The notes under the pieces: model-generated
Database searches by the model: none
Told to the model about the DNA's origin: nothing
What the model saw: only the letters and a program-made list of their open reading frames with translations
From: Thermoplasmata archaeon
GTDB taxonomy: Archaea; Thermoplasmatota; Thermoplasmata; Lutacidiplasmatales; UBA184
DNA length: 64,000 nt
Direction: 5' to 3'
NCBI GenBank assembly: GCA_022750435.1
Contig: JAKIVS010000006.1
Location: forward strand, 36,732 to 100,731
Position numbers and translations under genes: made by a program
Shown here: piece by piece, positions 1 through 64,000 of the stretch
Numbering within the stretch: the first letter of the stretch is position 1
Layout of the letters: the number at the start of each line of letters is the position of its first letter

Positions 1-68
1 CAACGGTGGGCCCGGAGTCCCGCCGTTCTGGGAGTCTCGAACCCTTGGGAACTCCGGGGTCCTCGCCG

Positions 69-446
69 CTACCTCGGCTGGCCGGCACGATGTCGCCGAA
101 CAGCGTCGCGGACGAGCTTCTTGACCAGGGCTACTGGGATCGGTTGATCGAGCGGGAAACGGAGCGCGGACTTGGTCCGGACATACGGGGCAATCTGCTC
201 GGCATGCGGCTCGAGGTCCCTGGGTCGGAGGAAGAGACCGAGCCCCACCCCCTTGAGCCCGAAGTAGCAGAGCCGTCGCTCGACACCGACTTCCCCCGGG
301 TAGCTGTAGAACGGTAGGCCGTAGCTGATACTCTCCTCGGCGTGGGGCGATGCCTCCCGGATGGCCTTCCGGACCATTCTCAGGGCCACCCGGGTTTCGG
401 CCGGGGCCGTGAGAATGTACTCCTCGACGCTCTTCGCGGCAGGCAT
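69..446 (-). CDS. DUF1801 (YdhG-like) domain protein
   Basis: 125-aa track ORF. SVEEYI..ETRVALRMVRKAIREASPHAEESISYGLPFY fits the DUF1801/YdhG pattern. A TATA-like AAGTTTCTAAGG lies about 25-30 nt upstream on the minus strand. Confidence 0.6.
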   Translation of the reverse strand: MPAAKSVEEYILTAPAETRVALRMVRKAIREASPHAEESISYGLPFYSYPGEVGVERRLCYFGLKGVGLGLFLRPRDLEPHAEQIAPYVRTKSALRFPLDQPIPVALVKKLVRDAVRRHRAGQPR

Positions 447-691
447 GGAAGCCCGAGCGCCCGCAGTCCCTTAGAAACTTGTCGCGCCGAGTCGCAGGTC
501 AATCGCCGGTCGTCCGGGGGCGTCGGGGCACCGATGGTGAATCGGCGCGCGGAGTGGGCAGACGGACTCCGTGGGGGAGTTCCTTGGCATCGAAGCTGTC
601 GCCTCGCTCCCCGGGATCGGGACACCGGGGGGGCTCAGCTTCCGCCCGCCGGACCACCGCTGATTTACGGGGTCTCGGTCTCTTCGTTCCC

Positions 692-1123
692 GTGCCGCCC
701 CGGTTCGGCTCTCGGTTCTCGGAGCCCGCGCTCCCACGCCTAGCGGCCCTCGCCGGCGTTGCGCTCGGGGTCGCGATGGTCGTGTCGACCGTCATCGCTC
801 TAGGGCCAGGGAGTCGTCCGTACTGGCAAACGACGGTCTCGGTGCCGGCGGACGCCAACGCGATGCAGCCGGACGAAGTGAGCTTCCACGGGGCAACCTT
901 CACCATCTGGTGGCCGCCCGCTCTCCCCGCCCATTCCATCTCGACCGGGCTCCAGGGCGTCGAAATTCAAATCGCCGAACCGTCTGGTGCCGTGGACAAC
1001 ACCAGCACAGGCTGCGGTGCGTGCGGATCAGGAGTTCAGAGCTGGTACTCGTCCGATGGGGGCGTCGGAGTCTCGTACACGGACGGCTCGTTCGAGCTGG
1101 TCACCCTCCTCGTGGCCGTTTGA
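692..1123 (+). CDS. hypothetical signal-anchored protein
   Basis: Frame of track ORF 479..1123, with an Arg-rich n-region followed by the hydrophobic helix LAALAGVALGVAMVVSTVIALG. The start is uncertain. I chose GTG 692 because a GATTTAC TATA-like box lies about 25-30 nt upstream, whereas ATG 776 would cut the helix. Confidence 0.35.
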   Translation: MPPRFGSRFSEPALPRLAALAGVALGVAMVVSTVIALGPGSRPYWQTTVSVPADANAMQPDEVSFHGATFTIWWPPALPAHSISTGLQGVEIQIAEPSGAVDNTSTGCGACGSGVQSWYSSDGGVGVSYTDGSFELVTLLVAV

Positions 1124-1157
1124 CGTGGGACTCGAAGAGCAAGGCGCGCGAGTCCTG

Positions 1158-1613
1158 TCAGCGCGGCGCTCGTTTCTTCGTACCGGCGGGGCGGGCTCTC
1201 GGAGGGTGGGGCTCGCGATGCGTGCGACGCTCCACGCCTGCGCGGACGAGCGCTTTCACGCCGGCCCCGTCGATCGCACCCCCCACCGGGAAGTCGATGG
1301 CCCTTGACATTCCGTTGAGCTGCGCATTGAACAGCCTCTTGGGGTCGGGACGGCTCGAGCCCTCGACGAAACTGATTCGGACGCGCCCTTTCAGGGGGAT
1401 GAGGAGGCACACGATGCCGTCGTGCTCGAACACGGCTGCGCCGAGGGGACTGCTCGGCTTCCTCCACTTGACGGCCTCGACGATCTCGGGGTCGGCCGAG
1501 TGGATGATCTCACGGAGCCTGGCAAGGAGGACCCTGCGCTCGTCGGGAGTGCCGTCGATAATGGCGTCGATGTCGGGGTTGCGGCCGGGCATCTGTCCCG
1601 TCCACCGGAGCAC
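1158..1613 (-). CDS. DUF1801 domain protein (second copy)
   Basis: 151-aa ORF. IDAIIDGTPDERRVLLARLREIIHSADPEIVEAVKWRKP...GRVRISFVEG matches the DUF1801 pattern. Confidence 0.6.
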   Translation of the reverse strand: MLRWTGQMPGRNPDIDAIIDGTPDERRVLLARLREIIHSADPEIVEAVKWRKPSSPLGAAVFEHDGIVCLLIPLKGRVRISFVEGSSRPDPKRLFNAQLNGMSRAIDFPVGGAIDGAGVKALVRAGVERRTHREPHPPRARPAGTKKRAPR

Positions 1614-1820
1614 GAGTCTTCATGGTTTCCGTGCTGCCAGGCGGTGAAGGAACCCCCACGCGTGGGCCGTGGACCTCACGGACCCCAGCCGGCCACGGGC
1701 CTCAGGGATCGAGGCCCGTCCGGAGGGAGGCCGGGCGAGCGGAAGCGACGACCTCTGCCGTCGGCAACGGACGCATCGGCGAGGGACCGTTGTACCCCGG
1801 CTCGCTCCGACTCGAACAGA

Positions 1821-2355
1821 ATGGAGGGTCCGCCGACCGGGCCCTCCAAGCGATTCGAGCAAGTCGCGACGTTCCTCTTGGCCGTCTTCTTGGTCGCCGT
1901 CGTGGCGGCTCTCGCCATCACTCTGTCCTCGGTGGCGTCCTCGGTGCGCCTGATCGCTGCGGGCGCCGTGATCCCGATTCTCGCAGTGACTCTCGCCCTG
2001 CTCTACTTCGAGCGCCGAAGGCGGCCTTGGAGTTACGCGGGAGCCGCCGCCCTCGGAGCTCTCGGCGTCAGTCTTCGGCTCCTTGTGAGCACTCAGCCAT
2101 GGTTGGAAGTGGACGGAGGACTGCCCGTCGCTGTCACCGTCGCGTACGTGGCGTTGGGAATCCTTGTGGTGGTAGCGAGCGTTGGAGCCTATCTCCGTCT
2201 TCGGGGCGCGCGCCGTCGAACTTCCTCGGCCTCCCACCCACGGATTCGGCCCCTGGACGTCGTTCCAAGCCCATCCGTCGCCGGAGCTTGGATCCAACCT
2301 GCAAGGACTCGAGCAGGCTACCACGAGGATTCAGGGCCGAGACCCGCCGGTTTGA
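1821..2355 (+). CDS. four-TM membrane domain ORF (no in-frame stop until 3527; possible frameshift or fusion with the downstream GH-like gene)
   Basis: ATG 1821 lies in the frame of track ORF 1422..3527. Four clear hydrophobic helices follow: ATFLLAVFLVAVVAALAITL, LIAAGAVIPILAVTLALLYF, YAGAAALGALGVSLRLLV and VAVTVAYVALGILVVVASVGAYL. Arg/Pro-rich junk comes after them. The end coordinate is nominal. Confidence 0.3.
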
Positions 2356-2367
2356 TGAACGACGCGC

Positions 2368-3450
2368 GTGTTCGCAGACGGATCGCGAGGAACGCGCGGG
2401 ACGGAGGGATGGCCGGTGCGGGGAAAGGGAGTCTGCTACGACGTAGGTCGGGTGATGCTGGGGCGCAATTGGCGACCCGAGTTCGACCCCAAAATCGTCC
2501 ACCGAGAGCTGGAGATCATCAAGAACGATCTCCACTGCAACGCGGTACGCCTCCAGGGCCTGGACCTCGACCGGCTCACGATTGCCGCGGAGGACGCCTT
2601 GCAGCAGGGTCTCGAAGTGTGGTTCTCTCCCGAGATGTGGGACCGGGATCAGGAAGAGACCCGGGCCTACGTCGTGAACGGCGCGAGGAGGGCCGAAGAG
2701 CTACGCACGAGATGGCCGAACAACGTGGTCTTCAGCGTTGGGAGCGAGGTGACCCTGTTCACCCAGGGGTTCCTCCAAGGCACCAACGTCCTGGAACGGC
2801 TCTCCCACCCGTCCTTGCGGGAGACTCTGAAGGCGGGCAAGCACAATCCTCCCCTCAACGCCTTCCTGGCCGCCACGAACACCCAGGTCCGCGAGGTATT
2901 TCGTGGACCGGTCACCTACGCTTCCGTTGGGCTCGAAACCGTCGATTGGACCCCGTTCGACTTCGTGGGTGTGGACTTGTACCGCGAGAAGCGCGGGAGA
3001 GAGATGTATCCGAAGCTGATCGAGCGGTACTTGGGCTTCGGCAAGCCCCTCGCAAACATGGAGTTCGGCTGCTGCACGTTCCAAGGCGCCGAGGATCTTG
3101 GGGGTCGAGGGTGGGATATCGTCGATTGGAGCAAAATGCCACCCGAGCTCAAGGGCGAGTACGTCTACGACCAGACCACGCAGGCGCGAGAGGTCGCAGA
3201 GCTCCTTCGAATCAACGACGAGGCGGGCGTCAATTCGACGTTCGTGTTCACGTTCGTCGAACCCGGGGCGGGGGTCCAAGACGACATGGAACAGCAACTC
3301 GTCCAGACCCTGAAGTTCGACCTGGACATCGTCCGATACAGTTTGGTGAAGAGCTTCCTCGACGGGCGCCACGGAACCGTCTATCCCGGGATGCCCTGGG
3401 AGCCGAAGGAGGCGTTCAAGGCGGTCGCGGAGTACTACGCGAATCACTGA
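2368..3450 (+). CDS. TIM-barrel glycoside-hydrolase-like protein (family not assigned)
   Basis: 360-aa ORF. It has a KGVCYDVG beta-1-like start, EIIKNDLHCNAVRLQG, alternating beta/alpha character and NMEFGCC. An in-frame TGA at 2356 limits the N-terminus, and GTG 2416 is an alternative start. Confidence 0.45.
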   Translation: MFADGSRGTRGTEGWPVRGKGVCYDVGRVMLGRNWRPEFDPKIVHRELEIIKNDLHCNAVRLQGLDLDRLTIAAEDALQQGLEVWFSPEMWDRDQEETRAYVVNGARRAEELRTRWPNNVVFSVGSEVTLFTQGFLQGTNVLERLSHPSLRETLKAGKHNPPLNAFLAATNTQVREVFRGPVTYASVGLETVDWTPFDFVGVDLYREKRGREMYPKLIERYLGFGKPLANMEFGCCTFQGAEDLGGRGWDIVDWSKMPPELKGEYVYDQTTQAREVAELLRINDEAGVNSTFVFTFVEPGAGVQDDMEQQLVQTLKFDLDIVRYSLVKSFLDGRHGTVYPGMPWEPKEAFKAVAEYYANH

Positions 3451-3741
3451 GGTTTCGCGCGATGGACAAAGGTCAGGACCCGGGCTGCGACTCTGCGGCC
3501 CTTGGGAAAAGCGCGCCCGGTCGATAACCGACCGCGAGAGCTCCGGGGGCAGCGTGGGGGGCACCGTGCGCTCCGCGTCCGGAAACCCGCCCATGGATCC
3601 ATCCCCGAGGCTCCGAGATTCGGGGCGGAGACGGAGCTCGAGGTCGCACGCGAGGGAGCCGCTCTTCGACTCGGCGAGGTGGGGCTCGGATTCGGAGCCG
3701 CTTTATTGAGCGACGCCGTTCCGTGTTCCGGGGCAACGACC

Positions 3742-3858
3742 GTGAGCTGCGCATGTTGCGCCTGTGAGTCGTGCTGCAAGTGCTGCGCGTGTTGCGCCGT
3801 CGCCCAGGCGTGTTGTCCGAGCTGCACCGTGGGACCCCGGTCGACGCCCGAGCGATAA
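3742..3858 (+). CDS. candidate Cys-rich (metallothionein-like) micro-protein, 38 aa
   Basis: GTG 3742 to TAA 3856-3858 encodes VSCACCACESCCKCCACCAVAQACCPSCTVGPRSTPER, with 13 Cys in the first 28 residues. A TTTATT box sits at 3703-3708, about 34 nt upstream. There is an internal 16-nt repeat spaced 36 nt (12 codons) apart, and third positions are mostly G/C. Confidence 0.35.
   Translation: MSCACCACESCCKCCACCAVAQACCPSCTVGPRSTPER
3747..3798 (+). repeat. imperfect direct repeat CTGCGC(A/G)TGTTGCGCC x2, spaced 36 nt
   Basis: The copies are at 3747-3762 and 3783-3798, with 15/16 identical. They are in phase with the Cys-rich reading frame (CACCA / CACCA peptide repeat). Confidence 0.6.
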
Positions 3859-3929
3859 CGTCCGATCACTCGGTCCAGGGCCCAGGGCTGGGCGCCGAAG
3901 GGTCGCTCTCCCGGACGGGGCCCCTTAGT

Positions 3930-3941
3930 TGGCTATTTATA
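3930..3941 (+). promoter_or_regulatory. BRE/TATA promoter element TGGCTATTTATA upstream of dnaK
   Basis: AT-rich TATA box in otherwise GC-rich DNA, about 75 nt upstream of the dnaK ATG. The identical 12-mer recurs at 30009-30020 upstream of aglB. Confidence 0.5.
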
Positions 3942-4015
3942 GTAGGGGAAACTTACTAAACTCGTCTGGCCCCGTTGGAGCGCGCTCGCTCCGTCCACGG
4001 CCGGCAGGCACACAC

Positions 4016-5926
4016 ATGACGAAAATCATCGGAATTGACCTGGGCACCAGCAACTCCGCGGCGTCGGTCCTCGAGGGCGGACGCCCGGTCCTGATCCCCA
4101 GCGCGGAAGGGACGACCGTCGGCGGCGGCAAAGCGTTCCCGTCCTATGTGGCGTTCACCAAGGACGGTCAGCTCCTCGTCGGGGAGCCGGCCCGCCGGCA
4201 GGCGATCTCGAACCCCGAGAACACCGTCACCGCGTTCAAGCGCAAGATGGGGACGGACTCGAAGTACCGACTTGCCGGGAAGGAGTACACCCCCCAGCAG
4301 CTCTCCGCGTTCCTCCTCCAGAAGATCCGCCGGGACGCGGAGGCGTTCCTCGGCGAGAAGGTGGAGAAGGCGGTCATCACCGTCCCCGCCTACTTCAACG
4401 ACAACCAGCGGCAGGCGACGAAGGACGCCGGCGCCATCGCCGGCCTCGACGTCGTCCGGATCATCAACGAACCCACCGCGGCCTCCCTCGCCTACGGTCT
4501 CGACAAGGGCGGGAAGCAGCAGAAGATCCTCGTCTTCGACCTGGGCGGGGGGACGCTCGACGTCACGATCATGGAGTTCGGCGACGGCGTCTTCGAGGTG
4601 CTGTCGACCAGCGGGGACACCCAGCTCGGCGGCACCGACATGGACAACCTCCTCACGGAGTGGATCTCCGCGGAGTTCCAGAAGGAGTCCGGCGTGAACA
4701 TCCGCGCCGACAAGATGGCGATGCAGCGGGTGCGGGACGCCGCGGAGAAGGCGAAGATCGAACTCTCCTCCGTCCTTGAGACCCAGGTCAACCTCCCCTT
4801 CCTGACGGCGACCAGCGACGGCCCGAAGCACCTCGCGCTCACCGTCAACCGGGCCAAGCTCGAGGACCTCGTCCGCCCGATCATCCAGCGATGCCAGGCA
4901 CCGCTCGAGCAGGCGATCCGGGACGCGAAGCTCGAGAAGGCGCAGATCCACACGATCGTCCTCGTCGGCGGCCCGACGCGGATGCCGATCGTTCAGAAGT
5001 TCGTCGAGACGTCGGTCGGCCGGCCGATCGAGCGCGGCGTCGACCCGATGGAGTGCGTCGCCATGGGCGCGGCGATCCAGGGCGGCGTCCTCGCCGGCGA
5101 GGTCAAGGACGTGCTGCTGCTCGACGTCACGCCGCTCGCCCTCGGCGTCGAGACCCTTGGCGGGGTGTTCACCCGGCTGATCGAGCGGAACACGACCATT
5201 CCGACCCGGAAGAGCTCCACGTTCACGACGGCCGCGGACAACCAGAGCTCGGTCGAGATCAAGGTCTACCAGGGGGAGCGCCCGCTCGCCGCGGACAACG
5301 TCGCCCTCGGGGACTTCATGCTCACCGGCATCCCGCCGGCGCCCCGCGGTACTCCGCAGGTCGAGGTGACGTTCGACATCGATGCGAACGGGATCCTCAG
5401 CGTCAACGCGAAGGACCTCGCCTCCGGGAAGAAGCAGGGGATCACGATCAGCGCCTCCAACAAGCTCTCGAAGGAGGACGTCGACAAGATGCTCCGGCAG
5501 GCCGAGCAGTTCGCCGACCAGGACAAGGCGCGGGCGCAGCAGGTCGAGAGCCGGAACAAGGCCGAATCGCTCTGCTACGAGGCCGAGCGGGTCCTCGCCG
5601 AGTCGAAGGAGAAGGTCAGCGAGAGCGACCGGACCGACGTCACCGAGAAGGTGAAGGTGGTCCGGGACGCCCTCGCGGCGAAGGGCGCACCGGACCTCGA
5701 GGCGAAGGTCGACGCCCTGACGCGGGCGCTCCACGCGATCGCGCAGAAGCTCTACGACGCCGCGGCGGCGTCGGCGACGCCGCCGGCCGGCGAGTCGCCC
5801 CCGCCGACGTCGGCCCCCGAGGAGCCGAGCAGCCCGCCCCCCTCGAACGGCTCGAAGACCGGACCGGTCGACGCCGACTTCAAGGTCGTCGACGACGCGC
5901 CGGAGTCCGGGAAGGGCCAGTCGTAG
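4016..5926 (+). CDS. dnaK: molecular chaperone DnaK (Hsp70)
   Basis: [18 protein letters not shown]..., DLGGGTLDV and [10 protein letters not shown] motifs, with full-length Hsp70 architecture. The track ORF 3929.. is over-extended, and ATG 4016 matches the canonical N-terminus. Confidence 0.95.
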
Positions 5927-5933
5927 GCCAGTC

Positions 5934-7049
5934 TCACGCCGGGGACGCCGGCCAGCCTCGGCCCGGGGCGGGCCCGGTGTACCGAACGTCGGGACGGATC
6001 AGCCGGTTGTCTTGGGACTGCTCCTTCGCATGGGCTGCCCATCCCGCGGTGCGTGCCACCGCGAACGTCGGCGTGAACAGCTCACGCGGGAGCCCGACGG
6101 CCTCCAGGACGACCGCGCCGTAGAATTCGACATTGAGGAAGAGCCGGGCCTCGGGGCGCTTGCGCTGCAGCGCGGCGACGCCCGCGCGCTCGACCGCCTC
6201 GGCGACGCGCAGCCGCTCGGGGTCGGCAATCTCCTTCGCGATCTGCTTGAGGAGGACCGCCCGCGGGTCCTCCGTCTTGTAGGCGCGGTGGCCGAATCCC
6301 ATGAGCCGTTCTTTGCGGCCGAGCGCCGCCTCGACCCACCGTTCGGCGTTCTCCGGAGTGCCGACGGCGTCGAGCATGTCGGCGACCTTCGAGGGAGCCC
6401 CACCGTGGGCGGGCCCCTTGAGCGCCCCGAGCGCGGCGACGGCCCCCGAGATGAGGTCCGATTGGGTGGAGATCACGATCCGCAGGGCGAACGTGGAGGC
6501 GTTCATCCCGTGGTCGGCGAGCATGATACAGTACTGCTCGAGCGCCCGGGCCTTCGCCGCCGGCGGGACCTCGCCGGTCAGTTGGTACAGGAAGTGGGCC
6601 ACGTGGCCGAGCTCCGGTCGATCCGGAAGCGGGGCCCGACCGGACGAACGTCGGACGTACTGCGCCAGGATCGTCGGAGTCTTCGCAATCAGATCGAGTC
6701 CCTGTTCGTCGGTGGGGGGGTACCTCCACTCCGGACTCCCGAGCAGGCTGAGAAGGCTGCGCATCGCCTCGAGTGGCGGCAGGCCCGGCGGGACCGCCTC
6801 CATCCGGCGGGCCAGCGCGTGGGGCACGATGCGGCGCTCCCGGAGTTCCGCGGACAGCCGTTCCGGCGGGTCCCTCGCCGGCGGCTCTCCCCAGAGCAGG
6901 AGATGGACCACGCCCTCGTAGCTGGCACGCGGCACGAGCTCGCCGATGTCGAAGCCCCGGTACGAGAGACCGCCGGTCTCTCCCGCGACCAACGTGAGGG
7001 ACGAGTCCCCGAGCACGACGTGCTCGAGGCCCTTTCCGGAGGTCGCCAT
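5934..7049 (-). CDS. citrate synthase / 2-methylcitrate synthase family
   Basis: 371 aa. It has GLEHVVLGDSSLT..GGLSYRGFDI, GFGHRAYKTEDPRA and a C-terminal ...WAAHAKEQ..NRLIRP, which are typical citrate synthase motifs. Confidence 0.9.
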   Translation of the reverse strand: MATSGKGLEHVVLGDSSLTLVAGETGGLSYRGFDIGELVPRASYEGVVHLLLWGEPPARDPPERLSAELRERRIVPHALARRMEAVPPGLPPLEAMRSLLSLLGSPEWRYPPTDEQGLDLIAKTPTILAQYVRRSSGRAPLPDRPELGHVAHFLYQLTGEVPPAAKARALEQYCIMLADHGMNASTFALRIVISTQSDLISGAVAALGALKGPAHGGAPSKVADMLDAVGTPENAERWVEAALGRKERLMGFGHRAYKTEDPRAVLLKQIAKEIADPERLRVAEAVERAGVAALQRKRPEARLFLNVEFYGAVVLEAVGLPRELFTPTFAVARTAGWAAHAKEQSQDNRLIRPDVRYTGPAPGRGWPASPA

Positions 7050-7132
7050 CGATTTCGGAGGACCGGTCCGGTCACTTAGCGTATCGGCCCCGGGCCGGCC
7101 CGGGCGACGTCGCCGCCCGTTGGAACGGTCCG

Positions 7133-7151
7133 CGTGCTAATGTGTAGCACG
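7133..7151. promoter_or_regulatory. perfect 7-bp inverted repeat CGTGCTA-N5-TAGCACG (candidate operator)
   Basis: It sits in the divergent intergenic region between citrate synthase and the Kelch/PKD surface protein gene, directly upstream of the TATA-like GGTTATAC. Confidence 0.3.
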
Positions 7152-7153
7152 AG

Positions 7154-7161
7154 GGTTATAC
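7154..7161 (+). promoter_or_regulatory. TATA-like box GGTTATAC
   Basis: About 35-40 nt upstream of GTG 7196. Confidence 0.35.
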
Positions 7162-7195
7162 CCCGGGACGCCGTCGCCCGACCGGGGCGCTCGAC

Positions 7196-9937
7196 GTGGG
7201 AACGGCCGACCCGGGTCGCTTCGAACGACGCGGCGGGGGGTTCCGGTGGGCCGCAGTGCTCGTCGCCGTCTTGGCGTTGCTCCCCGTCGCCGCCGTCGCG
7301 ATTCCGGCCCTGACGGCCCGCGAAACGGAATTGACCTCCTCCTCCGATGCGATCCTCCGTTCCACGGAGGTCGTAGGCGGGGCCGCGCCCCCGGTGCCGC
7401 CGCCGCCCCAGGGGGGACCGGGCCCGCGGGCCTCGAGCTCGATCCCTCCGTTGACGTGGGCGAATCTCACGGGCGTCTCGGGAGCGTCCCCCGGCCGGCT
7501 CGACCGGCCGTCGCTCGCGTACGACCCGCTTACGGGGACGGACCTCCTGTTCGGCGGGGGGGAGAACGGCCCGAGCGACGGCGCCGGAGATTCCAACGCG
7601 ACCTGGACGTTCTCGAACGGAGTCTGGGCGGCCGTCCAGCCGACCGCCTCGCCCCCGAACGCGTCCGCGGCGACGATGGCGTTCGACCCGGAGGTGAACG
7701 CCTTCGTCCTCGTCTCGCCGAACTCCCTCGGCTTCGACGACAATCCTCCGGCCTCCACCTGGGAGTTCACCGGGGGCGAGTGGTCTCCGCTCTCGACCTC
7801 GGTCGTCGGGGGACCGCCGGGGACCCGGGACGGGGCGATGGTGTACGACCCGTCGGCGGGCGAGCTCGTCCGGTTCGGAGGAAACCAGTTCACCGCCAAC
7901 GGGTGGTGGGACCGGTTGTCCAACGCCACCTGGGCGTTCGAATTCGGCGCGTGGGTCAACGTCACCGGAACTCGCGAGCCTCCGGCGTTGATCGCGCCCT
8001 CGATGGCCTACGACCCGGCCGAACACGGCGTTGTCCTGTTTGGGGGACTCACCGCGGGGAGCGGGGAGGCGGGCACGAACGAAACTTGGCTCTGGTCGAA
8101 CTGGACGTGGACGCGGCTCATCCTCCCATGGAGCCCCCCCGGAGTGACGGAAGCCCAGCTCGGTTGGGACCCCGCGGTCGGGGGTCTGGTCCTAGCGGGG
8201 GGGACTCAGATCTGGGGGTCGACCGGCCCGGGGTCGATCCGCAACACTTCGTATGCCTTCGTCAACGGCAGCTGGACGAACTTCACGCCCGCCGCCCCGT
8301 TCCCCGGCGCAGTCGGCGCGGGGCTCGGCTACGAGGCGACGTCCGGTAGCCCGTTCCTCTTCGGCGGATCCGTCGACGGCACCACCGACGCCTTCACGTG
8401 GATGCTCGCCCGCGACCCGCCGGTGACGATCGAGTCGACGGGGGCGGAGACCGACGTCGGCGTCCACGTTGGCTTCGTCGACCCCCTCGGGGTCGCGGCC
8501 CCGGGGGAACAGATCGCGTGGTCGTTCGGTGACGGGACGAACGAGATCGGAGCAAACGCCACCCACGCCTTCGCTTCGACGGGCGTGTACGCCGTCAACC
8601 TCACCGGCTCCCTCCCCGGCGCGGCGCCTGCTCCGACGGGATGGGCCGCGACGACGGTGACGGTCCTGCGGGACCCGTCCGCCTGGGTCTCGCTCGAGAA
8701 CACGTTCGTCGACGTGAGCGACTACGCGAGCGCAACCGCGACCCCGTCCCACGGAGTCGGGCCGTACAACATCTCCTGGTCGTTCGGCGACGGGAGCTAC
8801 GCGTCTGGGGCGTGGTCCGTGAAGCATCGCTACCTGGCGCCCGGGAACTACTCGCTCGCGGCGACGGTGACGGACTCGCTCGGCGGGACCAACACGATGG
8901 CGATCGCCGTGCACGTCCAGCCGTACCCGTGGGTCGACCTCGCCACCCCCCAGGTCGCCTACGACTTGGGCCAGACGATCCACCTGCAGGCGGCCACGCA
9001 GAACGGTTCGGCGCCGTTCACGTTCTCCTACACTGGGCTCCCGCCGGGGTGCCCGAGCGAGAACGTCTCCAACTACACCTGCGAGCCGACGGGAACCGGC
9101 GCGTACTCGGTCCAGGTGACCGTGCTCGACGCGAACGGGGTGCAGGACACGAGCGGGATGGTGCTCGTGACGATCGCCCCCCCGCTGAACGGCACGCTCA
9201 GCCTCTCCGCGCGCGTCGTCGACCTTGGCGCGTCGGTCACGGTCGGGGCGAGCCTCGCGAGCGACGGAAGCGGGAACGCCTCCGTGACCGTCTCCTCGCT
9301 CCTGCCGTGTCGCGCGGTCGCCACGCTGGAGGACGTCTGCACCCCGACGCTTCCCGGCACGTACATCATCAGCGCGGTCGCCGCCGACCAATCCGGCGCC
9401 ACGGAGCCGCTGGTCCCGACGGAGCTCGTCGTGAACGCCGCCCTGACGTTGAACGCCAGCGTCCCGGCCGGACCCGTGGCCCGAGGGACTCCCGTCCTAC
9501 TCTCGGTCGACGTGGGCGGCGGGACCCCACCCCTTCGGGTCGACTTCGAGTCGGTCCCGGACGGTTGCTATGCCCTGAACGCGACCGCCTATCGCTGCGA
9601 CTTCCAGCTGGCCGGAACCTACCCGATCTCGGCATCGGTGACCGACGCCCTCGGCAACACGGCGACGACGCACGCCGAGGTGGTCGTCCAGGCGCCCGCG
9701 TCCGGGGTCGGCGCGACGCCGACCCCGGTGCCCCCCTCGACGGGGTCGATCGATTACGTGTTCTGGGGGCTCGTCGCGGCTGCGGTGGCGGAGATCGCGA
9801 TGTCGGTCCGCCACAACCGCTCGCCGGACCGTCGCTGGCGCGACCGCGTCCGGAAAGGCTTATGGAGCGTTTTCGGGTCGGCGCCCATCGATGCTTCCGA
9901 CGCCGACGCAATTCCTGGAGCGGACGCTCCCCCGTAG
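7196..9937 (+). CDS. cell-surface glycoprotein with Kelch-type beta-propeller, PKD domains, Ig-like repeats and a C-terminal TM anchor
   Basis: Signal/anchor helix WAAVLVAVLALLPVAAVAIPA. Repeated Kelch-like units (..YDP..G..V.FGG......NATW.F..G.W..). Two PKD signatures (WSFGDGT..ATHAF..GVY.V.LT and WSFGDGSYASG..KHRY..PGNYSLAATVTD). Three repeats of about 85 aa with paired Cys. TM helix VFWGLVAAAVAEIAM near the C-terminus, and many N-x-S/T sequons. Confidence 0.8.
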   Translation: MGTADPGRFERRGGGFRWAAVLVAVLALLPVAAVAIPALTARETELTSSSDAILRSTEVVGGAAPPVPPPPQGGPGPRASSSIPPLTWANLTGVSGASPGRLDRPSLAYDPLTGTDLLFGGGENGPSDGAGDSNATWTFSNGVWAAVQPTASPPNASAATMAFDPEVNAFVLVSPNSLGFDDNPPASTWEFTGGEWSPLSTSVVGGPPGTRDGAMVYDPSAGELVRFGGNQFTANGWWDRLSNATWAFEFGAWVNVTGTREPPALIAPSMAYDPAEHGVVLFGGLTAGSGEAGTNETWLWSNWTWTRLILPWSPPGVTEAQLGWDPAVGGLVLAGGTQIWGSTGPGSIRNTSYAFVNGSWTNFTPAAPFPGAVGAGLGYEATSGSPFLFGGSVDGTTDAFTWMLARDPPVTIESTGAETDVGVHVGFVDPLGVAAPGEQIAWSFGDGTNEIGANATHAFASTGVYAVNLTGSLPGAAPAPTGWAATTVTVLRDPSAWVSLENTFVDVSDYASATATPSHGVGPYNISWSFGDGSYASGAWSVKHRYLAPGNYSLAATVTDSLGGTNTMAIAVHVQPYPWVDLATPQVAYDLGQTIHLQAATQNGSAPFTFSYTGLPPGCPSENVSNYTCEPTGTGAYSVQVTVLDANGVQDTSGMVLVTIAPPLNGTLSLSARVVDLGASVTVGASLASDGSGNASVTVSSLLPCRAVATLEDVCTPTLPGTYIISAVAADQSGATEPLVPTELVVNAALTLNASVPAGPVARGTPVLLSVDVGGGTPPLRVDFESVPDGCYALNATAYRCDFQLAGTYPISASVTDALGNTATTHAEVVVQAPASGVGATPTPVPPSTGSIDYVFWGLVAAAVAEIAMSVRHNRSPDRRWRDRVRKGLWSVFGSAPIDASDADAIPGADAPP

Positions 9938-10148
9938 AGCGACGCTGGCGCTCAAGGACGGTCGGACCCTGACGGGCCGATTGGTCGGGCTCGACGAGCA
10001 GCTGAACCTCGTGCTCGACGACGCCGAGGAGTCGGGGGGCGCGGTGGCGCGACGGCTCGGCCGGGTCGTCGTCCGCGGCTCGAGCGTCGCGAGCCTGGTG
10101 ACCGACGACGGACCGGGCCATCGGAGCGGGGCTCCCGCGGCGCCATGA
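9891..10148 (+). CDS. Sm-like (LSm) archaeal protein
   Basis: PTQFLERTL..RATLALKDGRTLTGRLVGLDEQLNLVLDDAEE is the Sm1/Sm2 pattern. It overlaps the end of the preceding gene by 47 nt. Confidence 0.8.
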   Translation: MLPTPTQFLERTLPRRATLALKDGRTLTGRLVGLDEQLNLVLDDAEESGGAVARRLGRVVVRGSSVASLVTDDGPGHRSGAPAAP

Positions 10149-10825
10149 CCGTCGCCGCCGCGCCGTCGAAGGGACCGGAACTGGCGATCCTCCGCCACCT
10201 CGCCTCGGTCGGCGGGAGCCACACGCCGATCGTCCTCTCTTCCCGCGAAGCCGGGGCCGCCGTCGGCGTCAGCCAGCAGGCGGCCGACCGCCATCTGGTC
10301 GCGCTCGCCAAGCGCGGCCTCATCACGCGCCAGCTCGCCGCACGCCGCCAGCGGATCTCGGTGACGCCGGCCGGGATGGAGCAGCTCCGCCGGGAGTACG
10401 AGCAGTACCGCCGGATCTTCGAGGGGCCGGGTCGAATGAAGTTCTCCGGGGAGGTCGCCTCGGGTCTCGGGGAGGGCCGGTACTACCTGAGCCAGCCCGG
10501 GTACATGCTTCAGTTCGCCGAGCGGCTCGGTTACTCGCCGTATCCGGGGACGCTCAACGTTCGGGTCGGACCGGAAGACCGGGAGCGTCTGGACGCCGCC
10601 CGCCACTGGAAGGGAATCCGGATCGACGGGTTCGAGGCGGGCGGCCGGACGTTCGGTGGCGCCACGTGCTTCGAGGCGCGGCTCGGAGGCCGACGCTCCC
10701 ACTGGATCGTCCCGGACCGGACCCACCACACCGACGTGGCCGAGTTCATCGCGCCCGACTTCCTCCGGAAGGAGCTCCCCGCCAAGGACGGCGACCGCGT
10801 CGACGTGACGATCGAGGAGGCGTAG
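10145..10825 (+). CDS. ribK: winged-HTH fused to CTP-dependent riboflavin kinase (RbkR-type)
   Basis: N-terminal MarR-like wHTH (GVSQQAADRHLVALAKRGLITRQ). C-terminal GEVASGLGEGRYYLSQPGY..FAERLGYSPYPGTLNVRV is typical of archaeal riboflavin kinase. ATGA overlap with the LSm gene. Confidence 0.8.
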   Translation: MTVAAAPSKGPELAILRHLASVGGSHTPIVLSSREAGAAVGVSQQAADRHLVALAKRGLITRQLAARRQRISVTPAGMEQLRREYEQYRRIFEGPGRMKFSGEVASGLGEGRYYLSQPGYMLQFAERLGYSPYPGTLNVRVGPEDRERLDAARHWKGIRIDGFEAGGRTFGGATCFEARLGGRRSHWIVPDRTHHTDVAEFIAPDFLRKELPAKDGDRVDVTIEEA

Positions 10826-11845
10826 GTGCCGGAGTCGGTCGCCCGCGCCGTGGCGCGCGAACGTCGTCCTCCGCCCGGTAGCCCACCGACCGCTCGCGAA
10901 CCGGTCAATCTGTGGAGCGAGGACGAGGCGATTGGGACCGACCGCGTCCGCGCGTTCGTCGCCATCCTCCGGACCCGTGGCTGCTACTGGGCGGATGTGA
11001 AGGGCTGCTCGATGTGCGGCTACGCCCGCGATACGCTCGGACGGTCGGCGACCTCGGAGGAGCTGCAGACCCAGCTCGACCGGCTCCTGGAGCGGTATCG
11101 CGGGGAGCCGTACGTGAAGGTGTACACCTCGGGGAGCTTCCTCGACGACCGGGAAGTCGACCCGGAGTCCCGGGTCCGGCTCGCGAAGGCGTTCCACGGA
11201 CGCGCGCGGCGGCTCCTGTTCGAGACCCTCCCGGAGTTTGCGACCGAGGCCGCCGTCGGCGCGGTACGCGACGCGTTCGACGGCGAGCTCGAGGTCGCCC
11301 TCGGTCTCGAGTCGACGCAGCCGGAGGTGCTCGGCCGGCTGATCAACAAGGGCGAAACGCCCGCGGAGTACCTCGCCGCTGCCGACCGACTCCGCTCCTT
11401 CCGCGTCCACCCGAAGGCGTACCTATTGCTGAAGCCGCCGTACCTCACCGAGGCCGAGTCGGTCGCTGACGTGATCCGGTCGGTGGAGGTCGCCCGCTCG
11501 CACTTCGACGCGATCTCGGTGAACCCGGTGCACATCCAGAACGGCACGGTCGTCGAGTGGCTGTTCCGCCGAGGACGGTACCGGCCACCCTGGCTGTGGA
11601 GCTTGGTGGACGCAATGCGGGCCGGCGCGCCGGGACGCGGGGCCACCCGGCTCGTCACCTTCCCGACGGCGGGTGGGCTGCCGCGCGGACCGCACAACTG
11701 CGGGCGGTGCGACCGGACGGTGCTCAACGCCCTCGAAGAGGCGTCGCTCTCCCAATCGTTCGAGGGCTTGGATCCGCTGACCTGCGAGTGCCGCGGAGAG
11801 TACGAGCGCTGGCGCGACCTCGAGGCGCTCGGGGTCGAGGCGTGA
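10826..11845 (+). CDS. radical SAM protein, TIGR01210/RaSEA-like (archaeosine biosynthesis family)
   Basis: ILRTRGCYWADVKGCSMCGY cluster-binding motif and the overall length (339 aa) fit the archaeal RaSEA family. The GTG start immediately follows the ribK stop. Confidence 0.6.
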   Translation: MPESVARAVARERRPPPGSPPTAREPVNLWSEDEAIGTDRVRAFVAILRTRGCYWADVKGCSMCGYARDTLGRSATSEELQTQLDRLLERYRGEPYVKVYTSGSFLDDREVDPESRVRLAKAFHGRARRLLFETLPEFATEAAVGAVRDAFDGELEVALGLESTQPEVLGRLINKGETPAEYLAAADRLRSFRVHPKAYLLLKPPYLTEAESVADVIRSVEVARSHFDAISVNPVHIQNGTVVEWLFRRGRYRPPWLWSLVDAMRAGAPGRGATRLVTFPTAGGLPRGPHNCGRCDRTVLNALEEASLSQSFEGLDPLTCECRGEYERWRDLEALGVEA

Positions 11846-12651
11846 GCGCGCTCGCCCCGAAGCTCCCGAGTTACGCGCACGAGACGATCACCCGGTTCCT
11901 GCGCGCCCACTTGGATGGCCCTCCGGCGCACCGCGCCGTCGTGGGCCTGTCCGGCGGCATCGACTCGGCCCTCGTGGCGCGCCTGGCGGTCGATGCGGTC
12001 GGCGCCGCCCGGGTCGTCGGGGTCCTCCTCCCGGACGAGCTGTACTCCGACGCCCTCCGTGCGGAGACGGAAGCGTTCGCGAACTCCCTCGGCGTCCAGG
12101 TGCGCGTGGTCCCGATCGGCCCCGTCGTGGACGCGGTCCGCAAGACGGTCCCCGGCACGACCGACCGAACGACCCTCGGCAACGTCGCGCCGCGCCTTCG
12201 GATGACCGTCCTCTACACGATCGCCCGGTCGGTCGGAGGCCTCGTCGTCGGGACGGGCAACAAGTCGGAGCTCCTCCTCGGCTACTTCACGAAGCACGGC
12301 GACGGGGGCGTCGACCTGCTTCCGATCGGGGACTTGTACAAGACCGAAGTACGGGAGCTCGCGGCCCAGCTCGGACTTCCGGAGGCGGTCCGTACCCGGG
12401 CCCCGACGGCTGGGCTCTGGGAGGGTCAGACCGACGAGGCGGAGCTCGGTCTCCCGTACGAGTCGATCGACCGGATCCTGAAGGGGCTTGAGGAGCTCCG
12501 AGAGCCCGAGGAGATCGCCCGGGTGACCGGGATCCCCCGCGCCCAGGTCGATGCGATCGTCGCCCGGGTGACCCACAACCGGCACAAGCGGCGGCCGGCC
12601 CCGATTCCGAAGCTCGGGCTCCGGACCGTCGGCGTCGACTGGCGCGACTGA
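11842..12651 (+). CDS. nadE: NH3-dependent NAD+ synthetase
   Basis: VVGLSGGIDSALVA (PP-loop SGGxDS), GTGNKSELLLGYFTKHGDGG and DLLPIGDLYKTEVREL. GTGA overlap with the upstream gene. The track ORF 11557.. is over-extended. Confidence 0.9.
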   Translation: MSALAPKLPSYAHETITRFLRAHLDGPPAHRAVVGLSGGIDSALVARLAVDAVGAARVVGVLLPDELYSDALRAETEAFANSLGVQVRVVPIGPVVDAVRKTVPGTTDRTTLGNVAPRLRMTVLYTIARSVGGLVVGTGNKSELLLGYFTKHGDGGVDLLPIGDLYKTEVRELAAQLGLPEAVRTRAPTAGLWEGQTDEAELGLPYESIDRILKGLEELREPEEIARVTGIPRAQVDAIVARVTHNRHKRRPAPIPKLGLRTVGVDWRD

Positions 12652-12659
12652 GCTAGGCC

Positions 12660-14150
12660 TCAGTCGATCTCGTCCTCGGTCAGGTTCGGGGACGGCGGCC
12701 CGGTGTCCCACTCGTTGGGGTTCACGACGAACATCGTCCCGCCGTGAACGAGGCCGGCTTCGCCCGGCGGCGGTGGGTGATACGGGTACGTCGCGTTGGG
12801 GGGCGAGGTCGGGAAGAAGACGGGCGGCCGCGGCGGGTTCTGGAAGTCGAAGAACCCGAGCGGGAGCGGTGCATTGCAGTCCCGGTGGGTGATGCAGCCG
12901 AGGCCGAAGCGCCACTCGATGAAGTGCAGGATCGACTCGAAGTACCCGAGCGAGTGGACGACCAGTCCGGCCGTCGTGTACGGGCTAATCACGATCAGCG
13001 GCACGCGGAACGAGAGCCCGAGCGGGTCGATTGACGGCGGCGCGACGTGGTCGTAGAACCCGCCGTAGTCGTCCCACGTGAGGAAAATTGCCGTGGAGTT
13101 CCAGTCCGGTGAGGCCTCCACCGCGTCGACGACACTCGCGACGTACGACTCCCCGAGGGAGAGATTGGCAGGCGGGTGGTCGGAGAAGCTCGGGTCGGGG
13201 ATGACCCACGAGACGTCGGGAAGCTGGCCGGCCGTCGTGTCGTTGAAGAAGTCGCTCCGCGAGACGAAATGGTGGACGTACCACTGAGTGTACGATTCGT
13301 ACTTCGCGGCGAGCGGGTTCCAGTAGTTGTAGGCGGAGTGGGAGTACACCGTCGCCGCGCCGTTGATGGCGGCCTGGTACGAGGGGAGAGCCCAGTCGTA
13401 GTACTTCCACGTCGTCGACGGGGAGTTGTTGAGGAGGTCCTCGACCGTCTCGGTCTGGTTGGAGGCGTTCAGGTAGGCGTGCTTCGCCTGGAACCCGCCG
13501 TTGGCGAGGACGGTGGTGTTGATCGATTGGGGCGGCGCCTGGCCCGCCAGGAGGTACCAGTGGTTGGGGAGGGAGTACGAGAGTGCCGAGGAAAAGAAAT
13601 TGTCCGCGAGGCCGAACTCCTCCGCCATGTCCCAGTAGTCCGGAAGCGTCGCTCCGGTGTAGTAGCCGAACGGCGTGAGACCGGTGTGCTCGGCGGAGTA
13701 GAACCCGTCCATACGTCCGTCGTCGATCGATGCGACCGACGCGTTCCACTCGTGCGGCGGGGAGGGAGTCACGAGGCCGGACGCGTTGTAGGGGTAGGGC
13801 GTAATGCAACCTTGGGAAGGGTTCGAGGTATCGTACGGAATGCAGGTGCCCGACGGAATCCCGTTCGCGGTGTCCGGGCAGTACGGCCCGTAGGTTTGGC
13901 AGTAGGCGCCGAACAGATTGTCGTAGGCATGGTTCTCCATCACGACGACGACGATGTGGTGGATGGGAAAGTTCGCGGGGCCACCTGGGACGGTGCCCTC
14001 GAGGTAGACCAAGGGAACGGCCGTCGCGACCACCACCAGAACCACGATGGCCGATGCGGTGGTGCGATGGTGATTCGAGGTCGACACCGCGGACTCCGAC
14101 GCTCCGGGTCGTTGGGCCCCGTCGCTCGGGAGGTTCGAGATGGACGCCAC
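12660..14150 (-). CDS. phosphoesterase family protein (phospholipase C / acid phosphatase AcpA-like), signal-anchored
   Basis: N-terminal TM helix [16 protein letters not shown], then [19 protein letters not shown] and ..[15 protein letters not shown].., which are typical of the PF04185 phosphoesterase family. Confidence 0.75.
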
Positions 14151-14317
14151 GATGAGGGGAGCCTACCCGCGGGAGTCCTTCATTGTACCGTACGACCCCT
14201 GGTCCGCCGGAGGAGCGGACGCGAACGGTGCCCTCGCCGAAGCGCGAAACCTTTTAGTGAACGGGCGCTCGGCGGGGACGAGCCTGCGCGAACCGCGCGG
14301 GGGCGCGAAGGCGAGGG

Positions 14318-15202
14318 ATGGACCGGGAGACCTACCGTCGACTGTACGAACGTCTCGCCACCGTCGAGGACGTGGCGACCGTCGCCGCGGCCGAGCAGCT
14401 CGACGAGGAGCTCCTGTTCGTCATCCACACCCACCGGGTGACGCGCGATGCCACGCGCCGCTTCTACGTGGTCAAGCGCCAGGTCCCGCGCCTCGCCACG
14501 CAGTGGCGCCACGGTCGGACCATCCTCGACATCGCGAAGGAGTGGAAGTTCCCGCCCGTCCTCACGGGCCAGATCCTCCTCGGGGAGCTCGGTGTGCCGC
14601 GCAAGAAGGTCTGGCAATCGTTCCTCCATCCCGAGACCGCACCCGACGCCCGCATCCGCACCGAGGTCGAGGAACTGCTGCGCCACGACCAGATTTACTC
14701 CCCCGCCGGGATGGACCGGCAGCGCGCCCGCGGCGAGGTCGGCGAGGCGCGCCTCTACGCGTGGCTCGAGAAGCACGGCATCGGGTACCGGACGGAGAAG
14801 GATCTCCGCGGAAAGTACTCGAAGACCCCCGACGCCCTCCTCGACCAGCCGATCATGTTCTACGGCCAGAAGATCACCTGGATCGAATCGAAGGGGAACT
14901 TCGGCGACGACGTGGAGCTGAAGAAGAACCTGAAGCGCCAGCTCGGCCCGTACACCGAACTGTTCGGCGAGGGCGCAGTCGTCTACTGGTTCGGGTACAT
15001 CGACGGGGCGGAGTCGCCGCCGGGGATCCTGCTCTGGGACGGCGAGACGATCGAGGGCCTCACGCCGGTCCCACCGGACCATCCCGAGGAATCTCCGTCT
15101 GCGTCCCCGTCGCCAAATCCCGTTCGACGATTTGGCCACGGGCGAGCTCCTGCGGCCCGACGATCCACGCCCGGCGCGCCCGGCGCCGCGACGCCTCCCT
15201 GA
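14318..15202 (+). CDS. TPD-motif PD-(D/E)XK nuclease, homolog of eukaryotic CDIN1 (C15orf41)
   Basis: N-terminal HTH-like region. SKTPDALLDQPIMFYGQKITWIESKGNFGD gives a PD...E-x-K nuclease core with the family-defining TPD motif. The 3' end overlaps hisS convergently. Confidence 0.55.
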   Translation: MDRETYRRLYERLATVEDVATVAAAEQLDEELLFVIHTHRVTRDATRRFYVVKRQVPRLATQWRHGRTILDIAKEWKFPPVLTGQILLGELGVPRKKVWQSFLHPETAPDARIRTEVEELLRHDQIYSPAGMDRQRARGEVGEARLYAWLEKHGIGYRTEKDLRGKYSKTPDALLDQPIMFYGQKITWIESKGNFGDDVELKKNLKRQLGPYTELFGEGAVVYWFGYIDGAESPPGILLWDGETIEGLTPVPPDHPEESPSASPSPNPVRRFGHGRAPAARRSTPGAPGAATPP

Positions 15203-16361
15203 GCTGGCGCGAGAGCGACCGCCGCATCGGGTCGAAGTCGGCGGAGACGCCGGCTCTCCGCAGCTTCGCGACGAGCTCGAGGACGACGGAGCGGACCTCG
15301 GGGCCGGTCGCCACGACGTAGGTGTCGAGCGGCGGCTCTCCCTCCGGCCAGCGCCCGTTCGCCCGGAGCAGGAGCTCGAGGGTCTGGTCGCCGATGGCGA
15401 GCCCGCACGCCGGGGTCGGTGGACCGCCGAACAGCTCCACCAGGTGGTCGTACCGACCGCCGCCGAACAGCGAGCGGAGGTCCCCCTCCTTGTCGAACGC
15501 CTCGAAGACGGAGCTCGTGTAGTACTCGAGGCCCCGGACCACCGTGGGGTCGTACACCGTCCGGTCGGCGACGCCGACCGTTCCGAGCAGGGCGAACGTG
15601 TCGCGGAGTCGCGCCACCCCGGCGTCGGCCGCTTCCCCGAGCCCGAGACCGGCGAGCTCGTCGAGGATGGGTCCCATCGACCCGGCCGGGACCCCGTCGC
15701 CGGCCTTCTCGAGGTGCGCGCGCAGGAAGTCGATCCCCTCGGGCGTGACGCCCGCGCCGGCGAGCGCGTCGGCGAACTCGCCGCCCGACGTCTTGCGGGA
15801 CCGGTCGACGGCCCGGAAGTACCTCCCCCCGTCCTGGACGCCGAAGCGCCGGCCGATCCCCTCGGCGAGCGCGCGGTCGTTCAGCCGGAACGCGTAGAGC
15901 CCGGTCGCCCCGGCGTCGTCCATCAGCGCGGCCGCCGTCTGGAGAAGCTCGACCTCGGCCTCCACGCCCGGCACGCCGAGGATGTCGAGGTTGAACTGGG
16001 AGAACTCACGCGTGCGTCCGGACTGCGGCTCCTCGTAGCGCCACAGCTTCGAGTGCGTGAACCACTTGACCGGGAGCGGCTCCGCCTTCGCCCGGTCCAC
16101 GAAGATCCGGGCAAGCGACGGCGTCGTTTCAGCGAGGAGTGCGACCGGTCGGTCGCCCTTGTCGCGGAACGCCCAGACCTGCTGGCCGATCTCCTCGCCA
16201 CTCTTCGCTTGGAACAGCTCGAGGGATTCCACCGACGGGGTCTCGAGTTCCTGGAAGCCCGAACGCCGGGCGGCGGCGCGCATGCGCCGGAAGATCTCGC
16301 TCCGCGCCCCGCCGTCGGGCGGCGGGTAGTCGCGGAAGCCGCGAAGGGTCTCGAACGGCAC
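15060..16361 (-). CDS. hisS: histidine--tRNA ligase
   Basis: MPFETLRGFRDYPP start, class II aaRS motifs (..FRYEEPQ.GR.REF.Q..) and a C-terminal anticodon-binding domain. Confidence 0.92.
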   Translation of the reverse strand: MPFETLRGFRDYPPPDGGARSEIFRRMRAAARRSGFQELETPSVESLELFQAKSGEEIGQQVWAFRDKGDRPVALLAETTPSLARIFVDRAKAEPLPVKWFTHSKLWRYEEPQSGRTREFSQFNLDILGVPGVEAEVELLQTAAALMDDAGATGLYAFRLNDRALAEGIGRRFGVQDGGRYFRAVDRSRKTSGGEFADALAGAGVTPEGIDFLRAHLEKAGDGVPAGSMGPILDELAGLGLGEAADAGVARLRDTFALLGTVGVADRTVYDPTVVRGLEYYTSSVFEAFDKEGDLRSLFGGGRYDHLVELFGGPPTPACGLAIGDQTLELLLRANGRWPEGEPPLDTYVVATGPEVRSVVLELVAKLRRAGVSADFDPMRRSLSRQLREASRRRARRAWIVGPQELARGQIVERDLATGTQTEIPRDGPVGPA

Positions 16362-16385
16362 GCTTCGGCGAGCGGTCCGTGAGTA

Positions 16386-17447
16386 CTAAAGCTTCGGGCC
16401 GGGGGCGTCGGCGGGTGCGGCGAGAACGGGTCCCGCGAGCTCGCGGAGACGGCGGTACGAGCCGACCACGGAGACGAAGCTCCGTCGCCGAAGCGCTGGG
16501 GCGATTTCGCGCATCTCGGCCAGCGCCGGTCCGACGTCTTGGCCCGCATCGCGGGCCGCCGTGAGGGCCGTTTTCTGCCGCGCGAGTTCGGCGAGGAACG
16601 ATGGCTCGAGGAGCGACCAGAGCGCGAGCCCCGCCCGGGCGAGGACGGGTTCCGCGGCCGCGAGGTCGCCCGCCTTCGCGAGACGGCGGCCCTCGGCGAG
16701 GGGGCCCAGCGCCGGGGTCGGGTCTCCGCCGAGCTCGCGGATGGTCTCCGCGAGGAGCTCCGCCTGCCCGCCGAGGACCTGGACCGTCGCCCACTTCTCC
16801 TCGAGGCGGCTCAGCGTGTCGTCCAGCCGTCGCAGGCGGCGCTGGGCGCCGCCGAGGTCGCCGAGGGCGAGGGCGGCGCGGCAGCTCTCGAACTCGACGT
16901 CCGGGCCGGACGTCGGGGCGAACGAGCTCAAGGCGTTGCGGCGGGCCACGAGCGACTCGAACTGCTCGGTGAAGGCACCCGCGATGTGGATGAACAGTTC
17001 CCGGCCGAGCACCTCGAACGACGGGGCGTCGTCGGCCGCGACCGCGTCGCGGGCCCGCAGGGTGAAGTCGCCGGTGTCGATCCCTTGGCGCCGCGCGATC
17101 TGGAGGTACTCCTCCACCTGGCGCCGCGCGATCTCGACGCCACGGGCCGACGGGAGGACCGGGAGCGAGTCGATCGACCGGGGGCTTCCGGTCGAGGGAA
17201 GGGCCGCCGGAGTCGGAGGGGGGTGGAACGTGGGAGGAACGCTCGCCGCGTCCGCCCCGTCCCCACCCGCCGTCGCATCTCCCACGGCGGAGAGGATCTC
17301 CTGGACGGCGTGGGCGAACTGCGGGTCGGAGTCGGGGAGGCCCGCCGCCTCGCGCACCGGTCCGAACAGGTCGACCGAGAGCCCGCAGCGGACGCAGGCG
17401 CGTCCGTCCTCGGGATTGTCGGAGCCGCAGGCAGGGCAGACCGGCAC
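16386..17447 (-). CDS. zinc-ribbon protein with long alpha-helical C-terminal domain (unknown function)
   Basis: N-terminal CPACG-x11-CVRCG ribbon, a Pro-rich linker, then about 250 aa of helical Ala/Leu/Arg-rich sequence. It is wedged between htpX and hisS with gaps of 12 and 24 nt. Confidence 0.5.
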   Translation of the reverse strand: MPVCPACGSDNPEDGRACVRCGLSVDLFGPVREAAGLPDSDPQFAHAVQEILSAVGDATAGGDGADAASVPPTFHPPPTPAALPSTGSPRSIDSLPVLPSARGVEIARRQVEEYLQIARRQGIDTGDFTLRARDAVAADDAPSFEVLGRELFIHIAGAFTEQFESLVARRNALSSFAPTSGPDVEFESCRAALALGDLGGAQRRLRRLDDTLSRLEEKWATVQVLGGQAELLAETIRELGGDPTPALGPLAEGRRLAKAGDLAAAEPVLARAGLALWSLLEPSFLAELARQKTALTAARDAGQDVGPALAEMREIAPALRRRSFVSVVGSYRRLRELAGPVLAAPADAPGPKL

Positions 17448-17459
17448 GCTCGCTCCGCT

Positions 17460-18395
17460 CTAGGTCTTCTGGCTTCGGCCGGAGAACCCGGAGCGGGCGA
17501 ACGACGGAGGCCGGATCGAGGGTCGGTAGGTCCGGTCGCTCGCCATGGCGCGCAGCGCCCGGATCCGCTCCTCGGTCGGCGGATGGGTGGAGAACCAGTT
17601 CATCATCGAGCGGCCCCGGAACGGGTTCACGATGTAGAGGTTCCCCGTCGCCGGGGACCCGGAGGTGAGCGGCTGGGCGGCGTTCCCGCGCTCGAGCTTC
17701 CCGAGCGCGCTCGCGAGGGAGAGCGGGTCGCCGATGGTGCGCGCCCCGACCTCGTCCGCCTTGCTCTCGCGGCTGCGGGAGATGGCGAGCTGGATCAGCA
17801 TCGCGGCGATCGCCGCGGGGATGACGGCGAGGAGCGCCCCGAGGCCGTTGTTCCGGTTGCCGCCACCGCCGCCGAACATCGCCCCGAACAGGGCGAACTC
17901 GGCGAGGTAGGAGATGGCACCCGCGAGGGTCGCGGCGAACGTCATCAGGAGGATGTCGTGATCCTTCAGGTGGGCGAGCTCGTGGGCGAGGACGCCGCGG
18001 AGCTCGCGGTCGTCGAGGAGGTGAAGGATCCCCTCGGTGGCGGCCACGACCGCGTGCTTCGCGTTGCGACCCGTCGCGAACGCGTTCGGGTTCATCGTCG
18101 GGACGATGGCGATCCGCGGCGCCTCGAGTCCGAACATCGGCGCGAGCTCGGCAACGATGCGGGCCAGCCGCGGGGCCTCCTCGGGCGTGACGATCTTCGC
18201 GTGGGACGTCCAGAGGACGAACCGGTCGCAGAAGAAGTAGGCGCCGAGGTTGAACACCAGCGAGAGCCCCAGGGCGATGATGAGGCCCCCGAGGAAGCTC
18301 CCGAAGACGAGCGCGCCAGCGATGGCGCCCACGGCGACGAACAGTGCGATGATCGCGGCGAACAGAGCCGCGGTCCGGAAGGACGGATGCGACAT
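17460..18395 (-). CDS. htpX: M48 zinc metalloprotease HtpX
   Basis: Two N-terminal TM helices, the HELAHLKDHD zincin motif and further TM helices, which is the typical HtpX layout. Confidence 0.9.
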   Translation of the reverse strand: MSHPSFRTAALFAAIIALFVAVGAIAGALVFGSFLGGLIIALGLSLVFNLGAYFFCDRFVLWTSHAKIVTPEEAPRLARIVAELAPMFGLEAPRIAIVPTMNPNAFATGRNAKHAVVAATEGILHLLDDRELRGVLAHELAHLKDHDILLMTFAATLAGAISYLAEFALFGAMFGGGGGNRNNGLGALLAVIPAAIAAMLIQLAISRSRESKADEVGARTIGDPLSLASALGKLERGNAAQPLTSGSPATGNLYIVNPFRGRSMMNWFSTHPPTEERIRALRAMASDRTYRPSIRPPSFARSGFSGRSQKT

Positions 18396-18424
18396 CGGAA
18401 CCGGTTGGCCATCGAGGTCGGCGC

Positions 18425-18436
18425 GGTTTAAAAGGG
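18425..18436 (-). promoter_or_regulatory. TATA box (CCCTTTTAAACC on the minus strand) for htpX
   Basis: AT-rich box about 30 nt upstream of the htpX start at 18395, just after the tiaS stop. Confidence 0.45.
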
Positions 18437-18438
18437 TG

Positions 18439-19758
18439 CTAGGGCGACCGCCGTCGTCCGGGCTCCGGTCCGAGGGGCGCGAGATGACGGCGCGCGGAGG
18501 GGGTCGGGTGGTAGGTTCCCCGGCCGAACTCGGCGGGGGCCGAGCGCGGCCGGGTGGACTCGGGTGGCCAGCGGCGGTGGCAGCCGGGGCATCGGAACCC
18601 GCGCGCCGACCCCATCGAGCGCGCCCGTCGGCCGCAGGGACCGCACCGCGGAGGCGGTCCCGGGAGGGTTCGGGGAACGAGCGCCAGGACCCGGATTCCC
18701 TCGACCCGGAACGTCGGATCCTCGCCGGTGCCCCCCGAGACCTCGACCGTATCCCCCGCCCGCAGGGAGCGGGCTACGCGCGGGAGAGTCTTCGTCGGCT
18801 CGAACACCCGGCAGTCGACGATCTCCTTCCCGACACGGAGCGGGAGTTCGACGTGGCCCCCCCGGAGGCTCGTGGGGGAGTTCGCCACCACCGCCCGGAA
18901 TCGGGCCGGTAGGTACGGGCCGCCCGGCCCGCCGGCCCCGTACCGTAGGTGATCCCCGGTCCCCTGATTCGTTTGGAACAGGAGCCACCGGTCCACGGGC
19001 TCGGAGTGGATCCATTTCCGAGCTCGGAGAGCGCCCTCGGGATTGGTCGACCGGAGGCCGAACAGGATCGGGCACGGGGTGTGCGGGGCGACCAGCAATC
19101 GGCGAGTGGCCGGGTCGTCGCACAAGAACAGCGAAGGTTCGCGTCGCGCCGCCGCGCGGACCGATTCGGGGTCGACGTGGCGGGGGCCGGAGGCGTTGGG
19201 GGCACGGTAGGAGATCACTTCCCACGTACGGCGACGTCCGGGCCACGCCGCGGCGGCGGCCGCTCCGACGAGACCCCGGTCCGAACGGGAGGTTCGCCAC
19301 CAGGCCCCGGCTCGTCGAAGGGTGTGGGCCACGTCCGCCGGTGCGCAGAGCGCGCCGACCGCTCGCTCGTAGAGGGCCGGGGGGAGCGGACGCTCGGTGA
19401 CCACCAGCGCCGGGTCGGTCTGCGCCGCGTCCTGCGAGAGCCGGAGGACGAGCGTCCAGGCCGCCTCGCAAAATCGCTCGCGCTCCGACGCCGTCGGAGG
19501 GCGACCGCGGCGGTAGGCTCGGACGGGTCGTCCCCCGATGTTCCCGATGGTTCGGGCGGGGCCGTGGCCGTGACCCAGGCCGACCGAAAGGGCGGCGTTG
19601 CCGCGAGTCTTCCACGGGACGTTCGGGTTCAGTCGAACGAGCCGGGGCTCTCCGAGGACGTCGAGGCCCTGCGAGCGCCCGAGCGCGACCAGCTCCGTGA
19701 GCACGAACGTCGTGCACCCCCCGCCCGGGGCGTCGGTATCGTCAACCCCGAGGCGCAT
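18439..19758 (-). CDS. tiaS: tRNA(Ile2) 2-agmatinylcytidine synthetase TiaS
   Basis: MRLGVDDTDAPGGGCTTFV N-terminus, an OB-fold and a C-terminal zinc ribbon (CGPCG...CPGC). The track ORF start 19881 is over-extended, and ATG 19758 gives the canonical N-terminus. Confidence 0.85.
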   Translation of the reverse strand: MRLGVDDTDAPGGGCTTFVLTELVALGRSQGLDVLGEPRLVRLNPNVPWKTRGNAALSVGLGHGHGPARTIGNIGGRPVRAYRRGRPPTASERERFCEAAWTLVLRLSQDAAQTDPALVVTERPLPPALYERAVGALCAPADVAHTLRRAGAWWRTSRSDRGLVGAAAAAAWPGRRRTWEVISYRAPNASGPRHVDPESVRAAARREPSLFLCDDPATRRLLVAPHTPCPILFGLRSTNPEGALRARKWIHSEPVDRWLLFQTNQGTGDHLRYGAGGPGGPYLPARFRAVVANSPTSLRGGHVELPLRVGKEIVDCRVFEPTKTLPRVARSLRAGDTVEVSGGTGEDPTFRVEGIRVLALVPRTLPGPPPRCGPCGRRARSMGSARGFRCPGCHRRWPPESTRPRSAPAEFGRGTYHPTPSARRHLAPLGPEPGRRRSP

Positions 19759-20632
19759 CGTCGGCCTCGCGGGCCCGTCGGGACCGACGCCGCCACAGGA
19801 GCAACGCCGCCACGGCGACCACGGCGGCGACCGCGACGCCGATGAGGACATCCCCGAGTGGGAAGGCGGGGTGGAACCCAATGCTCGCGGTCCCCGTGAG
19901 CGTGGTCCCGATGAGGCCGGAGGCGGTCGGCGCGCCGTACCCCAGCGGGTCGTTGCTCACCTGCGCGCCGACCACGCCATTCGTCGACGTGATCGTCGTT
20001 CCCGCCGGCATCGAGACCGACAGCGTGACGTTCGGAATGGCGGCGGCGAGGAGCCCGCTCCCGAGCGTGAGGTTCCAGGCGATCCCGAGGGTCCCACTGG
20101 TGCCCTCCGGCAGGAACGCGTCGGTGGTCGAGGACGTGACCGTGATCGGGGCGCTCGAGGTATCGGCGCCGACGGCCCCCGCGAAGCTCACGCCCTCGAA
20201 CGCGGCGGAGCCGGGCGCTTGCCCGTTCAGCGTGAGGTTGAGGATCCCACCGCCGGTCAACGCCGCCGACGGGATCGTGCCCGCCTCGTCGCGGAGCAGG
20301 CTCTCGAACAGGCCGACCTCCGACGGTTCGACGGTCCCGTCGTGGTTGCCGAACAGCCCGGCGAGGAACGGGCTGGATTGAGCCGTTTCGATTTGGGCGA
20401 GGATGGACGCGCGACCACTCGCGTTGCCGGGGATCAGGTTGACGAGCGGGGTGAAGTTCCCGTCCATGGCGAACCGCAGGGCGGAGCCGTTTGGGTCGAC
20501 CACCGAGAGCGCGATTCCCACCGAGCCATCGGTTCCGACGGTGAGCTGGGCCGACGGGGAGGAGGCCCCCGCCGCGAAGGAGGTCGCGAGAAGGAGCGCC
20601 GCGAGCGGGGCGACCCACGCGGCGCGCCGCAT
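19742..20632 (-). CDS. secreted N-glycosylated surface protein with C-terminal TM anchor (unknown function)
   Basis: Signal peptide MRRAAWVAPLAALLLATSFAAGASS, several N-x-S/T sequons, and a C-terminal ..HPAFPLGDVLIGVAVAAVVAVAALLLWRRRSRR. Confidence 0.6.
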   Translation of the reverse strand: MRRAAWVAPLAALLLATSFAAGASSPSAQLTVGTDGSVGIALSVVDPNGSALRFAMDGNFTPLVNLIPGNASGRASILAQIETAQSSPFLAGLFGNHDGTVEPSEVGLFESLLRDEAGTIPSAALTGGGILNLTLNGQAPGSAAFEGVSFAGAVGADTSSAPITVTSSTTDAFLPEGTSGTLGIAWNLTLGSGLLAAAIPNVTLSVSMPAGTTITSTNGVVGAQVSNDPLGYGAPTASGLIGTTLTGTASIGFHPAFPLGDVLIGVAVAAVVAVAALLLWRRRSRRAREADDAPRG

Positions 20633-20645
20633 CCGCCGGTCCGTC

Positions 20646-21518
20646 CTAGGCGACGGCGCGCAGAAGTTTCTCGTACGCCGCCCGGTTCGAGGCGAGGTCG
20701 ATCTCGGCGCGGGCCGGACCGACCTTGTCCGGAAGCAGCTTGAGTTCGAGGCCCGGGCTGTTCGGGTCGGGGGCGGCCGGGCGGTGCATGACCCCGATCG
20801 GGATCTTGCCGGCCCGCATCGTCTCGACGCACAGCCGGAACATCGTCTGGCGGTCGGTCGGGTCGTAGCCCGGAAGCGTCGCGACGTCGACGACCCGCGC
20901 CCGCCAGTCCTTGAACGTGTCGTTGTACGTCACGCACGGCGAGAGGTCCTCGACGAACGCGAAGCCGTGGTTCGCCCGGTTGAACTTGATCGCCTCGACG
21001 AGGACTTGCGTCATCGTCTTCGGGTCGCCGGAGAACGTGCGGGCGATGAAGTTCGGGACCCGGATCGAGAGCGCGGTGAGGATCGCGTCGAACGGGTGCT
21101 CGATGTTCCCCTCGTAGCCGATCTGGCTCGTGGGGGACGCCTGCCCCTTGGTGAGACCGTAGGTCTCGTTGTTCATCACGATGTAGAGGAGAGAGACGTT
21201 TTTCTTGAACGCGTGCATGAAATGCCCCATGCCGATCGCGTAGCCGTCCCCGTCCCCGCCGGCCGCGATTACGGTGAGCTGCGGGTTGGAGAGCTTGATG
21301 CCGATCGCCTGGGCGAGGAGCCGTCCGTGGAGCGCGTGGATCCCGTTCGTCTCGATGAAGTTGTGAATCCCACCCGAGCAGCCGATCCCGCCGACGAGGA
21401 CCTCCTCGTGGACCGGAACGCCGGCCTCGGCGACCGCCTTCTTCACGGCGGCGAGGACACCGAAGTCGCCGCACCCGGGGCACCAGGTCGACGCGACGGG
21501 CTTGACGGACTGGACCAT
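20646..21518 (-). CDS. 2-oxoacid:ferredoxin oxidoreductase beta subunit (TPP-binding)
   Basis: WCPGCGDFG motif, GGDGDGYAIG TPP-binding signature. ATG 21518 lies 1 nt after the alpha-subunit stop. Confidence 0.88.
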   Translation of the reverse strand: MVQSVKPVASTWCPGCGDFGVLAAVKKAVAEAGVPVHEEVLVGGIGCSGGIHNFIETNGIHALHGRLLAQAIGIKLSNPQLTVIAAGGDGDGYAIGMGHFMHAFKKNVSLLYIVMNNETYGLTKGQASPTSQIGYEGNIEHPFDAILTALSIRVPNFIARTFSGDPKTMTQVLVEAIKFNRANHGFAFVEDLSPCVTYNDTFKDWRARVVDVATLPGYDPTDRQTMFRLCVETMRAGKIPIGVMHRPAAPDPNSPGLELKLLPDKVGPARAEIDLASNRAAYEKLLRAVA

Positions 21519-21519
21519 G

Positions 21520-23316
21520 CTACTTCCCTCCCCGGATCGGCGCAACGATCTCCGGCGAGCGGAATGAGTCGCCGTCGTACTTCCGGATCGAGCGGAGCTT
21601 TCGGAAATGCTGGGGGAGCGCGCCTCGGATCAGGTCGGCGAACTGGCCCGTGTAGTTGTGTTCCACGACGTAGGCGACGTCGACGCTCGTCAGGAACGGG
21701 TCGAGCGATTCGACCGGGACCGGGAACAGGGTCCGGGCGTTGTAGAACCGGGTCTTCGTCCCCGCGCGCTCCAGAGTCGCCTGCGCCTCCCGGATCGGGC
21801 CGAAGGTCGAGCCGTACCCGATGATGCCGATCTTCGCCGTCTCCTCTCCGAAGAGGTGGGGGACCGGCAGCTCCGGCACGATGTGCCGGAGCTTGCCCAT
21901 CCGCTTCTCCATCATCTTGACCCGGTTCACCGGGTTGACGGAGACGTGGCCCATCTCGTTATGCTCGTTGCCGGTCACCTGGCTGAAGATGCCGGGGGTT
22001 CCGGGCGGCGCATACGGCGAGACGCCGTTCGGCGTGAACTGGTAGTGCTGGTAGACATCGAGCTTCGCGACCTGCTCGGCGGTCAGCCGAACGCCGCGGT
22101 CGACCGTGACCTTGGAGAGATTGAACGGTTCGGCGGTCGTCGTGTTCTGGCAGAGCGCCTGGTCGAGGAGGAGGATGACCGGAAGGCGCCACCGTTCCGC
22201 CAGGTTGAGGGCGTCGACGGTGATCTCGAAGCAGTCCTCGACGGTCCCCGGTGCGACGATCACGCGCGGGAACTCGCCGTGGCCGAGATGGGCCAGGTGC
22301 GCCAGGTCCGACTGTTCGTGCCGGGTCGGCTCGCCCGTCGAGGGTCCGACGCGCTGGCAGTCGGCGACCAGGATCGGGACTTCGGCGGTGCCGGCGTGCC
22401 CGATCCCTTCCGTCATGAGGGAAAGGCCGGGGCCGCTCGTCGAGGTCATCACGCGGGCGCCGGCGTACGCGGCGCCGATGATCATGTTGATCGCGGCGAG
22501 CTCGTCCTCCGCCTGGCGGACGACGCCATGGAACGGAGGGAGGTAGCGCATGAGGTACTCCATGACCTCGGTCGCGGGCGTGATCGGGTAGCCGGCGAAG
22601 AACCGTCCCCCGCCGACGACGAACCCGAGGGCCACGGCCTGGTTGCCGATGGTGAGGATCTGGTGCTGCGCTTCCCCGTCGGCGACGTGCCAGCGGTCGG
22701 CGAGCCCGGGGGTCTCGAGCGCCGCCTTGCGGCCGATCTCGAGCGCCTTCAGGTTCTTCTCGAGAGCCTCGCCGCCGCGCCGCGCGAACCGGTCCTCGAT
22801 GACCTGGCGCGTCTGGGCGGGGTCGAAGCCCATCATCACGGAGATGGCGCCGTACGCCGCCGTGTTCTTGAAGATCGGTTGGCCGACGGCGCCCCCGACC
22901 AGCGTGGCGAACGGGAAGCCGATGGCGTTCGGGAGCTCGAGCTTGAAGGCGGAGGAGTCGTAGAGGATGGCGCCGTCGGCGGACAGCTCGGCGCGCCCGA
23001 TCTCGGCGGCCTCCTTGTCGAAGGCGACGATGAGCTCCACGTCCGGCTTGACCGCGGCGATCGGGTCGCGAGAGGCCCGCATCGTGGCGTCGGCGTGGCC
23101 GCCGCGGATCCTCGAGAGGACATTCCGCGAGGTGTAGATGTACAGTCCGCGCTTTCGGAAGTACCGCCCGAGCAGGTCGGAGACGGTGAGGGTGCCGTCG
23201 CCGCCCTGACCGCCGATCATCACGGCGAGGTCGGTCAGTTCCTTCGGGCGGGGGGAGCCGCCCGGGCCACCGGAATCTCCCGGGACCGGAGTCGTTTTCG
23301 AGGCAGGAGTGGTCAT
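21520..23316 (-). CDS. 2-oxoacid:ferredoxin oxidoreductase alpha subunit (fused gamma-alpha type)
   Basis: 598 aa. The N-terminal gamma-like domain (IGGQGGDG) is fused to the alpha domains, which is the two-subunit archaeal OFOR architecture. Confidence 0.88.
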   Translation of the reverse strand: MTTPASKTTPVPGDSGGPGGSPRPKELTDLAVMIGGQGGDGTLTVSDLLGRYFRKRGLYIYTSRNVLSRIRGGHADATMRASRDPIAAVKPDVELIVAFDKEAAEIGRAELSADGAILYDSSAFKLELPNAIGFPFATLVGGAVGQPIFKNTAAYGAISVMMGFDPAQTRQVIEDRFARRGGEALEKNLKALEIGRKAALETPGLADRWHVADGEAQHQILTIGNQAVALGFVVGGGRFFAGYPITPATEVMEYLMRYLPPFHGVVRQAEDELAAINMIIGAAYAGARVMTSTSGPGLSLMTEGIGHAGTAEVPILVADCQRVGPSTGEPTRHEQSDLAHLAHLGHGEFPRVIVAPGTVEDCFEITVDALNLAERWRLPVILLLDQALCQNTTTAEPFNLSKVTVDRGVRLTAEQVAKLDVYQHYQFTPNGVSPYAPPGTPGIFSQVTGNEHNEMGHVSVNPVNRVKMMEKRMGKLRHIVPELPVPHLFGEETAKIGIIGYGSTFGPIREAQATLERAGTKTRFYNARTLFPVPVESLDPFLTSVDVAYVVEHNYTGQFADLIRGALPQHFRKLRSIRKYDGDSFRSPEIVAPIRGGK

Positions 23317-23455
23317 CGGAGTTCCGCGGGACGCGTGGCGAGCGCGTGCGCTACAATTCGAGGGTGCGGGTCTATTTAACGGTGGGGACGCGCGGCGATT
23401 TTCCGCCGACCGGAGACGCTCCGGAGGCGAGCGCCAGCCCGCGTCCGGCCGTCGG

Positions 23456-23479
23456 CGTACGGCCGTACGTTAGCGTACG
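23456..23479. promoter_or_regulatory. three CGTACG hexamers within 24 nt (candidate regulator site)
   Basis: Hexamers at 23456-61, 23464-69 and 23474-79, immediately upstream of the TATA-like box of the LeuA-like operon. Confidence 0.3.
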
Positions 23480-23496
23480 AAGCCCGAGGGCTTCCG

Positions 23497-23506
23497 AAAG
23501 GTTATG
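23497..23506 (+). promoter_or_regulatory. TATA-like box AAAGGTTATG
   Basis: It lies 17-26 nt upstream of ATG 23523/23532, which implies a leaderless or near-leaderless mRNA. Confidence 0.35.
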
Positions 23507-23522
23507 TCGGCGGCCCCGCTCG

Positions 23523-24779
23523 ATGCGCTCGATGGACGCGCGGCCGCTCGTCGAGAACTACCACTCGGCCACGGCGTCGGCCCGCCACTTCGCCGACCCG
23601 ATCGTGTTCTGGGACGAGACGCTGCGCGACGGCGAGCAGATGCCGGGGGTCCACTTCTCCCCCGAGGAGAAACTCCGCATCGCGACGGTGCTGAGCGAGG
23701 TCGGCGTCCAAGTGATCGACGCCGGCATCCCGGTCGTCTCCCCGGACGAGGCCGAAGCCGTCCGCACCGTCGTCGGGGCCGGGCTCCGGGCCAAGATCCT
23801 CGCCTCCGCCCGCACGGTCGCGGGCGATGTGGACGCGGTCATCCGTACCGGAGCGACGCACATTGCGATCTTCGTCGCCGCGAGCGAGGTCCACCTCCGG
23901 TACAAGCTGAAGATGACCCAAGAGCAGGTCCTGGAGGCCTCCCTCGCCTCCGTCCGGCAGGCGAAAGACGCCGGCCTCCACGTCGCCTTCGTGACCGAGG
24001 ACACGGTCCGCGCCCCGTTCGACTATGTGGAGCGCCTGTACAAGGCGGTGCAAGAGGCCGGGGCCGACCGGCTGGTCGTCTCCGACACGGTCGGGATCAT
24101 GACACCGTTGACGTTCCGGTGGTACCTCGAAGAGTTCGCCCGCCGGGTCCACCCCAAGGACTGGTCCGTGCACTGCCACAACGACTTCGGACTCGCGGTG
24201 GCGAACACCCTCACGGCGCTCGAGGTCGGAGTGACCACGCCCCACGTCTGCGTCAACGGCCTCGGGGAACGGTCCGGGAACGCGTCCCTGGAGGAGGTCG
24301 TCGTCGCCCTGGAGTCGCTCTACGGCGTCCGAACCGGACTCAAGACCGAGCGCCTCTACGAACTCTCGCGCCTGGTGGAAGAGGTCTCGGGCGTGCCGAT
24401 TGCGCCGAACAAGGCGCTCGTCGGCTACAATTCGTTCAGCCACGAGGCGGGGATCCACACCCACGGCATCCTTGCCCACACCCTCACCTACGAACCGCTC
24501 CAGCCGGAGGTGGTCGGGCGTCACCGCCAGATGATCCTCGGCAAGCACACCGGGAAGGCTGCCTTGGTCGAGAAGCTGAAGGAGCACGGCATCACCACGA
24601 CCGACCCGCTCCTCGTGGAGCTCCTGCGCCGGGTGAAGAACGGCGGCGAAGCCCGCGGCAAGGACGAATTGCACCGATTCCTCGAGGAGTACCGGACCCT
24701 CTTCGAGCACCCGGGACTCACGGACAAGGAGTTCTGGCAGATGGTCGACGACGCCGGGATCCGGGGGAACGCACCATGA
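23523..24779 (+). CDS. 2-isopropylmalate / homocitrate / citramalate synthase family (DRE-TIM)
   Basis: WDETLRDGEQ, HCHNDFGLAVANT and GLGERSGNASLEE motifs. It is a short form without the long LeuA regulatory domain. ATG 23532 is an equally good start. Confidence 0.85.
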   Translation: MRSMDARPLVENYHSATASARHFADPIVFWDETLRDGEQMPGVHFSPEEKLRIATVLSEVGVQVIDAGIPVVSPDEAEAVRTVVGAGLRAKILASARTVAGDVDAVIRTGATHIAIFVAASEVHLRYKLKMTQEQVLEASLASVRQAKDAGLHVAFVTEDTVRAPFDYVERLYKAVQEAGADRLVVSDTVGIMTPLTFRWYLEEFARRVHPKDWSVHCHNDFGLAVANTLTALEVGVTTPHVCVNGLGERSGNASLEEVVVALESLYGVRTGLKTERLYELSRLVEEVSGVPIAPNKALVGYNSFSHEAGIHTHGILAHTLTYEPLQPEVVGRHRQMILGKHTGKAALVEKLKEHGITTTDPLLVELLRRVKNGGEARGKDELHRFLEEYRTLFEHPGLTDKEFWQMVDDAGIRGNAP

Positions 24780-26062
24780 GCACGAACGGGGGCCACGGGG
24801 GAACTCTCGCCGAAAAAGTCCTGGCGCGCGCGAGTCGTCTCGACTCCGTCGTGCCCGGCCAGATCATCGAGGGCCACGTCGACCTCGCGATGATGCACGA
24901 GCAGGGGGCCCAGACCGTCGGGCCGTTCCACGACATGGGCGCGACCAGCGTCTGGGACCCGGACCGGGTCGTCATCGCGATCGACCACTGGGTGCCGGCC
25001 TCGACGGAGGGCGCGGCGGTCCTCCACAGGATCCTCCGGAAGTTCGCGGCCGAGCAGAACCTGACCCACTTCTACGACGTCGGCAACCACGGAATCTGCC
25101 ACCAGATCCTCGCCGAGAACGGCTGGGTCGTGCCGGGCGACCTCGCCGTGGGCACCGACTCCCACACCAACATGCTGGGGGCGAGCGGCGCCGTGGCCGC
25201 GGGCATCGGCCCGACGGAGATGGCCGCCGTGCTCGCGCTCGGGCGCCTGTGGCTGAAGGTCCCGCCGACGATCCGCATCAACGTCAAGGGGAATCTCGGG
25301 CCGGGCGTGACGGCGAAGGACCTCGTCCTCCGGATCCTGGGGGACGTCAAGACCACGGGCGCGACCTACAAGGCCGTCGAGTACGGCGGGCCGACGATCG
25401 AGGGGCTGTCGATGCCCGAGCGGTTCACCATCTGCAACATGACGACGGAGATGGGAGCGAAGTGCGGCATGGTCGCTCCTGACCAGAAGACCTACGACTA
25501 CCTCGAGAAGATCGCGAAGCACGCCATGCACCCGATCCAGGCGGACAAGGATGCCAAGTACGAGCGGGTGATCGACATCGACGTCGACGGGATGCCGCCG
25601 ATGATCGCGTGTCCCTACTCGCCGGACAACGTCCGACCCCTGACCGAGGTCGTGCACGAGCACGTCAAGGTCGACCAGGCGTTCCTGGGCTCCTGCACCA
25701 ACGCGCGGATCGAGGACCTCCGGGAGGGAGCGGCGCTGATGCGGGGCCACAAGGTCCACGCCGGCGTCCGGTTCATCGTCTCGCCGGCCTCGACGGCGAT
25801 CTACAACCAGTGCCTCAAGGAGGGGCTCATCGACGTCTTCACCGAGGCCGGGGCCGTGTTCACGAACTCGAGCTGCTCGGCGTGCTTCGGCGGGAACATG
25901 GGGATCCTCGCGCCCGACGAGGTGTGCATCTCCTCCTCGAACCGCAACTTCCCGGGCCGGATGGGCCCGAAGGAGGCGCGCATCTACCTCGTCAGCCCCG
26001 CCGCGGTCGTCGCAAGCGCCATCAAGGGCGAGATCTCCGACCCGCGGGAGTTCGGCCTCTAG
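24776..26062 (+). CDS. 3-isopropylmalate dehydratase / homoaconitase large subunit (LeuC/HacA family)
   Basis: Aconitase-family motifs (DHWVP, GTDSHT, CNMTTEMGA, GSCTNARIEDL, NRNFPGRMG). ATGA overlap with the synthase gene. Confidence 0.9.
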   Translation: MSTNGGHGGTLAEKVLARASRLDSVVPGQIIEGHVDLAMMHEQGAQTVGPFHDMGATSVWDPDRVVIAIDHWVPASTEGAAVLHRILRKFAAEQNLTHFYDVGNHGICHQILAENGWVVPGDLAVGTDSHTNMLGASGAVAAGIGPTEMAAVLALGRLWLKVPPTIRINVKGNLGPGVTAKDLVLRILGDVKTTGATYKAVEYGGPTIEGLSMPERFTICNMTTEMGAKCGMVAPDQKTYDYLEKIAKHAMHPIQADKDAKYERVIDIDVDGMPPMIACPYSPDNVRPLTEVVHEHVKVDQAFLGSCTNARIEDLREGAALMRGHKVHAGVRFIVSPASTAIYNQCLKEGLIDVFTEAGAVFTNSSCSACFGGNMGILAPDEVCISSSNRNFPGRMGPKEARIYLVSPAAVVASAIKGEISDPREFGL

Positions 26063-26073
26063 GGGGTCCGGCG

Positions 26074-26595
26074 ATGAAGGACATCATCGAGGGCCGGGTC
26101 TGGGTGCTCGGCGAGGACGTCGACACCGACCAGATCATCGGCGGGAAGTACCTCACCATCATCGACCCGGAGGAACTGAAGAAGCACGTCTTCGAGATCG
26201 CGCTCCCGGAGTTCGCCAAGGGGGCGAAGCGCGGCGACATCGTCGTCGCCGGGATCAACTTCGGGTCCGGCTCGAGTCGGGAGCACGCCCCCCAGGCGCT
26301 CCGGGCGATCGGCACCGGCGCGGTCGTGGCCGACTCCTTCGCCCGCATCTTCTATCGGAATTCGATCAACCTGGGCCTTCCCACCGTGGAGGCCGCGGGC
26401 GTCCGGGCGATCTTCGAGATGGGCGACCCGGCGCGCATCGAGATGCGTGCCGGCCGGATCACGAACCTGCGCACCGGTGCCTCGGTGACGTTCCCCCCGC
26501 TCCCCCACCACCTCCTCGAGCTGCTCGAGGTCGGCGGACTCGTCGAAAAGGTCCGGCTGGAGCTGGAGGCCCGCCGGGGCGGGGCTCCGGCATGA
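26074..26595 (+). CDS. 3-isopropylmalate dehydratase / homoaconitase small subunit (LeuD/HacB family)
   Basis: GRVWVLGEDVDTDQIIGGKYL..., GINFGSGSSREHAPQAL and SFARIFYRNSINLG. Confidence 0.9.
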   Translation: MKDIIEGRVWVLGEDVDTDQIIGGKYLTIIDPEELKKHVFEIALPEFAKGAKRGDIVVAGINFGSGSSREHAPQALRAIGTGAVVADSFARIFYRNSINLGLPTVEAAGVRAIFEMGDPARIEMRAGRITNLRTGASVTFPPLPHHLLELLEVGGLVEKVRLELEARRGGAPA

Positions 26596-27725
26596 ACTCG
26601 GGAACCCCGCGCATCGTGGTCCTCCCGGGGGACGGCACCGGTCCGGAAGTCGTCCGGGAAGGGCGCAAGGTCCTCGACGCCCTCGCCGAGAACGACTCCG
26701 CTTCGTGGCGGGTGGAGGAGTACCCGGGGGGTGCCCAGTACTATCTGAAGACCGGCAAGGAGCTCGACCCGGAGACGGTTGTCGCCGCGCGCGAGGCCGA
26801 CGCGATCCTGCTCGGCGCCGTCGGTTGGCCGGGCGCTTCGATGCCGAACGGCGACCTCGCCGGCGGCGCCCTCGTGCTCGGGATGCGCCAGACCCTCGAC
26901 CTGTACGCGAACGTCCGGCCATGCAAGCTGTACCCGGGTGTCGTCCACCGGATCGGGAAGACGTACCAGACCGTCTGGCCCTCCGAGCTCGTCGACATGG
27001 TCATCATCCGCGAGAACACGGAAGGTCTGTACACCCCGGCGCGGGGGCGACTCCGCCGCTCGGACGAGACCGAGGTCGCCATCGACACGCGGGTGATTAC
27101 CCGGAAGGGCGCCGAACGCGTGATCCGGTACGCCTTCGAGCTGGCGCAACGCCGCCCGAAGGGGGCCCCCGAGGATGGGGTCAAACGGGTCACCTGCGTC
27201 GACAAGTCGAACGTGTTGGAGGGGTGCCGATTCTTCCGCGAGACGTTCGACCGGGTGGCGAAGGAGTACCCGTCCATCGAGCGCGACTACGCGTACGTCG
27301 ACGCGTTCACCCAATGGCTCGTGCGCAACCCGGAGCACTACGATGTGGTCGTCTCCACGAACATGATGGGCGACATCATCACCGACCTCGCGAGCGTCCT
27401 CCAGGGGGGAATGGGGTTCGCCGCCGGCGGGAACATCGGGGACCACCACGCGATGTTCGAGCCCGTGCACGGGAGCGCGCCGAAGTACGCCGGCAAGAAC
27501 CAGGTCAACCCGTTCGCGACGTTCTTCGCCGTCGAGATGATGCTCCGGTGGCTCTCGGAGCGCCGCGGCGACGCCGCGCTTGGCCGCCAGGCGGACCGCC
27601 TCGAGCGCGCGATCGGGAAGACGATCGCCGGCGGGACCGCCCGCACCTACGACCAGGGCGGGCACGTCTCCACGAGCGAGGCGGGCGACCGGGTCGCCGA
27701 GGCCGTCCGCGCGGAGCGGGCATGA
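26592..27725 (+). CDS. 3-isopropylmalate / homoisocitrate dehydrogenase family
   Basis: IVVLPGDGTGPEV, the NMMGDIITDLAS-type motif (NLFGDILSD equivalent) and GSAPKYAGKN. 4-nt overlap with the small subunit. Confidence 0.9.
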   Translation: MNSGTPRIVVLPGDGTGPEVVREGRKVLDALAENDSASWRVEEYPGGAQYYLKTGKELDPETVVAAREADAILLGAVGWPGASMPNGDLAGGALVLGMRQTLDLYANVRPCKLYPGVVHRIGKTYQTVWPSELVDMVIIRENTEGLYTPARGRLRRSDETEVAIDTRVITRKGAERVIRYAFELAQRRPKGAPEDGVKRVTCVDKSNVLEGCRFFRETFDRVAKEYPSIERDYAYVDAFTQWLVRNPEHYDVVVSTNMMGDIITDLASVLQGGMGFAAGGNIGDHHAMFEPVHGSAPKYAGKNQVNPFATFFAVEMMLRWLSERRGDAALGRQADRLERAIGKTIAGGTARTYDQGGHVSTSEAGDRVAEAVRAERA

Positions 27726-28903
27726 ACCTCGGCCGCGGCGTCGCCCTGGTCGGGGGCGCGACCACGAAGTTCGGGGTCCGGGCCGCCACGTGGGCGGAGC
27801 TTGCCCAGGAGGCCGGTCAGGCCCTGTTCCAGGCGATCCCCGCCCTCACGGCCGCGGACGTCGACAGCCTATTCGTCGGTGCCGCGGAACCGGAGCGGTT
27901 CGCCTTCCAGTCCCACGTCGCCCCGTTCGCCGCCGAGCAGCTGGGCCTCGCCCCGCGCAGGGTCCTCCAACGGACCGAGCTCGCCTGCGCGTCCGGCCAG
28001 TCCGCGATCCGCTCGGCATTCGCCTCCATCGCCTCGGGGCTCTCGGACGTCGCCGTGGCCGTCGGGGTCGAGAAGATGAATCTTCCGTCGATGGCGGAGG
28101 CGAACAGCTCCATGGCCTGCGTCATGGACCGCGCCTGGGACGGCGCGCACGGCGCGACCGCGCCTCCCTTCTTCGCGATGGTCGCCCAGCGCCACATGCT
28201 CGAGCACGGGACCACGGAGGAGGCGTTCGCCGCGGTCTCGGAAAAGAACCACAAGTTCGCGAACTCCAACCCGAACGCGCAGTTCTACGACAAGACGTTC
28301 GACCGGGCGAAGCTCGGCCGACTCCCGCTCGTCGCCCCGCCGCTCCGCCTCGGGGATTGCTCGTCGATGACCGACGGCGCCGCCGCGGTCGTCCTCGTCG
28401 CCGAGGAACTCGTCTCGAAGTACACGGACGTCCCGGTGCGCGTCCGCGGGACCGGCCAGTACGCCGATTTCCACAACCTCGCGAACGCCGGCTCGCTCAC
28501 CGACTGGGTCGGGCTCGAGCACGCTTCCCGGGAGGCGTACCGCTCGGCCGGCATCGGGCCGTCGGACGTGGATTTCGCCGAGACCCACGACTGCTTCACC
28601 ATCTCCGAGATCGTCGAGTACGAGGCCCTCGGGTTCTGCCCGAAGGGCGAGGGCGGCCAGTTCGCGCTCGACGGTCGGTCCTCCTTGGGCGGGGACGTCG
28701 TGGTCAATCCCCGCGGCGGCCTTCTCGGATGCGGTCATCCCCTGGGCGCGACCGGCATCGCGCAAGCGGTCGAGGTGTACGACCAGTTCGCCCGCCGCGT
28801 CCCCGCGGCGCGCCAGGTGCCGGACCCCCGATGGGCGCTCGTCCACAACCTGAGCGGGAGCGCGAACGTCCACTCGGTGATGATCTACGAGGGAGCGTCG
28901 TGA
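27722..28903 (+). CDS. thiolase-family protein (archaeal acetyl-CoA C-acetyltransferase / SCP-x type)
   Basis: VALVGGATTKFG, the active-site context ACASGQSAIRSA and the C-terminal NPRGGLLGCGHPLGATG. ATGA overlap with the dehydrogenase gene. Confidence 0.85.
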   Translation: MNLGRGVALVGGATTKFGVRAATWAELAQEAGQALFQAIPALTAADVDSLFVGAAEPERFAFQSHVAPFAAEQLGLAPRRVLQRTELACASGQSAIRSAFASIASGLSDVAVAVGVEKMNLPSMAEANSSMACVMDRAWDGAHGATAPPFFAMVAQRHMLEHGTTEEAFAAVSEKNHKFANSNPNAQFYDKTFDRAKLGRLPLVAPPLRLGDCSSMTDGAAAVVLVAEELVSKYTDVPVRVRGTGQYADFHNLANAGSLTDWVGLEHASREAYRSAGIGPSDVDFAETHDCFTISEIVEYEALGFCPKGEGGQFALDGRSSLGGDVVVNPRGGLLGCGHPLGATGIAQAVEVYDQFARRVPAARQVPDPRWALVHNLSGSANVHSVMIYEGAS

Positions 28904-28904
28904 G

Positions 28905-29447
28905 ATGAGCACCGAGGCTCCCCGGGAACGCCGTCCGGCGCCCGTCCTCGCCCCGGCCGCGAGCGCCGAGTCGGGGACGACGAGCCCGCCGGAGACGCCG
29001 AAGAAACCCCCCGCCCCACCGCTTCCGTTCCTGCTCGACTTCTTCCCGCTGGAGGACGCAAAACAGACGCGACTCTCGGCGTTCTTCGACAATCTGCGCG
29101 CGGGGCGGCTCACCACGACCCGTTGCCGCAAGGATGGTCGGGTCCGTTGGCCCCCCCGCGTGGTCTGCCCGGAGTGCCACACCAGCGAGCTCGACTGGGT
29201 CGACCTGCCCGTCGACGGCCGGATCTACGCCTTCAGCGCCGTTCTGATGGGAGCGCCCCTCGGCATGGAGTCCGAGGTCCCGTTCGTGGTGGGGCTCGTG
29301 GAGGTGGACGGCGTCCCCTTCCGCATGTTCGGGCGCATCGTGGGGACTCCGTGGGACCAGTGCCACGTCGGCCAGAAGGTGCGGGCCGAGCCGTACGACC
29401 TCCCGGACGGACGAGTCTTCTACCGATTCCGCACCGTCCCGGCGTAG
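28905..29447 (+). CDS. DUF35 OB-fold / zinc-ribbon protein (thiolase partner)
   Basis: ..RVRWPPRVVCPECHTSELDWVDLPVDGRIYAFSAV.. is the DUF35 rubredoxin-like knuckle plus OB fold. It starts 1 nt after the thiolase stop and has a Pro-rich N-terminal extension of about 50 aa. Confidence 0.8.
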   Translation: MSTEAPRERRPAPVLAPAASAESGTTSPPETPKKPPAPPLPFLLDFFPLEDAKQTRLSAFFDNLRAGRLTTTRCRKDGRVRWPPRVVCPECHTSELDWVDLPVDGRIYAFSAVLMGAPLGMESEVPFVVGLVEVDGVPFRMFGRIVGTPWDQCHVGQKVRAEPYDLPDGRVFYRFRTVPA

Positions 29448-29512
29448 CGCGGCGAATCGGCCACGGGCCTTCGCCCGAAATCGGAATACGGTCCCTCGGA
29501 ATCGGTGGGTCC

Positions 29513-29896
29513 ATGGCCGTCGGGACGAGCTGGGTGGGCGCGATCGTGATCGACTGTCGGGACCTGCCGCGGATGATCGAGTTCTGGCGCGAGGCGCTGC
29601 ACTATGTGCCCCGGGACCGGGCCGACGCGGACGGGGTCGTCCTGAAGGACCCGACGGGGCACGGGCCGAACGTCTCGCTCCAGCGGACGAACGAGCCGCC
29701 GACCACCGAATATCGCCTCCACCTCGACCTCTACTCGCCCGACGCGACCGCCGAGGTCCGACGGTTGATCGCCCTCGGCGCCGAGCTCCGGCGTCCGGCG
29801 GGGGCCGGGGACGACTTCGTCACGCTCGCCGACCCGGACGGCAACCTGTTCGATGTGGTGGCGAAGTCCGGCTGGTCGTTCGGGCAGCGGGCATGA
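29513..29896 (+). CDS. VOC/glyoxalase-like family protein
   Basis: 127 aa. WVGAIVIDCRDLPRMIEFWREALHY...HLDLY...LADPDGNLFDV is the typical VOC fold pattern. Confidence 0.7.
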   Translation: MAVGTSWVGAIVIDCRDLPRMIEFWREALHYVPRDRADADGVVLKDPTGHGPNVSLQRTNEPPTTEYRLHLDLYSPDATAEVRRLIALGAELRRPAGAGDDFVTLADPDGNLFDVVAKSGWSFGQRA

Positions 29897-30008
29897 GGTC
29901 AGGCCGAAACCGACCGGCCGGCCTTCCATCCCGCCGCGGGGTCGGAGCGAACGGTCGTTTTCCGTCGGGCGGGCTGCCCGGATTCTCGGGCGACGCCGGC
30001 GCGGTGGA

Positions 30009-30020
30009 TGGCTATTTATA
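30009..30020 (+). promoter_or_regulatory. BRE/TATA promoter element TGGCTATTTATA upstream of aglB
   Basis: Identical to the 12-mer at 3930-3941, and about 50 nt upstream of ATG 30070. Confidence 0.5.
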
Positions 30021-30069
30021 CCGGGCCTAGGTCTCGCGCCCGCGCCGTTTCGAGGAGAGTCGGCGACCG

Positions 30070-33000
30070 ATGGTACAGGCCGAAACGAGTTGGTGGCGCC
30101 GGCACAGCTGGACGATCGCCGTCCTGCTCGCCGCGTTTGGCATCTCGTTCCTGATCCGGACGCTGTACGTCCTCCCGCTCCTGACCCAGTGGGGAACCCC
30201 GTACCTCTTCGCGGGCGGCTCGGACTCGTTCTACCACTGGCGGGTCACGTCGTACATTCTGCTCAACCACCGGAACCTGGTCGTCGACCCGCTGCTGAAG
30301 TACCCGATCGGGGCGGTCAACCCGCGGGAACCGCTGTTCGACTGGATGAACGCCATCCTCGGCATCGTGTTCGCCCCCCTGTTCGCGAGCGGGGCCACGG
30401 CCGCCTGCTCGTCGTCGTGCCTTTCGGCGCAGTTCTTCCTCGAGCTGCAGGCGCCGCTCTGGGCCGCCCTCGGCGTCTTCCCCGTCTACCTGATCGGGAA
30501 GGAGGTCAGCTCGCGACGGATGGGCCTCATCGCGGCCCTCCTCTACGGATTGGTCGTCGCCAGCATCGACTCCTCGACGTTCGGCTACGCGAACTACCTC
30601 TCGTTCTACACGTTCTTCATCCTCGTCGCCCTCTACTCGTACCTGCGTACCGTCCGCGCCGCCGGCAGCAAACGGTGGGTGGAGAGTTACCGGCACCCCC
30701 GCCAATTCTACCCCGCTCTCCGGCAGTTCCTCCGGACCGAACGCACGGCCGTGAAGTGGGCCGTGTTCACCGGCGTCGCCTTCGGCACCGTCACCCTCGC
30801 CTGGCAAGGGTACTCGTTCCTGGTCGCCGCGATCGTGATCTTCCTCGTCGTCCAGATGGTCATCGAACGGATCCGGAAGGTCGATTCCTTCGGGCTCTAC
30901 GTCCTGACGTTCATCTCGGGGACCATCGGCTTCGCGATGGCCCTGCCGTACTACTACTTCCAGGGCCTCGGCAAGGTCTGGTTCTTCCAGCCGGCGTTGG
31001 TGTTCTTCGGAGCGTTCCTGGTCCTCGTTCCGTTCCTGCTGCTCCGCGACTCCCCTTGGGTCCTCTCCATCCCCGCCCTGCTCGCGACGGCCGCCGTCGC
31101 CGTCGCCGCCCTGTTCGTCCTCGACCCCCAGGACTTTGGGGCGATCGTGACGGGGCAGGGGTACTTCGTCAAGACCCTGATCTACTCGACCGTCGCCGAG
31201 GCTCAGGCGCCGTCGATCGACTCGCTGATTCTCGGGTACGGCGTCGTCACCTTCTTCCTCGCGTTCGTGGGACTCGGACTGTACTTCTGGCGGACGGTCC
31301 GTGACCGATTCCGCCGCGTCCAGGTGATGTTCATCGTCTTCGCGATCCTCTCAATCTACCTCCCGATCTCCGCCGCGAAATTCTTCTTCATCGGCTCGGC
31401 CGGGTTCGCCCTCCTCCCCGCGGAGGCGATCGTCCGGGCGCTCGACGTCGGGGACTACCCGACGTTGCGGCGCAACGTCGTGTCCCTCTCGGACCGACGA
31501 AGCCAGTTCGCGGCCCTGCGTCGATCGATCAAGGGACGCCACCTCCTCGTGATGGCCCTCGTCGTGATCATCCTCGTGCCCAACGTCTGGTACTCGATCG
31601 ACGCGGGAATCCCGTACAACAACAAGGGGACCTACTCCACCCAGGTGTACAACTCGCTCCCCGTGCCGCTCCGAACGACGCCGGGGAACGCGTCGTCGTA
31701 CTACCTCGGCGCCGCGGGGACGGAGCTCGATACCCCGAATCAGTACGACGAGAGCGGGTACAATTGGCTCGCCACGCAAGATACGCAGTTACCGGAGCCG
31801 CAACGTCCCGCGTTCATCAGCTGGTGGGACTACGGGTTCCAGGCCGCCGCCGAGGGGGACCACCCGACCGTCGCGGACAACTTCCAGAACGGGATCGACC
31901 CCGCCGGGAATTTCCTGCTCTCCCAGAACGAGTCGCAGGCGATCGCGATCCTCGCCTCGACGCTCCTCGTCGGAGAACAATCCCGGTCGGGCGACATCTA
32001 CCTCCCGAGCGAGCTCAACACGATCCTCGCCCGGGACGGGGTCAGCGTCTCGACGATCCATAGCCTGATGGTCAACCAATCGGCGGACATCCAGCTCGTG
32101 CTGGCCCACCCCGACCGGTACCTCCCCGTCGACCCGAACAACATCGACGGCCAGAACGCCATGTACGACACGATGGCGTACTACCTCGCGACTGCGCTCC
32201 CCACGAGCGGCGTCGCCGACCTGTACAACGACGTCCAGGCGTACACGGGCTGGTCGATCCGCTACGCGATGGTCGATTCGCGCCTGTTCCCGTTCAGCGG
32301 CTCGAACACGGGGATCTTCTACGCCCCCGCGGACCTGACCGACCGCGTCATCGGCGCCGGCGGGGCGCCCACGAGCTACTACACCCTCTCCGTCCTGGGC
32401 TCGGACGGCAACACCTACACGCCGGGGAACCTGCCCGCCGGCGTCACGGCGGTCCAGTACAACATCAACTATCTTCCGGCGTTCTACAGCTCGATGATCT
32501 ACCGGATCTACGTCGGGTACAACGGAACCGACATCGGGTCCACGCAAGGAATTCCGGGCCTCTCCCAGAACGCGGTCGGGGCGGACCCGATCGAGCCCGG
32601 CTGGATGCTCTCGCACTTCCAGGTCGTCTATCGGACGGCCTACTACTGCCCGCAGCCGAACGCCACCGCCGGGTCGAGCTGCTTCTCGGCGTACAACGTT
32701 CCCCAGGCGAGAGAGCTTGCCAAGTTGAACAACGGCACCGCCGACACCTCGACGAACTCCTACTTCGGCGGCGGCGAAGCGATGCTGGAGTACTACCCCG
32801 GCCAGCCGATGACCGGGACGGTCACCCTGCCCAACGGCGCCCCGGTGTCGAACGCGCGGGTCACCGTCTACGACAGCTGGGGGATCCCGCACATGACGAC
32901 GGTGACCGGCGCCGACGGCTCCTACTCCCTGGTCCTCCCTCCCGGGAACGACCGGATCAACGTCACGACGGGCACGCTCGACCAGCTCACGGAGGCCGGC

Positions 33001-36000
33001 GGCACCCCGCTCGCCGGGTTCAACATCACCGTCCCGAACGCCCTCGGCCTCTCGCTGAGCGCCCCGACCCTCGTCGAGCCGATCGTCGTCAAGCCGGCGA
33101 CCGTCAGCGGGTTCGTGTACTGGAACACCGCCAACAACTCGAGCTTCATCCGGAGCGTCGACGGGATCGTCACGGGCGCGAGCGCGAACCTCACCGGGGC
33201 GAACCTCACCAACCTCTCGGCGGCGACGGACGCGAGCGGGGCCTTCCAGTTCTCGAACGTCCCGCCCGGGGTCTACAACTTCACGATCCACTACCGGGGG
33301 GCGAGCTTCACGCAGTCGTCGGTGTACGCGCTGCCCGGCAAGACCGCGAACGAAACGATCGGGCTCTCGCCCGGCACCGTGCTGGGCCACGCCGACTTCC
33401 CCGACGGGTTCGCCGCCGCGGATGCGACCGTCACGATCTCCGACTCGCTGGGGGTCGTCCGCACGGCGACCGTCGGCTCGAACGGCAACTTCACCGCCGC
33501 GAATCTCGGGCCGGGGAACTACTCGGTCCGCGCCATGGCCCCGGGAGTCTCCATCGGCTCCGTGGGGACGACGTTCCTCGTTCCGGAGACCGGCGGAAAT
33601 GTCGTGGTCAACCTCACCCTGGTGCCGCTCGTGACCGTGAGCGAGGCCGTTACCTGGAACGGGAATCCCGTCGTCGGCTTCCCGGTCCGGTTCACGCAGC
33701 TGTTCACCCCGACGGCGGTCCAGGCCGGGCCGCCGAAGACCAACGGGACCCCCAGCGCATCGGCTCCGACCGCCGCGAAGTCGAACACCTCGGTGTTCCT
33801 CACCGGGCCGGACGGGGTTGTCCGGGCCACGCTCCCGATCGCCAACTACTCGGTGTACGCGTTCGGCTTGAACGGCTCCCGCTGGCTGGCGGGCGTCCAA
33901 ACGGTGTACCTGTCGGCCCAGAGTTCGGGTGTCCTGCCGGCCCTGTACGTCTCGAACGCCGTGCAACTCTCCGGAACGGTCACGGGGGCCCCGTCGACCA
34001 CGGCCGGCCCGGCGACGGTCGAGGTCACAGCCTACGACGCCTCGGGCCACCAGGTGTCGACGTTCGCGAACCTGACCCAGCAGTACTCGCTCTGGCTTCC
34101 GACCGGTCGCTACACCCTCCTCGCGAGCTCCATCATTCCCAACTCCTCCGCCCCGCCGGTCGCTTCGCTGACCACGGTCGACCTCGCCTACCCGACCGTC
34201 GACCCGATCGCGCTCGCGCCGGCCGAGTACGTCTCGGGGGTCGTGGCGGCACCGTCGTCGGGAAGTAGCGCCCCGTACCCTGCGAGCGGCGCCGTCGTCC
34301 GGTTCACCGAGATGCCGCTGAACGCTACCGTGACCACCGTGGCGTCGGGCACCGGGAACGTCACCGTCATCCTGCCGGCCGTGCTCCCGGCCGGGGGCAG
34401 CTACTGCATCGTTGCGAACGCGAGCGGGTTCGAGCCGTTCCAGACGTGCAGCTACACGGCCGCCGAGCTCGGCGCGCTCGGCGAGATCCCGATGAACCTC
34501 GCGCCGATCCCCCTCAATTTCACGGTGAACGGCCTCCCGAGCGGTACGTCCGTCACGGTCAACTTCACGGCCCTCAGCGCCCCCGCGGCGAGCACCGTCA
34601 AAGTCGGCGGTCCGTCGTTCTCCTTCGCCATCGTCCCCGGCAGTTACCGGATCAGTGCCTGGGCGAAGGCTCCGTCCGGTCCGGGTCTCCTCCTCCCCGC
34701 CCAGTCGCTGAACCTGACCGTCCCCGTCGGCACCCACGGCGCCAACGTCACTCTCACTATCGTCCCGCAGGTCGCCGCCACCGGCCACCTCGTCCTGCCC
34801 ACGGGGGTGCTGAACACCTCGGTGTCGCTCCGCCTCGTCTCCCCGACGATGGCCCTGTCCGTCGACGGCGCCATGTTCGAGGGGAAGTTCTACATCGCCC
34901 CCGGTACCTACTCGGTGTACGCCACGGCCCCGACGGGGGCGAACGGTACGCTCGCCACGATGACGTCGGTCGTCGTGAACGCGACCGGCCACCTCTCGAA
35001 GTCGATCTCGCTCACGCAGCTCGGCGTGCCTCTGACCGGTACCTTGGCGAGAGATTCCGGCGTCCAGCTGAACGTCTCCCTGCCGCTCACCCTGACCGGC
35101 CCGGCGGGGGTCGCGCTGACGGTGAACGCGAACGGGGGCCACTTCGTGGCCACGCTCCCACCGAACGCCACCTACCAGGTGCGAGGGAACGCGACGGTCC
35201 TCGTGCCGTCGCCGACGGGGAGCGTGTACCAGTACGTCGCCGTCGACCCCTCGTACCTCGGGTGCGTCCTCGGCGCCGAGTCAAACGCGTCGTGCACCAT
35301 CCCGTTCGTCACGACCACCGTGGAGACGAACGTCTCCGGTACGTTGCACGCCGCCGGCTTTGCGAACCCGGTCGCCGGAACCGTGCAACTGATCGGTCCG
35401 TTCCCCTCGACCAACGCGACGGTCGCGACCGCCTCGAACGGAACGTTCTCGACCGCCGTGATCCCGGGGAACTACTCCCTCTACGCCGTCGCCTCGGACG
35501 GCGTGCCGTATGCGAGCGTCTCCTACCTCACCGTCGGACCCACCATGGCGGCCCCGCTCGCGGTGACGCTGCTCTCCACGTGGACCGATACGGTGACCGT
35601 GGTTCCGCCCTCGGGCTCCACCGAGACCGTCGCGACGGTGACGATCACCGCCCCCGGTGGCGCGGACCTGTCGTTCCCCAACGAACCGGTCAACACTCCG
35701 GTCGCGTTCGCGCTCCCGGGCGGCGCCTACACCGTGGCCGCCCGCGGTTCGGGCAACCCGTACGGCGTCGTGGTGAACGCCACGGCGTCGAGCGTCGTCT
35801 CCCTGCTGAGCGGGAACGCCGCGACCCAGCTCGCGCTCGCCTACCAGTTCACCACGTCCGTCGACTTTGCGACCCTCGGCCCGGCCGACGTGACCGTCCC
35901 GGCCGGCGCGACGGTATCGTTCGCCTTCACCATCACCAACACCGGGAACGAGCCCCGGAACCTCACGTTCGTCGGGTCGCCCGCGTTCTGGAACTTCACC

Positions 36001-36711
36001 TTCCTCCCCAAGTCGGTCCAGCTCGGCGTGCTCGGGGCGAATCGCACGGTCGGCGGCGAGGTCCGGATCGTCGTGCCCGCCGGAACCTCGACGTTGCAAC
36101 CGTCGGTCCAGCTCGAGGCGGTCGACGCGGTCACGAAAGCGCCCGCGGGATTCGCGCAACCGGTGCCCACGATCTCGATCGTGCCGGTGCTCGGTCTCTC
36201 GCTCGGGGCGTCCAGCAGCATCGGGGCAACGGTCGGCCCGTACCAGGTGACCATTCCGTTCTACGCGTCCAACACCGGCAACCTGCCGGAGTCGACGACG
36301 TTCGGCGTCTCGGACAGCGCCCGTCTCGCGTCGATCGGATGGACTGCCACGGTGGAGAAGGGGACGTCGCCGCTGCTCGGCCCGACCCCGATCGCTCCCG
36401 GGACGAACTCGACCTTCCAGGTCGAGCTGGTCTCCCCCGCCAAGCAGGCGCTCCCGCCCGGGTCGGTCACCGTCACGGCGATCGTCAACAACCTCACCGG
36501 CGGGTTCACCCGAACCGTCGTGCTCAACGTCCCGACCGTCTCGGTCTCGCTGAACAACTCCACCGCGATCGTGACCGGCCCGAACCTGGGTTCGCCCAGC
36601 CCGTACCCCTCGTGGCTTCCCTCGCTCCTCGCGATCGTCCCGGCGGCGGCGCTCGCTGCGGTGCTCGTCGGATATCGGTGGTTCAAGACGCGGAGGTGGA
36701 CCCGCCGGTGA
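30070..36711 (+). CDS. aglB: giant oligosaccharyltransferase AglB (STT3) fused to a ~1300-aa beta-sandwich repeat region and C-terminal TM anchor
   Basis: Multi-pass TM N-terminal domain with a GGSDSFYHWR loop. The WWDYG catalytic motif is at nt 31822-31836. Repeated carboxypeptidase-regulatory-like and Ig-like modules follow, with very many N-x-S/T sequons. The C-terminus is LLAIVPAAALAAVLVGY + RWFKTRRWTRR. Confidence 0.85.
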   Translation: MVQAETSWWRRHSWTIAVLLAAFGISFLIRTLYVLPLLTQWGTPYLFAGGSDSFYHWRVTSYILLNHRNLVVDPLLKYPIGAVNPREPLFDWMNAILGIVFAPLFASGATAACSSSCLSAQFFLELQAPLWAALGVFPVYLIGKEVSSRRMGLIAALLYGLVVASIDSSTFGYANYLSFYTFFILVALYSYLRTVRAAGSKRWVESYRHPRQFYPALRQFLRTERTAVKWAVFTGVAFGTVTLAWQGYSFLVAAIVIFLVVQMVIERIRKVDSFGLYVLTFISGTIGFAMALPYYYFQGLGKVWFFQPALVFFGAFLVLVPFLLLRDSPWVLSIPALLATAAVAVAALFVLDPQDFGAIVTGQGYFVKTLIYSTVAEAQAPSIDSLILGYGVVTFFLAFVGLGLYFWRTVRDRFRRVQVMFIVFAILSIYLPISAAKFFFIGSAGFALLPAEAIVRALDVGDYPTLRRNVVSLSDRRSQFAALRRSIKGRHLLVMALVVIILVPNVWYSIDAGIPYNNKGTYSTQVYNSLPVPLRTTPGNASSYYLGAAGTELDTPNQYDESGYNWLATQDTQLPEPQRPAFISWWDYGFQAAAEGDHPTVADNFQNGIDPAGNFLLSQNESQAIAILASTLLVGEQSRSGDIYLPSELNTILARDGVSVSTIHSLMVNQSADIQLVLAHPDRYLPVDPNNIDGQNAMYDTMAYYLATALPTSGVADLYNDVQAYTGWSIRYAMVDSRLFPFSGSNTGIFYAPADLTDRVIGAGGAPTSYYTLSVLGSDGNTYTPGNLPAGVTAVQYNINYLPAFYSSMIYRIYVGYNGTDIGSTQGIPGLSQNAVGADPIEPGWMLSHFQVVYRTAYYCPQPNATAGSSCFSAYNVPQARELAKLNNGTADTSTNSYFGGGEAMLEYYPGQPMTGTVTLPNGAPVSNARVTVYDSWGIPHMTTVTGADGSYSLVLPPGNDRINVTTGTLDQLTEAGGTPLAGFNITVPNALGLSLSAPTLVEPIVVKPATVSGFVYWNTANNSSFIRSVDGIVTGASANLTGANLTNLSAATDASGAFQFSNVPPGVYNFTIHYRGASFTQSSVYALPGKTANETIGLSPGTVLGHADFPDGFAAADATVTISDSLGVVRTATVGSNGNFTAANLGPGNYSVRAMAPGVSIGSVGTTFLVPETGGNVVVNLTLVPLVTVSEAVTWNGNPVVGFPVRFTQLFTPTAVQAGPPKTNGTPSASAPTAAKSNTSVFLTGPDGVVRATLPIANYSVYAFGLNGSRWLAGVQTVYLSAQSSGVLPALYVSNAVQLSGTVTGAPSTTAGPATVEVTAYDASGHQVSTFANLTQQYSLWLPTGRYTLLASSIIPNSSAPPVASLTTVDLAYPTVDPIALAPAEYVSGVVAAPSSGSSAPYPASGAVVRFTEMPLNATVTTVASGTGNVTVILPAVLPAGGSYCIVANASGFEPFQTCSYTAAELGALGEIPMNLAPIPLNFTVNGLPSGTSVTVNFTALSAPAASTVKVGGPSFSFAIVPGSYRISAWAKAPSGPGLLLPAQSLNLTVPVGTHGANVTLTIVPQVAATGHLVLPTGVLNTSVSLRLVSPTMALSVDGAMFEGKFYIAPGTYSVYATAPTGANGTLATMTSVVVNATGHLSKSISLTQLGVPLTGTLARDSGVQLNVSLPLTLTGPAGVALTVNANGGHFVATLPPNATYQVRGNATVLVPSPTGSVYQYVAVDPSYLGCVLGAESNASCTIPFVTTTVETNVSGTLHAAGFANPVAGTVQLIGPFPSTNATVATASNGTFSTAVIPGNYSLYAVASDGVPYASVSYLTVGPTMAAPLAVTLLSTWTDTVTVVPPSGSTETVATVTITAPGGADLSFPNEPVNTPVAFALPGGAYTVAARGSGNPYGVVVNATASSVVSLLSGNAATQLALAYQFTTSVDFATLGPADVTVPAGATVSFAFTITNTGNEPRNLTFVGSPAFWNFTFLPKSVQLGVLGANRTVGGEVRIVVPAGTSTLQPSVQLEAVDAVTKAPAGFAQPVPTISIVPVLGLSLGASSSIGATVGPYQVTIPFYASNTGNLPESTTFGVSDSARLASIGWTATVEKGTSPLLGPTPIAPGTNSTFQVELVSPAKQALPPGSVTVTAIVNNLTGGFTRTVVLNVPTVSVSLNNSTAIVTGPNLGSPSPYPSWLPSLLAIVPAAALAAVLVGYRWFKTRRWTRR

Positions 36712-37526
36712 GCCGCTCCGTCCCGCTCCGGCTGCTGCTCGTCGCCGCCCTGCTCGTCGCCGCCGTGGTGCCGGCCCTCTCGGCCGTCCCCGCCGCCCGC
36801 GCGACCCCCTCGTACGGCCCGCTCTCCGGGACGATCTCGGGCCCGGCGAACCTCGGCGAGACGCAGAACGCCTCCTACGTCGTCAACGTCTCCGGCGGGC
36901 CGGCGGTCGCCTCGAACGGCACGCAGGTCGGGATCTACTCGTACAACGCCTCGGTGACCGGGACGAACACCACGGGGGTCTCCTTCTCGCCGAGCGCGGG
37001 CTCGATCCCGAACGGGACCGTCACCCTCCAGCTGAGGGTCTCCAACATTTCGCAACTCCTGACCCTCTACGTCCTCGTGACCTCCTCGGAGTCGGGGACG
37101 AACGCGACGCAGAACCTCTCCTACTCGGTCAACGTCCTCGTCCCGTACCGGATCTCCGCGACGCTCGTCGCCGGCTCCAGCGGAACCGTGAGCCCGTTCG
37201 TCCTGACCGTGACCCTCGACGGGACCCCGGTCGGTGCGATCCCGGTCGGCACGCTCACGGCGGGCGCGCACACGCCGATCGCCTACAGCTACGTCAACCC
37301 GAACCTCGCGCCGGGATGGCACACGTTTTCGATCTCCCTCGCCGAGGAGCACGGGCTCGTCTCGTTCGCGGGCGGGGCCGAGTCGATCTCGGTGTCGTTC
37401 TACGTCGCGGGCCCCCCGCCGAACGACTCGGTGTTCCTCGTGATCGGGATCGGCGCGTTCGTCGGAGTCGCCTTTATATGGAGCCTCCGGGTCGGCGCGG
37501 GCCGACGCGGACGCCCCAAGAAGTGA
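36708..37526 (+). CDS. secreted N-glycosylated protein with C-terminal TM anchor (unknown function)
   Basis: The GTG start overlaps the aglB stop (GTGA). Signal peptide VPLRLLLVAALLVAAVVPALSAVPAARA, 10 N-x-S/T sequons in 272 aa, and a C-terminal VFLVIGIGAFVGVAFIWSL + RVGAGRRGRPKK. Confidence 0.65.
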   Translation: MSRSVPLRLLLVAALLVAAVVPALSAVPAARATPSYGPLSGTISGPANLGETQNASYVVNVSGGPAVASNGTQVGIYSYNASVTGTNTTGVSFSPSAGSIPNGTVTLQLRVSNISQLLTLYVLVTSSESGTNATQNLSYSVNVLVPYRISATLVAGSSGTVSPFVLTVTLDGTPVGAIPVGTLTAGAHTPIAYSYVNPNLAPGWHTFSISLAEEHGLVSFAGGAESISVSFYVAGPPPNDSVFLVIGIGAFVGVAFIWSLRVGAGRRGRPKK

Positions 37527-37533
37527 GTTCTCG

Positions 37534-37704
37534 ATGACGAATCCGGACCCCCGCTGCACCTCCTCCGGCGTCGCCTTGGGCGGCCGGGGAACGACGACGT
37601 TCCCGTGCCCGGACTGTGGCGCGGTCGAGCTCGGGCGGTGCGCGCGGTGCCGCGACCAGTCGGTGCTGTACACCTGCCCGAACTGCTCGTTCCAGGGACC
37701 GTAG
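37534..37704 (+). CDS. small zinc-ribbon protein (DUF1610-type, translation-associated)
   Basis: 56-aa ORF below the track cutoff: MTNPDPRCTSSG...FPCPDCG..LGRCARC....YTCPNCSFQGP, with four Cys pairs. It sits in the conserved archaeal position immediately upstream of aEF-1beta. Confidence 0.7.
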   Translation: MTNPDPRCTSSGVALGGRGTTTFPCPDCGAVELGRCARCRDQSVLYTCPNCSFQGP

Positions 37705-37714
37705 GAGCGCTCGG

Positions 37715-37981
37715 ATGGGCCAGGTCGCCGTGCTGTTCCGGCTGATGCCCCAGGGCGTCGAGACCGACCTCAAGGTCGTCGCCGAGGGCGTGCGCGCCGC
37801 GCTCCCCACCGGCGTCCAGGTCCGGGGGCTCCAGGTGAAGGACATCGCCTTCGGCCTCAAGGCCCTCCTGATCAGCGTGATTATGCCCGACACCGGTGGC
37901 GTCCTCGACGCGACCGAGCAGGCGTTCGCCAAGGTCCCCGGGGTCGAGTCGGTCGAGGTGATGGAGGAGGGGCTCCTCTGA
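37715..37981 (+). CDS. translation elongation factor aEF-1 beta
   Basis: 88 aa. MGQVAVLFRLMPQGVETDL....VKDIAFGLKAL....MPD..G..D..E..F..V.GVESVEV is the aEF-1beta pattern. Confidence 0.88.
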   Translation: MGQVAVLFRLMPQGVETDLKVVAEGVRAALPTGVQVRGLQVKDIAFGLKALLISVIMPDTGGVLDATEQAFAKVPGVESVEVMEEGLL

Positions 37982-38000
37982 GCCCCCCGACCTCCCGTCC

Positions 38001-38993
38001 GTGGACCTGTTCACCCACGTCCTCACCGCCTACCTCCTGACGTTCGGCCTCGTCGGCTTCCAGCCGAGCTACCTCATCGCGGGCGCCATCGCCGGCGGCC
38101 TCCCGGACGCCGACGTCCTCGTCTTCCCGCTCGCGCGCCGGTTCCCGCTGCTGCGCCACCACGGCATCACGCACTCGATCGTGGGCGTGACCGTCTTCGC
38201 CGCGATCGGCGGACTCTGGATCGCGCCGATGCTCGCGCACGGGGGCGACCCGCTCGTCTACTTCGGGGTGATGATGGCCGGCGGGATCTGCCACATGCTC
38301 GAGGACGGATTCACCCACTACTCCGTCGCACCCCTCCTGCCGTTCTCGCAGAAGCCGCTCGAGGTCGACGCCGACCGGGCGATCAACTTCGTGACCCTCG
38401 TCGTCTCCGTCGTCTCGTTCTACGTGCTGCTCGGCCTGGAACGCGGCCACGTGGCGTTCGAGGTGTACCTCGCCTCCGTCTACCTCCTGATGGTGTTCTT
38501 CGTCGCGTACTTCGTCGTCCGCGGCGCGGCGCGGATCGCGGTGGAGCGACGCAAGAAGACCGTCGGGGACTTCGATGTCGCCGTCCCGACCACGAACCCG
38601 CTCGTCTGGCTCCTGCTGCGGGAGAGCAAGACGGGCGGACGGATGCGGACGTCGTTCGCGCGCTACGTCTTCGGCCGCGGCGTCACGCGGGGCCCGTACT
38701 CGGTCGAGGCGCCGCTCGAGGCGCCGGCCTCGACCGGGCCCGCGAAGGACGCCGCCGACGCCCTCGCCCGCAGCTACGGGCTCGCCCGCAAGGAGAGCAA
38801 CGTCCTCGACGACACTTACAGCTTCGGTGAGGCGACCGAGGTCGGGGCGGGCCAATGGCGCGTCCACTGGTACAGCCTCGAGTTCTCCGCCTTCGGCCGC
38901 GCCGCGGGCGTCCGCGTCGACCTCGCGGCCGACGGCTCGGCCCATGCGAAGAGCGCCTGGCACGTGCCGCTCTGGCGGCGGGAGCTCACCTGA
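38001..38993 (+). CDS. membrane-bound metal-dependent hydrolase (DUF457/YdjM-like) with C-terminal soluble domain
   Basis: MDLFTHVLTAYLL... start, several TM helices and conserved His residues (HHGITHS). Confidence 0.55.
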   Translation: MDLFTHVLTAYLLTFGLVGFQPSYLIAGAIAGGLPDADVLVFPLARRFPLLRHHGITHSIVGVTVFAAIGGLWIAPMLAHGGDPLVYFGVMMAGGICHMLEDGFTHYSVAPLLPFSQKPLEVDADRAINFVTLVVSVVSFYVLLGLERGHVAFEVYLASVYLLMVFFVAYFVVRGAARIAVERRKKTVGDFDVAVPTTNPLVWLLLRESKTGGRMRTSFARYVFGRGVTRGPYSVEAPLEAPASTGPAKDAADALARSYGLARKESNVLDDTYSFGEATEVGAGQWRVHWYSLEFSAFGRAAGVRVDLAADGSAHAKSAWHVPLWRRELT

Positions 38994-39034
38994 CGACGCC
39001 GACGGCCAGCGTCGCTCGGAGCCCCGGCGACCTC

Positions 39035-39991
39035 GTGGAGTGCGCGACCTCGCCCTCCGAGACCCGCCGCCTCCTCACCGAATGGGCGCAAACCTCGGCC
39101 CCGCGCGGAGAGCCGTGGTCGCCGGACCTTCTCAACTGGGCGGTCGGCACGCTCGACTCCGGTCTGTTCGCCGGGCGACTCTGGGTCGGCCCGAAGGACG
39201 ACGCGGTCGGCATCGCCCTCGGCACGCTGCCCGGGGAGGTGGGAGGCCGCATCGAGGTCGCGTTCCTCGCCGACGGGTACCGCCATCCGTCGTCCTTGGA
39301 CGCGTTCCTTGCGCGCCTTGACTCCCCGGGGGCGTTCGGTCCGCTGCTCGAGCTGCCGGAGCCACCGTCGCCGGAGGGCTTCGCGCCAGTCGAGGCGGCG
39401 TTCCGGGCGCGCGGATTCGTTCCCATCGTCCGCATGGACATGCGCTACCCGGCCGAACGGCCCCCGCCGTCGGCCCCCGCTGATCCGGCGGTGCGGGTGC
39501 GGAACATCGTCCCGACCGACGTCGAGACGATCGCCCGGCTGACCGCGCGCGCGTACGCCGACAACCCGGTCGACGTGGCCCTGTTCCGCCGGTACCGCGA
39601 CCCCCTCGAGGATGCCCGGTGGGGCACGGAGGCGATCCTCGGGGACTTGGTGGGCGAGTGGCTCCCGTTCGCGTCGTTCCTCGCCGAGGACGATGAAGGC
39701 CCGGTCGCGGCCACGCTGGCGAATGAGCTTCACGGTCCCTTGATCACCCAGGTGATGGTCGACCCGCGCGCCCGAGGGCGCGGTCATGCGACCCGTCTCC
39801 TCGGCGCCACGGTTGGCGCGCTCCGCGCGGCCGGCCGCGGGGTACCGCGACTCGTTGTAACGCGGGCGAACCGGCGCGCCCATCGACTCTACGAGCACAT
39901 CGGGTTCGTCCCCGACCCGAGCGCCGTGGGCGCACGCTGGCTCCACTCGGCCCGGCTGGGCCTCGCGTCGGCGGACCTCGCGGACGCGTGA
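39035..39991 (+). CDS. GNAT family N-acetyltransferase (tandem GNAT-like domains)
   Basis: The C-terminal half has QVMVDPRARGRGHATRLL..... and ...NRRAHRLYEHIGF, the acetyl-CoA binding motif A. The start is uncertain; GTG 39035 is the first plausible start after the upstream stop. Confidence 0.6.
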   Translation: MECATSPSETRRLLTEWAQTSAPRGEPWSPDLLNWAVGTLDSGLFAGRLWVGPKDDAVGIALGTLPGEVGGRIEVAFLADGYRHPSSLDAFLARLDSPGAFGPLLELPEPPSPEGFAPVEAAFRARGFVPIVRMDMRYPAERPPPSAPADPAVRVRNIVPTDVETIARLTARAYADNPVDVALFRRYRDPLEDARWGTEAILGDLVGEWLPFASFLAEDDEGPVAATLANELHGPLITQVMVDPRARGRGHATRLLGATVGALRAAGRGVPRLVVTRANRRAHRLYEHIGFVPDPSAVGARWLHSARLGLASADLADA

Positions 39992-40079
39992 GCTTCCGGA
40001 ACCCTCCGGCCGGCCCGGGTAGCCTCTTTCCGACGGGACCGGACCGAATTGCTAAGAAGGATGGTGGGGTCGGCCCGCC

Positions 40080-43000
40080 ATGACCTTCGGCCGACCGAGT
40101 GGATCGACGTTCCGACGAACCCGGCTCGGCGCCCTCCTTCTGGTCGTCGCCGTCGCAGCGATCGCGGTGGCGAGCTACGCCGCGGTTCCCGCCGCCGCCG
40201 ACGTCTCCGCCGGCTCGCCGTCCGCGCATTCGTCCGCAAAGGGAGTCACCCCGACCCCGGCGAAGGTCGCCGGAGCGGTTCCGCATCCCTCGTCGGTGCC
40301 GGCCCGGGTCGCCCCGACCAGCTGGACGTCGCCGCACGTCGCTTTCCACGTCGCCGGACCCCATCCCGCCTCCTGGGGTGGGGCGACCCCGCCGGGAGCG
40401 CCCATGCCGGTCATCTCCTCTGGAAGCGGGTCCGGCGGGTACAACTACTCCGGGCTCTACCAGCGATGCTATGGGGTCTGGCCCACCGAGGGTGGACAAT
40501 CGCAGTACTGGGACAACTGCTACGGCCACGACGAACCCGGCATCGCGCCGTACTCGAACCTCCCGGGCAGCGGCGGGAACGTCACCTGGCAGATCCAGCT
40601 GCCCGTCGACCGCGGCCCGACGGAGAACCAGTCGAACCTGTACTCGGCGATCTGGTTCGGCCTGACGCTGAACGACCCGTACGCTTGGATGAACCAGTGC
40701 TTCCTCGAACTCCAGTTCTACCCGGACGCGAGCTGGTCAGTCCCGTTCGGGACCGTCGACGGTCTCTGGGTCGGTGCGGCGGTCGCCTGGCAGATCCAGG
40801 CGTCGACGGGAGCCGAAGACCCGTGCTACTACTCCCCTCTGATGCTCCAAGGTTCGGCCGGGTCGTTCTTCTCCATGACCCAGGGCGACAAGATCAACGT
40901 CACGATGACCGGATGGACCGGGAGCGCGACGGGCGAGAACCTCACCATCACCGACGGGACGTCCGGCCAAGTGTCGAGCCTGACGCTGTTCAACTCCACG
41001 GCGAACTATCCCATCGACCCGGCGTACTCGACGAACTCCTGGTCGAACTCCCTCTGGTGGACCCCCGGTGGCGAGACCCCGGTCTCCTTCGCGTTCGAGA
41101 CTGGCCACGCCGGCAACCCGACCGTTCCGGAGAACAACGACTTTGGCGGCTGCAGCCCCGGGGCCCCCCCGCCGACGCTTGCGAACGGGGCCGTCCCGTG
41201 CCCGAGCTACGACCCGGGCGACTGGGCGAACGACACGTTGACCCCATGGGAGATCGCGCCGCCGACGTTCTTCAACTCGGCCGAGCGGGCGTCGACGACC
41301 CAGGTTGGCTTCACGCAGGACCTCGGTGGCCTCGCCTTCATTGACGGCTCCGACGTCTTCGGCTCCTTCCCGTACACCTGCCTCGGGCACGAGACGAGCG
41401 CGTACTGCAGCTACCCCTGGTATAGCTACTCCTGCGCGGAAGGGGCGTACAACTTCGGCGCGACCGACTACGGAACATCGCCGACGACGGTCGACTTCGG
41501 GAAAGCGACCGAGTTCACCGCCAGGCTGACGACGAACGCCGCCGGACTCGGGTACTATACACCGGCGAACCAGACGGTCCCGGCATGCGGTTCATTGACC
41601 GGCACCGTGAGTATCGGCGCCGTCCTCGGGGTGAGTGTCTCGTTCCTGAACGCCACCGTCGCGAGTGGGATTGAGTCGTTCCCGAACGTACCTCTTGGAA
41701 ACTACTCGATCTCCGCCTGGGGCCCCCGTGGCGAAACGTTTGCGGGTTGGGTGACGAGCCCGGGCCTCTCGGTCGCCAACGCGGCAGACCCGTACACCAA
41801 CCTCCATGTCAGCGGCGCCGGAGGGAGCATTCTCCCGTCGTTCACGTCCTCACCGCCTTCTGTCCTCCTCACGAACGTCACGTTCGACTCGTCGACCCCG
41901 GGCGCGGCGGTCTCGTTCGTCCCCGGCTTTGCGTCGAGTGCGTTCGGGGACGGGTGGGTCAACGGCACGCAGGAGCTCCCGGCCGGGAGCACCCTCCCGC
42001 TGGGGCCCGGGCTCTATAGCCTCCAGGCCCAGCCTCCGTCGGGATACAATTTCACGGGGTGGTACTCGTCGAACCCGTCGGCGGTCACCTTCTCGGCTCC
42101 CGACTTCCCCGCGACGATCCTCCATGTCGTCACCGGCGGCCAGAACGTCACGGTCAACGCGTCGTACGCGCCGACGGCGTCGATCGCGACGGTCATCGTC
42201 TTCACCCTCGCTCCGGGCGACACGATCACGCTCAACGGGACGAACTACAGCACGTTGTCGGAGGTCGTCCTCCCGGTCGGCACCTACCCGCTCTCGTTCC
42301 AGGCCGGGCCGGGCGCGCGGTTCGAGACATGGTCCGGCGGCGGCTCCGAGATCCTGACCAACTTCTCCGCCTCCACTTGGGTCACCTTCGAGGAAGGCTT
42401 CTCCGAGCTCGAGGCGGTGGATTATGCGATCCAGTCGGTCACGCTCAACGACTCCGGTGGCCACGGGACGATCGCGTGGGATCCGGCCGCCAACCTCAGT
42501 ACGGTCGCCGTTCCCTCCGGGACGCCTCTGACCGTTAACGTGAGCGAAACGGTGTTCCCCGGATTCCCTCTCGTCGCGATCCCGATTGGTGGATACGCGT
42601 TCTCGAACTGGACCGTGAGCAACGCCTCGCTCGCGTCGTTCCAGAACCCCCTCGCATACTCGACGGAGGTGATCTTCAACGCCTCGGGCACGGCGCCCCT
42701 GACGATCACTGCGAACTACGTCGTCGGCTCTTCCGCCAACCTCTCGCTGTACGTGGCCCCCCCCGCCGGCGGGGCCCTCACCGTCGGCTACTCGACCCCG
42801 CTCGCCAACGGCACTTCCCTGAGCGTCGCCACGGGCGACCTGAACGTCGTTGCCTGGCCGAACGCGGGATACGTCGTCGGAACGCTGACGGCGAACAACG
42901 GCAGCACCGTCTCGCTCCTGCAGTCGGCGTCCCCCACCAGCCGGCCGTGGGCCCCCTCCGAGTGGATCGTCGACGTGGCGGGCGACACGCAGCTCCACGC

Positions 43001-44621
43001 CACCTTCGTCCCTCTGACCCATCCGGTCACGTACGTCGCGGACTGGCCCGGCGGATCGCCGTACGCGACGATTAACGGCACCTACCTGGGGCAGGACGAC
43101 ACCGTTTGGCTCGCCAACGGCACCTACTCGCTCTCGGCGGTCCTCGGCTCTGGCGTTGGCTTCCTCCGGTGGACGTCCTCCTGGGGGTTCCTGAACCTCT
43201 CCTCGCCGCTCAACCTCAGCGGAAACGTCACCGTCACCGGACCGGGGACGGTGTACGCGCTCGGCTCGGTCAACACAAGCGCCGTGGTCGTGCTCGCGTC
43301 GCTGACGCCCTCGGGAGCGACGGTGGTTCCCGGCGGGTCGGTGGACGTGAACGCGACCGCGTACTGCCTCGGCGGCACGCCGTGCCCTCCCGGAGTCACC
43401 TTCGCCTGGACGCTCGTGAATGCCTCCGCGGGCACCCTGAACAGCTCGACGGGGAGCCACGTCCGGTTCACGGGGGCGAACGTCACCGCCACCACGGGCC
43501 TCTACGTGAACGCGACACTCAACGGCACCACGGTCGAGAGCGGCATCACCTCGATTTCGGTGGTCCCTGCCCTCACCGACGCGTCCGTCACACCGGCGAA
43601 CACCTCGATCTTCGCTGGAGAGAGCGTCGGGATCCGGGTCGGCCTCAACTGCACGAACGCGGTCCCGTGCCCGCCCGGAGCGAACATCGCCCCGTCCCTC
43701 TTCGACCCGTCGCTCGGATTCCTCGGCTCGAACGAGACGTACCCAATCACCTTCACCTCGTACGCCGGGGAGGTCGGCACGGAGGATGTGATCGTCAACG
43801 TCTCCCTGAACGGTGCGACGTTCACGCCCTATGCGGTGGTGAGCATCGTCCTGCCGCTCCTGACCTCGGTGGACGTCGGCCCGACGTCGTTGACGACCGC
43901 GGAAGGGACCACAGGGAACTTCACGGCCACCGCCTCCTGCTCCGATGGCCTCGGCTGCCCGTCGGGAACCGTGTTCACCTGGTCGCTCGCCCCGGACACC
44001 CTCGGTGCGCTCAGCGCGACGACCGGTCCCACGGTCGAGTTCACCGCCGGAATGGCCGCCGCCACGGGGACCATCGACGTCTCCGGAACCCTGAACGGCG
44101 TGACGGTCGCTGCGGGCACGACCCCGATCACGGTGACGGCCTCGACGGTCGTCGCGGCCCTGGTCGGCGTCACGATCTCGCCCACGACGCTCTCCATCGC
44201 GGTCGGGGCCCTCGGCCAGTTCACCGCCGTGCCGGCCTGCTCGCCGAGCCCATGTCCTGCGGGAGTCTCCATCGCCTGGTCGGTCACGGGGAACGTCGGG
44301 ACCCTCTCCAACCCGTCCGGCACGACCACGAACCTGACGGGCGCCTTCGCCGGTCAGGGCGAGCTGTTCGCGAACGCCACCTGGAACGGGAAGACGATCT
44401 CCGCGATCCCCGCGGACATCACGGTGACCTCGAACGGCGGAACCTCGGGCACGCCGATTGACCAGAACCCGCTCCTCTGGATCGCGCTGGTCGTGGTGGC
44501 GGTCGTGGTCATCGCGGCCGTGCTATTGATGCGGCGCAAGCCGTCGGCGACGACGGCCACCCCCCCCACGGATGCGAGCGGGTCCGCGGCAGGGCCGGAC
44601 GGCGCGACGGCCGAGAGATAG
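40080..44621 (+). CDS. 1513-aa surface glycoprotein: uncharacterised N-terminal globular domain, InlB-B-repeat-like modules, four Ig-like repeats, C-terminal TM anchor
   Basis: Signal/anchor LGALLLVVAVAAIAVASYAAV. At least five modules carry the aromatic-x-W signature (FAGWVTS, FTGWYSS, FETWSGG, FSNWTVS, FLRWTSS). Four tandem 96-aa repeats each have a conserved Cys pair. C-terminal LLWIALVVVAVVVIAAVLL + MRRK, with dense sequons throughout. Confidence 0.75.
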   Translation: MTFGRPSGSTFRRTRLGALLLVVAVAAIAVASYAAVPAAADVSAGSPSAHSSAKGVTPTPAKVAGAVPHPSSVPARVAPTSWTSPHVAFHVAGPHPASWGGATPPGAPMPVISSGSGSGGYNYSGLYQRCYGVWPTEGGQSQYWDNCYGHDEPGIAPYSNLPGSGGNVTWQIQLPVDRGPTENQSNLYSAIWFGLTLNDPYAWMNQCFLELQFYPDASWSVPFGTVDGLWVGAAVAWQIQASTGAEDPCYYSPLMLQGSAGSFFSMTQGDKINVTMTGWTGSATGENLTITDGTSGQVSSLTLFNSTANYPIDPAYSTNSWSNSLWWTPGGETPVSFAFETGHAGNPTVPENNDFGGCSPGAPPPTLANGAVPCPSYDPGDWANDTLTPWEIAPPTFFNSAERASTTQVGFTQDLGGLAFIDGSDVFGSFPYTCLGHETSAYCSYPWYSYSCAEGAYNFGATDYGTSPTTVDFGKATEFTARLTTNAAGLGYYTPANQTVPACGSLTGTVSIGAVLGVSVSFLNATVASGIESFPNVPLGNYSISAWGPRGETFAGWVTSPGLSVANAADPYTNLHVSGAGGSILPSFTSSPPSVLLTNVTFDSSTPGAAVSFVPGFASSAFGDGWVNGTQELPAGSTLPLGPGLYSLQAQPPSGYNFTGWYSSNPSAVTFSAPDFPATILHVVTGGQNVTVNASYAPTASIATVIVFTLAPGDTITLNGTNYSTLSEVVLPVGTYPLSFQAGPGARFETWSGGGSEILTNFSASTWVTFEEGFSELEAVDYAIQSVTLNDSGGHGTIAWDPAANLSTVAVPSGTPLTVNVSETVFPGFPLVAIPIGGYAFSNWTVSNASLASFQNPLAYSTEVIFNASGTAPLTITANYVVGSSANLSLYVAPPAGGALTVGYSTPLANGTSLSVATGDLNVVAWPNAGYVVGTLTANNGSTVSLLQSASPTSRPWAPSEWIVDVAGDTQLHATFVPLTHPVTYVADWPGGSPYATINGTYLGQDDTVWLANGTYSLSAVLGSGVGFLRWTSSWGFLNLSSPLNLSGNVTVTGPGTVYALGSVNTSAVVVLASLTPSGATVVPGGSVDVNATAYCLGGTPCPPGVTFAWTLVNASAGTLNSSTGSHVRFTGANVTATTGLYVNATLNGTTVESGITSISVVPALTDASVTPANTSIFAGESVGIRVGLNCTNAVPCPPGANIAPSLFDPSLGFLGSNETYPITFTSYAGEVGTEDVIVNVSLNGATFTPYAVVSIVLPLLTSVDVGPTSLTTAEGTTGNFTATASCSDGLGCPSGTVFTWSLAPDTLGALSATTGPTVEFTAGMAAATGTIDVSGTLNGVTVAAGTTPITVTASTVVAALVGVTISPTTLSIAVGALGQFTAVPACSPSPCPAGVSIAWSVTGNVGTLSNPSGTTTNLTGAFAGQGELFANATWNGKTISAIPADITVTSNGGTSGTPIDQNPLLWIALVVVAVVVIAAVLLMRRKPSATTATPPTDASGSAAGPDGATAER
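43281..44432 (+). repeat. four tandem in-frame ~288-nt coding repeats (Ig/BIG2-like domains with C-x(4-6)-C-P-x-G)
   Basis: Units start at 43281, 43569, 43857 and 44145. Each encodes ..(S/T).P....(V/I)..G......A...C......CP(P/S/A)G......W(T/S)L.....G.L...........F....... The DNA is diverged but the period is conserved. Confidence 0.7.
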
Positions 44622-44658
44622 ATCGAGCGCGCCGTCCCGCGGTCGGTTCCCGGAGCGC

Positions 44659-46389
44659 CTAGGCGGCGAGGGCCGTCGGCGGACGGAGCGGGGGACGAAT
44701 CTCCTCGCCCGCCGACTCGGTCGGTCCGCCGGTCGACGCCACGCGGAGGTCGACGACCTCCTCGTAGGTCTCGAGGAGCCGGCGAGACGCCTTCGCGCCG
44801 ACCCATCCGGCCGACTCCAATTCACGCAGGCCGGCGGCGAGCCGCATCGCGAAGTCGGGGTCCGTGAGGACGTCGGCCCCCCGCACGATTTCGAACGCGG
44901 CGTGGGCGAGCCAGGGGTCGGTGGCGAGCCCGTCCTCGAGCGTGCGGCGCAGAGCCCCGTCGAACTGGGCGGTCCGTGGCTCGAGCGGCGAGACGGCGCC
45001 GCCGAACCACCCCTTCAGCAGCGCGCCGAACCGGGGGTTCGCGCCGACCTGCATCGGCGGGAAGACGACCATGCGCACCCCCTTGGGGCCGCGCAGCATC
45101 CCCATCCACAGCGGGAACCAGAGGACCTTGACGGGCGGAAGGTCGCGGGTCGGGAGGAAGTACTGCGCGAGGAGCTCGCGCTGGCGCTCGCGGGCGGCGA
45201 GATGGCCGGAGAGGGCGTCGACGACGTCGGTCCCGACCCCGGAGAGCTCGTCGCGGAACAGCTCACGACCGGCGAGGAGCTCCGCCTCCTGGTGCTCGAC
45301 CGCGGTCACGCGGCCCGTGAGGGCGACGACGGCGGCGCGTTCGCGTTCGTGGAGGGCCTCCAAGCGCTCCAGGGACTCGCGGATCGCCCGGTGGGCGTCC
45401 CGGACCTCGGCGGCGGCCCGCCGGCCCCGCGCCAGGTGGGGGGCGGCGTCGCCGCGGCGGTGGGACGTGCGTTCGGCGAGGACGTCGGCGGTCCTCTGCT
45501 CGATGTTCCCCTTGGCGACGCCGGCCTGGCCGACGCGCACGACCTCGGATTCCCGCCGGACCTCGGCTTGGACGGAGGCGTGGAACCGGTCGGACTCCCG
45601 GGTGAGCTCGGCGCGCGCCTTCTCGAGGCGGCTCTCCCCGTCGTGACGGCGTTCGTCGGTCTCGTCGTCCACGGCGAGCAGGGCACCGCCGAGCCGCTCG
45701 GCGACCTTCGCCTTCAGGCTCTCGAGCCGCTGGAGGTCGAGGGAGAAGCGCGTCATCCACCGCCCCATCTGCTCCACGGCCGCGCCGTACCACTCGTAAT
45801 CGTGGCGCGCGGGCAGGAAACCCGGGTGCGCGGACTGGGGAGGTCGGCTGAACTCGGCCTGGCCGATCACGTCGAACAGGAGGGGAGGCTCGACCGGCAG
45901 GAACCCCTCGACGGTGAGCACCTCCGCGCCCGGGTCCTCCGCGAAGCTCGGGCGAAGGCCGGTCAGCGTCCGGAGCAGCTCCGGCGGGGTCGCCGGGGCG
46001 TCGAGCAGGGCATGGATTGGGGTCAGGTCCGGCAGGATCGACTGACGGAAGGTGCGACGCCAGACTCCGGTGCCGTCGAAGATGGCGATCCGGCCGGCGG
46101 TCGGCGCCTTCTGGACCACGAGCGGCCAGTAGACGTTCGCCACCGCTTCGACCGTTTCGCTGGGGCCGAGCCGGAGCCGTTGGGCGAGGCCGGACCGCTC
46201 GGCCTCGACGCCGGCCAGGATCGTGGCGAGCACGACCGCCTCGGGGAGTTCCCTCCGCTCGCCGGCGTCGTCGACGCCCATCGCGAATCCGAGGGTGACC
46301 TCGCTCGGCTCCTCCTGGGGGGCACGCGGGGGGGCGATGCGCGGGAGGGGGGACCGGGCGCTTCGGCTCACCGGTGGAACGACAGACAT
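44659..46389 (-). CDS. orphan 576-aa protein with central coiled coil and duplicated YWPL/LWFPLW modules
   Basis: The leaderless ATG 46389 lies about 26 nt downstream of a minus-strand TTTATA. The middle 200 aa or so is Arg/Glu/Ala-rich heptad-like sequence. I recognise no family. Confidence 0.6.
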   Translation of the reverse strand: MSVVPPVSRSARSPLPRIAPPRAPQEEPSEVTLGFAMGVDDAGERRELPEAVVLATILAGVEAERSGLAQRLRLGPSETVEAVANVYWPLVVQKAPTAGRIAIFDGTGVWRRTFRQSILPDLTPIHALLDAPATPPELLRTLTGLRPSFAEDPGAEVLTVEGFLPVEPPLLFDVIGQAEFSRPPQSAHPGFLPARHDYEWYGAAVEQMGRWMTRFSLDLQRLESLKAKVAERLGGALLAVDDETDERRHDGESRLEKARAELTRESDRFHASVQAEVRRESEVVRVGQAGVAKGNIEQRTADVLAERTSHRRGDAAPHLARGRRAAAEVRDAHRAIRESLERLEALHERERAAVVALTGRVTAVEHQEAELLAGRELFRDELSGVGTDVVDALSGHLAARERQRELLAQYFLPTRDLPPVKVLWFPLWMGMLRGPKGVRMVVFPPMQVGANPRFGALLKGWFGGAVSPLEPRTAQFDGALRRTLEDGLATDPWLAHAAFEIVRGADVLTDPDFAMRLAAGLRELESAGWVGAKASRRLLETYEEVVDLRVASTGGPTESAGEEIRPPLRPPTALAA

Positions 46390-46410
46390 CGGAGGAACGA
46401 GGTTTCTCAA

Positions 46411-46424
46411 TACGTATAAACCCG
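46411..46424 (-). promoter_or_regulatory. TATA box (GGGTTTATACGTA on the minus strand)
   Basis: TATAAA at 46415-46420 on the plus strand equals TTTATA on the minus strand, 25-30 nt upstream of ATG 46389. Confidence 0.5.
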
Positions 46425-46444
46425 CACTCCAAGTCGCGCGGGTT
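46419..46444 (-). terminator. 7-bp stem hairpin AACCCGC-N12-GCGGGTT followed by a T-rich tract on the minus strand
   Basis: It lies between the zinc-finger ORF stop (46457) and the next promoter. On the minus strand the stem is followed by TTTATAC. Confidence 0.25.
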
Positions 46445-46456
46445 CCGTGTCGGGCG

Positions 46457-46591
46457 CTACCCGAGGGAGGAGCCGCACCGCGGACAGTTGGGAGCCATCC
46501 CCGAGGATCGGCCGGCCCGGTCGTCGGACCAGCCGCACTTCGGGCAGGTGCCCGCGGGAGCCCGGAGGCGGCCGGAGATCCAGGCGATCAT
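46457..46591 (-). CDS. candidate CPxCG zinc-finger micro-protein (44 aa)
   Basis: MIAWISGRLRAPAGTCPKCGWSDDRAGRSSGMAPNCPRCGSSLG carries two CPxCG knuckles, the hallmark of small archaeal zinc-finger proteins. A longer start at 46654 is possible. Confidence 0.4.
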   Translation of the reverse strand: MIAWISGRLRAPAGTCPKCGWSDDRAGRSSGMAPNCPRCGSSLG

Positions 46592-46687
46592 CCGGCCGTG
46601 CCAGGCGGTCCAGCGGCTCGGCGACGCGGCGTCCGAACGCGATCCGTCGCCCACCGGCCGGCCTGTTCGCGCGCCGTACGATCGGCC

Positions 46688-46939
46688 CTAGCCGTACGTG
46701 ATGACCGACCCGTCGAGAACGCGCTTCGAGACCGTGGCCAGCGAGATCTCCTCATCGAGGTCCAGGTGCCGAAAGATCATCGACTCGAGACCGACCCGGA
46801 TGACCTGTCCCTCGACCACCGGTTGTTCCCGACCGTCGTCGTCGAGGAAGACGAGGCCGACGGTCTGGTCCAGACCCACGAAGCGGGTGAGGTCCTCGCG
46901 CGCCGCGTTCGCCCGTCTCGAGTCGCCGTAGCCGGTCAT
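46688..46939 (-). CDS. hypothetical small protein (83 aa)
   Basis: MTGYGDSRR...VGLVFLDDDGREQPVVEGQVIRVGLESMIFRHLDLDEEISLATVSKRVLDGSVITYG looks like a beta-rich small domain. The track ORF is longer, and ATG 46939 removes a low-complexity leader. Confidence 0.4.
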   Translation of the reverse strand: MTGYGDSRRANAAREDLTRFVGLDQTVGLVFLDDDGREQPVVEGQVIRVGLESMIFRHLDLDEEISLATVSKRVLDGSVITYG

Positions 46940-47051
46940 GGCGGCCCCAAGGGCGGCGGCCTTAGAACGCTTGGGGCCGTCGGGAGGGCACCGACCCGGG
47001 CTTCGGTCACGGTGCGGTAGTTCTGGTTCCTCGCCCGTTCGGCGTTCGAGC

Positions 47052-47363
47052 ATGGCTCGCCGCGTGGTTCGTGCCCTTTCGGTCGCCTCGGTCGCCGCGG
47101 CGATTTCGGGATTCCTTCTCGTCCTCCAAGGATTGGTCCTCCTCAGCGACGTGACTTCTCGGGCCAGTCACATCGGATTCCCTCCTGGGTGCCGCGGATA
47201 TCGGTGCGCGGTGACGGGCCTACCGGGCCTCGGCGCGGAGTACACCCGGGCCGTGCAGTTCGAGGTGTCGGGCGAGGTCCTGCTGGTCGCAGGGGTGGCG
47301 CTTCTCCTGATGGCAATCGCGTTGGAGTTCGGCCGGCGCCGGGCACGGGACGCTCGCGGGTAG
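47052..47363 (+). CDS. hypothetical two-TM membrane protein
   Basis: MARRVVRALSVASVAAAISGFLLVLQGLVLL ... LLVAGVALLLMAIALEF + GRRRARDARG. Confidence 0.45.
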   Translation: MARRVVRALSVASVAAAISGFLLVLQGLVLLSDVTSRASHIGFPPGCRGYRCAVTGLPGLGAEYTRAVQFEVSGEVLLVAGVALLLMAIALEFGRRRARDARG

Positions 47364-47508
47364 CCCTCCCACGCCGAACCTCCGGACCTCCCCCGCCGAT
47401 GAAGCTATCCGAGTCGGGCGGTCGAGCGAACGGGCGGTACCACTGCCGGTCGATCCGAACGGCCTCGCGTACGACCTCGTCGGCGACGGGACCGAACCGA
47501 TCGTTCTC

Positions 47509-48258
47509 GTGCACGGGTCCTGGTCCGACCGCCGCGGGTGGGACCCCCTACTTCCGGTGTTCTCCGACGCCTTGCGGACGCTGGTCTACGACCGTCGCGG
47601 CCACGGGGAGAGCGCGGCTCTCCCCGGGATGCGGTCGGTCGCGTGGGAGGCCGACGAGCTGGGGGAGCTGCTCGTCGCCGCCGACCACTTCCCGGCGCAC
47701 GTTCTCGGGATCTCCTACGGAGCGGCGGTCGCCCTGTCGCTCGCGGTGCGGAGGCCGGAGCTGATCCGGAGCCTGATCGTCCACGAACCGCCTCTCGTCG
47801 CCTGGCCCCCCGTCGAGGAGAATCCGGAGGTCCGCTCCGCCCGCACCCAACTCGACGCGTTCGCGAAGCGCGCCCGGACCGAGAACTCCGACGTCGCGGC
47901 CCGGGAGTTCGCGGAACAGTTCGTGACGGTCCCCGGAGGGTTCGACCGGTGGCCGACCGCGACGCAGGAGGCGTTCCGCACGGGGGCCCGCACGTGGCCC
48001 GACGAGCTCGGCGCCCTCGAGCGCGCCGACCTCGACCCCGGCCTACTCGGAGGGATCGACCTCCCCGTCTTGCTCACGCACGGGGAAGTAAGCCCCCCGT
48101 ACCTCGGCCGGATCGCGCGCTCGGTGGTGGAGTCGATGCCGAACGTGACCCTCCGCAGTCTTCCCGGGGCCGGCCACTTCCCGCACGTCACCCACCCGGC
48201 GCTGTTCGGCGGGACGGTCCTCGCCTTTGCTCTGGAGCGCGACGTCCCCGTGCACTAG
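47509..48258 (+). CDS. alpha/beta hydrolase fold protein (N-terminus probably incomplete as called)
   Basis: HGSWSD.., the nucleophile elbow-like GISYGAAVAL and a C-terminal GAGHFPHVTHP. The conserved N-terminal strand VDPNGLAYDLVGDGTEPIVLV is encoded in-frame upstream of GTG 47509 but has no canonical start. Confidence 0.7.
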   Translation: MHGSWSDRRGWDPLLPVFSDALRTLVYDRRGHGESAALPGMRSVAWEADELGELLVAADHFPAHVLGISYGAAVALSLAVRRPELIRSLIVHEPPLVAWPPVEENPEVRSARTQLDAFAKRARTENSDVAAREFAEQFVTVPGGFDRWPTATQEAFRTGARTWPDELGALERADLDPGLLGGIDLPVLLTHGEVSPPYLGRIARSVVESMPNVTLRSLPGAGHFPHVTHPALFGGTVLAFALERDVPVH

Positions 48259-48278
48259 GGCGGCGAGCCCTCGGGGAG

Positions 48279-48830
48279 CTAGGTCGAGTGCGCCCGTCGA
48301 CGGAAATCCTCACGGACCGTGAGGGCCGACGGTGCTTCAGCAAGTCGGCGGATCTCGTCGCCCGCCTGGAGGATGCCGGTGGCGCGAACACCGAGGTAGA
48401 ACCCGGACCGCTCGTTCGCGAGCATCCGGTCGATCATGTCGTCGCGCTGGAACCGGGCATTGAGCTTGACGCACGGGAGGCGGGGGCGGGTCACGACGAG
48501 CTCGGCGCTCCCGATCCCCAGCACGTCGCCGATGCGGAGGTCGTCCTCCAAGACACCCTCCACGGTCAGGTTCTCCCCGAAGACGCCGACGGGGAGCGGC
48601 ACGTCGCCGAGCTCTTCCTTCCAGAATGGGTAGTGTTCCCGGGGATAGGCGTACACCGACTTCTGCGGTCCGCCGTGGCCCCGATGGTCGGCGACGTCGT
48701 CGCCCACGAGGCTCTCCGCTCCGACCTCCACGGGTCCCTTGACCGGACGCTTGCGGATCGCGCTCCGCAGCGTCGTGGTCCCGTGCACGAGCGGCTCCGG
48801 CCGGCCGAGGTTCACCGAGACGACCTTCAT
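48279..48830 (-). CDS. MOSC domain protein (YiiM-like)
   Basis: MKVVSVNLGRP...GDDVADHRGHGGPQKSVYAYP..., GENLTVEG and RPRLPCVKLN are MOSC signatures. ATGA overlap with the upstream GNAT gene. Confidence 0.8.
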   Translation of the reverse strand: MKVVSVNLGRPEPLVHGTTTLRSAIRKRPVKGPVEVGAESLVGDDVADHRGHGGPQKSVYAYPREHYPFWKEELGDVPLPVGVFGENLTVEGVLEDDLRIGDVLGIGSAELVVTRPRLPCVKLNARFQRDDMIDRMLANERSGFYLGVRATGILQAGDEIRRLAEAPSALTVREDFRRRAHST

Positions 48831-49390
48831 CGTCGGGTCCCCTTCGGGCGGGGCGCCTCGGCGGCTCGACGTCGTGCGTCGCGGCGGCGTTGCACGGGGT
48901 CGAGCCACAGCCGCATCTCGGTGGTCGACCCGAACCCGAGCCGTTCGTACACGCCGCGGCCCATCGCCGAGGCATGGAGGGAGATCCGGGCGTAGCCGAG
49001 CTCCTTCGCCAGGTCGACGGCCCGGCGAACCGCGGTGGTCGCGACGCCGAGACCCCGGGCGTCGGGCCGGGTGTAGACCGAGAGGATGTACGGGATCTTC
49101 AGGTCGTCAAAGCCCGGACGGGGCTGGCCGGGCTGGAACCAGAGCGCGCCGCTGCCGACCGGGGTTCCGAGCGGATGCTCGACGACCCAGGCCACGACGT
49201 CGGCGCTTCGCAGGCGCGGGCGCAGCCAACGGGCGTACGCCAGAGCGTGGCGGGCGATGGCGCGCGCCGGTCGGTCGCCCATCTCGGTGAACATGGCGAC
49301 CCGGTGCGCCACGAGAAGGTTGATGTCCGCCTCGGTCGCCCGACGCACCGCGAGGCGGACGCGGCGGCGACGGCTCGGTTCGCGAGGCAT
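48827..49390 (-). CDS. GNAT family N-acetyltransferase
   Basis: ..ILSVYTRPDARGLGVATTAVRRAVDLAKELGY.RISLHAS..GRGVYERLGF contains the acetyl-CoA binding motif. The track ORF is over-extended, and ATG 49390 gives a 187-aa GNAT. Confidence 0.75.
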   Translation of the reverse strand: MPREPSRRRRVRLAVRRATEADINLLVAHRVAMFTEMGDRPARAIARHALAYARWLRPRLRSADVVAWVVEHPLGTPVGSGALWFQPGQPRPGFDDLKIPYILSVYTRPDARGLGVATTAVRRAVDLAKELGYARISLHASAMGRGVYERLGFGSTTEMRLWLDPVQRRRDARRRAAEAPRPKGTRR

Positions 49391-49431
49391 CCGAGCGCGA
49401 GACGTCCCGGAGCCCATAACGCCGGGCCCGG

Positions 49432-49926
49432 TCAGTCCAGTTGGCGGCGGAACCGCTCCCGGACCTCGCGGGCGAGTCCGACCAGCCGCTGCGCGTTCGT
49501 CTCGTTGGCCGACTCGACCGCGAGCAGGATCCTCGGCGTGCCGACCCGCAGGACCACGATCCGGCTCGGGTCGCGCTTCGCCACGGGAGCGGCGGTCTTT
49601 CGGCGGGGCTTCGTCCGGTCGCGGAAGTCCATCCGGATGAGGATCCGGCCGAGCGGGTCGGACGGGCCGAGCGATTGTCGGTCCTCGACGGTGCGCCGCC
49701 ACTGGCGAAGTCCCCACGCGCCGCGGGGCCGCTCCACCTCTTCCCACGGACCGAGGACGAGGTCCTGGTAGACGGCGTACTCCTGCGTGCCGCGGAACGC
49801 GAGGTCGATGTAGCCGAGCAGGAACCCGTAGTCGACCGTCCGGTGGTCGACTCCGGTGTAGGGGACGGAAACCTCGGGCGCCGCCGACGCGTCCAGCGGC
49901 GGACTCCGGTCGCCGCCCACCGTCAC
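49432..49926 (-). CDS. orphan 164-aa protein translationally coupled to AIM24 paralog 3
   Basis: GTG 49926 overlaps the AIM24-3 stop (GTGA). It lies in the frame of track ORF 49432..50592, and I recognise no family. Confidence 0.45.
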   Translation of the reverse strand: MTVGGDRSPPLDASAAPEVSVPYTGVDHRTVDYGFLLGYIDLAFRGTQEYAVYQDLVLGPWEEVERPRGAWGLRQWRRTVEDRQSLGPSDPLGRILIRMDFRDRTKPRRKTAAPVAKRDPSRIVVLRVGTPRILLAVESANETNAQRLVGLAREVRERFRRQLD

Positions 49927-50582
49927 CCGGGGCCGATGGGAGGGTGCTTCGACGGGTCGATCGTCTGGAGGTAGATGTCGCCCGGCCCGTCGACCCGGAG
50001 CGCCTCGAAGCTCATCGCGTGCCCGACGAGCCCGCCGCCGAGCGGTTGGTTGTAGGCGCGGACGTTGACGCTGGCGTCCTTCATCACGAGGGCGCCGTGG
50101 TCGATGTCCATCGCCTCGCCCTGGGCGAGGGTGAACTTCAGGATGTTCCCGTGGCCCTGGAACGCGAAGGTGCCGGGGCCGGTGAGCCGGTCCATCCAGA
50201 ACCCGATCATCCGTCCGATCCGTCCGGTCCCCTGGACGTAGAAGGTGTCGTACTGGATCCCGTTCGTGGCGAGCAGCAGGGAATGCTCGGCGACGTCGAC
50301 GGCTTTCCCTGCCTCGAGCTCGACGACGCGGGTCTCGCCCGGTCGGAACCGGCTGAACGCCACGTAGCCCGGGCCGGTGTATTCGTGGAGCGTGAACGGG
50401 AGTCCGCCGACGAGGGTGCGCTTCAGGGTGCCGAACACGCCGCCCTGCGTGAGCCACCGGTAGCCGAATCCGATCGTCGGGTCCGAATAGACCATCAGGC
50501 CCCCCTCGCAGAAGATCTGCTCGCCGGGGCCGAGGGTCGCGAGCGCGATGGGGATGTAGTCGCCCTTGATGTCGACCTGCAT
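49923..50582 (-). CDS. AIM24/DUF124 (TIGR00266) family protein, paralog 3
   Basis: ..LATLGPGEQIFCEGGLMVY...GGVFGTLKRTLVGGLPFTLHEYTGPGYVAFS..., RLTGPGTFAFQGHGNILKFTLAQGEAMDIDHGALV and DGPGDIYLQT form the canonical AIM24 pattern. Confidence 0.75.
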   Translation of the reverse strand: MQVDIKGDYIPIALATLGPGEQIFCEGGLMVYSDPTIGFGYRWLTQGGVFGTLKRTLVGGLPFTLHEYTGPGYVAFSRFRPGETRVVELEAGKAVDVAEHSLLLATNGIQYDTFYVQGTGRIGRMIGFWMDRLTGPGTFAFQGHGNILKFTLAQGEAMDIDHGALVMKDASVNVRAYNQPLGGGLVGHAMSFEALRVDGPGDIYLQTIDPSKHPPIGPG

Positions 50583-50588
50583 TGCCCC

Positions 50589-51251
50589 TCACGCCCCGCT
50601 GTGGACGAGGACCCGGCCGGGTCCGGTGAGGTCGAGGACGGGCAGCGGCACTCCGCCGGTGGAGGCCATCGACGGCGACGCGAGCCAGTCGACCCGGACC
50701 GACACCGTGTTCGCGGCGGCGAGCAGCGCCGCCACGTTCGTCCGCATCCGTTCGCCCGGTTGGAGCTGGAAGGAGAGGATGTTGCCGTACGACTGGAAGA
50801 CAATCGTTCCCGGGCCGGTCATCTCGTCGGCGAACAGGTACGTCACCGGCCGCTGGCCGTTCGCGTCCGGGTACGGGGCCGGAAACTGCGCGAGCACCAT
50901 CGGGTAGTACCGCGCCGACTCCTCGAAGCAGATCAGGTGGCCGTCCCGCAGCCGGAGCGTTTCCCCCGGGGCGAGCGGAAGGACGCGGACCTCCCCGCCC
51001 TTGTCGCGCGAGAACGAGACGTGGCCGGGCCCTTCGAACTCGGCGAAGAAGTAGTTCTCGTCGCTGTCGCCCATCGCGTGCATCCCCATCAGGTGGGTCC
51101 GACTGACGCCGAGGGACTTCATCGTCCGGCGATGGATCTGCACGGGCTGCTCCTTGTAGAGCATCAATCCGTGCGCCGCGAGGACCTTCTCGCCGGGCCG
51201 CAGGGTGACGAGGACCGCCGGTGCGATCCCTCCGACCGAGTCGGCCTGCAC
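50589..51251 (-). CDS. AIM24/DUF124 family protein, paralog 2 (divergent)
   Basis: ..VLVTLRPGEKVLAAHGLMLY..., FEGPGHVSFS, MTGPGTIVFQSYGNILSFQLQPGERM and LTGPGRVLVHS. It keeps the same scaffold but has divergent loops. Confidence 0.65.
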   Translation of the reverse strand: MQADSVGGIAPAVLVTLRPGEKVLAAHGLMLYKEQPVQIHRRTMKSLGVSRTHLMGMHAMGDSDENYFFAEFEGPGHVSFSRDKGGEVRVLPLAPGETLRLRDGHLICFEESARYYPMVLAQFPAPYPDANGQRPVTYLFADEMTGPGTIVFQSYGNILSFQLQPGERMRTNVAALLAAANTVSVRVDWLASPSMASTGGVPLPVLDLTGPGRVLVHSGA

Positions 51252-51264
51252 CGTGGTCGCCCCC

Positions 51265-51453
51265 CTACGTCACCGGGCGTTCGTCGACCGCGAGGGAGTA
51301 CGCGCCGCCGCAGTACTCGCATTTCGCGTAGCCGGACTGGATGTTCTTCGCCGTGATCCGCGCTCCGCACCCCTTGCAGCTCATGTCCTGCAAGGAGGCC
51401 CGGCTGACGGTCACTTCGGTCCGCTTCTTGACGAACTCTTCCGGAATCGGCAT
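51265..51453 (-). CDS. 62-aa zinc-ribbon protein
   Basis: ..CKGCGARITAKNIQSGYAKCEYCGG.. is a CxxC-x16-CxxC ribbon. It sits between AIM24 paralogs 1 and 2 with gaps of 18 and 13 nt. Confidence 0.55.
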   Translation of the reverse strand: MPIPEEFVKKRTEVTVSRASLQDMSCKGCGARITAKNIQSGYAKCEYCGGAYSLAVDERPVT

Positions 51454-51471
51454 GCGTTCTCCGAACCTCCC

Positions 51472-52119
51472 TCAGAAGTGGTGCGACTTCGGGTCGATGC
51501 TCTGGATGGCGATCTGGCCGGGCCCGATGAGCTCGAGCACCTCGTACGCCTCGAGCTTCCCGAGCAGGCCTCCGCCGAACGGGAGGTTCACGGTCTTCGC
51601 CTCCACGCTCCCGTCCTTCCACAGCATCCCGCCCATGTCGACGTGGATCATCTCCCGCGGCGCGAGGGTCATCGAGAGGATGTTCCCGTAGCCGTGGACC
51701 GCGACCTTCCCCGGTCCGGTGAGCCGGTCGAGCCAGAGCCCGGACATCCGTCCCGGGCGGTGGGTTCCCTTGACGTACTCCATTCCGTACCGGATCCGGG
51801 CATCCGCGCAGAGCAACGACCCCTCGGCGACGTCGATCGTCTGGTTCGGGGCGAGCTCCAGGATGCGGACCTCGCCGGTACCGTCCCGGGACATCCCCAC
51901 GTGCCCGGGCCCGGTGAATTCGGTCAGGAAGAACGGAATCCCGCCCACCGTCGTTCGTTCGAGCGTCTGGAGGAGACCGCCGCCCTGGACCGTCTTGCGT
52001 GAGACCCCGACGGGTGGGTCCTTGAACAGCATGATGCCGTGCTCACCGTAGACCGCCTCGTTGGCGCCCAGGGTCACGAGAACGGTCGGCACCAGGCCGG
52101 GCAGGCACTCGAGTTCCAC
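51472..52119 (-). CDS. AIM24/DUF124 family protein, paralog 1
   Basis: ..VLVTLGANEAVYGEHGIMLF...GGLLQTLERTTVGGIPFFLTEFTGPGHVGMS..., RLTGPGKVAVHGYGNILSMTL and IGPGQIAIQS. It is closely related to paralog 3. Confidence 0.75.
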   Translation of the reverse strand: MELECLPGLVPTVLVTLGANEAVYGEHGIMLFKDPPVGVSRKTVQGGGLLQTLERTTVGGIPFFLTEFTGPGHVGMSRDGTGEVRILELAPNQTIDVAEGSLLCADARIRYGMEYVKGTHRPGRMSGLWLDRLTGPGKVAVHGYGNILSMTLAPREMIHVDMGGMLWKDGSVEAKTVNLPFGGGLLGKLEAYEVLELIGPGQIAIQSIDPKSHHF

Positions 52120-52147
52120 GGTCCTCGCCGTTGCGACAGCGGTCGTA

Positions 52148-53023
52148 CTATGTGACCGTTTCTTTGGGGCGAGATGTGCGGGGGCTCTTGGGACGCTCCG
52201 GCGTTCCTCCGGCCCCCAACAGGTCCATGACGCCGGTCCCGAGCCACTGCCCGCCGTCCACCGCGAGCACCTGGCCGGTGATGTAGGACGCGGACGGGCC
52301 GGCGAGGAAGCTGACCGCGTCCGCGATCTCCTCGACGGTCCCGAACCGCCCCAGGGGGATCCCCCGTGTCACGGCCGCGACCAGCCTCGGGCTCCTCCAG
52401 AGCCGCTCGTCAGTTCCCGCGGTCCGGACTGGACCGGGCGCCACCGCGTTCACCCGGATGCCATGCGGTGCCCACTCGACCGCCAGAGCCCGGGTGAGCG
52501 CGAGCACCCCCGCCTTCGCCGCAGCCGAGTGGGCCGTGCCGGGTCCCGCCATCCAGGCGTAGGACGCCACGATGTTGACGATCGAGCTTCCGCGCCGCTT
52601 GCGCAACAGCGGGAACGCGGCGCGCGAAACGTAGAACGTCCCGTCGAGGACGATGCCGACGACGGCCCGCCAGCCGTTCGGGGAGATCGACTCCGCCGGA
52701 GCAATGAAATTGCCGGCGGCGTTGTTCACGACGAGGTCGAGCCGTCCGAAGCGCGCCCGGATTCGTTCGACCAGGCGGTCGGCCTGCTCCGGGTCCCGAA
52801 CGTCGGTGGGCACCGTCTCGACGGCGGCCCCGCTTCCCGCCAGCGCCGCCGCTCCGGCGGCCAGGTGGACCGGCGATCGGCTGGCCAGCACCAAGTCGTG
52901 TCCATCGCGGGCGAGGCGCTGCGCGATGGCAAGTCCGATCCCCGTCCCACCGCCGGTGACGAGGGCAACCGGGCGGGGAACGGGAGGCTCCGGGGGGCTC
53001 GATCGGTGCGACCTTCTTACCAT
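52148..53023 (-). CDS. SDR family oxidoreductase (dienoyl/enoyl-CoA-reductase-like)
   Basis: VALVTGGGTGIGLAIA (TGxxxGxG), NNAAGNF and the catalytic S...YAWMAGPGTAHSAAAKAG context. ATG 53023 removes an over-extended N-terminus. Confidence 0.85.
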   Translation of the reverse strand: MVRRSHRSSPPEPPVPRPVALVTGGGTGIGLAIAQRLARDGHDLVLASRSPVHLAAGAAALAGSGAAVETVPTDVRDPEQADRLVERIRARFGRLDLVVNNAAGNFIAPAESISPNGWRAVVGIVLDGTFYVSRAAFPLLRKRRGSSIVNIVASYAWMAGPGTAHSAAAKAGVLALTRALAVEWAPHGIRVNAVAPGPVRTAGTDERLWRSPRLVAAVTRGIPLGRFGTVEEIADAVSFLAGPSASYITGQVLAVDGGQWLGTGVMDLLGAGGTPERPKSPRTSRPKETVT

Positions 53024-53192
53024 GGGCACTGTCCCTTCGATCGCGGGTCGTTCTCTGGGAATCCCGCCGGGGAACGGAATCCGAAGGAAGGCTCTTAGCC
53101 CAGCCGGTCCGGGCGGATCCGAAGGGCGCTGGCCGGCCACGACCGACTCCAATGAGACACCGGAAGGTGCGGGGGTGAGAGTCGAGACGGCG

Positions 53193-53202
53193 ACATTAAT
53201 AC
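53193..53202 (+). promoter_or_regulatory. TATA box ACATTAATAC
   Basis: It lies 20-30 nt upstream of GTG 53223, which predicts a leaderless mRNA for the thermopsin-like gene. Confidence 0.45.
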
Positions 53203-53222
53203 GGGACCTCCCTCGCCGCCCC

Positions 53223-55391
53223 GTGCGTCGAAGCGGCTCCCCCATCCGGCCCTTCGCAACCGTCGCCTTGCTCTGGGTCTCGCTGGCGTTCGTCGTTCCC
53301 GGAGCTGTCTCGTTGCCGCCGACGGCGCACGGAGACACCGGCGGTTCCGGTACGACTCTCCTCGCGGCACCGCACCGGTCGGCTCCGATGAGCTCCTCCG
53401 GCGCGTTCCTGGCGCTCCATCCGCCGGCCCCCCCGCGCCGCCTGACCCACCCGGCCTTGGGCGGGGGCGACATCATCAACGTCAACAACTCCTACACCCG
53501 CGAGCCGGCCCCGATGGGGGTCACCGATTTCGGGGTCACCCCGAACTGGACCGGCTACGCCTACGCGACCCCGGAGTTCCAGGCGAGCGCGACCATCCAC
53601 TCGTTGGTCGCCTCGTCGTCCGGTTCGGCCGGGACCGACATGGGATTCCAGCTCAATGTCGAAGATGTCGTGGCGGGCGGGGGCTCGACCTACGTGTTCT
53701 GGATCCAGGACGTCGCGTTCTTCGACACCTCGGTGAATCAGATGACCTGGGAGGACAACGTCTGGAACCTCTCCGCGGGCACGGGGGCGCTCCCGGCGAA
53801 CAGCCTCGCCGGGAACGGCACAATCAACAGCGGGACGTACTACGCCGACGTCGCTTCGGCGTACGGTTCGCCCGCGACCCTGACCGAGCCGACCACCATC
53901 TACGCCCGGGTCATCGCGAGCAACGCCTCCGGGGAGCCCCATGTCGGGTTCGAGTACAACGACGGATACGGCTGGATCATCTTCGACAACGTCACCTTCC
54001 CGTTCCTGACGAACGGCGTGAACCGCGGATTCCTCGTGAGCGGCTACCAGTACACACCGCTCGGCGGTTACCTGGACGCCGAATGGGACATGGGCGGCCC
54101 CTGCTGCGGCCTGTCGCAGACCCTTGGCCGCTCCGACGTAGACATGAGCCTCTCGTACTGGAATGGGCACAATCTGCAGGCGGTCCGGTCCGCGTTCGAC
54201 TACGGGGCGAACACAGGGGAATCGATGGGGAACGTGGCGGACCAGTTCGGCACCTCCAACTCGACCGGGGCGGTGTTCGGACAGGCGGTCAACGGCAGCG
54301 GCAGCCTCGGACCCTTGTACGGCTCCTCGAATGTGGCGACGTTGCGGGTGTCGACCGGCAGCCAGAGTTCGGGCGTCCTCCAACTGAACGGCGTGGACGC
54401 CCCGTACGGGGGTGGGGTCGCGAACTTCACGATCGCTCCCGGGGCGTACGAGGTCAACTTGACGGCGAACGGCAGCTACGAGGCCGGCACCAACGTCACG
54501 CTCTCGGCGGGCGAGTTCCTCACCATCTCGATCACGCCGATCCCCCGCTTCGCCCTCCAGTTCATCGCCGTCGGACTCCCGCCCGGGACCCCGTGGTCGG
54601 TGAACGTCTCCGGCGAGCTTCTCTCGGGTCGGTCGGAGGTCGAGGGACTGTTCCTCCGCAACGGGAGCTACACCTACGTTCTCGGACCCGTCCCGGGCTA
54701 CTCCCCCACGTCCTACGGCGGGTCGGTGGACGTCAACGGGACCACGCGCAATCTCACGATCCCCTGGACCCAGTTCCTGTTCGTGGCGGAGTTCGTCGCC
54801 GAGAACGACCCCGGCGGGGTGGCCTGGAACGTCTCGATCGGGGGTGGTCCGCCGGTCGCGACCACCGGGGACACGATCCGGGTCGACCTTCCGAACGGCT
54901 CGTACACCTACTCCGTCGGGGCCCCCTCCAGCATCGCGGTCTCACCGGCGAGCGGCCCCGTCAACGTCACCGGGGGCAACGCGCTGGTGGACCTGGGATT
55001 CTCCGTCGCGCCCGGTACCCTCGCCGGCACGGTGTCCCCGGTCCTCGCCGCCGTGTCCGTGGACGGGGCGTCGGTCACGGTGTCGAACGGTGCGTTCTCG
55101 GTTCTGCTGCCCGCGGGCGTCCACCAGGTGGTCGCCTCGCTGACGGGGTATCGCACCGTGGACCGGACCGTGACGCTCGCCGCCGGGGCGACCGTCACGA
55201 TCCAGTTCGTCCTCAACGCGACGGGCATGCTGCCGGGCACCGGGGATGGGGGCGGAGGGACGAACCCCTGGTCGCTCGGCGGGACGGACACGCTGCTTGC
55301 CCTCGGCGCGGTGGGCGCGATCGTCGTCGTCACGGCGGTCCTCCTGGTCGCTCGGCGAAGGCCGCCGACGACGACGCCGAATTCCCCCTAG
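53223..55391 (+). CDS. thermopsin-like (peptidase A5) surface protein with C-terminal beta-sandwich modules and TM anchor
   Basis: Signal peptide VRRSGSPIRPFATVALLWVSLAFVVPGAVSL. YTREPAPMGVTDFGV, GFQLNV and YVFWIQDVAFFDT resemble thermopsin family motifs. Repeated GLPPGTPWSVNVSG...NGSYTY..GPVPGY-type modules follow. C-terminal LLALGAVGAIVVVTAVLLVA + RRR. The start is uncertain, with GTG 53175 as the alternative. Confidence 0.6.
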   Translation: MRRSGSPIRPFATVALLWVSLAFVVPGAVSLPPTAHGDTGGSGTTLLAAPHRSAPMSSSGAFLALHPPAPPRRLTHPALGGGDIINVNNSYTREPAPMGVTDFGVTPNWTGYAYATPEFQASATIHSLVASSSGSAGTDMGFQLNVEDVVAGGGSTYVFWIQDVAFFDTSVNQMTWEDNVWNLSAGTGALPANSLAGNGTINSGTYYADVASAYGSPATLTEPTTIYARVIASNASGEPHVGFEYNDGYGWIIFDNVTFPFLTNGVNRGFLVSGYQYTPLGGYLDAEWDMGGPCCGLSQTLGRSDVDMSLSYWNGHNLQAVRSAFDYGANTGESMGNVADQFGTSNSTGAVFGQAVNGSGSLGPLYGSSNVATLRVSTGSQSSGVLQLNGVDAPYGGGVANFTIAPGAYEVNLTANGSYEAGTNVTLSAGEFLTISITPIPRFALQFIAVGLPPGTPWSVNVSGELLSGRSEVEGLFLRNGSYTYVLGPVPGYSPTSYGGSVDVNGTTRNLTIPWTQFLFVAEFVAENDPGGVAWNVSIGGGPPVATTGDTIRVDLPNGSYTYSVGAPSSIAVSPASGPVNVTGGNALVDLGFSVAPGTLAGTVSPVLAAVSVDGASVTVSNGAFSVLLPAGVHQVVASLTGYRTVDRTVTLAAGATVTIQFVLNATGMLPGTGDGGGGTNPWSLGGTDTLLALGAVGAIVVVTAVLLVARRRPPTTTPNSP

Positions 55392-56452
55392 CCCGCCAAC
55401 GGCGCGGCCGGGCCGTCAAGGAACGGCGCTCCCGAACCGGGCGACTCGACCCTCGGGGCGGTCCGTGCCCAGACGGGACCGCGGAGCCGAACGAGCAGGT
55501 AGAGCAGCGCCGCATCGAGGAGCAGCGCGACCGGATTGGTGGCGAACACGAGGAGAAGCCCCCAGGGCACCAGGATGGCGATCATCCCGGTCGCAAAGGA
55601 CAGGGCGGCCCGTTCGGCGTCCTCCGCGCGGAGTCGCTGGACGATCCGGGCGAGCACGGCGAGTTCGCCAAGGACCAGGACGATGCCGGCCCCGACGGCG
55701 GGAACGGCCGTGCGGGGGAGGATCGACCCGGTCACGAGCCAGAGCGGGAACCAGGCCGCTCCGAGCCAGGCGAACGTCCCGAGCGACCCGATCGTCCGTC
55801 CCGGCCGCGGCCGAAGGAAGTCGGCGGGGAGCCGATACGCGAGGGCGATTAGGACGCCGATCGCCCCGAGGAACAGGACGGCGAGGGCGAACGACGGTCG
55901 GCTCGGTGCGATCGCGCCGACAATCCCCACGTCGGCCAGGAACACCACGGCGGCCAGGCGGAGTCCGCGCGCGGCGACCAGAGGATGGCCATTCGTTTCG
56001 GGAGAGACGATCCCGACCAGGAGCAGCGGGAGCGCGATGCTGTAGACCGCGTGGAACGCGGCGAGTCCGAGGGCCCAGAACCAGTTGACGCCCCAGAGAT
56101 GGCCGTAGCTGCCGAGGATCCCGACCGGATTTCCCGACGGCTGGAAGAACGTGTGGACCATGAGGCCCTCCTCCGCGATGCCGTAGGCGCCTCCGAGGAG
56201 GAGGACCGAACCCCATCCCTTCCCCCATCGGAGGACCGTCTCCCGGATCAGGAGGGCGCCGGTCGTGTAGAGGCCGGCGTTGAGGAGGAAGAACAGGGCG
56301 AAGGCGGCCGGGTTGAGGAACAGCAGCGTCGCGGAGCTCGAGCCGGTCAGGTACTCCGGGATTCCCGGGGTCAGGAGGAGCAGAAGGAGGAGGGGACTCT
56401 TCCACCACCGTCGCGCCGGCGTCGAGCCGGGGACCGTGGGAGGGGACTCCAT
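55388..56452 (-). CDS. multi-pass integral membrane protein (unknown function)
   Basis: 354 aa with about 8-9 hydrophobic helices. The leaderless ATG 56452 lies about 28 nt downstream of a minus-strand TTTCTAATA box. 4-nt convergent overlap with the thermopsin-like gene. Confidence 0.6.
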   Translation of the reverse strand: MESPPTVPGSTPARRWWKSPLLLLLLLTPGIPEYLTGSSSATLLFLNPAAFALFFLLNAGLYTTGALLIRETVLRWGKGWGSVLLLGGAYGIAEEGLMVHTFFQPSGNPVGILGSYGHLWGVNWFWALGLAAFHAVYSIALPLLLVGIVSPETNGHPLVAARGLRLAAVVFLADVGIVGAIAPSRPSFALAVLFLGAIGVLIALAYRLPADFLRPRPGRTIGSLGTFAWLGAAWFPLWLVTGSILPRTAVPAVGAGIVLVLGELAVLARIVQRLRAEDAERAALSFATGMIAILVPWGLLLVFATNPVALLLDAALLYLLVRLRGPVWARTAPRVESPGSGAPFLDGPAAPLAG

Positions 56453-56520
56453 ACCCGTTCGACGCGGGGAGGCGGTATTAGAAATGGACAGGAAGATTCG
56501 GTGGGGAGAGGGGACACCGA

Positions 56521-57237
56521 ATGCCGCCCGCCCATCGCGCCCGAAACGTCCGATCCGAGGTCGCCGCGCCCGTCGTCGTGGGCGTCGACCTCGCGGGGAG
56601 TGAGGGGCGCCGCACGGGGTTCTGCACACTCGGCGCCGGGGGCGTGACCGTCACGCGCGTGTTGCATTCCGACGACGAGATCGTCGCGGCCGTCCACGCG
56701 GCCTCGCCCTCGGTCGTGAGCATCGATGCCCCCCTGTTCCTTCCGAAGGGGCGGACCTCGCCGGACAGCCGGGAGCCGTTCCACCTGCGGGCGTCGGACC
56801 GGATCCTGCAGCGGCTCGGCATCCGGTTCTTCACGGTGACGCTCGGCCCGATGCGAACGCTCACGGCGAGAGGCATTCGCCTCCGCGCGCGCCTCGAGGC
56901 GGACGGGTACCGGACCATCGAAGGGTACCCGGGCGCCGGTCAGGACCTGCTCGGAATTCCCCGCAAAGGGGAGGGGATCGAGCGGCTCCGCGCGGGGCTC
57001 GTGCGGACGGGTCTCCGCGGCGACATCGAGCGGGTCGACACCACGCACGACGAGCTCGATGCGGCGTCGGCGGCCGTGCTCGGGGAGCGGTACATGGCGG
57101 GGGATTTCGTCGCCATCGGCGACCCGAGCGAAGGATGGATGGTGCTCGCCCCCAAGTCGGCGGTCCTCGCGCGCTTTCGGGCTCGCGCGGCGGCCCAGGC
57201 GAAGGCCAAACGATCGACGTCGAGGCGGGCCCGATGA
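56521..57237 (+). CDS. DUF429 family protein (predicted RNase H-like fold nuclease)
   Basis: VVVGVDLAGSEGRRTGFCTL ... SVVSIDAPLFLP ... THDELDAASAA pattern of DUF429. Confidence 0.6.
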   Translation: MPPAHRARNVRSEVAAPVVVGVDLAGSEGRRTGFCTLGAGGVTVTRVLHSDDEIVAAVHAASPSVVSIDAPLFLPKGRTSPDSREPFHLRASDRILQRLGIRFFTVTLGPMRTLTARGIRLRARLEADGYRTIEGYPGAGQDLLGIPRKGEGIERLRAGLVRTGLRGDIERVDTTHDELDAASAAVLGERYMAGDFVAIGDPSEGWMVLAPKSAVLARFRARAAAQAKAKRSTSRRAR

Positions 57238-57818
57238 CGTTCGACGAGACGTACCGAGGGGGAACGCCCCCGTGGGACATTGGGCGGCCCCAAACCGAGG
57301 TCCTTCGCCTGCTGGACGAGGGCCGAGTGACGGCGCCCGTGCTGGATCTCGGATGTGGCACGGGGGAGACCGCCCTCGCCTGCGCCGCCCGTGGCCTCGA
57401 GGTCCTCGGCATCGACGCGGCGCCGACCGCGGTCGAGCGCGCGCTCGCCAAAGCGGAGTCGCGCCGCCTCCCGGCTCGGTTCCAGCTGGGAGACGCCCTC
57501 CACCTGGGCACGCTCGGCCGCTCCTTCGCGACCGTGCTCGACATCGGCCTCTTCCACACGTTCGACGACCCCGAACGAGCGCTGTACGTCGAGAGTCTCG
57601 CCTCCGTCGTCCGCCCCGGGGGTCACGTCTACGTGGAGTGCTTCAGCGACGCCGAGCCGGCGTGGGGCGGTCCCCGTCGGGTCCGGGCCGACGAGGTCTC
57701 GGCCGCGTTCGGAGCTCGCTTCGAGATCCTCGAGGTACGCCCCACGAAATTCGACACGCGTCCGCCCCTCGAGCCGGCCCACGCTTGGCTGGTCTCGCTG
57801 CGACGCCGTTCGAGTTGA
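57234..57818 (+). CDS. class I SAM-dependent methyltransferase (TPMT/TehB-like)
   Basis: PPWDIGRPQ, then VLDLGCGTGETAL (motif I). ATGA overlap with the DUF429 gene. Confidence 0.8.
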   Translation: MTFDETYRGGTPPWDIGRPQTEVLRLLDEGRVTAPVLDLGCGTGETALACAARGLEVLGIDAAPTAVERALAKAESRRLPARFQLGDALHLGTLGRSFATVLDIGLFHTFDDPERALYVESLASVVRPGGHVYVECFSDAEPAWGGPRRVRADEVSAAFGARFEILEVRPTKFDTRPPLEPAHAWLVSLRRRSS

Positions 57819-57821
57819 CGG

Positions 57822-59627
57822 TCAGGTCGGTCGCGCGGCCGACAGCTGCTCGGTCAGGAACTCGGCGATCCGACCGTAGGCCCGCTCCCGGTTGGCCCGG
57901 CCGGCGATCCCGTGTCCTTCGTCCTCGAACATCATCAGCTCGACCGTCCGACCCAGCCCGCGCAGCGTTGCGACGATTTGCTCGGCTTCCCGCGCGGGGA
58001 CGCGCGGGTCGTTCCGCCCATGCACGACCAGGAGCGGGGCCGTGATCTGGGCGGCGTGGTGGACGGGCGAGATCGACGCGAGGAACTCCCGGTCGCGGTC
58101 GAGCCGGCCGTACTCCGCCTCCCGGAGCGCCCGTCGCCAGGGACCGGTCTCCTCGAGGAACGTCACGAAGTTCGCGATGCCGACGATGTCGACGCCGGCC
58201 CCGAACAGCTCCGGGTACGTCGCGAGGGCGGAGAGCACCATGAATCCCCCGTAGCTCCCGCCCATCACGGCGACCCGGCCGCGCTCGGCGCGACCCTGGC
58301 GGACGAGGTGCTCGACGAGGTCCCGGAGGTCGCGGACCGAGTCCATCCGTTTCCGGACATCGTCGAGATGCACGAACGTCCGGCCGTACCCGGTCGAGCC
58401 CCGCACATTGGGGACGACGACGCGCCAGCCCTCCGACACGAGGAACTGGCGGAACCGGTTGAGCGTCGGGCGGGCCTGGGACTCCGGCCCCCCATGGACT
58501 TCCAGGACGGTCCCTTTCGCCGGCCCCGACGGCTCGAACTCCCAGTACGGGAGCACGACGCGGTCCACGGCGTGGGCGGTCCCCAGCTTCGGCTCCCCGA
58601 CGCGGGCCGGGACGGGGAACGTTGAGGTGGTCAGCCGCCGCGGTTTCCCGGTCTCGATCGACCGGCGATATACCTCGACCCCCTCCACCGAGGAGAGGTC
58701 GTGGGCGAACGCGGTCCCGTCCGGGAACCACGCCACGCTCATCACCACCCCGCGGGGCGACGTCGGGAGGGGCCGGTCCTCGGCCGACGCCGGGTCGTAC
58801 AGGTGGAGTTCCGTCCAACCGTCTCGGTTGACGCCGACGAGAAGGTGGCGACCGTCCGGGCTCGGCTCGACGATCTCGACGTCGCCCGGGTACTCCCGGA
58901 GGAACTCGTGGCCCGCGCGCCCGGGCCGGTACCGGAGGAGCGCGGCCCGCTCCCGACCGGGGTTCGCCCCGGCGTACACGGCGTCCGCGGTGAGGGCGGC
59001 GTCGAAGACGGTCTCCTCTCCGTCGTGGGGATTGAGCGGCGTGGCGGTGCCCCCCTCCAGGAGGAAGAGGTGGGTGTCGAGGTTCGTATTCTGTCGGGCG
59101 ATCAGCGTGCGTTCCCCGACGGCGCCGACGACGCTGTGGTGCGCGTCGCCCTCGTAGATCCGGCGCGGATCTCCGGATTCGTCCACGTTCGTCTCGTAGA
59201 CGTCGAAGAACCGTGGGTCCCGGGCGTTGGAGGTGAAGAGGAATCGCTTCCCATCGTCCCGCCACGCCCCCGGGGCGTGGATCACCTTCGGGCTCGCCGT
59301 GATCGGCCGAAGCGCCGGCCGGGCTCCGTCGAGGCCCTCCAGGAGGGCGAGCTGCCAATGCTCGTTGCCCCCGGTATCCAACGCGAGCATCGCTCGCGGC
59401 CCGGCGGGGGAGGCCTCGATGGAGCCGATGCGTTGCCCGTCCGGCGAGATCGGCGCGACCTTGCCGCCGCCCATGGGGACGCGGAACGCCTGCGGAAGCT
59501 CCCCCGGGTCGGCCAGGAAGACGACGGTCTCCCCATCGGCGAGCACCGAGGGGTGGTAGGAGGTCGAGACGTCGAACCACGCCTTCAGGCGCGTCGCGAT
59601 CGTCGAAGGGGCCGTCGGCGAGGCCAT
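57822..59627 (-). CDS. S9 family serine peptidase (prolyl oligopeptidase / acylaminoacyl-peptidase type)
   Basis: N-terminal beta-propeller, then a catalytic domain with GGSYGGFM (GxSxGG), ..HGRNDPRV.. and ..FEDEGHG.. forming the Ser/Asp/His triad context. Confidence 0.88.
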   Translation of the reverse strand: MASPTAPSTIATRLKAWFDVSTSYHPSVLADGETVVFLADPGELPQAFRVPMGGGKVAPISPDGQRIGSIEASPAGPRAMLALDTGGNEHWQLALLEGLDGARPALRPITASPKVIHAPGAWRDDGKRFLFTSNARDPRFFDVYETNVDESGDPRRIYEGDAHHSVVGAVGERTLIARQNTNLDTHLFLLEGGTATPLNPHDGEETVFDAALTADAVYAGANPGRERAALLRYRPGRAGHEFLREYPGDVEIVEPSPDGRHLLVGVNRDGWTELHLYDPASAEDRPLPTSPRGVVMSVAWFPDGTAFAHDLSSVEGVEVYRRSIETGKPRRLTTSTFPVPARVGEPKLGTAHAVDRVVLPYWEFEPSGPAKGTVLEVHGGPESQARPTLNRFRQFLVSEGWRVVVPNVRGSTGYGRTFVHLDDVRKRMDSVRDLRDLVEHLVRQGRAERGRVAVMGGSYGGFMVLSALATYPELFGAGVDIVGIANFVTFLEETGPWRRALREAEYGRLDRDREFLASISPVHHAAQITAPLLVVHGRNDPRVPAREAEQIVATLRGLGRTVELMMFEDEGHGIAGRANRERAYGRIAEFLTEQLSAARPT

Positions 59628-59706
59628 CGACGGTCCCGAGACGGTCCGGTGGATAAGGCCGGGCAGGGCGTCGCGGGGCGCGGCGCCGCTCGCCCCCCGA
59701 CGGAGA

Positions 59707-59719
59707 ACGACTTAAGGTG
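59707..59719 (+). promoter_or_regulatory. TATA-like box ACGACTTAAGGTG
   Basis: It lies 20-30 nt upstream of ATG 59738. Confidence 0.35.
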
Positions 59720-59737
59720 CGGACGCTCGGGCCGACG

Positions 59738-60430
59738 ATGCCCCGCACTACCGGAGCCGGTCGGGCCGAGGCAGAGTTCGACCGCGAGGCCGCCGGCTAC
59801 GACCGGACCGCGAGCCGGACGATGCCGGGGTACGACGAACTCCACCAGACCCTCCTGTGGGGGATCCCGTTCTCGCCGACCCGGACGTTCCGGGTGCTCG
59901 AATTGGGGATCGGGACGGGAACCCTCTCGACCCGCCTGCTCGGCCGCTACCCCCACGCCGAGCTGACCGGCGTGGACCTTTCCCGCCGCATGATCGCATT
60001 GTGTCGTACGAAGACGCGCCGATACCGGGACCGCGTCACCTTGCTCCAGGCGGACCTCTCCGACTTCCCGACCGACGCTCCGTACGATGCGGTCGTCTCC
60101 TCGCTCGCGATCCACCACCTCGCCGACTCCGCGAAGTGGGCGCTGTTTCGGAAGGTCCGGAAGGCGCTCGCGCCCGGCGGGTACTTCGGGGACGCCGACG
60201 ACCACCTTCCGGAGGACCCGGTGTTCGATTCCCGGTTCGGCCAGGTCGCCCAGGAGCTCGTCGGCTCGACCCAACCGGCGGCCCTGCAACGGGTCTGGCA
60301 CGAACACGAGCGGTTCGACCATCCGTGCACGCTCTCCGACGAGCTCGTGCACCTGGGGAGGGCCGGCTTCGCGCACGTCGACGTCCCCTGGCGGTTCTTC
60401 GGGCAGGCTGTCGTGTGGGCGTACAAGTAG
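59738..60430 (+). CDS. class I SAM-dependent methyltransferase
   Basis: FDREAAGYD..., VLELGIGTGTLSTRLL (motif I), AVVSSLAIHHL and PGGYF. The track start 59717 (GTG) overlaps the TATA-like box, so ATG 59738 is preferred. Confidence 0.8.
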   Translation: MPRTTGAGRAEAEFDREAAGYDRTASRTMPGYDELHQTLLWGIPFSPTRTFRVLELGIGTGTLSTRLLGRYPHAELTGVDLSRRMIALCRTKTRRYRDRVTLLQADLSDFPTDAPYDAVVSSLAIHHLADSAKWALFRKVRKALAPGGYFGDADDHLPEDPVFDSRFGQVAQELVGSTQPAALQRVWHEHERFDHPCTLSDELVHLGRAGFAHVDVPWRFFGQAVVWAYK

Positions 60431-60450
60431 CCCCAGCCCGCCGAGGAACG

Positions 60451-60464
60451 GAACCTTTTTGACG
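60451..60464 (+). promoter_or_regulatory. T-rich TATA-like element GAACCTTTTTGACG
   Basis: It lies 25-35 nt upstream of the tRNA-His 5' end. The T5 run could also terminate the upstream methyltransferase transcript. Confidence 0.4.
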
Positions 60465-60487
60465 TCCGGCCGGCCTCGCTCCGCCGC

Positions 60488-60595
60488 GGCCGGGATGGGG
60501 TAGCTTGGCCTATCCTGGGGGACTGTGGATCCCTCGACCCGGGTTCAAACGAGCGCGGGGCCCACCCCCGCGGTCGGAAACTCTCGGTCCCGGCC
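60488..60595 (+). tRNA. tRNA-His (anticodon GTG) with encoded G-1 and a ~32-nt intron in the T-loop
   Basis: Hand fold. G-1 (60488) faces C73 (60595). The acceptor GCCGGGA (60489-95) pairs with TCCCGGC (60588-94). U8; D-arm GGGT/TCCT with A14, G18G19, A21. Anticodon stem GGGGA/TCCCT encloses loop CTGTGGA (U33, GTG at 60525-27). The 4-nt variable loop is CGAC. T-stem CCGGG (60539-43) pairs with CTCGG (60583-87). There are 39 nt between the T-stem strands instead of 7. Confidence 0.8.
60550..60581 (+). other. non-canonical tRNA intron (T-loop, around position 59/60; exact junction ambiguous)
   Basis: The intron folds into a long hairpin: C50-G76, G51-C75, A52-T74, then C54..G60 pairing with C66..G72, with loop CCCAC. 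TTC (60544-46) can pair with GAA (60577-79), leaving an AAA bulge, which is a relaxed bulge-helix-bulge. Removing it restores a TTCAAAT-type T-loop. Confidence 0.6.
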
Positions 60596-61480
60596 CTACC
60601 GGCCCTTCCGGGCCGGTTTCGAAGACGCCGACCTCGGCCGGGTCTTCTTGCCCGGAGGCGGAGTCGGCGCGAGGATCCGCTCCAGCGCTTCCGGAAGTTC
60701 GGTGAGCGAATAGTCCGCCCAGGCGGCCCCCCACCGACGAAGGTCATCGGGGCTGAGGGTCCAGTTCGCAAATCGGGAGGCCCGAGCGACCGCGATGACG
60801 CCCTCGACCGACTGGGCCGCCTCGAGGTCGAAGCGCGAATCCCCCACGAGGACCAACGGTGCGTCGGGGTAGCGGCGACGGTATTCGGCCAGGTGTTCGC
60901 GCTTGGTCCCTTGGCCCGAGCCGAGCACGTCCTCGAACCAGTACCGCAGGCCTTCGCGCTCGAGGACGAGGTCGGCCATCTCCCGCTCGGCACCGGTGGA
61001 GACGGCGAGCGTCCAGCGCGCGGCGGCGAGCCGCTTCAACAGCTTCGGAATCTCGGGGAACGGTTTCGCTCGAGCGTACGCCTCGGCGACCTTCCGCTGG
61101 TGGAACTGGCGGGCGACCGAGCGCCGAAGCTCCAGCGGGGCCTCCCCGTAGAGCTGGTTGATCTGCGCCTCGAACGGCATCCCCGTCGTGGCGAGGTAGT
61201 GGAGTCGACCCTCGGCCTCCGGGGTTCCGAACGCCTCGAGGAGCACCTTTCCGGCGACGTCGCTGATCCCGGCCATGTCGTCGAGGAGCGTGCCGTCGAC
61301 GTCGAAGATCACCGCGCCGCGCTCGATCGCGCGCGGGGCCACAGGGGGCCGCTCGCCGAGGACGCCGTGGGAGATCTCGGCGAACTGGGAGGTCGCGGAG
61401 CCGACCATCGAGAGCGGAACGTCCCGCTCCCTGCCGGCGAGGGACAGCTCGGTTCGCGTGTCCGGGTCGCTCTCCGCCAT
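60596..61480 (-). CDS. HAD superfamily hydrolase (phosphatase-like)
   Basis: AVIFDVDGTLLDD (DxDGT motif I), LAVSTGAERE (motif II) and VLVGDSRFDLEAA (motif IV). The start is ATG 61480, or 61408. The stop codon directly abuts the 3' end of tRNA-His on the other strand. Confidence 0.75.
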   Translation of the reverse strand: MAESDPDTRTELSLAGRERDVPLSMVGSATSQFAEISHGVLGERPPVAPRAIERGAVIFDVDGTLLDDMAGISDVAGKVLLEAFGTPEAEGRLHYLATTGMPFEAQINQLYGEAPLELRRSVARQFHQRKVAEAYARAKPFPEIPKLLKRLAAARWTLAVSTGAEREMADLVLEREGLRYWFEDVLGSGQGTKREHLAEYRRRYPDAPLVLVGDSRFDLEAAQSVEGVIAVARASRFANWTLSPDDLRRWGAAWADYSLTELPEALERILAPTPPPGKKTRPRSASSKPARKGR

Positions 61481-61576
61481 CGGCCGTGTCGAGGCCCCTC
61501 GACGGATAAGCGGTGCCGACCCGGACGGGGAACGCCCTTTTGGGGACGGGCGACTCCCCCCCGCCGACGGACCCCG

Positions 61577-62902
61577 ATGCATCCGAGCCGCGCGATCCAC
61601 GGACGCCACTCCCTCCTCCTCGCGGGGCGCCGGATCATCGTCGGCGTCTCGGGCTCGATCGCGGCGGTCGAATCGATCCGGGTCATCCGCGAATTGATCC
61701 GGCACGGGGCCGACGTCCGCGCGGTCGTGAGTCCGGAGGCGACGCGGATCGTCAGCGAAGAGGCCCTCGCGTTCGCGACCGGCCACCCTCCCGTCGTCCG
61801 ACTGACCGGGAACGTCGAACACGTGACCCTCCTCGGACCGGGCGAGGACCGGGCCGACCTCCTCCTCATCGCGCCGGCCACCGCGAACACGATCTCGAAG
61901 ATCGCCCACGGGATCGACGACACCGCGGTGACCTCGTGCGCCTCGGTCGCCCTCGGCGGCGGGGTCCCTCTCCTGATCGCCCCGGCGATGCACGCCCACA
62001 TGGGGCAGAACCCGGCCGTCCGGGAGAACCTCGAGCGGCTGGTCTCCTGGGGCGTCGGGATCGTGGCGTCCGACGCGGCGGAGGGCGAGGAGAAGCTCGC
62101 GTCCCCGGAGACGATCGCCGCCGCCGTCCTCCATCGACTCGCCCGAGGACCCTGGAAGGGCCGGAAGGTCCTCGTCATCGGAGGGGCCAGCCGGGAATCG
62201 ATCGACGACGTTCGGTCGATCACGAACGAGAGCTCGGGCGCGACCGCCGTCCAACTGGCGACCCAGGCGTACTACCGGGGCGCGGAGGTCGAGTTGTGGG
62301 CCGGCTCGCTCCAGGTACCCGTCCCCAGCTTCGTGGCCGTCCGGGCATGGCGCGGCGTGGCCGAGCTGCGCTCCCGGGTTTCGGAGTATTCGGGGGGCCT
62401 GGAGGCGGCCGACGTCGTCCTAGTGCCCGCCGCCCTCTCCGACTTCACGATCGAACCACGCCGCGGGAAGATCCCGTCCCGGGAGACGGACGGCCTCCGT
62501 CTCGAGCTCCGCCCCGCCCCCAAGATTCTGCCCGAGCTCCGGAGCCATGTCTCGGCGCCCCATCGTCTCGTCGGGTTCAAGCTGGAATCCGGGCTCGAAC
62601 CCCGCGCTCTCGAGGCGAGCGCCCGGCGCTTGCTGGAGGAGCACCGCCTGGATTGGGTGGTGGCCAACGACGCGAAGGTGCTCGCCCAGTCGCAGACTCG
62701 CCTTGCTCTCGTCAGCCCCTCTGGCCCGGTCCAATGGTTCTCGGGCGAGAAGACGGAGGTGGCCGGCCGATTGCTCGACGCGATCGGAAGCTCCCTGAGC
62801 GCCCCGGCCCGGGAGGCCCGGCGGGGCGGCCGCACGTCCCCCCCGTCCGGTCCCCGCCACCGGCGCACCGGCCCCCGTCGCCCCGGCCGTCGTCCGGCCT
62901 GA
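61577..62902 (+). CDS. coaBC: bifunctional phosphopantothenoylcysteine decarboxylase / phosphopantothenate--cysteine ligase
   Basis: N-terminal flavoprotein domain (IIVGVSGSIAAVESIRVIREL.., PATANTISKIAHGIDD), then the CoaB domain (VLVIGGASRESIDDVRSITNESSG, AALSDF). The track ORF 60893.. is over-extended. Confidence 0.88.
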   Translation: MHPSRAIHGRHSLLLAGRRIIVGVSGSIAAVESIRVIRELIRHGADVRAVVSPEATRIVSEEALAFATGHPPVVRLTGNVEHVTLLGPGEDRADLLLIAPATANTISKIAHGIDDTAVTSCASVALGGGVPLLIAPAMHAHMGQNPAVRENLERLVSWGVGIVASDAAEGEEKLASPETIAAAVLHRLARGPWKGRKVLVIGGASRESIDDVRSITNESSGATAVQLATQAYYRGAEVELWAGSLQVPVPSFVAVRAWRGVAELRSRVSEYSGGLEAADVVLVPAALSDFTIEPRRGKIPSRETDGLRLELRPAPKILPELRSHVSAPHRLVGFKLESGLEPRALEASARRLLEEHRLDWVVANDAKVLAQSQTRLALVSPSGPVQWFSGEKTEVAGRLLDAIGSSLSAPAREARRGGRTSPPSGPRHRRTGPRRPGRRPA

Positions 62903-62922
62903 CGCCTGACCGGCCGCCGGAC

Positions 62923-62933
62923 GCATTATTAGG
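62923..62933 (+). promoter_or_regulatory. TATA-like box GCATTATTAGG
   Basis: About 35 nt upstream of the sucC ATG 62966. Confidence 0.4.
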
Positions 62934-62965
62934 TGGCCCGACTCGCCGACGCTGAGGGGCAGTCG

Positions 62966-64000
62966 ATGGTCAAGTTGGCGGAGTGGAGAGGGAAGGAGAT
63001 CTTCCGGAAGTACGGCGTTCCCCTCCCGCGCGGGCATGTCGTGCGCTCTCCCTCGGAGGTGGCGCATGCCCTCCGGACGGCCGAGATCCCTCTTCCCTGC
63101 GTGATCAAGGCCCAAGTCCTCGCGGGGGGCCGCGGGAAGGGCGGAGCCGTCCGGTTTGCGAGTTCTATCGCCGAGGCGGAAGAGGCGACGCGCGCCATCC
63201 TCGCGCTCGAGTTCAAGGGCGAGAAGGTCCGAGAGGTCCTCATCGAGGAGAAGCTCCCGATCGAGAAGGAGTTGTACGTTTCCCTGACCCTCGACCGATC
63301 CCGTCGACTTCCGCTCGCCATGGCCAGCGCCCAGGGCGGCGTCGAGATCGAGAACGTGGAGGAGTCGGCCATCGTCCGGGTCTTCGTCGACCCGTTCCCC
63401 GGGCTCGTCGGCTACGAGCGGCGCCAGCTCGTCCAGGCCCTCGGGGTCACGGGAGCGGTCGCGAAGTCAGTCGATGCTCTTCTTACCCAACTGTGGCGAA
63501 TCTTCCTCGAGGAGGACGCCGAGCTCGTCGAGATCAATCCGCTCGCCGTCGTCGGCGACCACGTGGTGGCCCTCGACGCGAAGGTGATCATCGAGGACGA
63601 TGCTTCGTTCCGCCACCCCGAATTCAGCGACGTCCGCGACGACCGGACACCCCTCGAGGAGATTGCCCGGGAGAAGGAGATTGCCTTCGTCCAACTCGAC
63701 GGCAACATCGGCGTGATCGCGAACGGGGCCGGCCTGACGATGGCGACGCTCGACGTCTTGGCCGAGTTCGGCGGCAAGCCCGGTGTCTTCCTCGACCTGG
63801 GCGGAACCGACGACCCGAAGAAGGTCACCGAGGCGTTCCTCCTGATGGCCCAGGCGAAGCCGTCGGCGGTGTTCCTCAACATCTTCGGCGGCGTCACGCG
63901 CTGCGATACCGTCGCGACGGGGCTCGTCGAAGCGATGCGCCAGGTCCCGGCGGCCGAGCGGTTCCCGCTCGTCGCCCGGATCCGGGGCAACAACGAAGCC
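62966..64000 (+). CDS. sucC: succinate--CoA ligase (ADP-forming) beta subunit, 3'-truncated by the window end
   Basis: My own translation; the ORF is open-ended so it is not in the track. It reads MVKLAEWRGKEIFRKYGVPLPRG..., VIKAQVLAGGRGKGGAV, EINPL, GNIGVIANGAGLTMATLD and NIFGGVTRCD. The frame stays open to nt 64000. Confidence 0.9.
   Translation, partial: MVKLAEWRGKEIFRKYGVPLPRGHVVRSPSEVAHALRTAEIPLPCVIKAQVLAGGRGKGGAVRFASSIAEAEEATRAILALEFKGEKVREVLIEEKLPIEKELYVSLTLDRSRRLPLAMASAQGGVEIENVEESAIVRVFVDPFPGLVGYERRQLVQALGVTGAVAKSVDALLTQLWRIFLEEDAELVEINPLAVVGDHVVALDAKVIIEDDASFRHPEFSDVRDDRTPLEEIAREKEIAFVQLDGNIGVIANGAGLTMATLDVLAEFGGKPGVFLDLGGTDDPKKVTEAFLLMAQAKPSAVFLNIFGGVTRCDTVATGLVEAMRQVPAAERFPLVARIRGNNEA

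Follow-up and report, generated by a model that had tools for sequence, protein, structure and literature searches.

The oligosaccharyltransferases (OSTs) characterised or solved to date are far shorter than the protein described here. A. fulgidus AglB-L (PDB 3WAK, 5GMY, and 7E9S) is an 875-aa chain that stops after its globular domain and carries neither the 13 beta-sandwiches nor the second membrane anchor reported below, and solved STT3 chains comprise 705-826 aa. Beside STT3, eukaryotic OST/translocon accessory subunits (ribophorins, OST48, and TRAP) supply membrane-anchored luminal beta-sandwich modules. A precedent for joining a GT-C enzyme, soluble modules, and a second membrane anchor is mycobacterial AftD, reportedly an arabinofuranosyltransferase with a large extracytoplasmic beta-sandwich (carbohydrate-binding) region and further C-terminal TM helices; compared by description, AftD differs in GT-C family, substrate, and domain types. 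NOMO (Nodal modulator), a BOS-complex subunit found at the Sec61 translocon, reportedly governs the spacing of ER sheets (PMC11186639). Made as a type-I protein with its own signal peptide and unfused to STT3, it strings together ~12 prealbumin-like domains in tandem, followed by a single C-terminal TM helix and a short tail in the cytosol.

We examined a giant aglB gene within a 64-kb window, by which we mean the whole stretch of DNA analysed. Together with the explanation developed below, we think it probable that this is a genuine AglB gene, in a giant, doubly anchored form, from a soil archaeon in the Lutacidiplasmatales group of the Thermoplasmata. No description of an AglB with a sandwich chain and a second anchor was found in the literature that could be searched. 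The gene and its putative promoter element are as follows:

30070-36711, plus strand: aglB ORF, ATG start, 2213 codons followed by TGA, no internal stops
30014-30020, plus strand: ATTTATA, TATA-box-like, ~50 nt 5' of the aglB ATG, putative promoter element by sequence

The codon-position GC content of aglB (0.59/0.52/0.93) is as in real genes of this ~70% GC window, and a Shine-Dalgarno-like GAGGAG (~30052-30057) precedes the start. The original prediction ranked this promoter motif as the strongest in the window. It is a good archaeal element, but TTTATA occurs four times in the 64 kb, so a top rank for this copy is not demonstrated.

The central claim, that one polypeptide joins an AglB-fold oligosaccharyltransferase to ~1300 aa of beta-sandwich modules and a second membrane anchor, is borne out by the uninterrupted ORF and by its orthologs. 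At least 120 protein clusters match the 2213-aa AglB at 48-88% identity, with lengths of 2186-2231 aa and 97-100% coverage, two shorter entries apart (2117 and 2125 aa; 95-97% coverage). We fetched 80 species-representative loci, 69 of them full-length; a single ORF of 2190-2430 codons is present in 64 of the 69. The shorter ORFs at the other five are what might suggest that assembly or gene calling has merged two genes by losing a stop codon or introducing a frameshift. All five, however, are frameshifts in long-read 'MFD' bins. Homology resumes in another frame, so they represent indel errors or pseudogenes, not separate genes; all other loci and the protein clusters keep one frame. Across the junction (32517-32921), including the 32700-32900 segment where an indel or stop had been a concern, contigs from independent soil metagenomes show substitutions and zero indels. 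No ortholog has a stop separating AglB from a surface protein, and neither the 80 genomes nor the 150 distant representatives yielded a split-gene form. With clusters, loci, distant representatives, and independent contigs all against it, we rejected the two-gene artefact, which has practically no chance of being correct.

The enzyme half comprises the following features:

30070-31614, plus strand: residues 1-515, GT-C transmembrane domain, ~13 TM helices (last 489-512)
30214-30237, plus strand: EL1 motif, G49-G-S-D52-S-F-Y-H56
30571-30600, plus strand: EL2 segment, S168...N175-Y176-L177
31189-31200, plus strand: TIXE-type EL5 motif, T374-V-A-E377
31378-31380, plus strand: K437, in S-A-A-K-F
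31615-32781, plus strand: residues 516-904, AglB extracytoplasmic globular domain
31822-31836, plus strand: WWDYG, W585-W-D-Y-G589, the sole such motif in the 64-kb window

Hydropathy, AlphaFold2 helices, Foldseek, and Pfam all delimit the transmembrane domain. Foldseek placed A. fulgidus AglB-L first (7e9s/3wak, E 6e-20 to 1e-19), followed by STT3A, yeast Stt3, and PglB; STT3 complexes are also among the fold matches. In structure, residues 1-1013 most closely match AglB-L (E 6e-20; a TM-score of 0.62 on the target) at a sequence identity of only ~15%, and both proteins have the 13-TM GT-C fold, the EL1 Asp, the TIXE Glu, and WWDYG. The globular domain, which contains WWDYG, matches the AfAglB-S C-terminal domains (3vu0/3vgp), with an AglB_core-like profile below threshold. 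It also has an invariant Cys pair, C860/C871; conserved Cys pairs fit an extracellular location.

The original prediction had placed WWDYG exactly, and its GGSDSFYHWR loop was found at residues 49-58. EL1 was aligned to AfAglB GGNDPWYY by way of canonical relatives and is invariant in 36-49 orthologs, with D52 corresponding to AfAglB D47. In EL5, T-V-A-E aligns with AfAglB TIAE, and E377 corresponds to E360. The EL2 segment, in contrast, stands where canonical enzymes have the metal-binding motif R...D-x-D/E/H, with S168, N175, and L177 aligned to R154, D161, and H163 of AfAglB. K437 likewise occupies the position of the AfAglB NRF Arg, PglB R375, and yeast R404. In described enzymes, the motif residues have metal-binding roles and this Arg (PglB R375 and yeast R404) contacts the LLO pyrophosphate (PMC7226087). 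A "standard STT3/AglB", as it had been called, is thus right for the fold, the EL1 Asp, the TIXE Glu, and WWDYG, and wrong for the second metal-binding motif and the conserved Arg.

Given these substitutions at the metal motif and at the LLO-phosphate Arg, we infer catalytic competence from conservation. These same replacements, with the low Pfam STT3 score (just 28.3 bits over residues 51-424) and a TIGR04154 score of 234 against a cut-off of 450, are what a pseudo-enzyme would show, its AglB half a sequon- or glycan-binding module of a structural surface protein while a separate canonical AglB catalyses. Four observations make this unlikely. First, conservation is greatest in the enzyme half (identity of 61-95%, versus 36-82% for the tail; column conservation of about 0.75 for the enzyme half and D1, the first tail domain, with 0.71 for D1 taken alone, versus ~0.5 for the tail). 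Second, D52, T-V-A-E377, and WWDYG do not vary, nor, in orthologs of this clade, do the replacements N175, Y176, L177, and K437. Third, non-canonical residues at the EL2 metal motif recur in other clades of Thermoplasmatota, Ferroplasma-type proteins among them. Fourth, the 64-kb window holds no second WWDYG gene. Invariance of both canonical and replacement residues fits an altered but functional site, not a decaying one.

The tail consists of the following features:

32782-33069, plus strand: residues 905-1000, D1, first prealbumin/CarboxypepD_reg-like beta-sandwich
33070-35844, plus strand: residues 1001-1925, D2-D11, ten predicted beta-sandwich domains
35845-36534, plus strand: residues 1926-2155, D12-D13, two predicted Ig-like domains with an N-T-G-N motif
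36616-36690, plus strand: residues 2183-2207, C-terminal TM helix
36676-36708, plus strand: residues 2203-2213, cytoplasmic tail R-W-F-K-T-R-R-W-T-R-R, consensus YRWWRTRRWTRR

As modelled, thirteen beta-sandwich domains (D1-D13) form the tail. The AlphaFold2 model is all-beta with a helix at its end (mean pLDDT 83), and its pTM of 0.50 leaves the inter-domain geometry uncertain. Pfam PF13620 matches the isolated D1 segment (E 6e-11) and, over the whole protein, five stretches (94.7 bits); the best, residues 915-971, is the CarboxypepD_reg-like stretch quoted in the original prediction. D2-D11 were delineated from AlphaFold2, weak internal repeats, the Pfam clan, and the NOMO2 profile match, with domain boundaries that are our reading of DSSP strings. 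Most of them carry the signature LP-G-x-Y-x-(V/L)-x-A, and a disordered insert lies at ~1218-1232. D12 and D13, recognised with AlphaFold2, resemble each other (BLASTP E 3e-4), and their NEW3/CARDB-type matches (NPCBM_assoc, DUF7507, and HYDIN-like Ig) are all under cut-off. At the C-terminus, the predicted TM helix followed by RWFKTRRWTRR is confirmed by hydropathy (peak 2183-2201) and AlphaFold2 (model residues 1170-1194). The last 13 residues have the highest column conservation in the protein (0.81). The 13-TM domain and the terminal helix thus tether the two ends of a single extracellular loop of ~1650 residues.

The tail is fully equipped to stand alone as a surface glycoprotein with a C-terminal anchor, and some distant relatives end in sequences like PGF-CTERM, a signal on which archaeosortase acts. 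Cleavage after membrane insertion could thus yield a normal-sized AglB and a type-I surface-coat glycoprotein at 1:1. However, no linker marks the junction, where residues 880-1000 are structured and well conserved and a conserved low-complexity or protease-site-like spacer is absent. D1, with beta strands in the model, is conserved to the same degree as the enzyme; its invariant D935...P940-H941 patch is kept in distant giants. As no split genes were found in either survey, we regard such a precursor as quite improbable.

Tail family profiles found human NOMO2 (PDB 9C7V), which is built on the same overall plan, as their top PDB match (E 1.5e-18 and 1.5e-32). Pfam transthyretin-clan matches also lie in the tail. 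The NOMO resemblance reflects membership of a widespread domain family (the Pfam CarboxypepD_reg clan) and is not a claim of orthology. Foldseek on the tail gave generic beta-sandwich matches alone, with low TM-scores. The term "S-layer-like" in the original prediction thus has no specific backing: the chains that fold and profile searches return are only generic beta-sandwich ones, NOMO2 matching best.

The N-x-S/T richness of the tail is real: residues 901-2170 contain 44 sequons versus 14.3 +/- 3.3 in composition-preserving shuffles (~3-fold), and the TM domain contains one. Orthologs have 30-50 sequons each, with ~30 positions conserved. Such richness is no specific sign of self-glycosylation, because two other surface proteins in the window are equally dense.

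A large, sequon-rich, beta-rich, membrane-anchored tail behind a TATA-box promoter, with a single weak Foldseek match to the SlaA/SlaB assembly (E 0.05), might still be the organism's lattice-forming S-layer protein fused to its own glycosylating enzyme. We consider this very unlikely: Pfam, Foldseek, and profile searches found no specific similarity to S-layer proteins, a regular 2-D lattice is difficult to picture for a chain that is anchored at both ends and joined to a 13-TM enzyme, and the window encodes a separate 1513-aa surface glycoprotein. Moreover, Ferroplasma has the same design, and Thermoplasmatales besides Picrophilus lack an S-layer (PMC5155288). Positioning of the enzyme within a surface lattice, as had been proposed, is therefore not a general explanation of the fusion.

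Nor is the fusion a peculiarity of this genome. Relatives at 31-38% identity, including Ferroplasma sp., Caldiplasma sukawensis, and Poseidoniales, are likewise 2000-3200 aa long and share the D1 motif, the N-T-G-N domains, and the terminal TM helix; nearly all long relatives end in a TM helix and a basic tail. Judged from these sequences, the AglB-tail fusion is ancient and is the usual form of AglB across the phylum Thermoplasmatota.

A second gene overlaps the aglB stop:

36708-37526, plus strand: 272-aa putative membrane glycoprotein, GTG start; signal peptide, 10 sequons, CARDB-type domain, C-terminal TM helix, basic tail

Translational coupling to a downstream glycoprotein gene, part of the original prediction, is upheld: stop and start overlap as GTGA (36708-36711) here, and an [AG]TGA overlap is conserved in 55 of 64 loci. 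A CARDB-protein gene lies directly 3' of aglB in 69 of 80 loci, and 24 of 26 downstream-gene orthologs match Pfam CARDB. Ribophorins, OST48, and TRAP are separate polypeptides, unlike the fused AglB tail, and sequence similarity of such accessory subunits to the AglB tail or the CARDB protein was not detected. We suggest the CARDB-domain membrane glycoprotein as a candidate partner subunit of AglB.

The best joint explanation, which we hold to be likely, is an N-in, 13-helix GT-C enzyme with a remodelled site, a glycosylated spacer or scaffold tail, and a CARDB partner. The N-terminal half would transfer a dolichol-phosphate-linked glycan to the Asn of N-x-S/T, with D52 and E377 activating the amide and WWDYG gripping the +2 Ser/Thr. 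The metal/phosphate half-site would be remodelled, S168, N175, L177, and K437 replacing R, D, H/D, and R, and K437 rather than an Arg/M2+ pair might handle the leaving phosphate. The tail would itself be N-glycosylated, as other surface proteins of the organism would be. From the architecture and the NOMO resemblance, we favour the view that the tail, glycosylated and shaped as a NOMO-like rod or arch, serves as a spacer or scaffold that may hold the enzyme in the glycoprotein coat and itself form part of that coat, and the AglB tail and the co-translated CARDB glycoprotein probably work together.

AglB is the sole universal enzyme of archaeal N-glycosylation, and to our knowledge every characterised or solved AglB is compact (~600–1100 aa). 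The window protein has 2213 aa: an AglB/STT3-type enzyme half runs on into a chain of beta-sandwiches and a C-terminal transmembrane (TM) helix, together called the tail. The gene and its parts are as follows.

30070–36711, + strand: aglB, ATG start, 2213 codons, stop-free
31822–31836: WWDYG motif, the sole one in the window
32517–32921: junction of enzyme half and tail
32782–33069, + strand: D1, the first beta-sandwich (residues 905–1000)
36676–36708, + strand: 11–12-residue cytoplasmic tail YRWWRTRRWTRR

The G+C content of aglB by codon position (0.59/0.52/0.93) matches that of other real genes of the window (~70% G+C overall), and an ATTTATA box, one of four TTTATA sites within the window, lies ~50 nt 5' of the gene. 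Among 5.8 billion proteins, our search picked out at least 120 clusters of relatives at 48–88% identity. All listed clusters except two span 2186–2231 aa and cover 97–100% of the query; the two shorter ones have 2117 and 2125 aa (95–97% coverage). Scanning one genome per prokaryotic species gave 588 relatives, and we worked with the best 80 of these loci, all of them from "Thermoplasmata archaeon" MAGs of acid soils, peat, and similar samples, with Candidatus Lutacidiplasma silvani among them. The whole gene is present in 69 of the 80, and 64 of the 69 carry it as a single ORF (2190–2430 codons, measured stop to stop), nearly always terminating in ...RWWRTRRWTRR. The five exceptions (L017, L046, L050, L059, and L066) all belong to one long-read "MFD" data set. 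Because homology carries on in another frame (tblastn), we read them as indels, not as two genes; they are probably homopolymer errors in a 70% G+C gene rather than pseudogenes.

We looked among the orthologues for a stop codon that splits aglB into two genes and found none, the five short ORFs being frameshifts. Likewise, contigs of four independent soil metagenomes span the junction at 32517–32921 with substitutions but zero insertions or deletions. Orthologue lengths, the frames of the five short loci, and the independent contigs together rule out an assembly artefact. The uninterrupted fusion described in the original prediction is therefore real, and giant AglB is a conserved single polypeptide with a second anchor.

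Giant AglB is the normal form in Thermoplasmatota, not the oddity of a single genome. An exhaustive HMMER search with residues 1–900 against 1.84 billion cluster representatives gave 619 matches; those at only 31–42% identity are mostly 2000–2800 aa long, and the shorter ones are mostly fragments. Source names of the distant matches point to Thermoplasmata/Thermoplasmatota generally, and the distribution is phylum-wide: Ferroplasma sp. (on a 1.86-Mb contig) and Caldiplasma sukawensis have giants of 2056–2093 aa, and Poseidoniales (Marine Group II) one of 3171 aa. Common to the distant giants are a first sandwich right after the enzyme, with a D..GIPH patch, and two penultimate N-T-G-N domains. 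These shared domains indicate that the fusion is old, and from such comparisons it was probably present early in the phylum.

Individual distant proteins have further features. P0204 (2747 aa) has an extra block of hydrophobic helices inserted ahead of the last TM helix of the enzyme domain, and P0268 (the 3171-aa Poseidoniales protein) is extended at its N-terminus by ~360 residues that include more TM helices. P0160, P0192, P0194, P0208, P0234, and P0241 end in P-G-F-E/G, a TM helix, and a basic tail, i.e., a PGF-CTERM-like archaeosortase signal, in a protein with 13 TM helices at its N-terminus as well.

NCBI labels giant AglBs "carboxypeptidase regulatory-like domain-containing protein", "glycosyltransferase family 39 protein", or "hypothetical protein", so annotation-based surveys of archaeal N-glycosylation would miss them; the JGI label is Stt3. 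Our literature search found no paper on giant AglB or on an STT3 + CarboxypepD_reg fusion, and STT3, AglB, and glycosylation go unmentioned in the Lutacidiplasmatales paper and in its supplements. As far as we can find, the giant form is undescribed.

The enzyme half had been called a standard STT3/AglB, and its fold agrees with that description. Pfam STT3 (PF02516) matches residues 51–424 at 28.3 bits (cut-off 24.5), an AglB_core-like match at residues 575–628 is sub-threshold, and TIGR04154 (archaeo_STT3, archaeosortase A system-associated OST) covers residues 16–816 at 234.3 bits, below its curated cut-off of 450. The AlphaFold2 model of residues 1–1013 (pLDDT 71.6) shows 13 long helices plus a globular domain of mixed structure, and the protein thus conforms to the GT-C plan of ~13 TM helices and then an extracytoplasmic globular domain. 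In the PDB, the model is closest to Archaeoglobus fulgidus AglB-L (AfAglB-L; 7e9s and 3wak, E ~1e-19, TM-score 0.6), and next to human STT3A/B, yeast Stt3, and PglB. A single-sequence search against the PDB matched the WWDYG region only; AfAglB-L, like human NOMO2 for the tail, was reached only with family profiles. To map the active site, we aligned 52 giant AglBs and matched a profile built from the canonical members to AfAglB-L position by position.

Active-site positions of the window protein and their counterparts (EL, external loop; LLO, lipid-linked oligosaccharide)
EL1 catalytic Asp: D52 in GGSDSFYH = AfAglB D47 (GGNDPWYY), PglB D56; kept, invariant (alignment via canonical relatives)
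EL5 TIXE/SVSE-type Glu: E377 (T374-V-A-E377) = AfAglB E360, PglB E319; kept, invariant
WWDXG motif, globular domain: W585-W-D-Y-G589 = AfAglB WWDYG; kept, invariant in orthologues
Arg 7 residues before the EL2 motif: S168 versus AfAglB R154; replaced
EL2 motif, first position: N175 versus AfAglB D161; replaced, invariant
EL2 motif, third position: L177 versus AfAglB H163; replaced, invariant
LLO (pyro)phosphate Arg: K437 in SAAKF versus Arg of AfAglB "NRF" (PglB R375/yeast R404); replaced, invariant

The description as standard therefore holds for the fold, D52, E377, and WWDYG, but fails for the EL2 metal motif and the LLO arginine. The second D-x-D/E/H metal-binding motif, that of EL2, is absent, and N175-Y176-L177 occupy its columns. 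A review (PMC7226087) assigns metal coordination to AfAglB D161, H163, and R154, and contact with the LLO pyrophosphate to R375/R404. Only the clade around the window protein, meaning relatives at 40% identity and upwards, has these replacements: outside it, relatives have SAxRF instead of SAAKF with K437, most of the distant giants retain ER[ST]...DHD at the EL2 motif, and other clades have GYD, DWD, GR-x-HT (Ferroplasma type), or [AS]RHY there. The two deepest branches retain the upstream Arg, which indicates stepwise remodelling. Hence, within an AglB fold that keeps most catalytic motifs, the metal and LLO site has been remodelled in this clade.

Replacements of this kind could mean that the AglB half is a pseudo-enzyme, which we regard as unlikely. 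Of the parts of the protein, the enzyme half is conserved best (61–95% identity among orthologues against 36–82% for the tail; column conservation ~0.75 against ~0.5), so we read its site as working but non-canonical, not decayed. No second WWDYG gene lies within the 64-kb window. From these patterns of conservation, giant AglB would be catalytically competent, with a non-canonical site.

The beta-sandwich tail and second anchor of the original prediction are borne out by structural modelling. The AlphaFold2 model of residues 1014–2213 (mean pLDDT 83) is all beta except a terminal helix at 2183–2207, and hydropathy analysis finds a multi-pass N-terminal domain and one strong terminal helix (2183–2201). 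We counted 13 sandwich domains, D1 included: 11 with the prealbumin/CarboxypepD_reg signature LP-G-x-Y-x-V-x-A and two Ig-like with the N-T-G-N motif. Pfam CarboxypepD_reg scores 94.7 bits over five stretches (best 915–971), and further Pfam matches are to transthyretin-clan families, EMC7 and NOMO domain models among them; the sandwiches are old, diverged repeats. For the last two domains, Pfam matches to NEW3, DUF7507, and HYDIN-like models were all sub-threshold, and a CARDB or NEW3 identity was set aside on these scores. Foldseek comparison of the 1200-residue tail with the PDB returned alpha-2-macroglobulin, complement, hydin-like ciliary proteins, and pilins at TM-scores of ~0.1, which says no more than "chain of sandwiches".

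Mainly Gly, Pro, Tyr, and Trp occupy the invariant positions of the tail, together with the two Cys pairs 1446/1460 and 1732/1742, a pattern in keeping with a structural module outside the cell. Little or no variation is seen in the D1 patch D935-x-W-G-I-P940-H941, whose D, P, and H persist even in giants at only ~30% identity. This conservation suggests that the patch may be a functional contact or binding site and not part of a mere spacer domain. At the other end, the C-terminus reads ...SPYPSWLPSLLAIVPAAALAAVLVGYRWFKTRRWTRR, and the cytoplasmic tail is the protein's most conserved block in the Lutacidiplasmatales-type orthologues (loci L002–L080), whereas distant giants have only generic R/K cytoplasmic tails. 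The topology would be N-in/C-in, with ~1650 extracellular residues tethered at both ends. Giant AglB might alternatively be a precursor that is cleaved. The P-G-F motif that stands directly before the terminal TM helix in PGF-CTERM/archaeosortase A substrates is absent from the window protein; nearly all distant giants end in a TM helix and a basic tail, and a few have PGF-CTERM-like signals. We consider such cleavage quite improbable and retain the doubly anchored polypeptide.

The best solved relative of the tail is human NOMO2 (E 1.5e-18 with the orthologue profile and 1.5e-32 with the distant-giant profile). In NOMO, a chain of 12 prealbumin-like domains leads to a C-terminal TM helix and a short tail; as a subunit of the BOS complex it sits at the Sec61 translocon, and it reportedly determines how far apart ER sheets lie (PMC11186639). 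Like NOMO, the window protein strings prealbumin (CarboxypepD_reg-like) domains in tandem ahead of one C-terminal TM helix, with a short tail in the cytosol. Unlike NOMO, a stand-alone type-I protein that works with Nicalin and TMEM147, its chain is fused to AglB, and a Pfam scan of eight neighbouring genes found no Nicalin/TMEM147 homologue. As judged from profile matches, the resemblance lies in a shared domain family and architecture, and orthology is not implied.

The tail had also been described as S-layer-like and extremely rich in N-x-S/T sequons, and the two properties fared differently. There are 44 sequons against 14.3 ± 3.3 expected; all 36 aligned orthologues have 30–50, and ~30 positions are kept in at least half. 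This richness is nevertheless not distinctive. The tail has 3.46 sequons per 100 residues, two other predicted surface proteins of the window have 3.68 and 3.04 (each also ~three times its own shuffle expectation), and cytoplasmic proteins have 0–0.7. Hence, the sequons mark an ordinary extracellular glycoprotein of the organism; they predict that the tail is glycosylated but are no evidence for a special self-glycosylating device. As for an S-layer identity, no S-layer family was found in Pfam or NCBIfam, and fold and profile searches of the PDB gave generic beta-sandwich chains and NOMO2 instead; that the tail is an S-layer protein proper is barely credible. Positioning of the enzyme in a surface lattice, proposed as an alternative role, does not hold in general either: Thermoplasmatales except Picrophilus are stated to be without an S-layer (PMC5155288), yet the giant design is kept in Ferroplasma, so S-layer-lattice positioning cannot be its general function. 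A better fit is a tail that adds to the glycoprotein coat of cells without an S-layer.

The gene neighbourhood points to a candidate partner of giant AglB.

23346–29896, + strand: same-strand run of metabolic/housekeeping genes 5' of aglB
36708–37526, + strand: gene of a 272-aa protein (CARDB protein) that has a CARDB-type domain and 10 sequons as well as a signal peptide; its C-terminus has a TM helix and a basic tail
37473–37479, + strand: TTTATAT, inside the 3' end of the CARDB gene
37616: GTG start of the EF-1beta coding region (Pfam EF1_GNE from ~37730)
40080–44621, + strand: gene of a 1513-aa predicted surface protein: signal-anchor-like region at the N-terminus, Cys-rich modules, 46 sequons in all, and a TM helix at the C-terminus

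The stop codon of aglB and the GTG start of the CARDB gene overlap (GTGA), and an [AG]TGA overlap is retained in 55 of 64 complete loci, in agreement with the predicted translational coupling to another glycoprotein. The CARDB gene lies directly 3' of aglB in 69/80 loci, which is every locus extending far enough, and 24 of 26 orthologues of its product match Pfam CARDB. These observations suggest that the CARDB protein is an AglB partner made in step, and a candidate accessory subunit. The TTTATAT site at 37473, ~140–230 nt before the EF-1beta coding region, is probably the latter's own promoter, so that aglB and the CARDB gene look like a two-gene unit. A search for RNA-seq runs found none listed. 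In the 5' run, a thiolase, a ChsH2-type OB-fold/zinc-ribbon protein, and a glyoxalase-fold protein were confirmed with Pfam; isopropylmalate/homocitrate-synthase-like, aconitase-type large and small subunit, and isopropylmalate-dehydrogenase-like genes take their names from sequence alone. In 64–69 of the 80 loci, the thiolase and OB-fold genes keep synteny with aglB. The 1513-aa protein has zero Pfam matches and occurs in only 3 of the 80 related loci, which makes it fast-evolving or variable; we list it as a candidate for a major surface protein or S-layer protein. BLASTP found no homology of the 272-aa or the 1513-aa protein to the tail.

The main descriptive claim about giant AglB is correct. 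Among the new leads, the altered active site and the conserved CARDB partner lend themselves best to testing. By analogy with NOMO, the tail may act as a spacer or scaffold. A more elaborate reading makes giant AglB an integrated "mini-translocon accessory complex", in which a metal-independent or otherwise altered OST is joined to a NOMO-type chain truly related to eukaryotic NOMO, this chain and the CARDB protein form an extracellular cage or spacer for glycosylating nascent surface proteins, and the whole is a main structural glycocalyx element of wall-less Thermoplasmatota. We think this very unlikely; if true, a single archaeal chain would unite OST and BOS/NOMO, both Sec61-associated modules of eukaryotes.

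In eukaryotes, ribophorins, OST48, TRAP, and NOMO assist STT3/Sec61 as accessory beta-sandwich modules, and giant AglB offers a single-chain model of how such modules help an OST. A whole phylum, taking in abundant soil, marine (Poseidoniales), and acidophilic archaea (Ferroplasma, of an order described as mostly S-layer-free), makes AglB as a protein of 2000–3200 aa with a NOMO-like sandwich chain and a second membrane anchor. The clade-specific replacement of the metal-binding D-x-D/H and the phosphate-binding Arg, with the other catalytic residues invariant, is a natural experiment on OST mechanism and one open to direct testing. If the tail is a spacer or scaffold, it would bear on how the glycoprotein coat is organised and stabilised in archaea without an S-layer.

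Follow-up and report, generated by a model that had tools for sequence, protein, structure and literature searches.

A compact run of genes in a Thermoplasmata archaeon contains, as we judge with moderate confidence, a self-contained four-gene operon in which three paralogs of the AIM24/DUF124 family (A1, A2 and A3) are encoded together with a small zinc-ribbon protein, joined by a clade-specific fifth gene, the orphan. The functional unit would thus not be the eight-gene set, reaching to an acetyltransferase, a MOSC-domain protein and an SDR oxidoreductase, that had been proposed from the sequence alone. With the same confidence, we favour the reading that the operon encodes an asymmetric AIM24 hetero-oligomer with the zinc ribbon as a further subunit, which would act as a non-enzymatic scaffold. 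The cassette is a variant arrangement of a known but uncharacterised family. AIM24/DUF124 is among the most widespread families without a known prokaryotic function, and the cassette amounts to a natural dissection of it: with three fixed subunits, of which one is degenerate, and a 62-residue partner as a separate protein, it should allow complex formation, the stoichiometry and the binding surface to be tested directly.

Organisation and conservation of the locus

The window (the whole stretch of 64,000 nucleotides that was analysed) derives from an uncultured soil archaeon, a high-GC member of the Thermoplasmata near Candidatus Lutacidiplasma. All the genes considered here lie on its minus strand. 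AIM24-1 (A1, 51472..52119, 215 amino acids, GTG to TGA), a canonical paralog, is followed after 18 nt, in which a GGGAGG Shine-Dalgarno-like motif is found, by the gene for the zinc-ribbon protein (51265..51453, 62 amino acids, ATG to TAG), then after 13 nt by the divergent, degenerate AIM24-2 (A2, 50589..51251, 220 amino acids) and after 6 nt by AIM24-3 (A3, 49923..50582, 219 amino acids), again a canonical paralog. The start of the orphan gene (49432..49926, 164 amino acids), a clade-specific accessory gene, overlaps the stop of AIM24-3 via GTGA. The gap from the orphan to the GNAT acetyltransferase gene (48827..49417) is 41 nt with a start at 49390 or 14 nt with the alternative ATG at 49417, and an ATGA overlap joins the latter gene to that of the MOSC-domain protein (48279..48830), a neighbour outside the conserved unit. 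The upstream neighbour, the gene for an SDR oxidoreductase (52148..53023, 291 amino acids), has its stop 28 nt upstream of AIM24-1. Rechecking the open reading frames, their start and stop codons and their spacings reproduced all the coordinates, gaps and overlaps of the sequence-only reading, the position of the SDR gene included, and Pfam agreed with its domain calls, namely AIM24 three times, GNAT (PF00583, 48 bits), MOSC (PF03473, 110.6 bits against a cutoff of 22.7) and SDR (PF13561, 209 bits), with no match for the orphan. The MOSC protein remains below the equivalog cutoff for 6-hydroxyaminopurine reductase (NF008577, YcbX/YiiM-type), scoring 101.7 against 294 bits.

Across 47 related loci A1, the ribbon, A2 and A3 are the sole genes that travel together, staying tightly spaced although the flanks differ completely, and no further gene family is shared by more than 10 of these loci. 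The three paralogs and the ribbon, already taken as parts of one assembly before any comparison, occur together one-to-one in Thermoplasmata genomes of about 40 species, in the order A1-Zn-A2-A3 or, in one subclade, Zn-A1-A2-A3, and both the order and the one-to-one retention hold down to 25-45% identity. The exceptions are a locus without A1 (L041) and another without the ribbon (L043), both on contigs of metagenome-assembled genomes. Outside the closest clade unrelated housekeeping genes flank the cassette, which in the distant loci (about 35) adjoins thiolase, RpoH, the PolD small subunit, PurL, DnaG, FtsZ, EF-G and others; its inheritance is vertical, it is essentially single-copy, and its surroundings are core housekeeping regions, not variable islands. 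Conservation of gene order beyond this genome, on which the sequence-only reading had staked its proposal, is therefore found for the core four genes and not for the extended set.

Transcription signals

About 30 nt upstream of the GTG of AIM24-1 there is a promoter-like box, an AT-rich element (52146..52165, minus strand, AAAGAAA...CATAGTA) that overlaps the SDR stop codon. Its CATAGTA core is kept upstream of A1 in L001, L009-L012, L015 and L047, some of which have no SDR gene. An octamer with at least six A/T in eight positions lies upstream of the leading gene of the cassette at 35 of 39 loci; for internal genes the share is 20%, and for random windows it is 16%. The AT-rich box may accordingly be read as the cassette's own putative promoter. 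As it lies between the SDR gene and AIM24-1, and is found also where there is no SDR gene, it speaks against the suggestion that SDR could be a member of the system. Upstream of the orphan a promoter-like box is present in just one of seven loci, and for this reason the orphan is probably co-transcribed with the cassette. No Rfam RNA and no repeated motif was detected near the operon.

The AIM24 paralogs

All three paralogs match PF01987 over essentially its full length (profile positions about 2-9 to 204 of 205), with 113.4, 86.0 and 113.6 bits for A1, A2 and A3 respectively against a cutoff of 25.7. The TIGR00266 label given to them earlier has to be dropped, since its equivalog cutoff of 96.6 bits is missed by A1 (45.7), A2 (20.5) and A3 (34.6), and by their profile scores they constitute a separate AIM24 subfamily in PF01987. 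A profile built from 11 paralogs matches the structures 1YOX_A (E 5.5e-13; the entry holds 6 chains) and 1PG6_A (E 6e-13) over some 200 residues, neither of which was found with a single paralog sequence as query. Three invariant GPG motifs, at A1 residues 70-72, 135-137 and 199-201 and thus spaced by about 65 residues, are consistent with the three TRAP-like repeats described for the family (PMC6677890). The archaeal paralogs have no transmembrane or other membrane segments and would be soluble, and the analysis brought to light neither a membrane-binding segment nor a catalytic motif, nor any conserved neighbour that was informative.

Each paralog forms a pure orthologous clade, and this indicates an ancient triplication after which all three copies were kept. 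The A1 clade (39 sequences, 64% mean identity) and the A3 clade (41 sequences, 65.5%) are sister groups, while the A2 clade (40 sequences, 50% mean and 25% minimum identity) is the fastest evolving. The closeness of A1 and A3 noticed previously is borne out by their 46% identity, A2 being about 35% identical to A1. The earlier impression that the second paralog preserves only the scaffold holds as well: at the family-invariant positions R55, G60, G127, R132, G163 and Q206 (A1 numbering), present in A1 and A3 and kept by 40 single-copy AIM24s and 30 members of tandem pairs, A2 alone has lost the invariant residues, carrying A/S, E/D, Y, E/Q, a variable residue and H, and yet it retains all three GPG motifs. 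This pattern marks A2 as a degenerate member with a presumably intact fold.

The zinc ribbon and ribbon-AIM24 fusions

The ribbon protein (58-65 amino acids across the loci, CxxC...CxxC) is conserved in a different manner, with a mean identity of 65% while A2 falls to 25-35%. Among 31 cluster representatives C26, C29, C45, C48 and 19 further columns are invariant, and the peptide MPIPEEFVKKRTEVT(I/V)S(R/K)A in the N-terminal region, which comprises the first 21 residues, is almost so. In the AF2 model of the isolated protein, residues 24-55 form short strands (pLDDT 68-80), and no structure is seen at the N-terminus. With two CxxC knuckles, four invariant cysteines and a predicted beta ribbon, the 62-residue protein qualifies as a zinc ribbon; because Pfam returned nothing above cutoff, giving only weak matches to the ribbons of TFIIB and DNA polymerase epsilon, it is not possible to assign it to a specific ribbon family. 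Of about 42 complete loci 40 contain the gene, and an HMM search of 1.84 billion representative proteins recovered just 3 full-length ribbon clusters at 50% identity; within that search the family is confined to the triplet-bearing lineage.

In an independent metagenomic sample an N-terminal zinc ribbon is fused to AIM24 in 53 of 95 open reading frames. Of seven fusion proteins compared with Pfam, four carry Zn_Ribbon_1 above its cutoff, and an AIM24 protein encoded on a Chlorohelix plasmid likewise has an N-terminus with CxxC...CxC. These fusions lend Rosetta-stone support to a physical partnership of ribbon and AIM24 and, occurring in over half of the other AIM24 genes sampled, generalise it; the argument extends only as far as the domain class, as homology of the free and the fused ribbons is not demonstrable (no significant similarity, with weak matches at the CxxCGA level only). 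AIM24 and a zinc ribbon were not found mentioned together in the literature searched.

A proposed asymmetric complex

From the sequence comparisons, A1, A2, A3 and the ribbon most likely belong together in a single ring-shaped complex. The three paralogs would join one-to-one to give an asymmetric ring; if each AIM24 chain consists of three TRAP-like beta-sandwich repeats, this heterotrimer would be a ring of nine repeats. A1 and A3 hold the family's invariant polar residues and A2, keeping the fold alone, would break the symmetry. The ribbon would be the fourth subunit, its near-invariant, unstructured N-terminal 21 residues docking on the ring and the ribbon itself projecting from it as a handle by which a client is held. 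Many bacteria hard-wire this partnership by fusion of a ribbon to the N-terminus of each AIM24 chain.

The distant eukaryotic AIM24 proteins stabilise MICOS and the Hrd1 complex, and by analogy with them the archaeal assembly would most likely serve as a scaffold or adaptor that is constitutive and has no enzymatic activity. AIM24 has been described as three TRAP-like repeats and modelled as a homotrimer with a flat face, and PAWH1/2 have been given a role in protein binding (PMC6677890); yeast Aim24 is associated with MICOS (PMC3975624). The analogy is drawn because PAWH1/2 bind the soluble N-terminal domain of their partner and stabilise the complex (PMC6677890, PMC3975624, PMC10203443), and because a flat-faced ring has been proposed. 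A more far-reaching version, which we hold to be speculative and rather unlikely, would make the AIM24 heterotrimer obligate, with A2 complemented in trans by the ribbon peptide and the ribbon as the ancestral AIM24 partner. With its invariant N-terminal peptide FVKKRTEVTISRA the ribbon protein would then make up for the family-invariant KR..GG strand that A2 has lost. A zinc ribbon would be a near-universal working partner of AIM24, part of the same chain in many bacteria and a separate protein in these archaea, while mitochondria and the plant ER would perhaps use other partners in its place.

Alternative explanations

The proposal of a single seven- to eight-gene system, linking AIM24 to GNAT, MOSC and perhaps SDR in small-molecule modification or detoxification, draws on the window and its closest relatives, in which the genes follow one another on a single strand, overlapping or with little space between them, and in which read-through transcription is plausible because there is no promoter-like box before the orphan or MOSC. 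We consider it very improbable, and already largely refuted by comparative genomics. The synteny of SDR, orphan, GNAT and MOSC ends at the closest clade (L001, L008-L012 and L046, with A1 at least 84% identical): MOSC is present in L001, L008 and L011 only and absent from L009, L010, L012 and L046; GNAT, adjacent in this clade only and distant or absent elsewhere, is displaced in L009 by a 2.4-kb insert; and SDR adjoins the cassette in L001, L009, L010 and L012, yet neither in L011 nor in more distant loci, being moreover parted from A1 by the conserved promoter-like box. None of these genes, nor the orphan, accompanies the core in the roughly 35 other loci that bear it among unrelated housekeeping genes. 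The chemical role suggested for the system is hence unsupported, given that the synteny is so limited and that MOSC is missing from four of seven closest-clade loci; GNAT, MOSC and SDR are local neighbours only, and with the first two outside the system a misleading lead is removed. The orphan has orthologs in the closest clade only (8 loci, 49-71% identical, 62 invariant columns), has no relatives in Pfam or the PDB, whether searched as a sequence or as a profile, and gave an unusable single-sequence AF2 model (pLDDT 43). A stress or defence island module, serving Ter-type tellurite or metal stress or acting against phages, is brought to mind by AIM24 domains noted beside TerD genes, in group I ter neighbourhoods, in a passage of PMC5822837 citing Anantharaman et al. 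2012. It has very little probability indeed, for neither the window flanks nor any of the 47 loci contains TerD or other ter genes, PADLOC matched none of nine locus proteins, and the cassette, vertical and essentially single-copy, lies in housekeeping regions and not in variable islands.

Two further explanations concern the cassette itself. The paralogs could be tandem duplicates that act alone as homo-oligomers of diverged specificity, the ribbon being an unrelated gene caught between them; elsewhere AIM24 is as a rule single-copy (in 65 of 80 metagenomic loci, with solitary genes on plasmids too), both solved structures are single gene products, and the two exceptional loci indicate that one member can be missing. 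We nevertheless find this unlikely, since four genes and their order are retained one-to-one at such low identities, the ribbon family exists only alongside the triplet and ribbons are fused to AIM24 elsewhere, and an autonomous function of A2 is hard to reconcile with its loss of residues invariant in every other AIM24 examined. Alternatively, the nine-repeat ring might bind a small metabolite or a repeated RNA motif as a TRAP-like regulator, the ribbon contacting nucleic acid, with control of translation or transcription as the outcome. The resemblance of the AIM24 repeat to the trp RNA-binding attenuation protein (PMC6677890), the solubility of proteins devoid of membrane segments, and the frequent binding of nucleic acids by zinc ribbons, to which the faint TFIIB and DNA polymerase epsilon matches would conform, are all compatible with such a regulator. 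Its probability is low, however: RNA binding by AIM24 is unreported in the cited literature, the characterised eukaryotic members work by protein-protein contacts (PMC6677890, PMC3975624), the operon's surroundings yielded no RNA family or repeated motif, and those ribbon matches are all below cutoff. The asymmetric scaffold remains the reading that we prefer.

Comparison with known systems

The cassette has in common with AIM24/DUF124 at large (PF01987; arCOG01907; 1YOX, PA3696; 1PG6, SpyM3_0169) the PF01987 match, and the spacing of its GPG motifs would fit the three-repeat architecture described for the family. Typical members are solitary genes modelled as homotrimers, whereas the cassette has three fixed orthologous paralogs, one of them without the family-invariant residues, and a dedicated free ribbon subunit. 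Bacterial fusions of Zn_Ribbon_1 (PF13240) with PF01987, which occur singly or as tandem pairs, resemble it in pairing a zinc ribbon with an AIM24 domain and in the occurrence of tandem AIM24 paralogs, which are 37-56% identical to each other, though no triplets were seen in the metagenomic sample. They differ in that a ribbon stands at the N-terminus of each AIM24 chain, followed by a P/Q/G-rich linker, where in the window three chains share a single free ribbon; R55 and G60, lost in A2, are kept in both copies of the tandem pairs; and the window's ribbon, unlike the fused ones, lies C-terminal to a conserved peptide. The eukaryotic proteins (yeast Aim24; plant PAWH1/2 of the Hrd1 ERAD complex) share the AIM24 domain with the cassette, but are membrane-associated, the plant B-type having predicted C-terminal transmembrane helices that the archaeal paralogs lack, and no heteromeric triplet or ribbon partner has been reported for them.

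Crenarchaeal PCNA1-2-3 is a heterotrimeric ring of three paralogs in place of a ring that is homo-oligomeric in most lineages. Unrelated to AIM24 in both fold and function, it nonetheless exemplifies the logic that the putative AIM24 heterotrimer would follow, in which three co-retained paralogs give an asymmetric ring with distinct partner-binding faces.

Organisation and conservation of the cassette

Listing the ORFs and reading the sequence directly gave the gene coordinates in the window; all the genes concerned lie on the minus strand, in agreement with the sequence-only reading as to coordinates, gaps and overlaps. AIM24-1 (A1; 52119-51472) is followed after 18 nt by the gene for the 62-aa CxxC...CxxC ribbon protein (Zn; 51453-51265), after another 13 nt by AIM24-2 (A2; 51251-50589) and after 6 nt by AIM24-3 (A3; 50582-49923), which shares a GTGA overlap with a 164-aa orphan ORF (49926-49432). 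The GNAT gene (start codon at 49390 or, alternatively, the ATG at 49417) shares an ATGA overlap with the MOSC gene (48830-48279), while the SDR gene (53023-52148) ends 28 nt upstream of A1. From the A1 stop to the ribbon ORF the frame reads through, with a linker of 6 residues. All three paralogs match Pfam AIM24 (113, 86 and 114 bits) and none reaches the TIGR00266 equivalog cutoff, so that this earlier label has to be dropped. The GNAT, MOSC and SDR domains were confirmed by Pfam, the ribbon protein gave only sub-threshold ribbon matches, and the orphan gave no Pfam match. The 64-kb window contains no further AIM24 or ribbon genes, and scans over its whole length (1-64000) yielded neither a tRNA gene nor, at the gathering threshold, an Rfam family. 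An exact-sequence lookup with A2 found no identical entry on record. The window has a G+C content of ~70%, homologs of its proteins are labelled Thermoplasmata archaea, and the closest named genome is that of Candidatus Lutacidiplasma silvani (A1 85% identical), Candidatus Lutacidiplasma belonging to the order Lutacidiplasmatales of the Thermoplasmatota.

Nine window proteins were mapped by tblastn onto 47 related loci, 7 obtained via exact-protein lookups and 40 via a scan of species-representative genomes. With the exceptions of L041 and L043, A1, the ribbon protein, A2 and A3 are all kept, tightly spaced, in every complete locus, in the order A1-Zn-A2-A3 in about 30 loci and Zn-A1-A2-A3 in one subclade (L035-L040, L042 and L044). 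Both exceptions are MAG contigs: L041 reads Zn-A2-A3, with A1 absent within 11.8 kb, and L043 has a cassette without the ribbon gene. The MAG SubAcS15-120 carries two cassettes, L047 with the ribbon and L043 without it; this pair, and likewise L041, could be real variants or artefacts of binning or assembly.

The flanks behave differently from this core. SDR, orphan, GNAT, MOSC and a convergent alpha/beta-hydrolase occur only in the closest clade, defined by an A1 at least 84% identical (L001, L008-L012 and L046), and even there MOSC is absent from 4 of the 7 loci and SDR from L011. In distant lineages the cassette is flanked by unrelated housekeeping genes, for example those for Tsr3 and FtsZ, EF-G with ribosomal proteins and biotin ligase, thiolase, RpoH, the PolD small subunit, PurL, DnaG, GH15, PhzF or acetyl-CoA synthetase. 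All-against-all ORF clustering of the 47 loci showed that any other family is limited to at most 10 of them, and the 47 Thermoplasmata and 80 other loci together yielded no recurrent functional neighbour of AIM24 genes, only lineage-local housekeeping synteny; on plasmids, AIM24 genes stand alone among unrelated neighbours. The gene order first noticed in the window is thus conserved beyond this genome for the four-gene core and confined to the closest clade for the remainder. The larger system drawn from that compact arrangement, in which the acetyltransferase, MOSC and SDR proteins would act together with AIM24, is contradicted by these comparative data. The four genes themselves very probably constitute a self-contained operon.

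Several observations concern the surroundings. At L009:8692-11130 (Candidatus Lutacidiplasma silvani) an insert of ~2.4 kb separates orphan and GNAT, unlike the arrangement in the window. A 583-aa protein (44659-46410, minus strand) without Pfam or PADLOC match is another conserved unknown of the lineage; the syntenic position of L001 is occupied by a 629-aa gene, also without Pfam match. On the plus strand, 53523-55391 encodes a thermopsin-family protein (PF05317, 197 bits) with a PEGA domain, a C-terminal hydrophobic anchor and many N-x-S/T sites; the ORF opens at 52653, and since this formal start would overlap the opposite-strand SDR gene, the true start is uncertain. An eight-sequence profile of the orphan found no Pfam or PDB relatives and its single-sequence AlphaFold2 model reached a pLDDT of 43; it would be an add-on to the cassette that is particular to this lineage. 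A 155-aa ORF downstream of A3 in L005 is unrelated to the orphan and looks spurious.

The probable transcription unit

Among 39 non-redundant loci, 35 have ahead of their leading cassette gene an AT-rich octamer, defined by at least 6 of 8 A/T positions 16-70 nt upstream of a gene and conspicuous against G+C-rich DNA; the corresponding figures are 20% for internal cassette genes and 16% for random windows. In the window the promoter-like element AAAGAAACGGTCACATAGTA (52165-52146, minus strand) overlaps the SDR stop codon, and its CATAGTA core is also kept in L015 and L047, neither of which has an SDR upstream, which argues that SDR is a separate unit. The box would fit an archaeal TATA-type promoter giving a leaderless or short-leader transcript. 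Of 7 loci, 1 has a similar box ahead of the orphan, and no locus has one ahead of MOSC, so that read-through into the downstream genes is plausible, in the closest clade only. Scans for sigma-70 promoters and intrinsic terminators, models not applicable to archaea, gave nothing useful.

Divergence of the three paralogs

When 120 AIM24 sequences taken from 42 loci were placed in a neighbour-joining tree, A1, A2 and A3 each formed a pure clade, indicating that the triplication is older than the divergence of these lineages and that the three copies have all persisted. As their shared sequence blocks had suggested, A1 and A3 are close: they group as sisters at ~46% identity, and within-group identity averages 64% in A1 and 65.5% in A3. 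A2 is ~30% identical to either and evolves faster (within-group identity 50% on average, 25% at minimum). Three invariant GPG motifs, ~65 residues apart, are kept in all three paralogs, a spacing that appears to match the three TRAP-like beta-sandwich repeats of the family (PMC6677890). Six residues (R55, G60, G127, R132, G163 and Q206, A1 numbering) are invariant in A1, A3, outgroup AIM24s, 40 single-copy AIM24s and 30 members of tandem pairs, and all six are lost in A2. Having kept the GPG motifs and lost these residues, A2 looks like a fold-preserving, degenerate subunit, which upholds the impression that it retains only the scaffold. Obligate hetero-oligomers typically show such a pattern. 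The A2 ortholog at L002:8001-8717 carries near its C-terminus a Q/N/M/G/F-rich low-complexity insertion, GGFQMNSPFAGGMQMGGFQPNN, seen in one lineage; A2 tolerates large loop insertions.

The zinc ribbon, free and fused

Among 31 cluster representatives of the ribbon protein, the four cysteines and an N-terminal MP(I/V)PEEF.KKR.EVT.S.A.L are invariant or nearly so. Searched against 1.84 billion representative proteins, the ribbon profile found only 3 full-length clusters at 50% identity, the remaining hits covering the generic ribbon half only. None of 10 longer proteins checked among these proved to be an AIM24 fusion. The family is therefore confined to the triplet-bearing lineage. AlphaFold2 with the ribbon alignment places a ribbon at residues 24-55 with moderate confidence (pLDDT 68-80) and leaves residues 1-22, the most conserved part, unstructured; we read this N-terminus as a putative docking peptide that would fold on a partner. 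Residues 1-21 (51390-51453), FVKKRTEVTISRA, loosely resemble the AIM24 family motif L(K/E)RT.VGG.PF of A1 and A3, which in A1 spans residues ~49-60 (51940-51975) and is exactly the segment lost from A2. This likeness could reflect strand donation in trans, or chance.

Scanning metagenomes with a broad alignment of AIM24 sequences yielded loci L052-L131. Of these, 79 belong to another AIM24 subfamily, at 33-40% identity to A1, and one, L052, is a short Thermoplasmata-type contig (65% identical). An in-frame N-terminal CxxC...CxxC zinc ribbon is present in 53 of 95 metagenome AIM24 ORFs, and the loci carry one AIM24 copy in 65 cases, two in tandem in 15 and three in none, counts that are indicative only, since the sample covers a single AIM24 subfamily and includes many short contigs. 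The fused ribbon is joined to AIM24 via a P/Q/G-rich low-complexity linker (for example L125:3716-4711, L058:3707-4705 and L064:3785-5503; also L048:3707-4582), and 4 of 7 fusion proteins scanned (L125, L058, L072 and L088) score for both Zn_Ribbon_1 and AIM24 above the Pfam cutoff. In several tandem pairs (e.g. L064, L077 and L095) each copy has its own ribbon, and an AIM24 encoded on a Chlorohelix plasmid has a comparable CxxC...CxC segment at its N-terminus. As Rosetta-stone evidence, the fusions indicate that the zinc ribbon and the AIM24 domain act as one physical unit, an argument limited to the domain class because an HMM of the free ribbon gave no significant match to the fused ribbons. 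A literature search found no paper on AIM24 together with a zinc ribbon, nor on the fused architecture.

A candidate assembly and its relation to known AIM24 proteins

The best-supported reading is that the four-gene operon would encode an asymmetric hetero-oligomer of AIM24 proteins that has its own zinc-ribbon subunit, possibly a 1:1:1 ring of A1, A2 and A3 whose symmetry is broken by A2. The original proposal of a hetero-oligomer with a zinc adaptor is thereby strengthened and made more specific, at the level of sequence comparison, and we consider it reasonably probable that the paralogs and the ribbon protein form a complex. Less probably, the paralogs might act as independent homo-oligomers; the degeneration of A2 points towards the mixed assembly. 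A regulator of TRAP-like type that binds RNA or a ligand is likewise less probable. An unlikely further alternative is a module for stress or defence, for which a secondary source (PMC5822837) relates that AIM24 domains have been reported beside TerD genes; the AIM24 cassette loci studied contain no ter genes and a PADLOC scan of the locus gave no hits. Mentions of 'DUF124' in a T6SS paper actually refer to DUF1240.

Reviews name AIM24 (arCOG01907) as one of the uncharacterised archaeal families with the widest distribution (PMC6393860), and nothing is known of the function of any bacterial member (PMC6677890). A search of the PDB with the single A1 sequence returned nothing relevant, a profile being required for structural matches; the family is represented by two structural-genomics entries alone, 1YOX and 1PG6. 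For this known but functionally dark family the cassette offers a tractable entry point. By analogy with the eukaryotic AIM24 proteins, and because neither catalytic motifs nor informative neighbours were found, the asymmetric complex might tentatively be pictured as a non-enzymatic scaffold or adaptor: yeast Aim24 is linked to MICOS (PMC3975624), and plant PAWH1/2, in the published model, form a homotrimeric ring that has a flat face for interaction and that binds a partner and stabilises it (PMC6677890).
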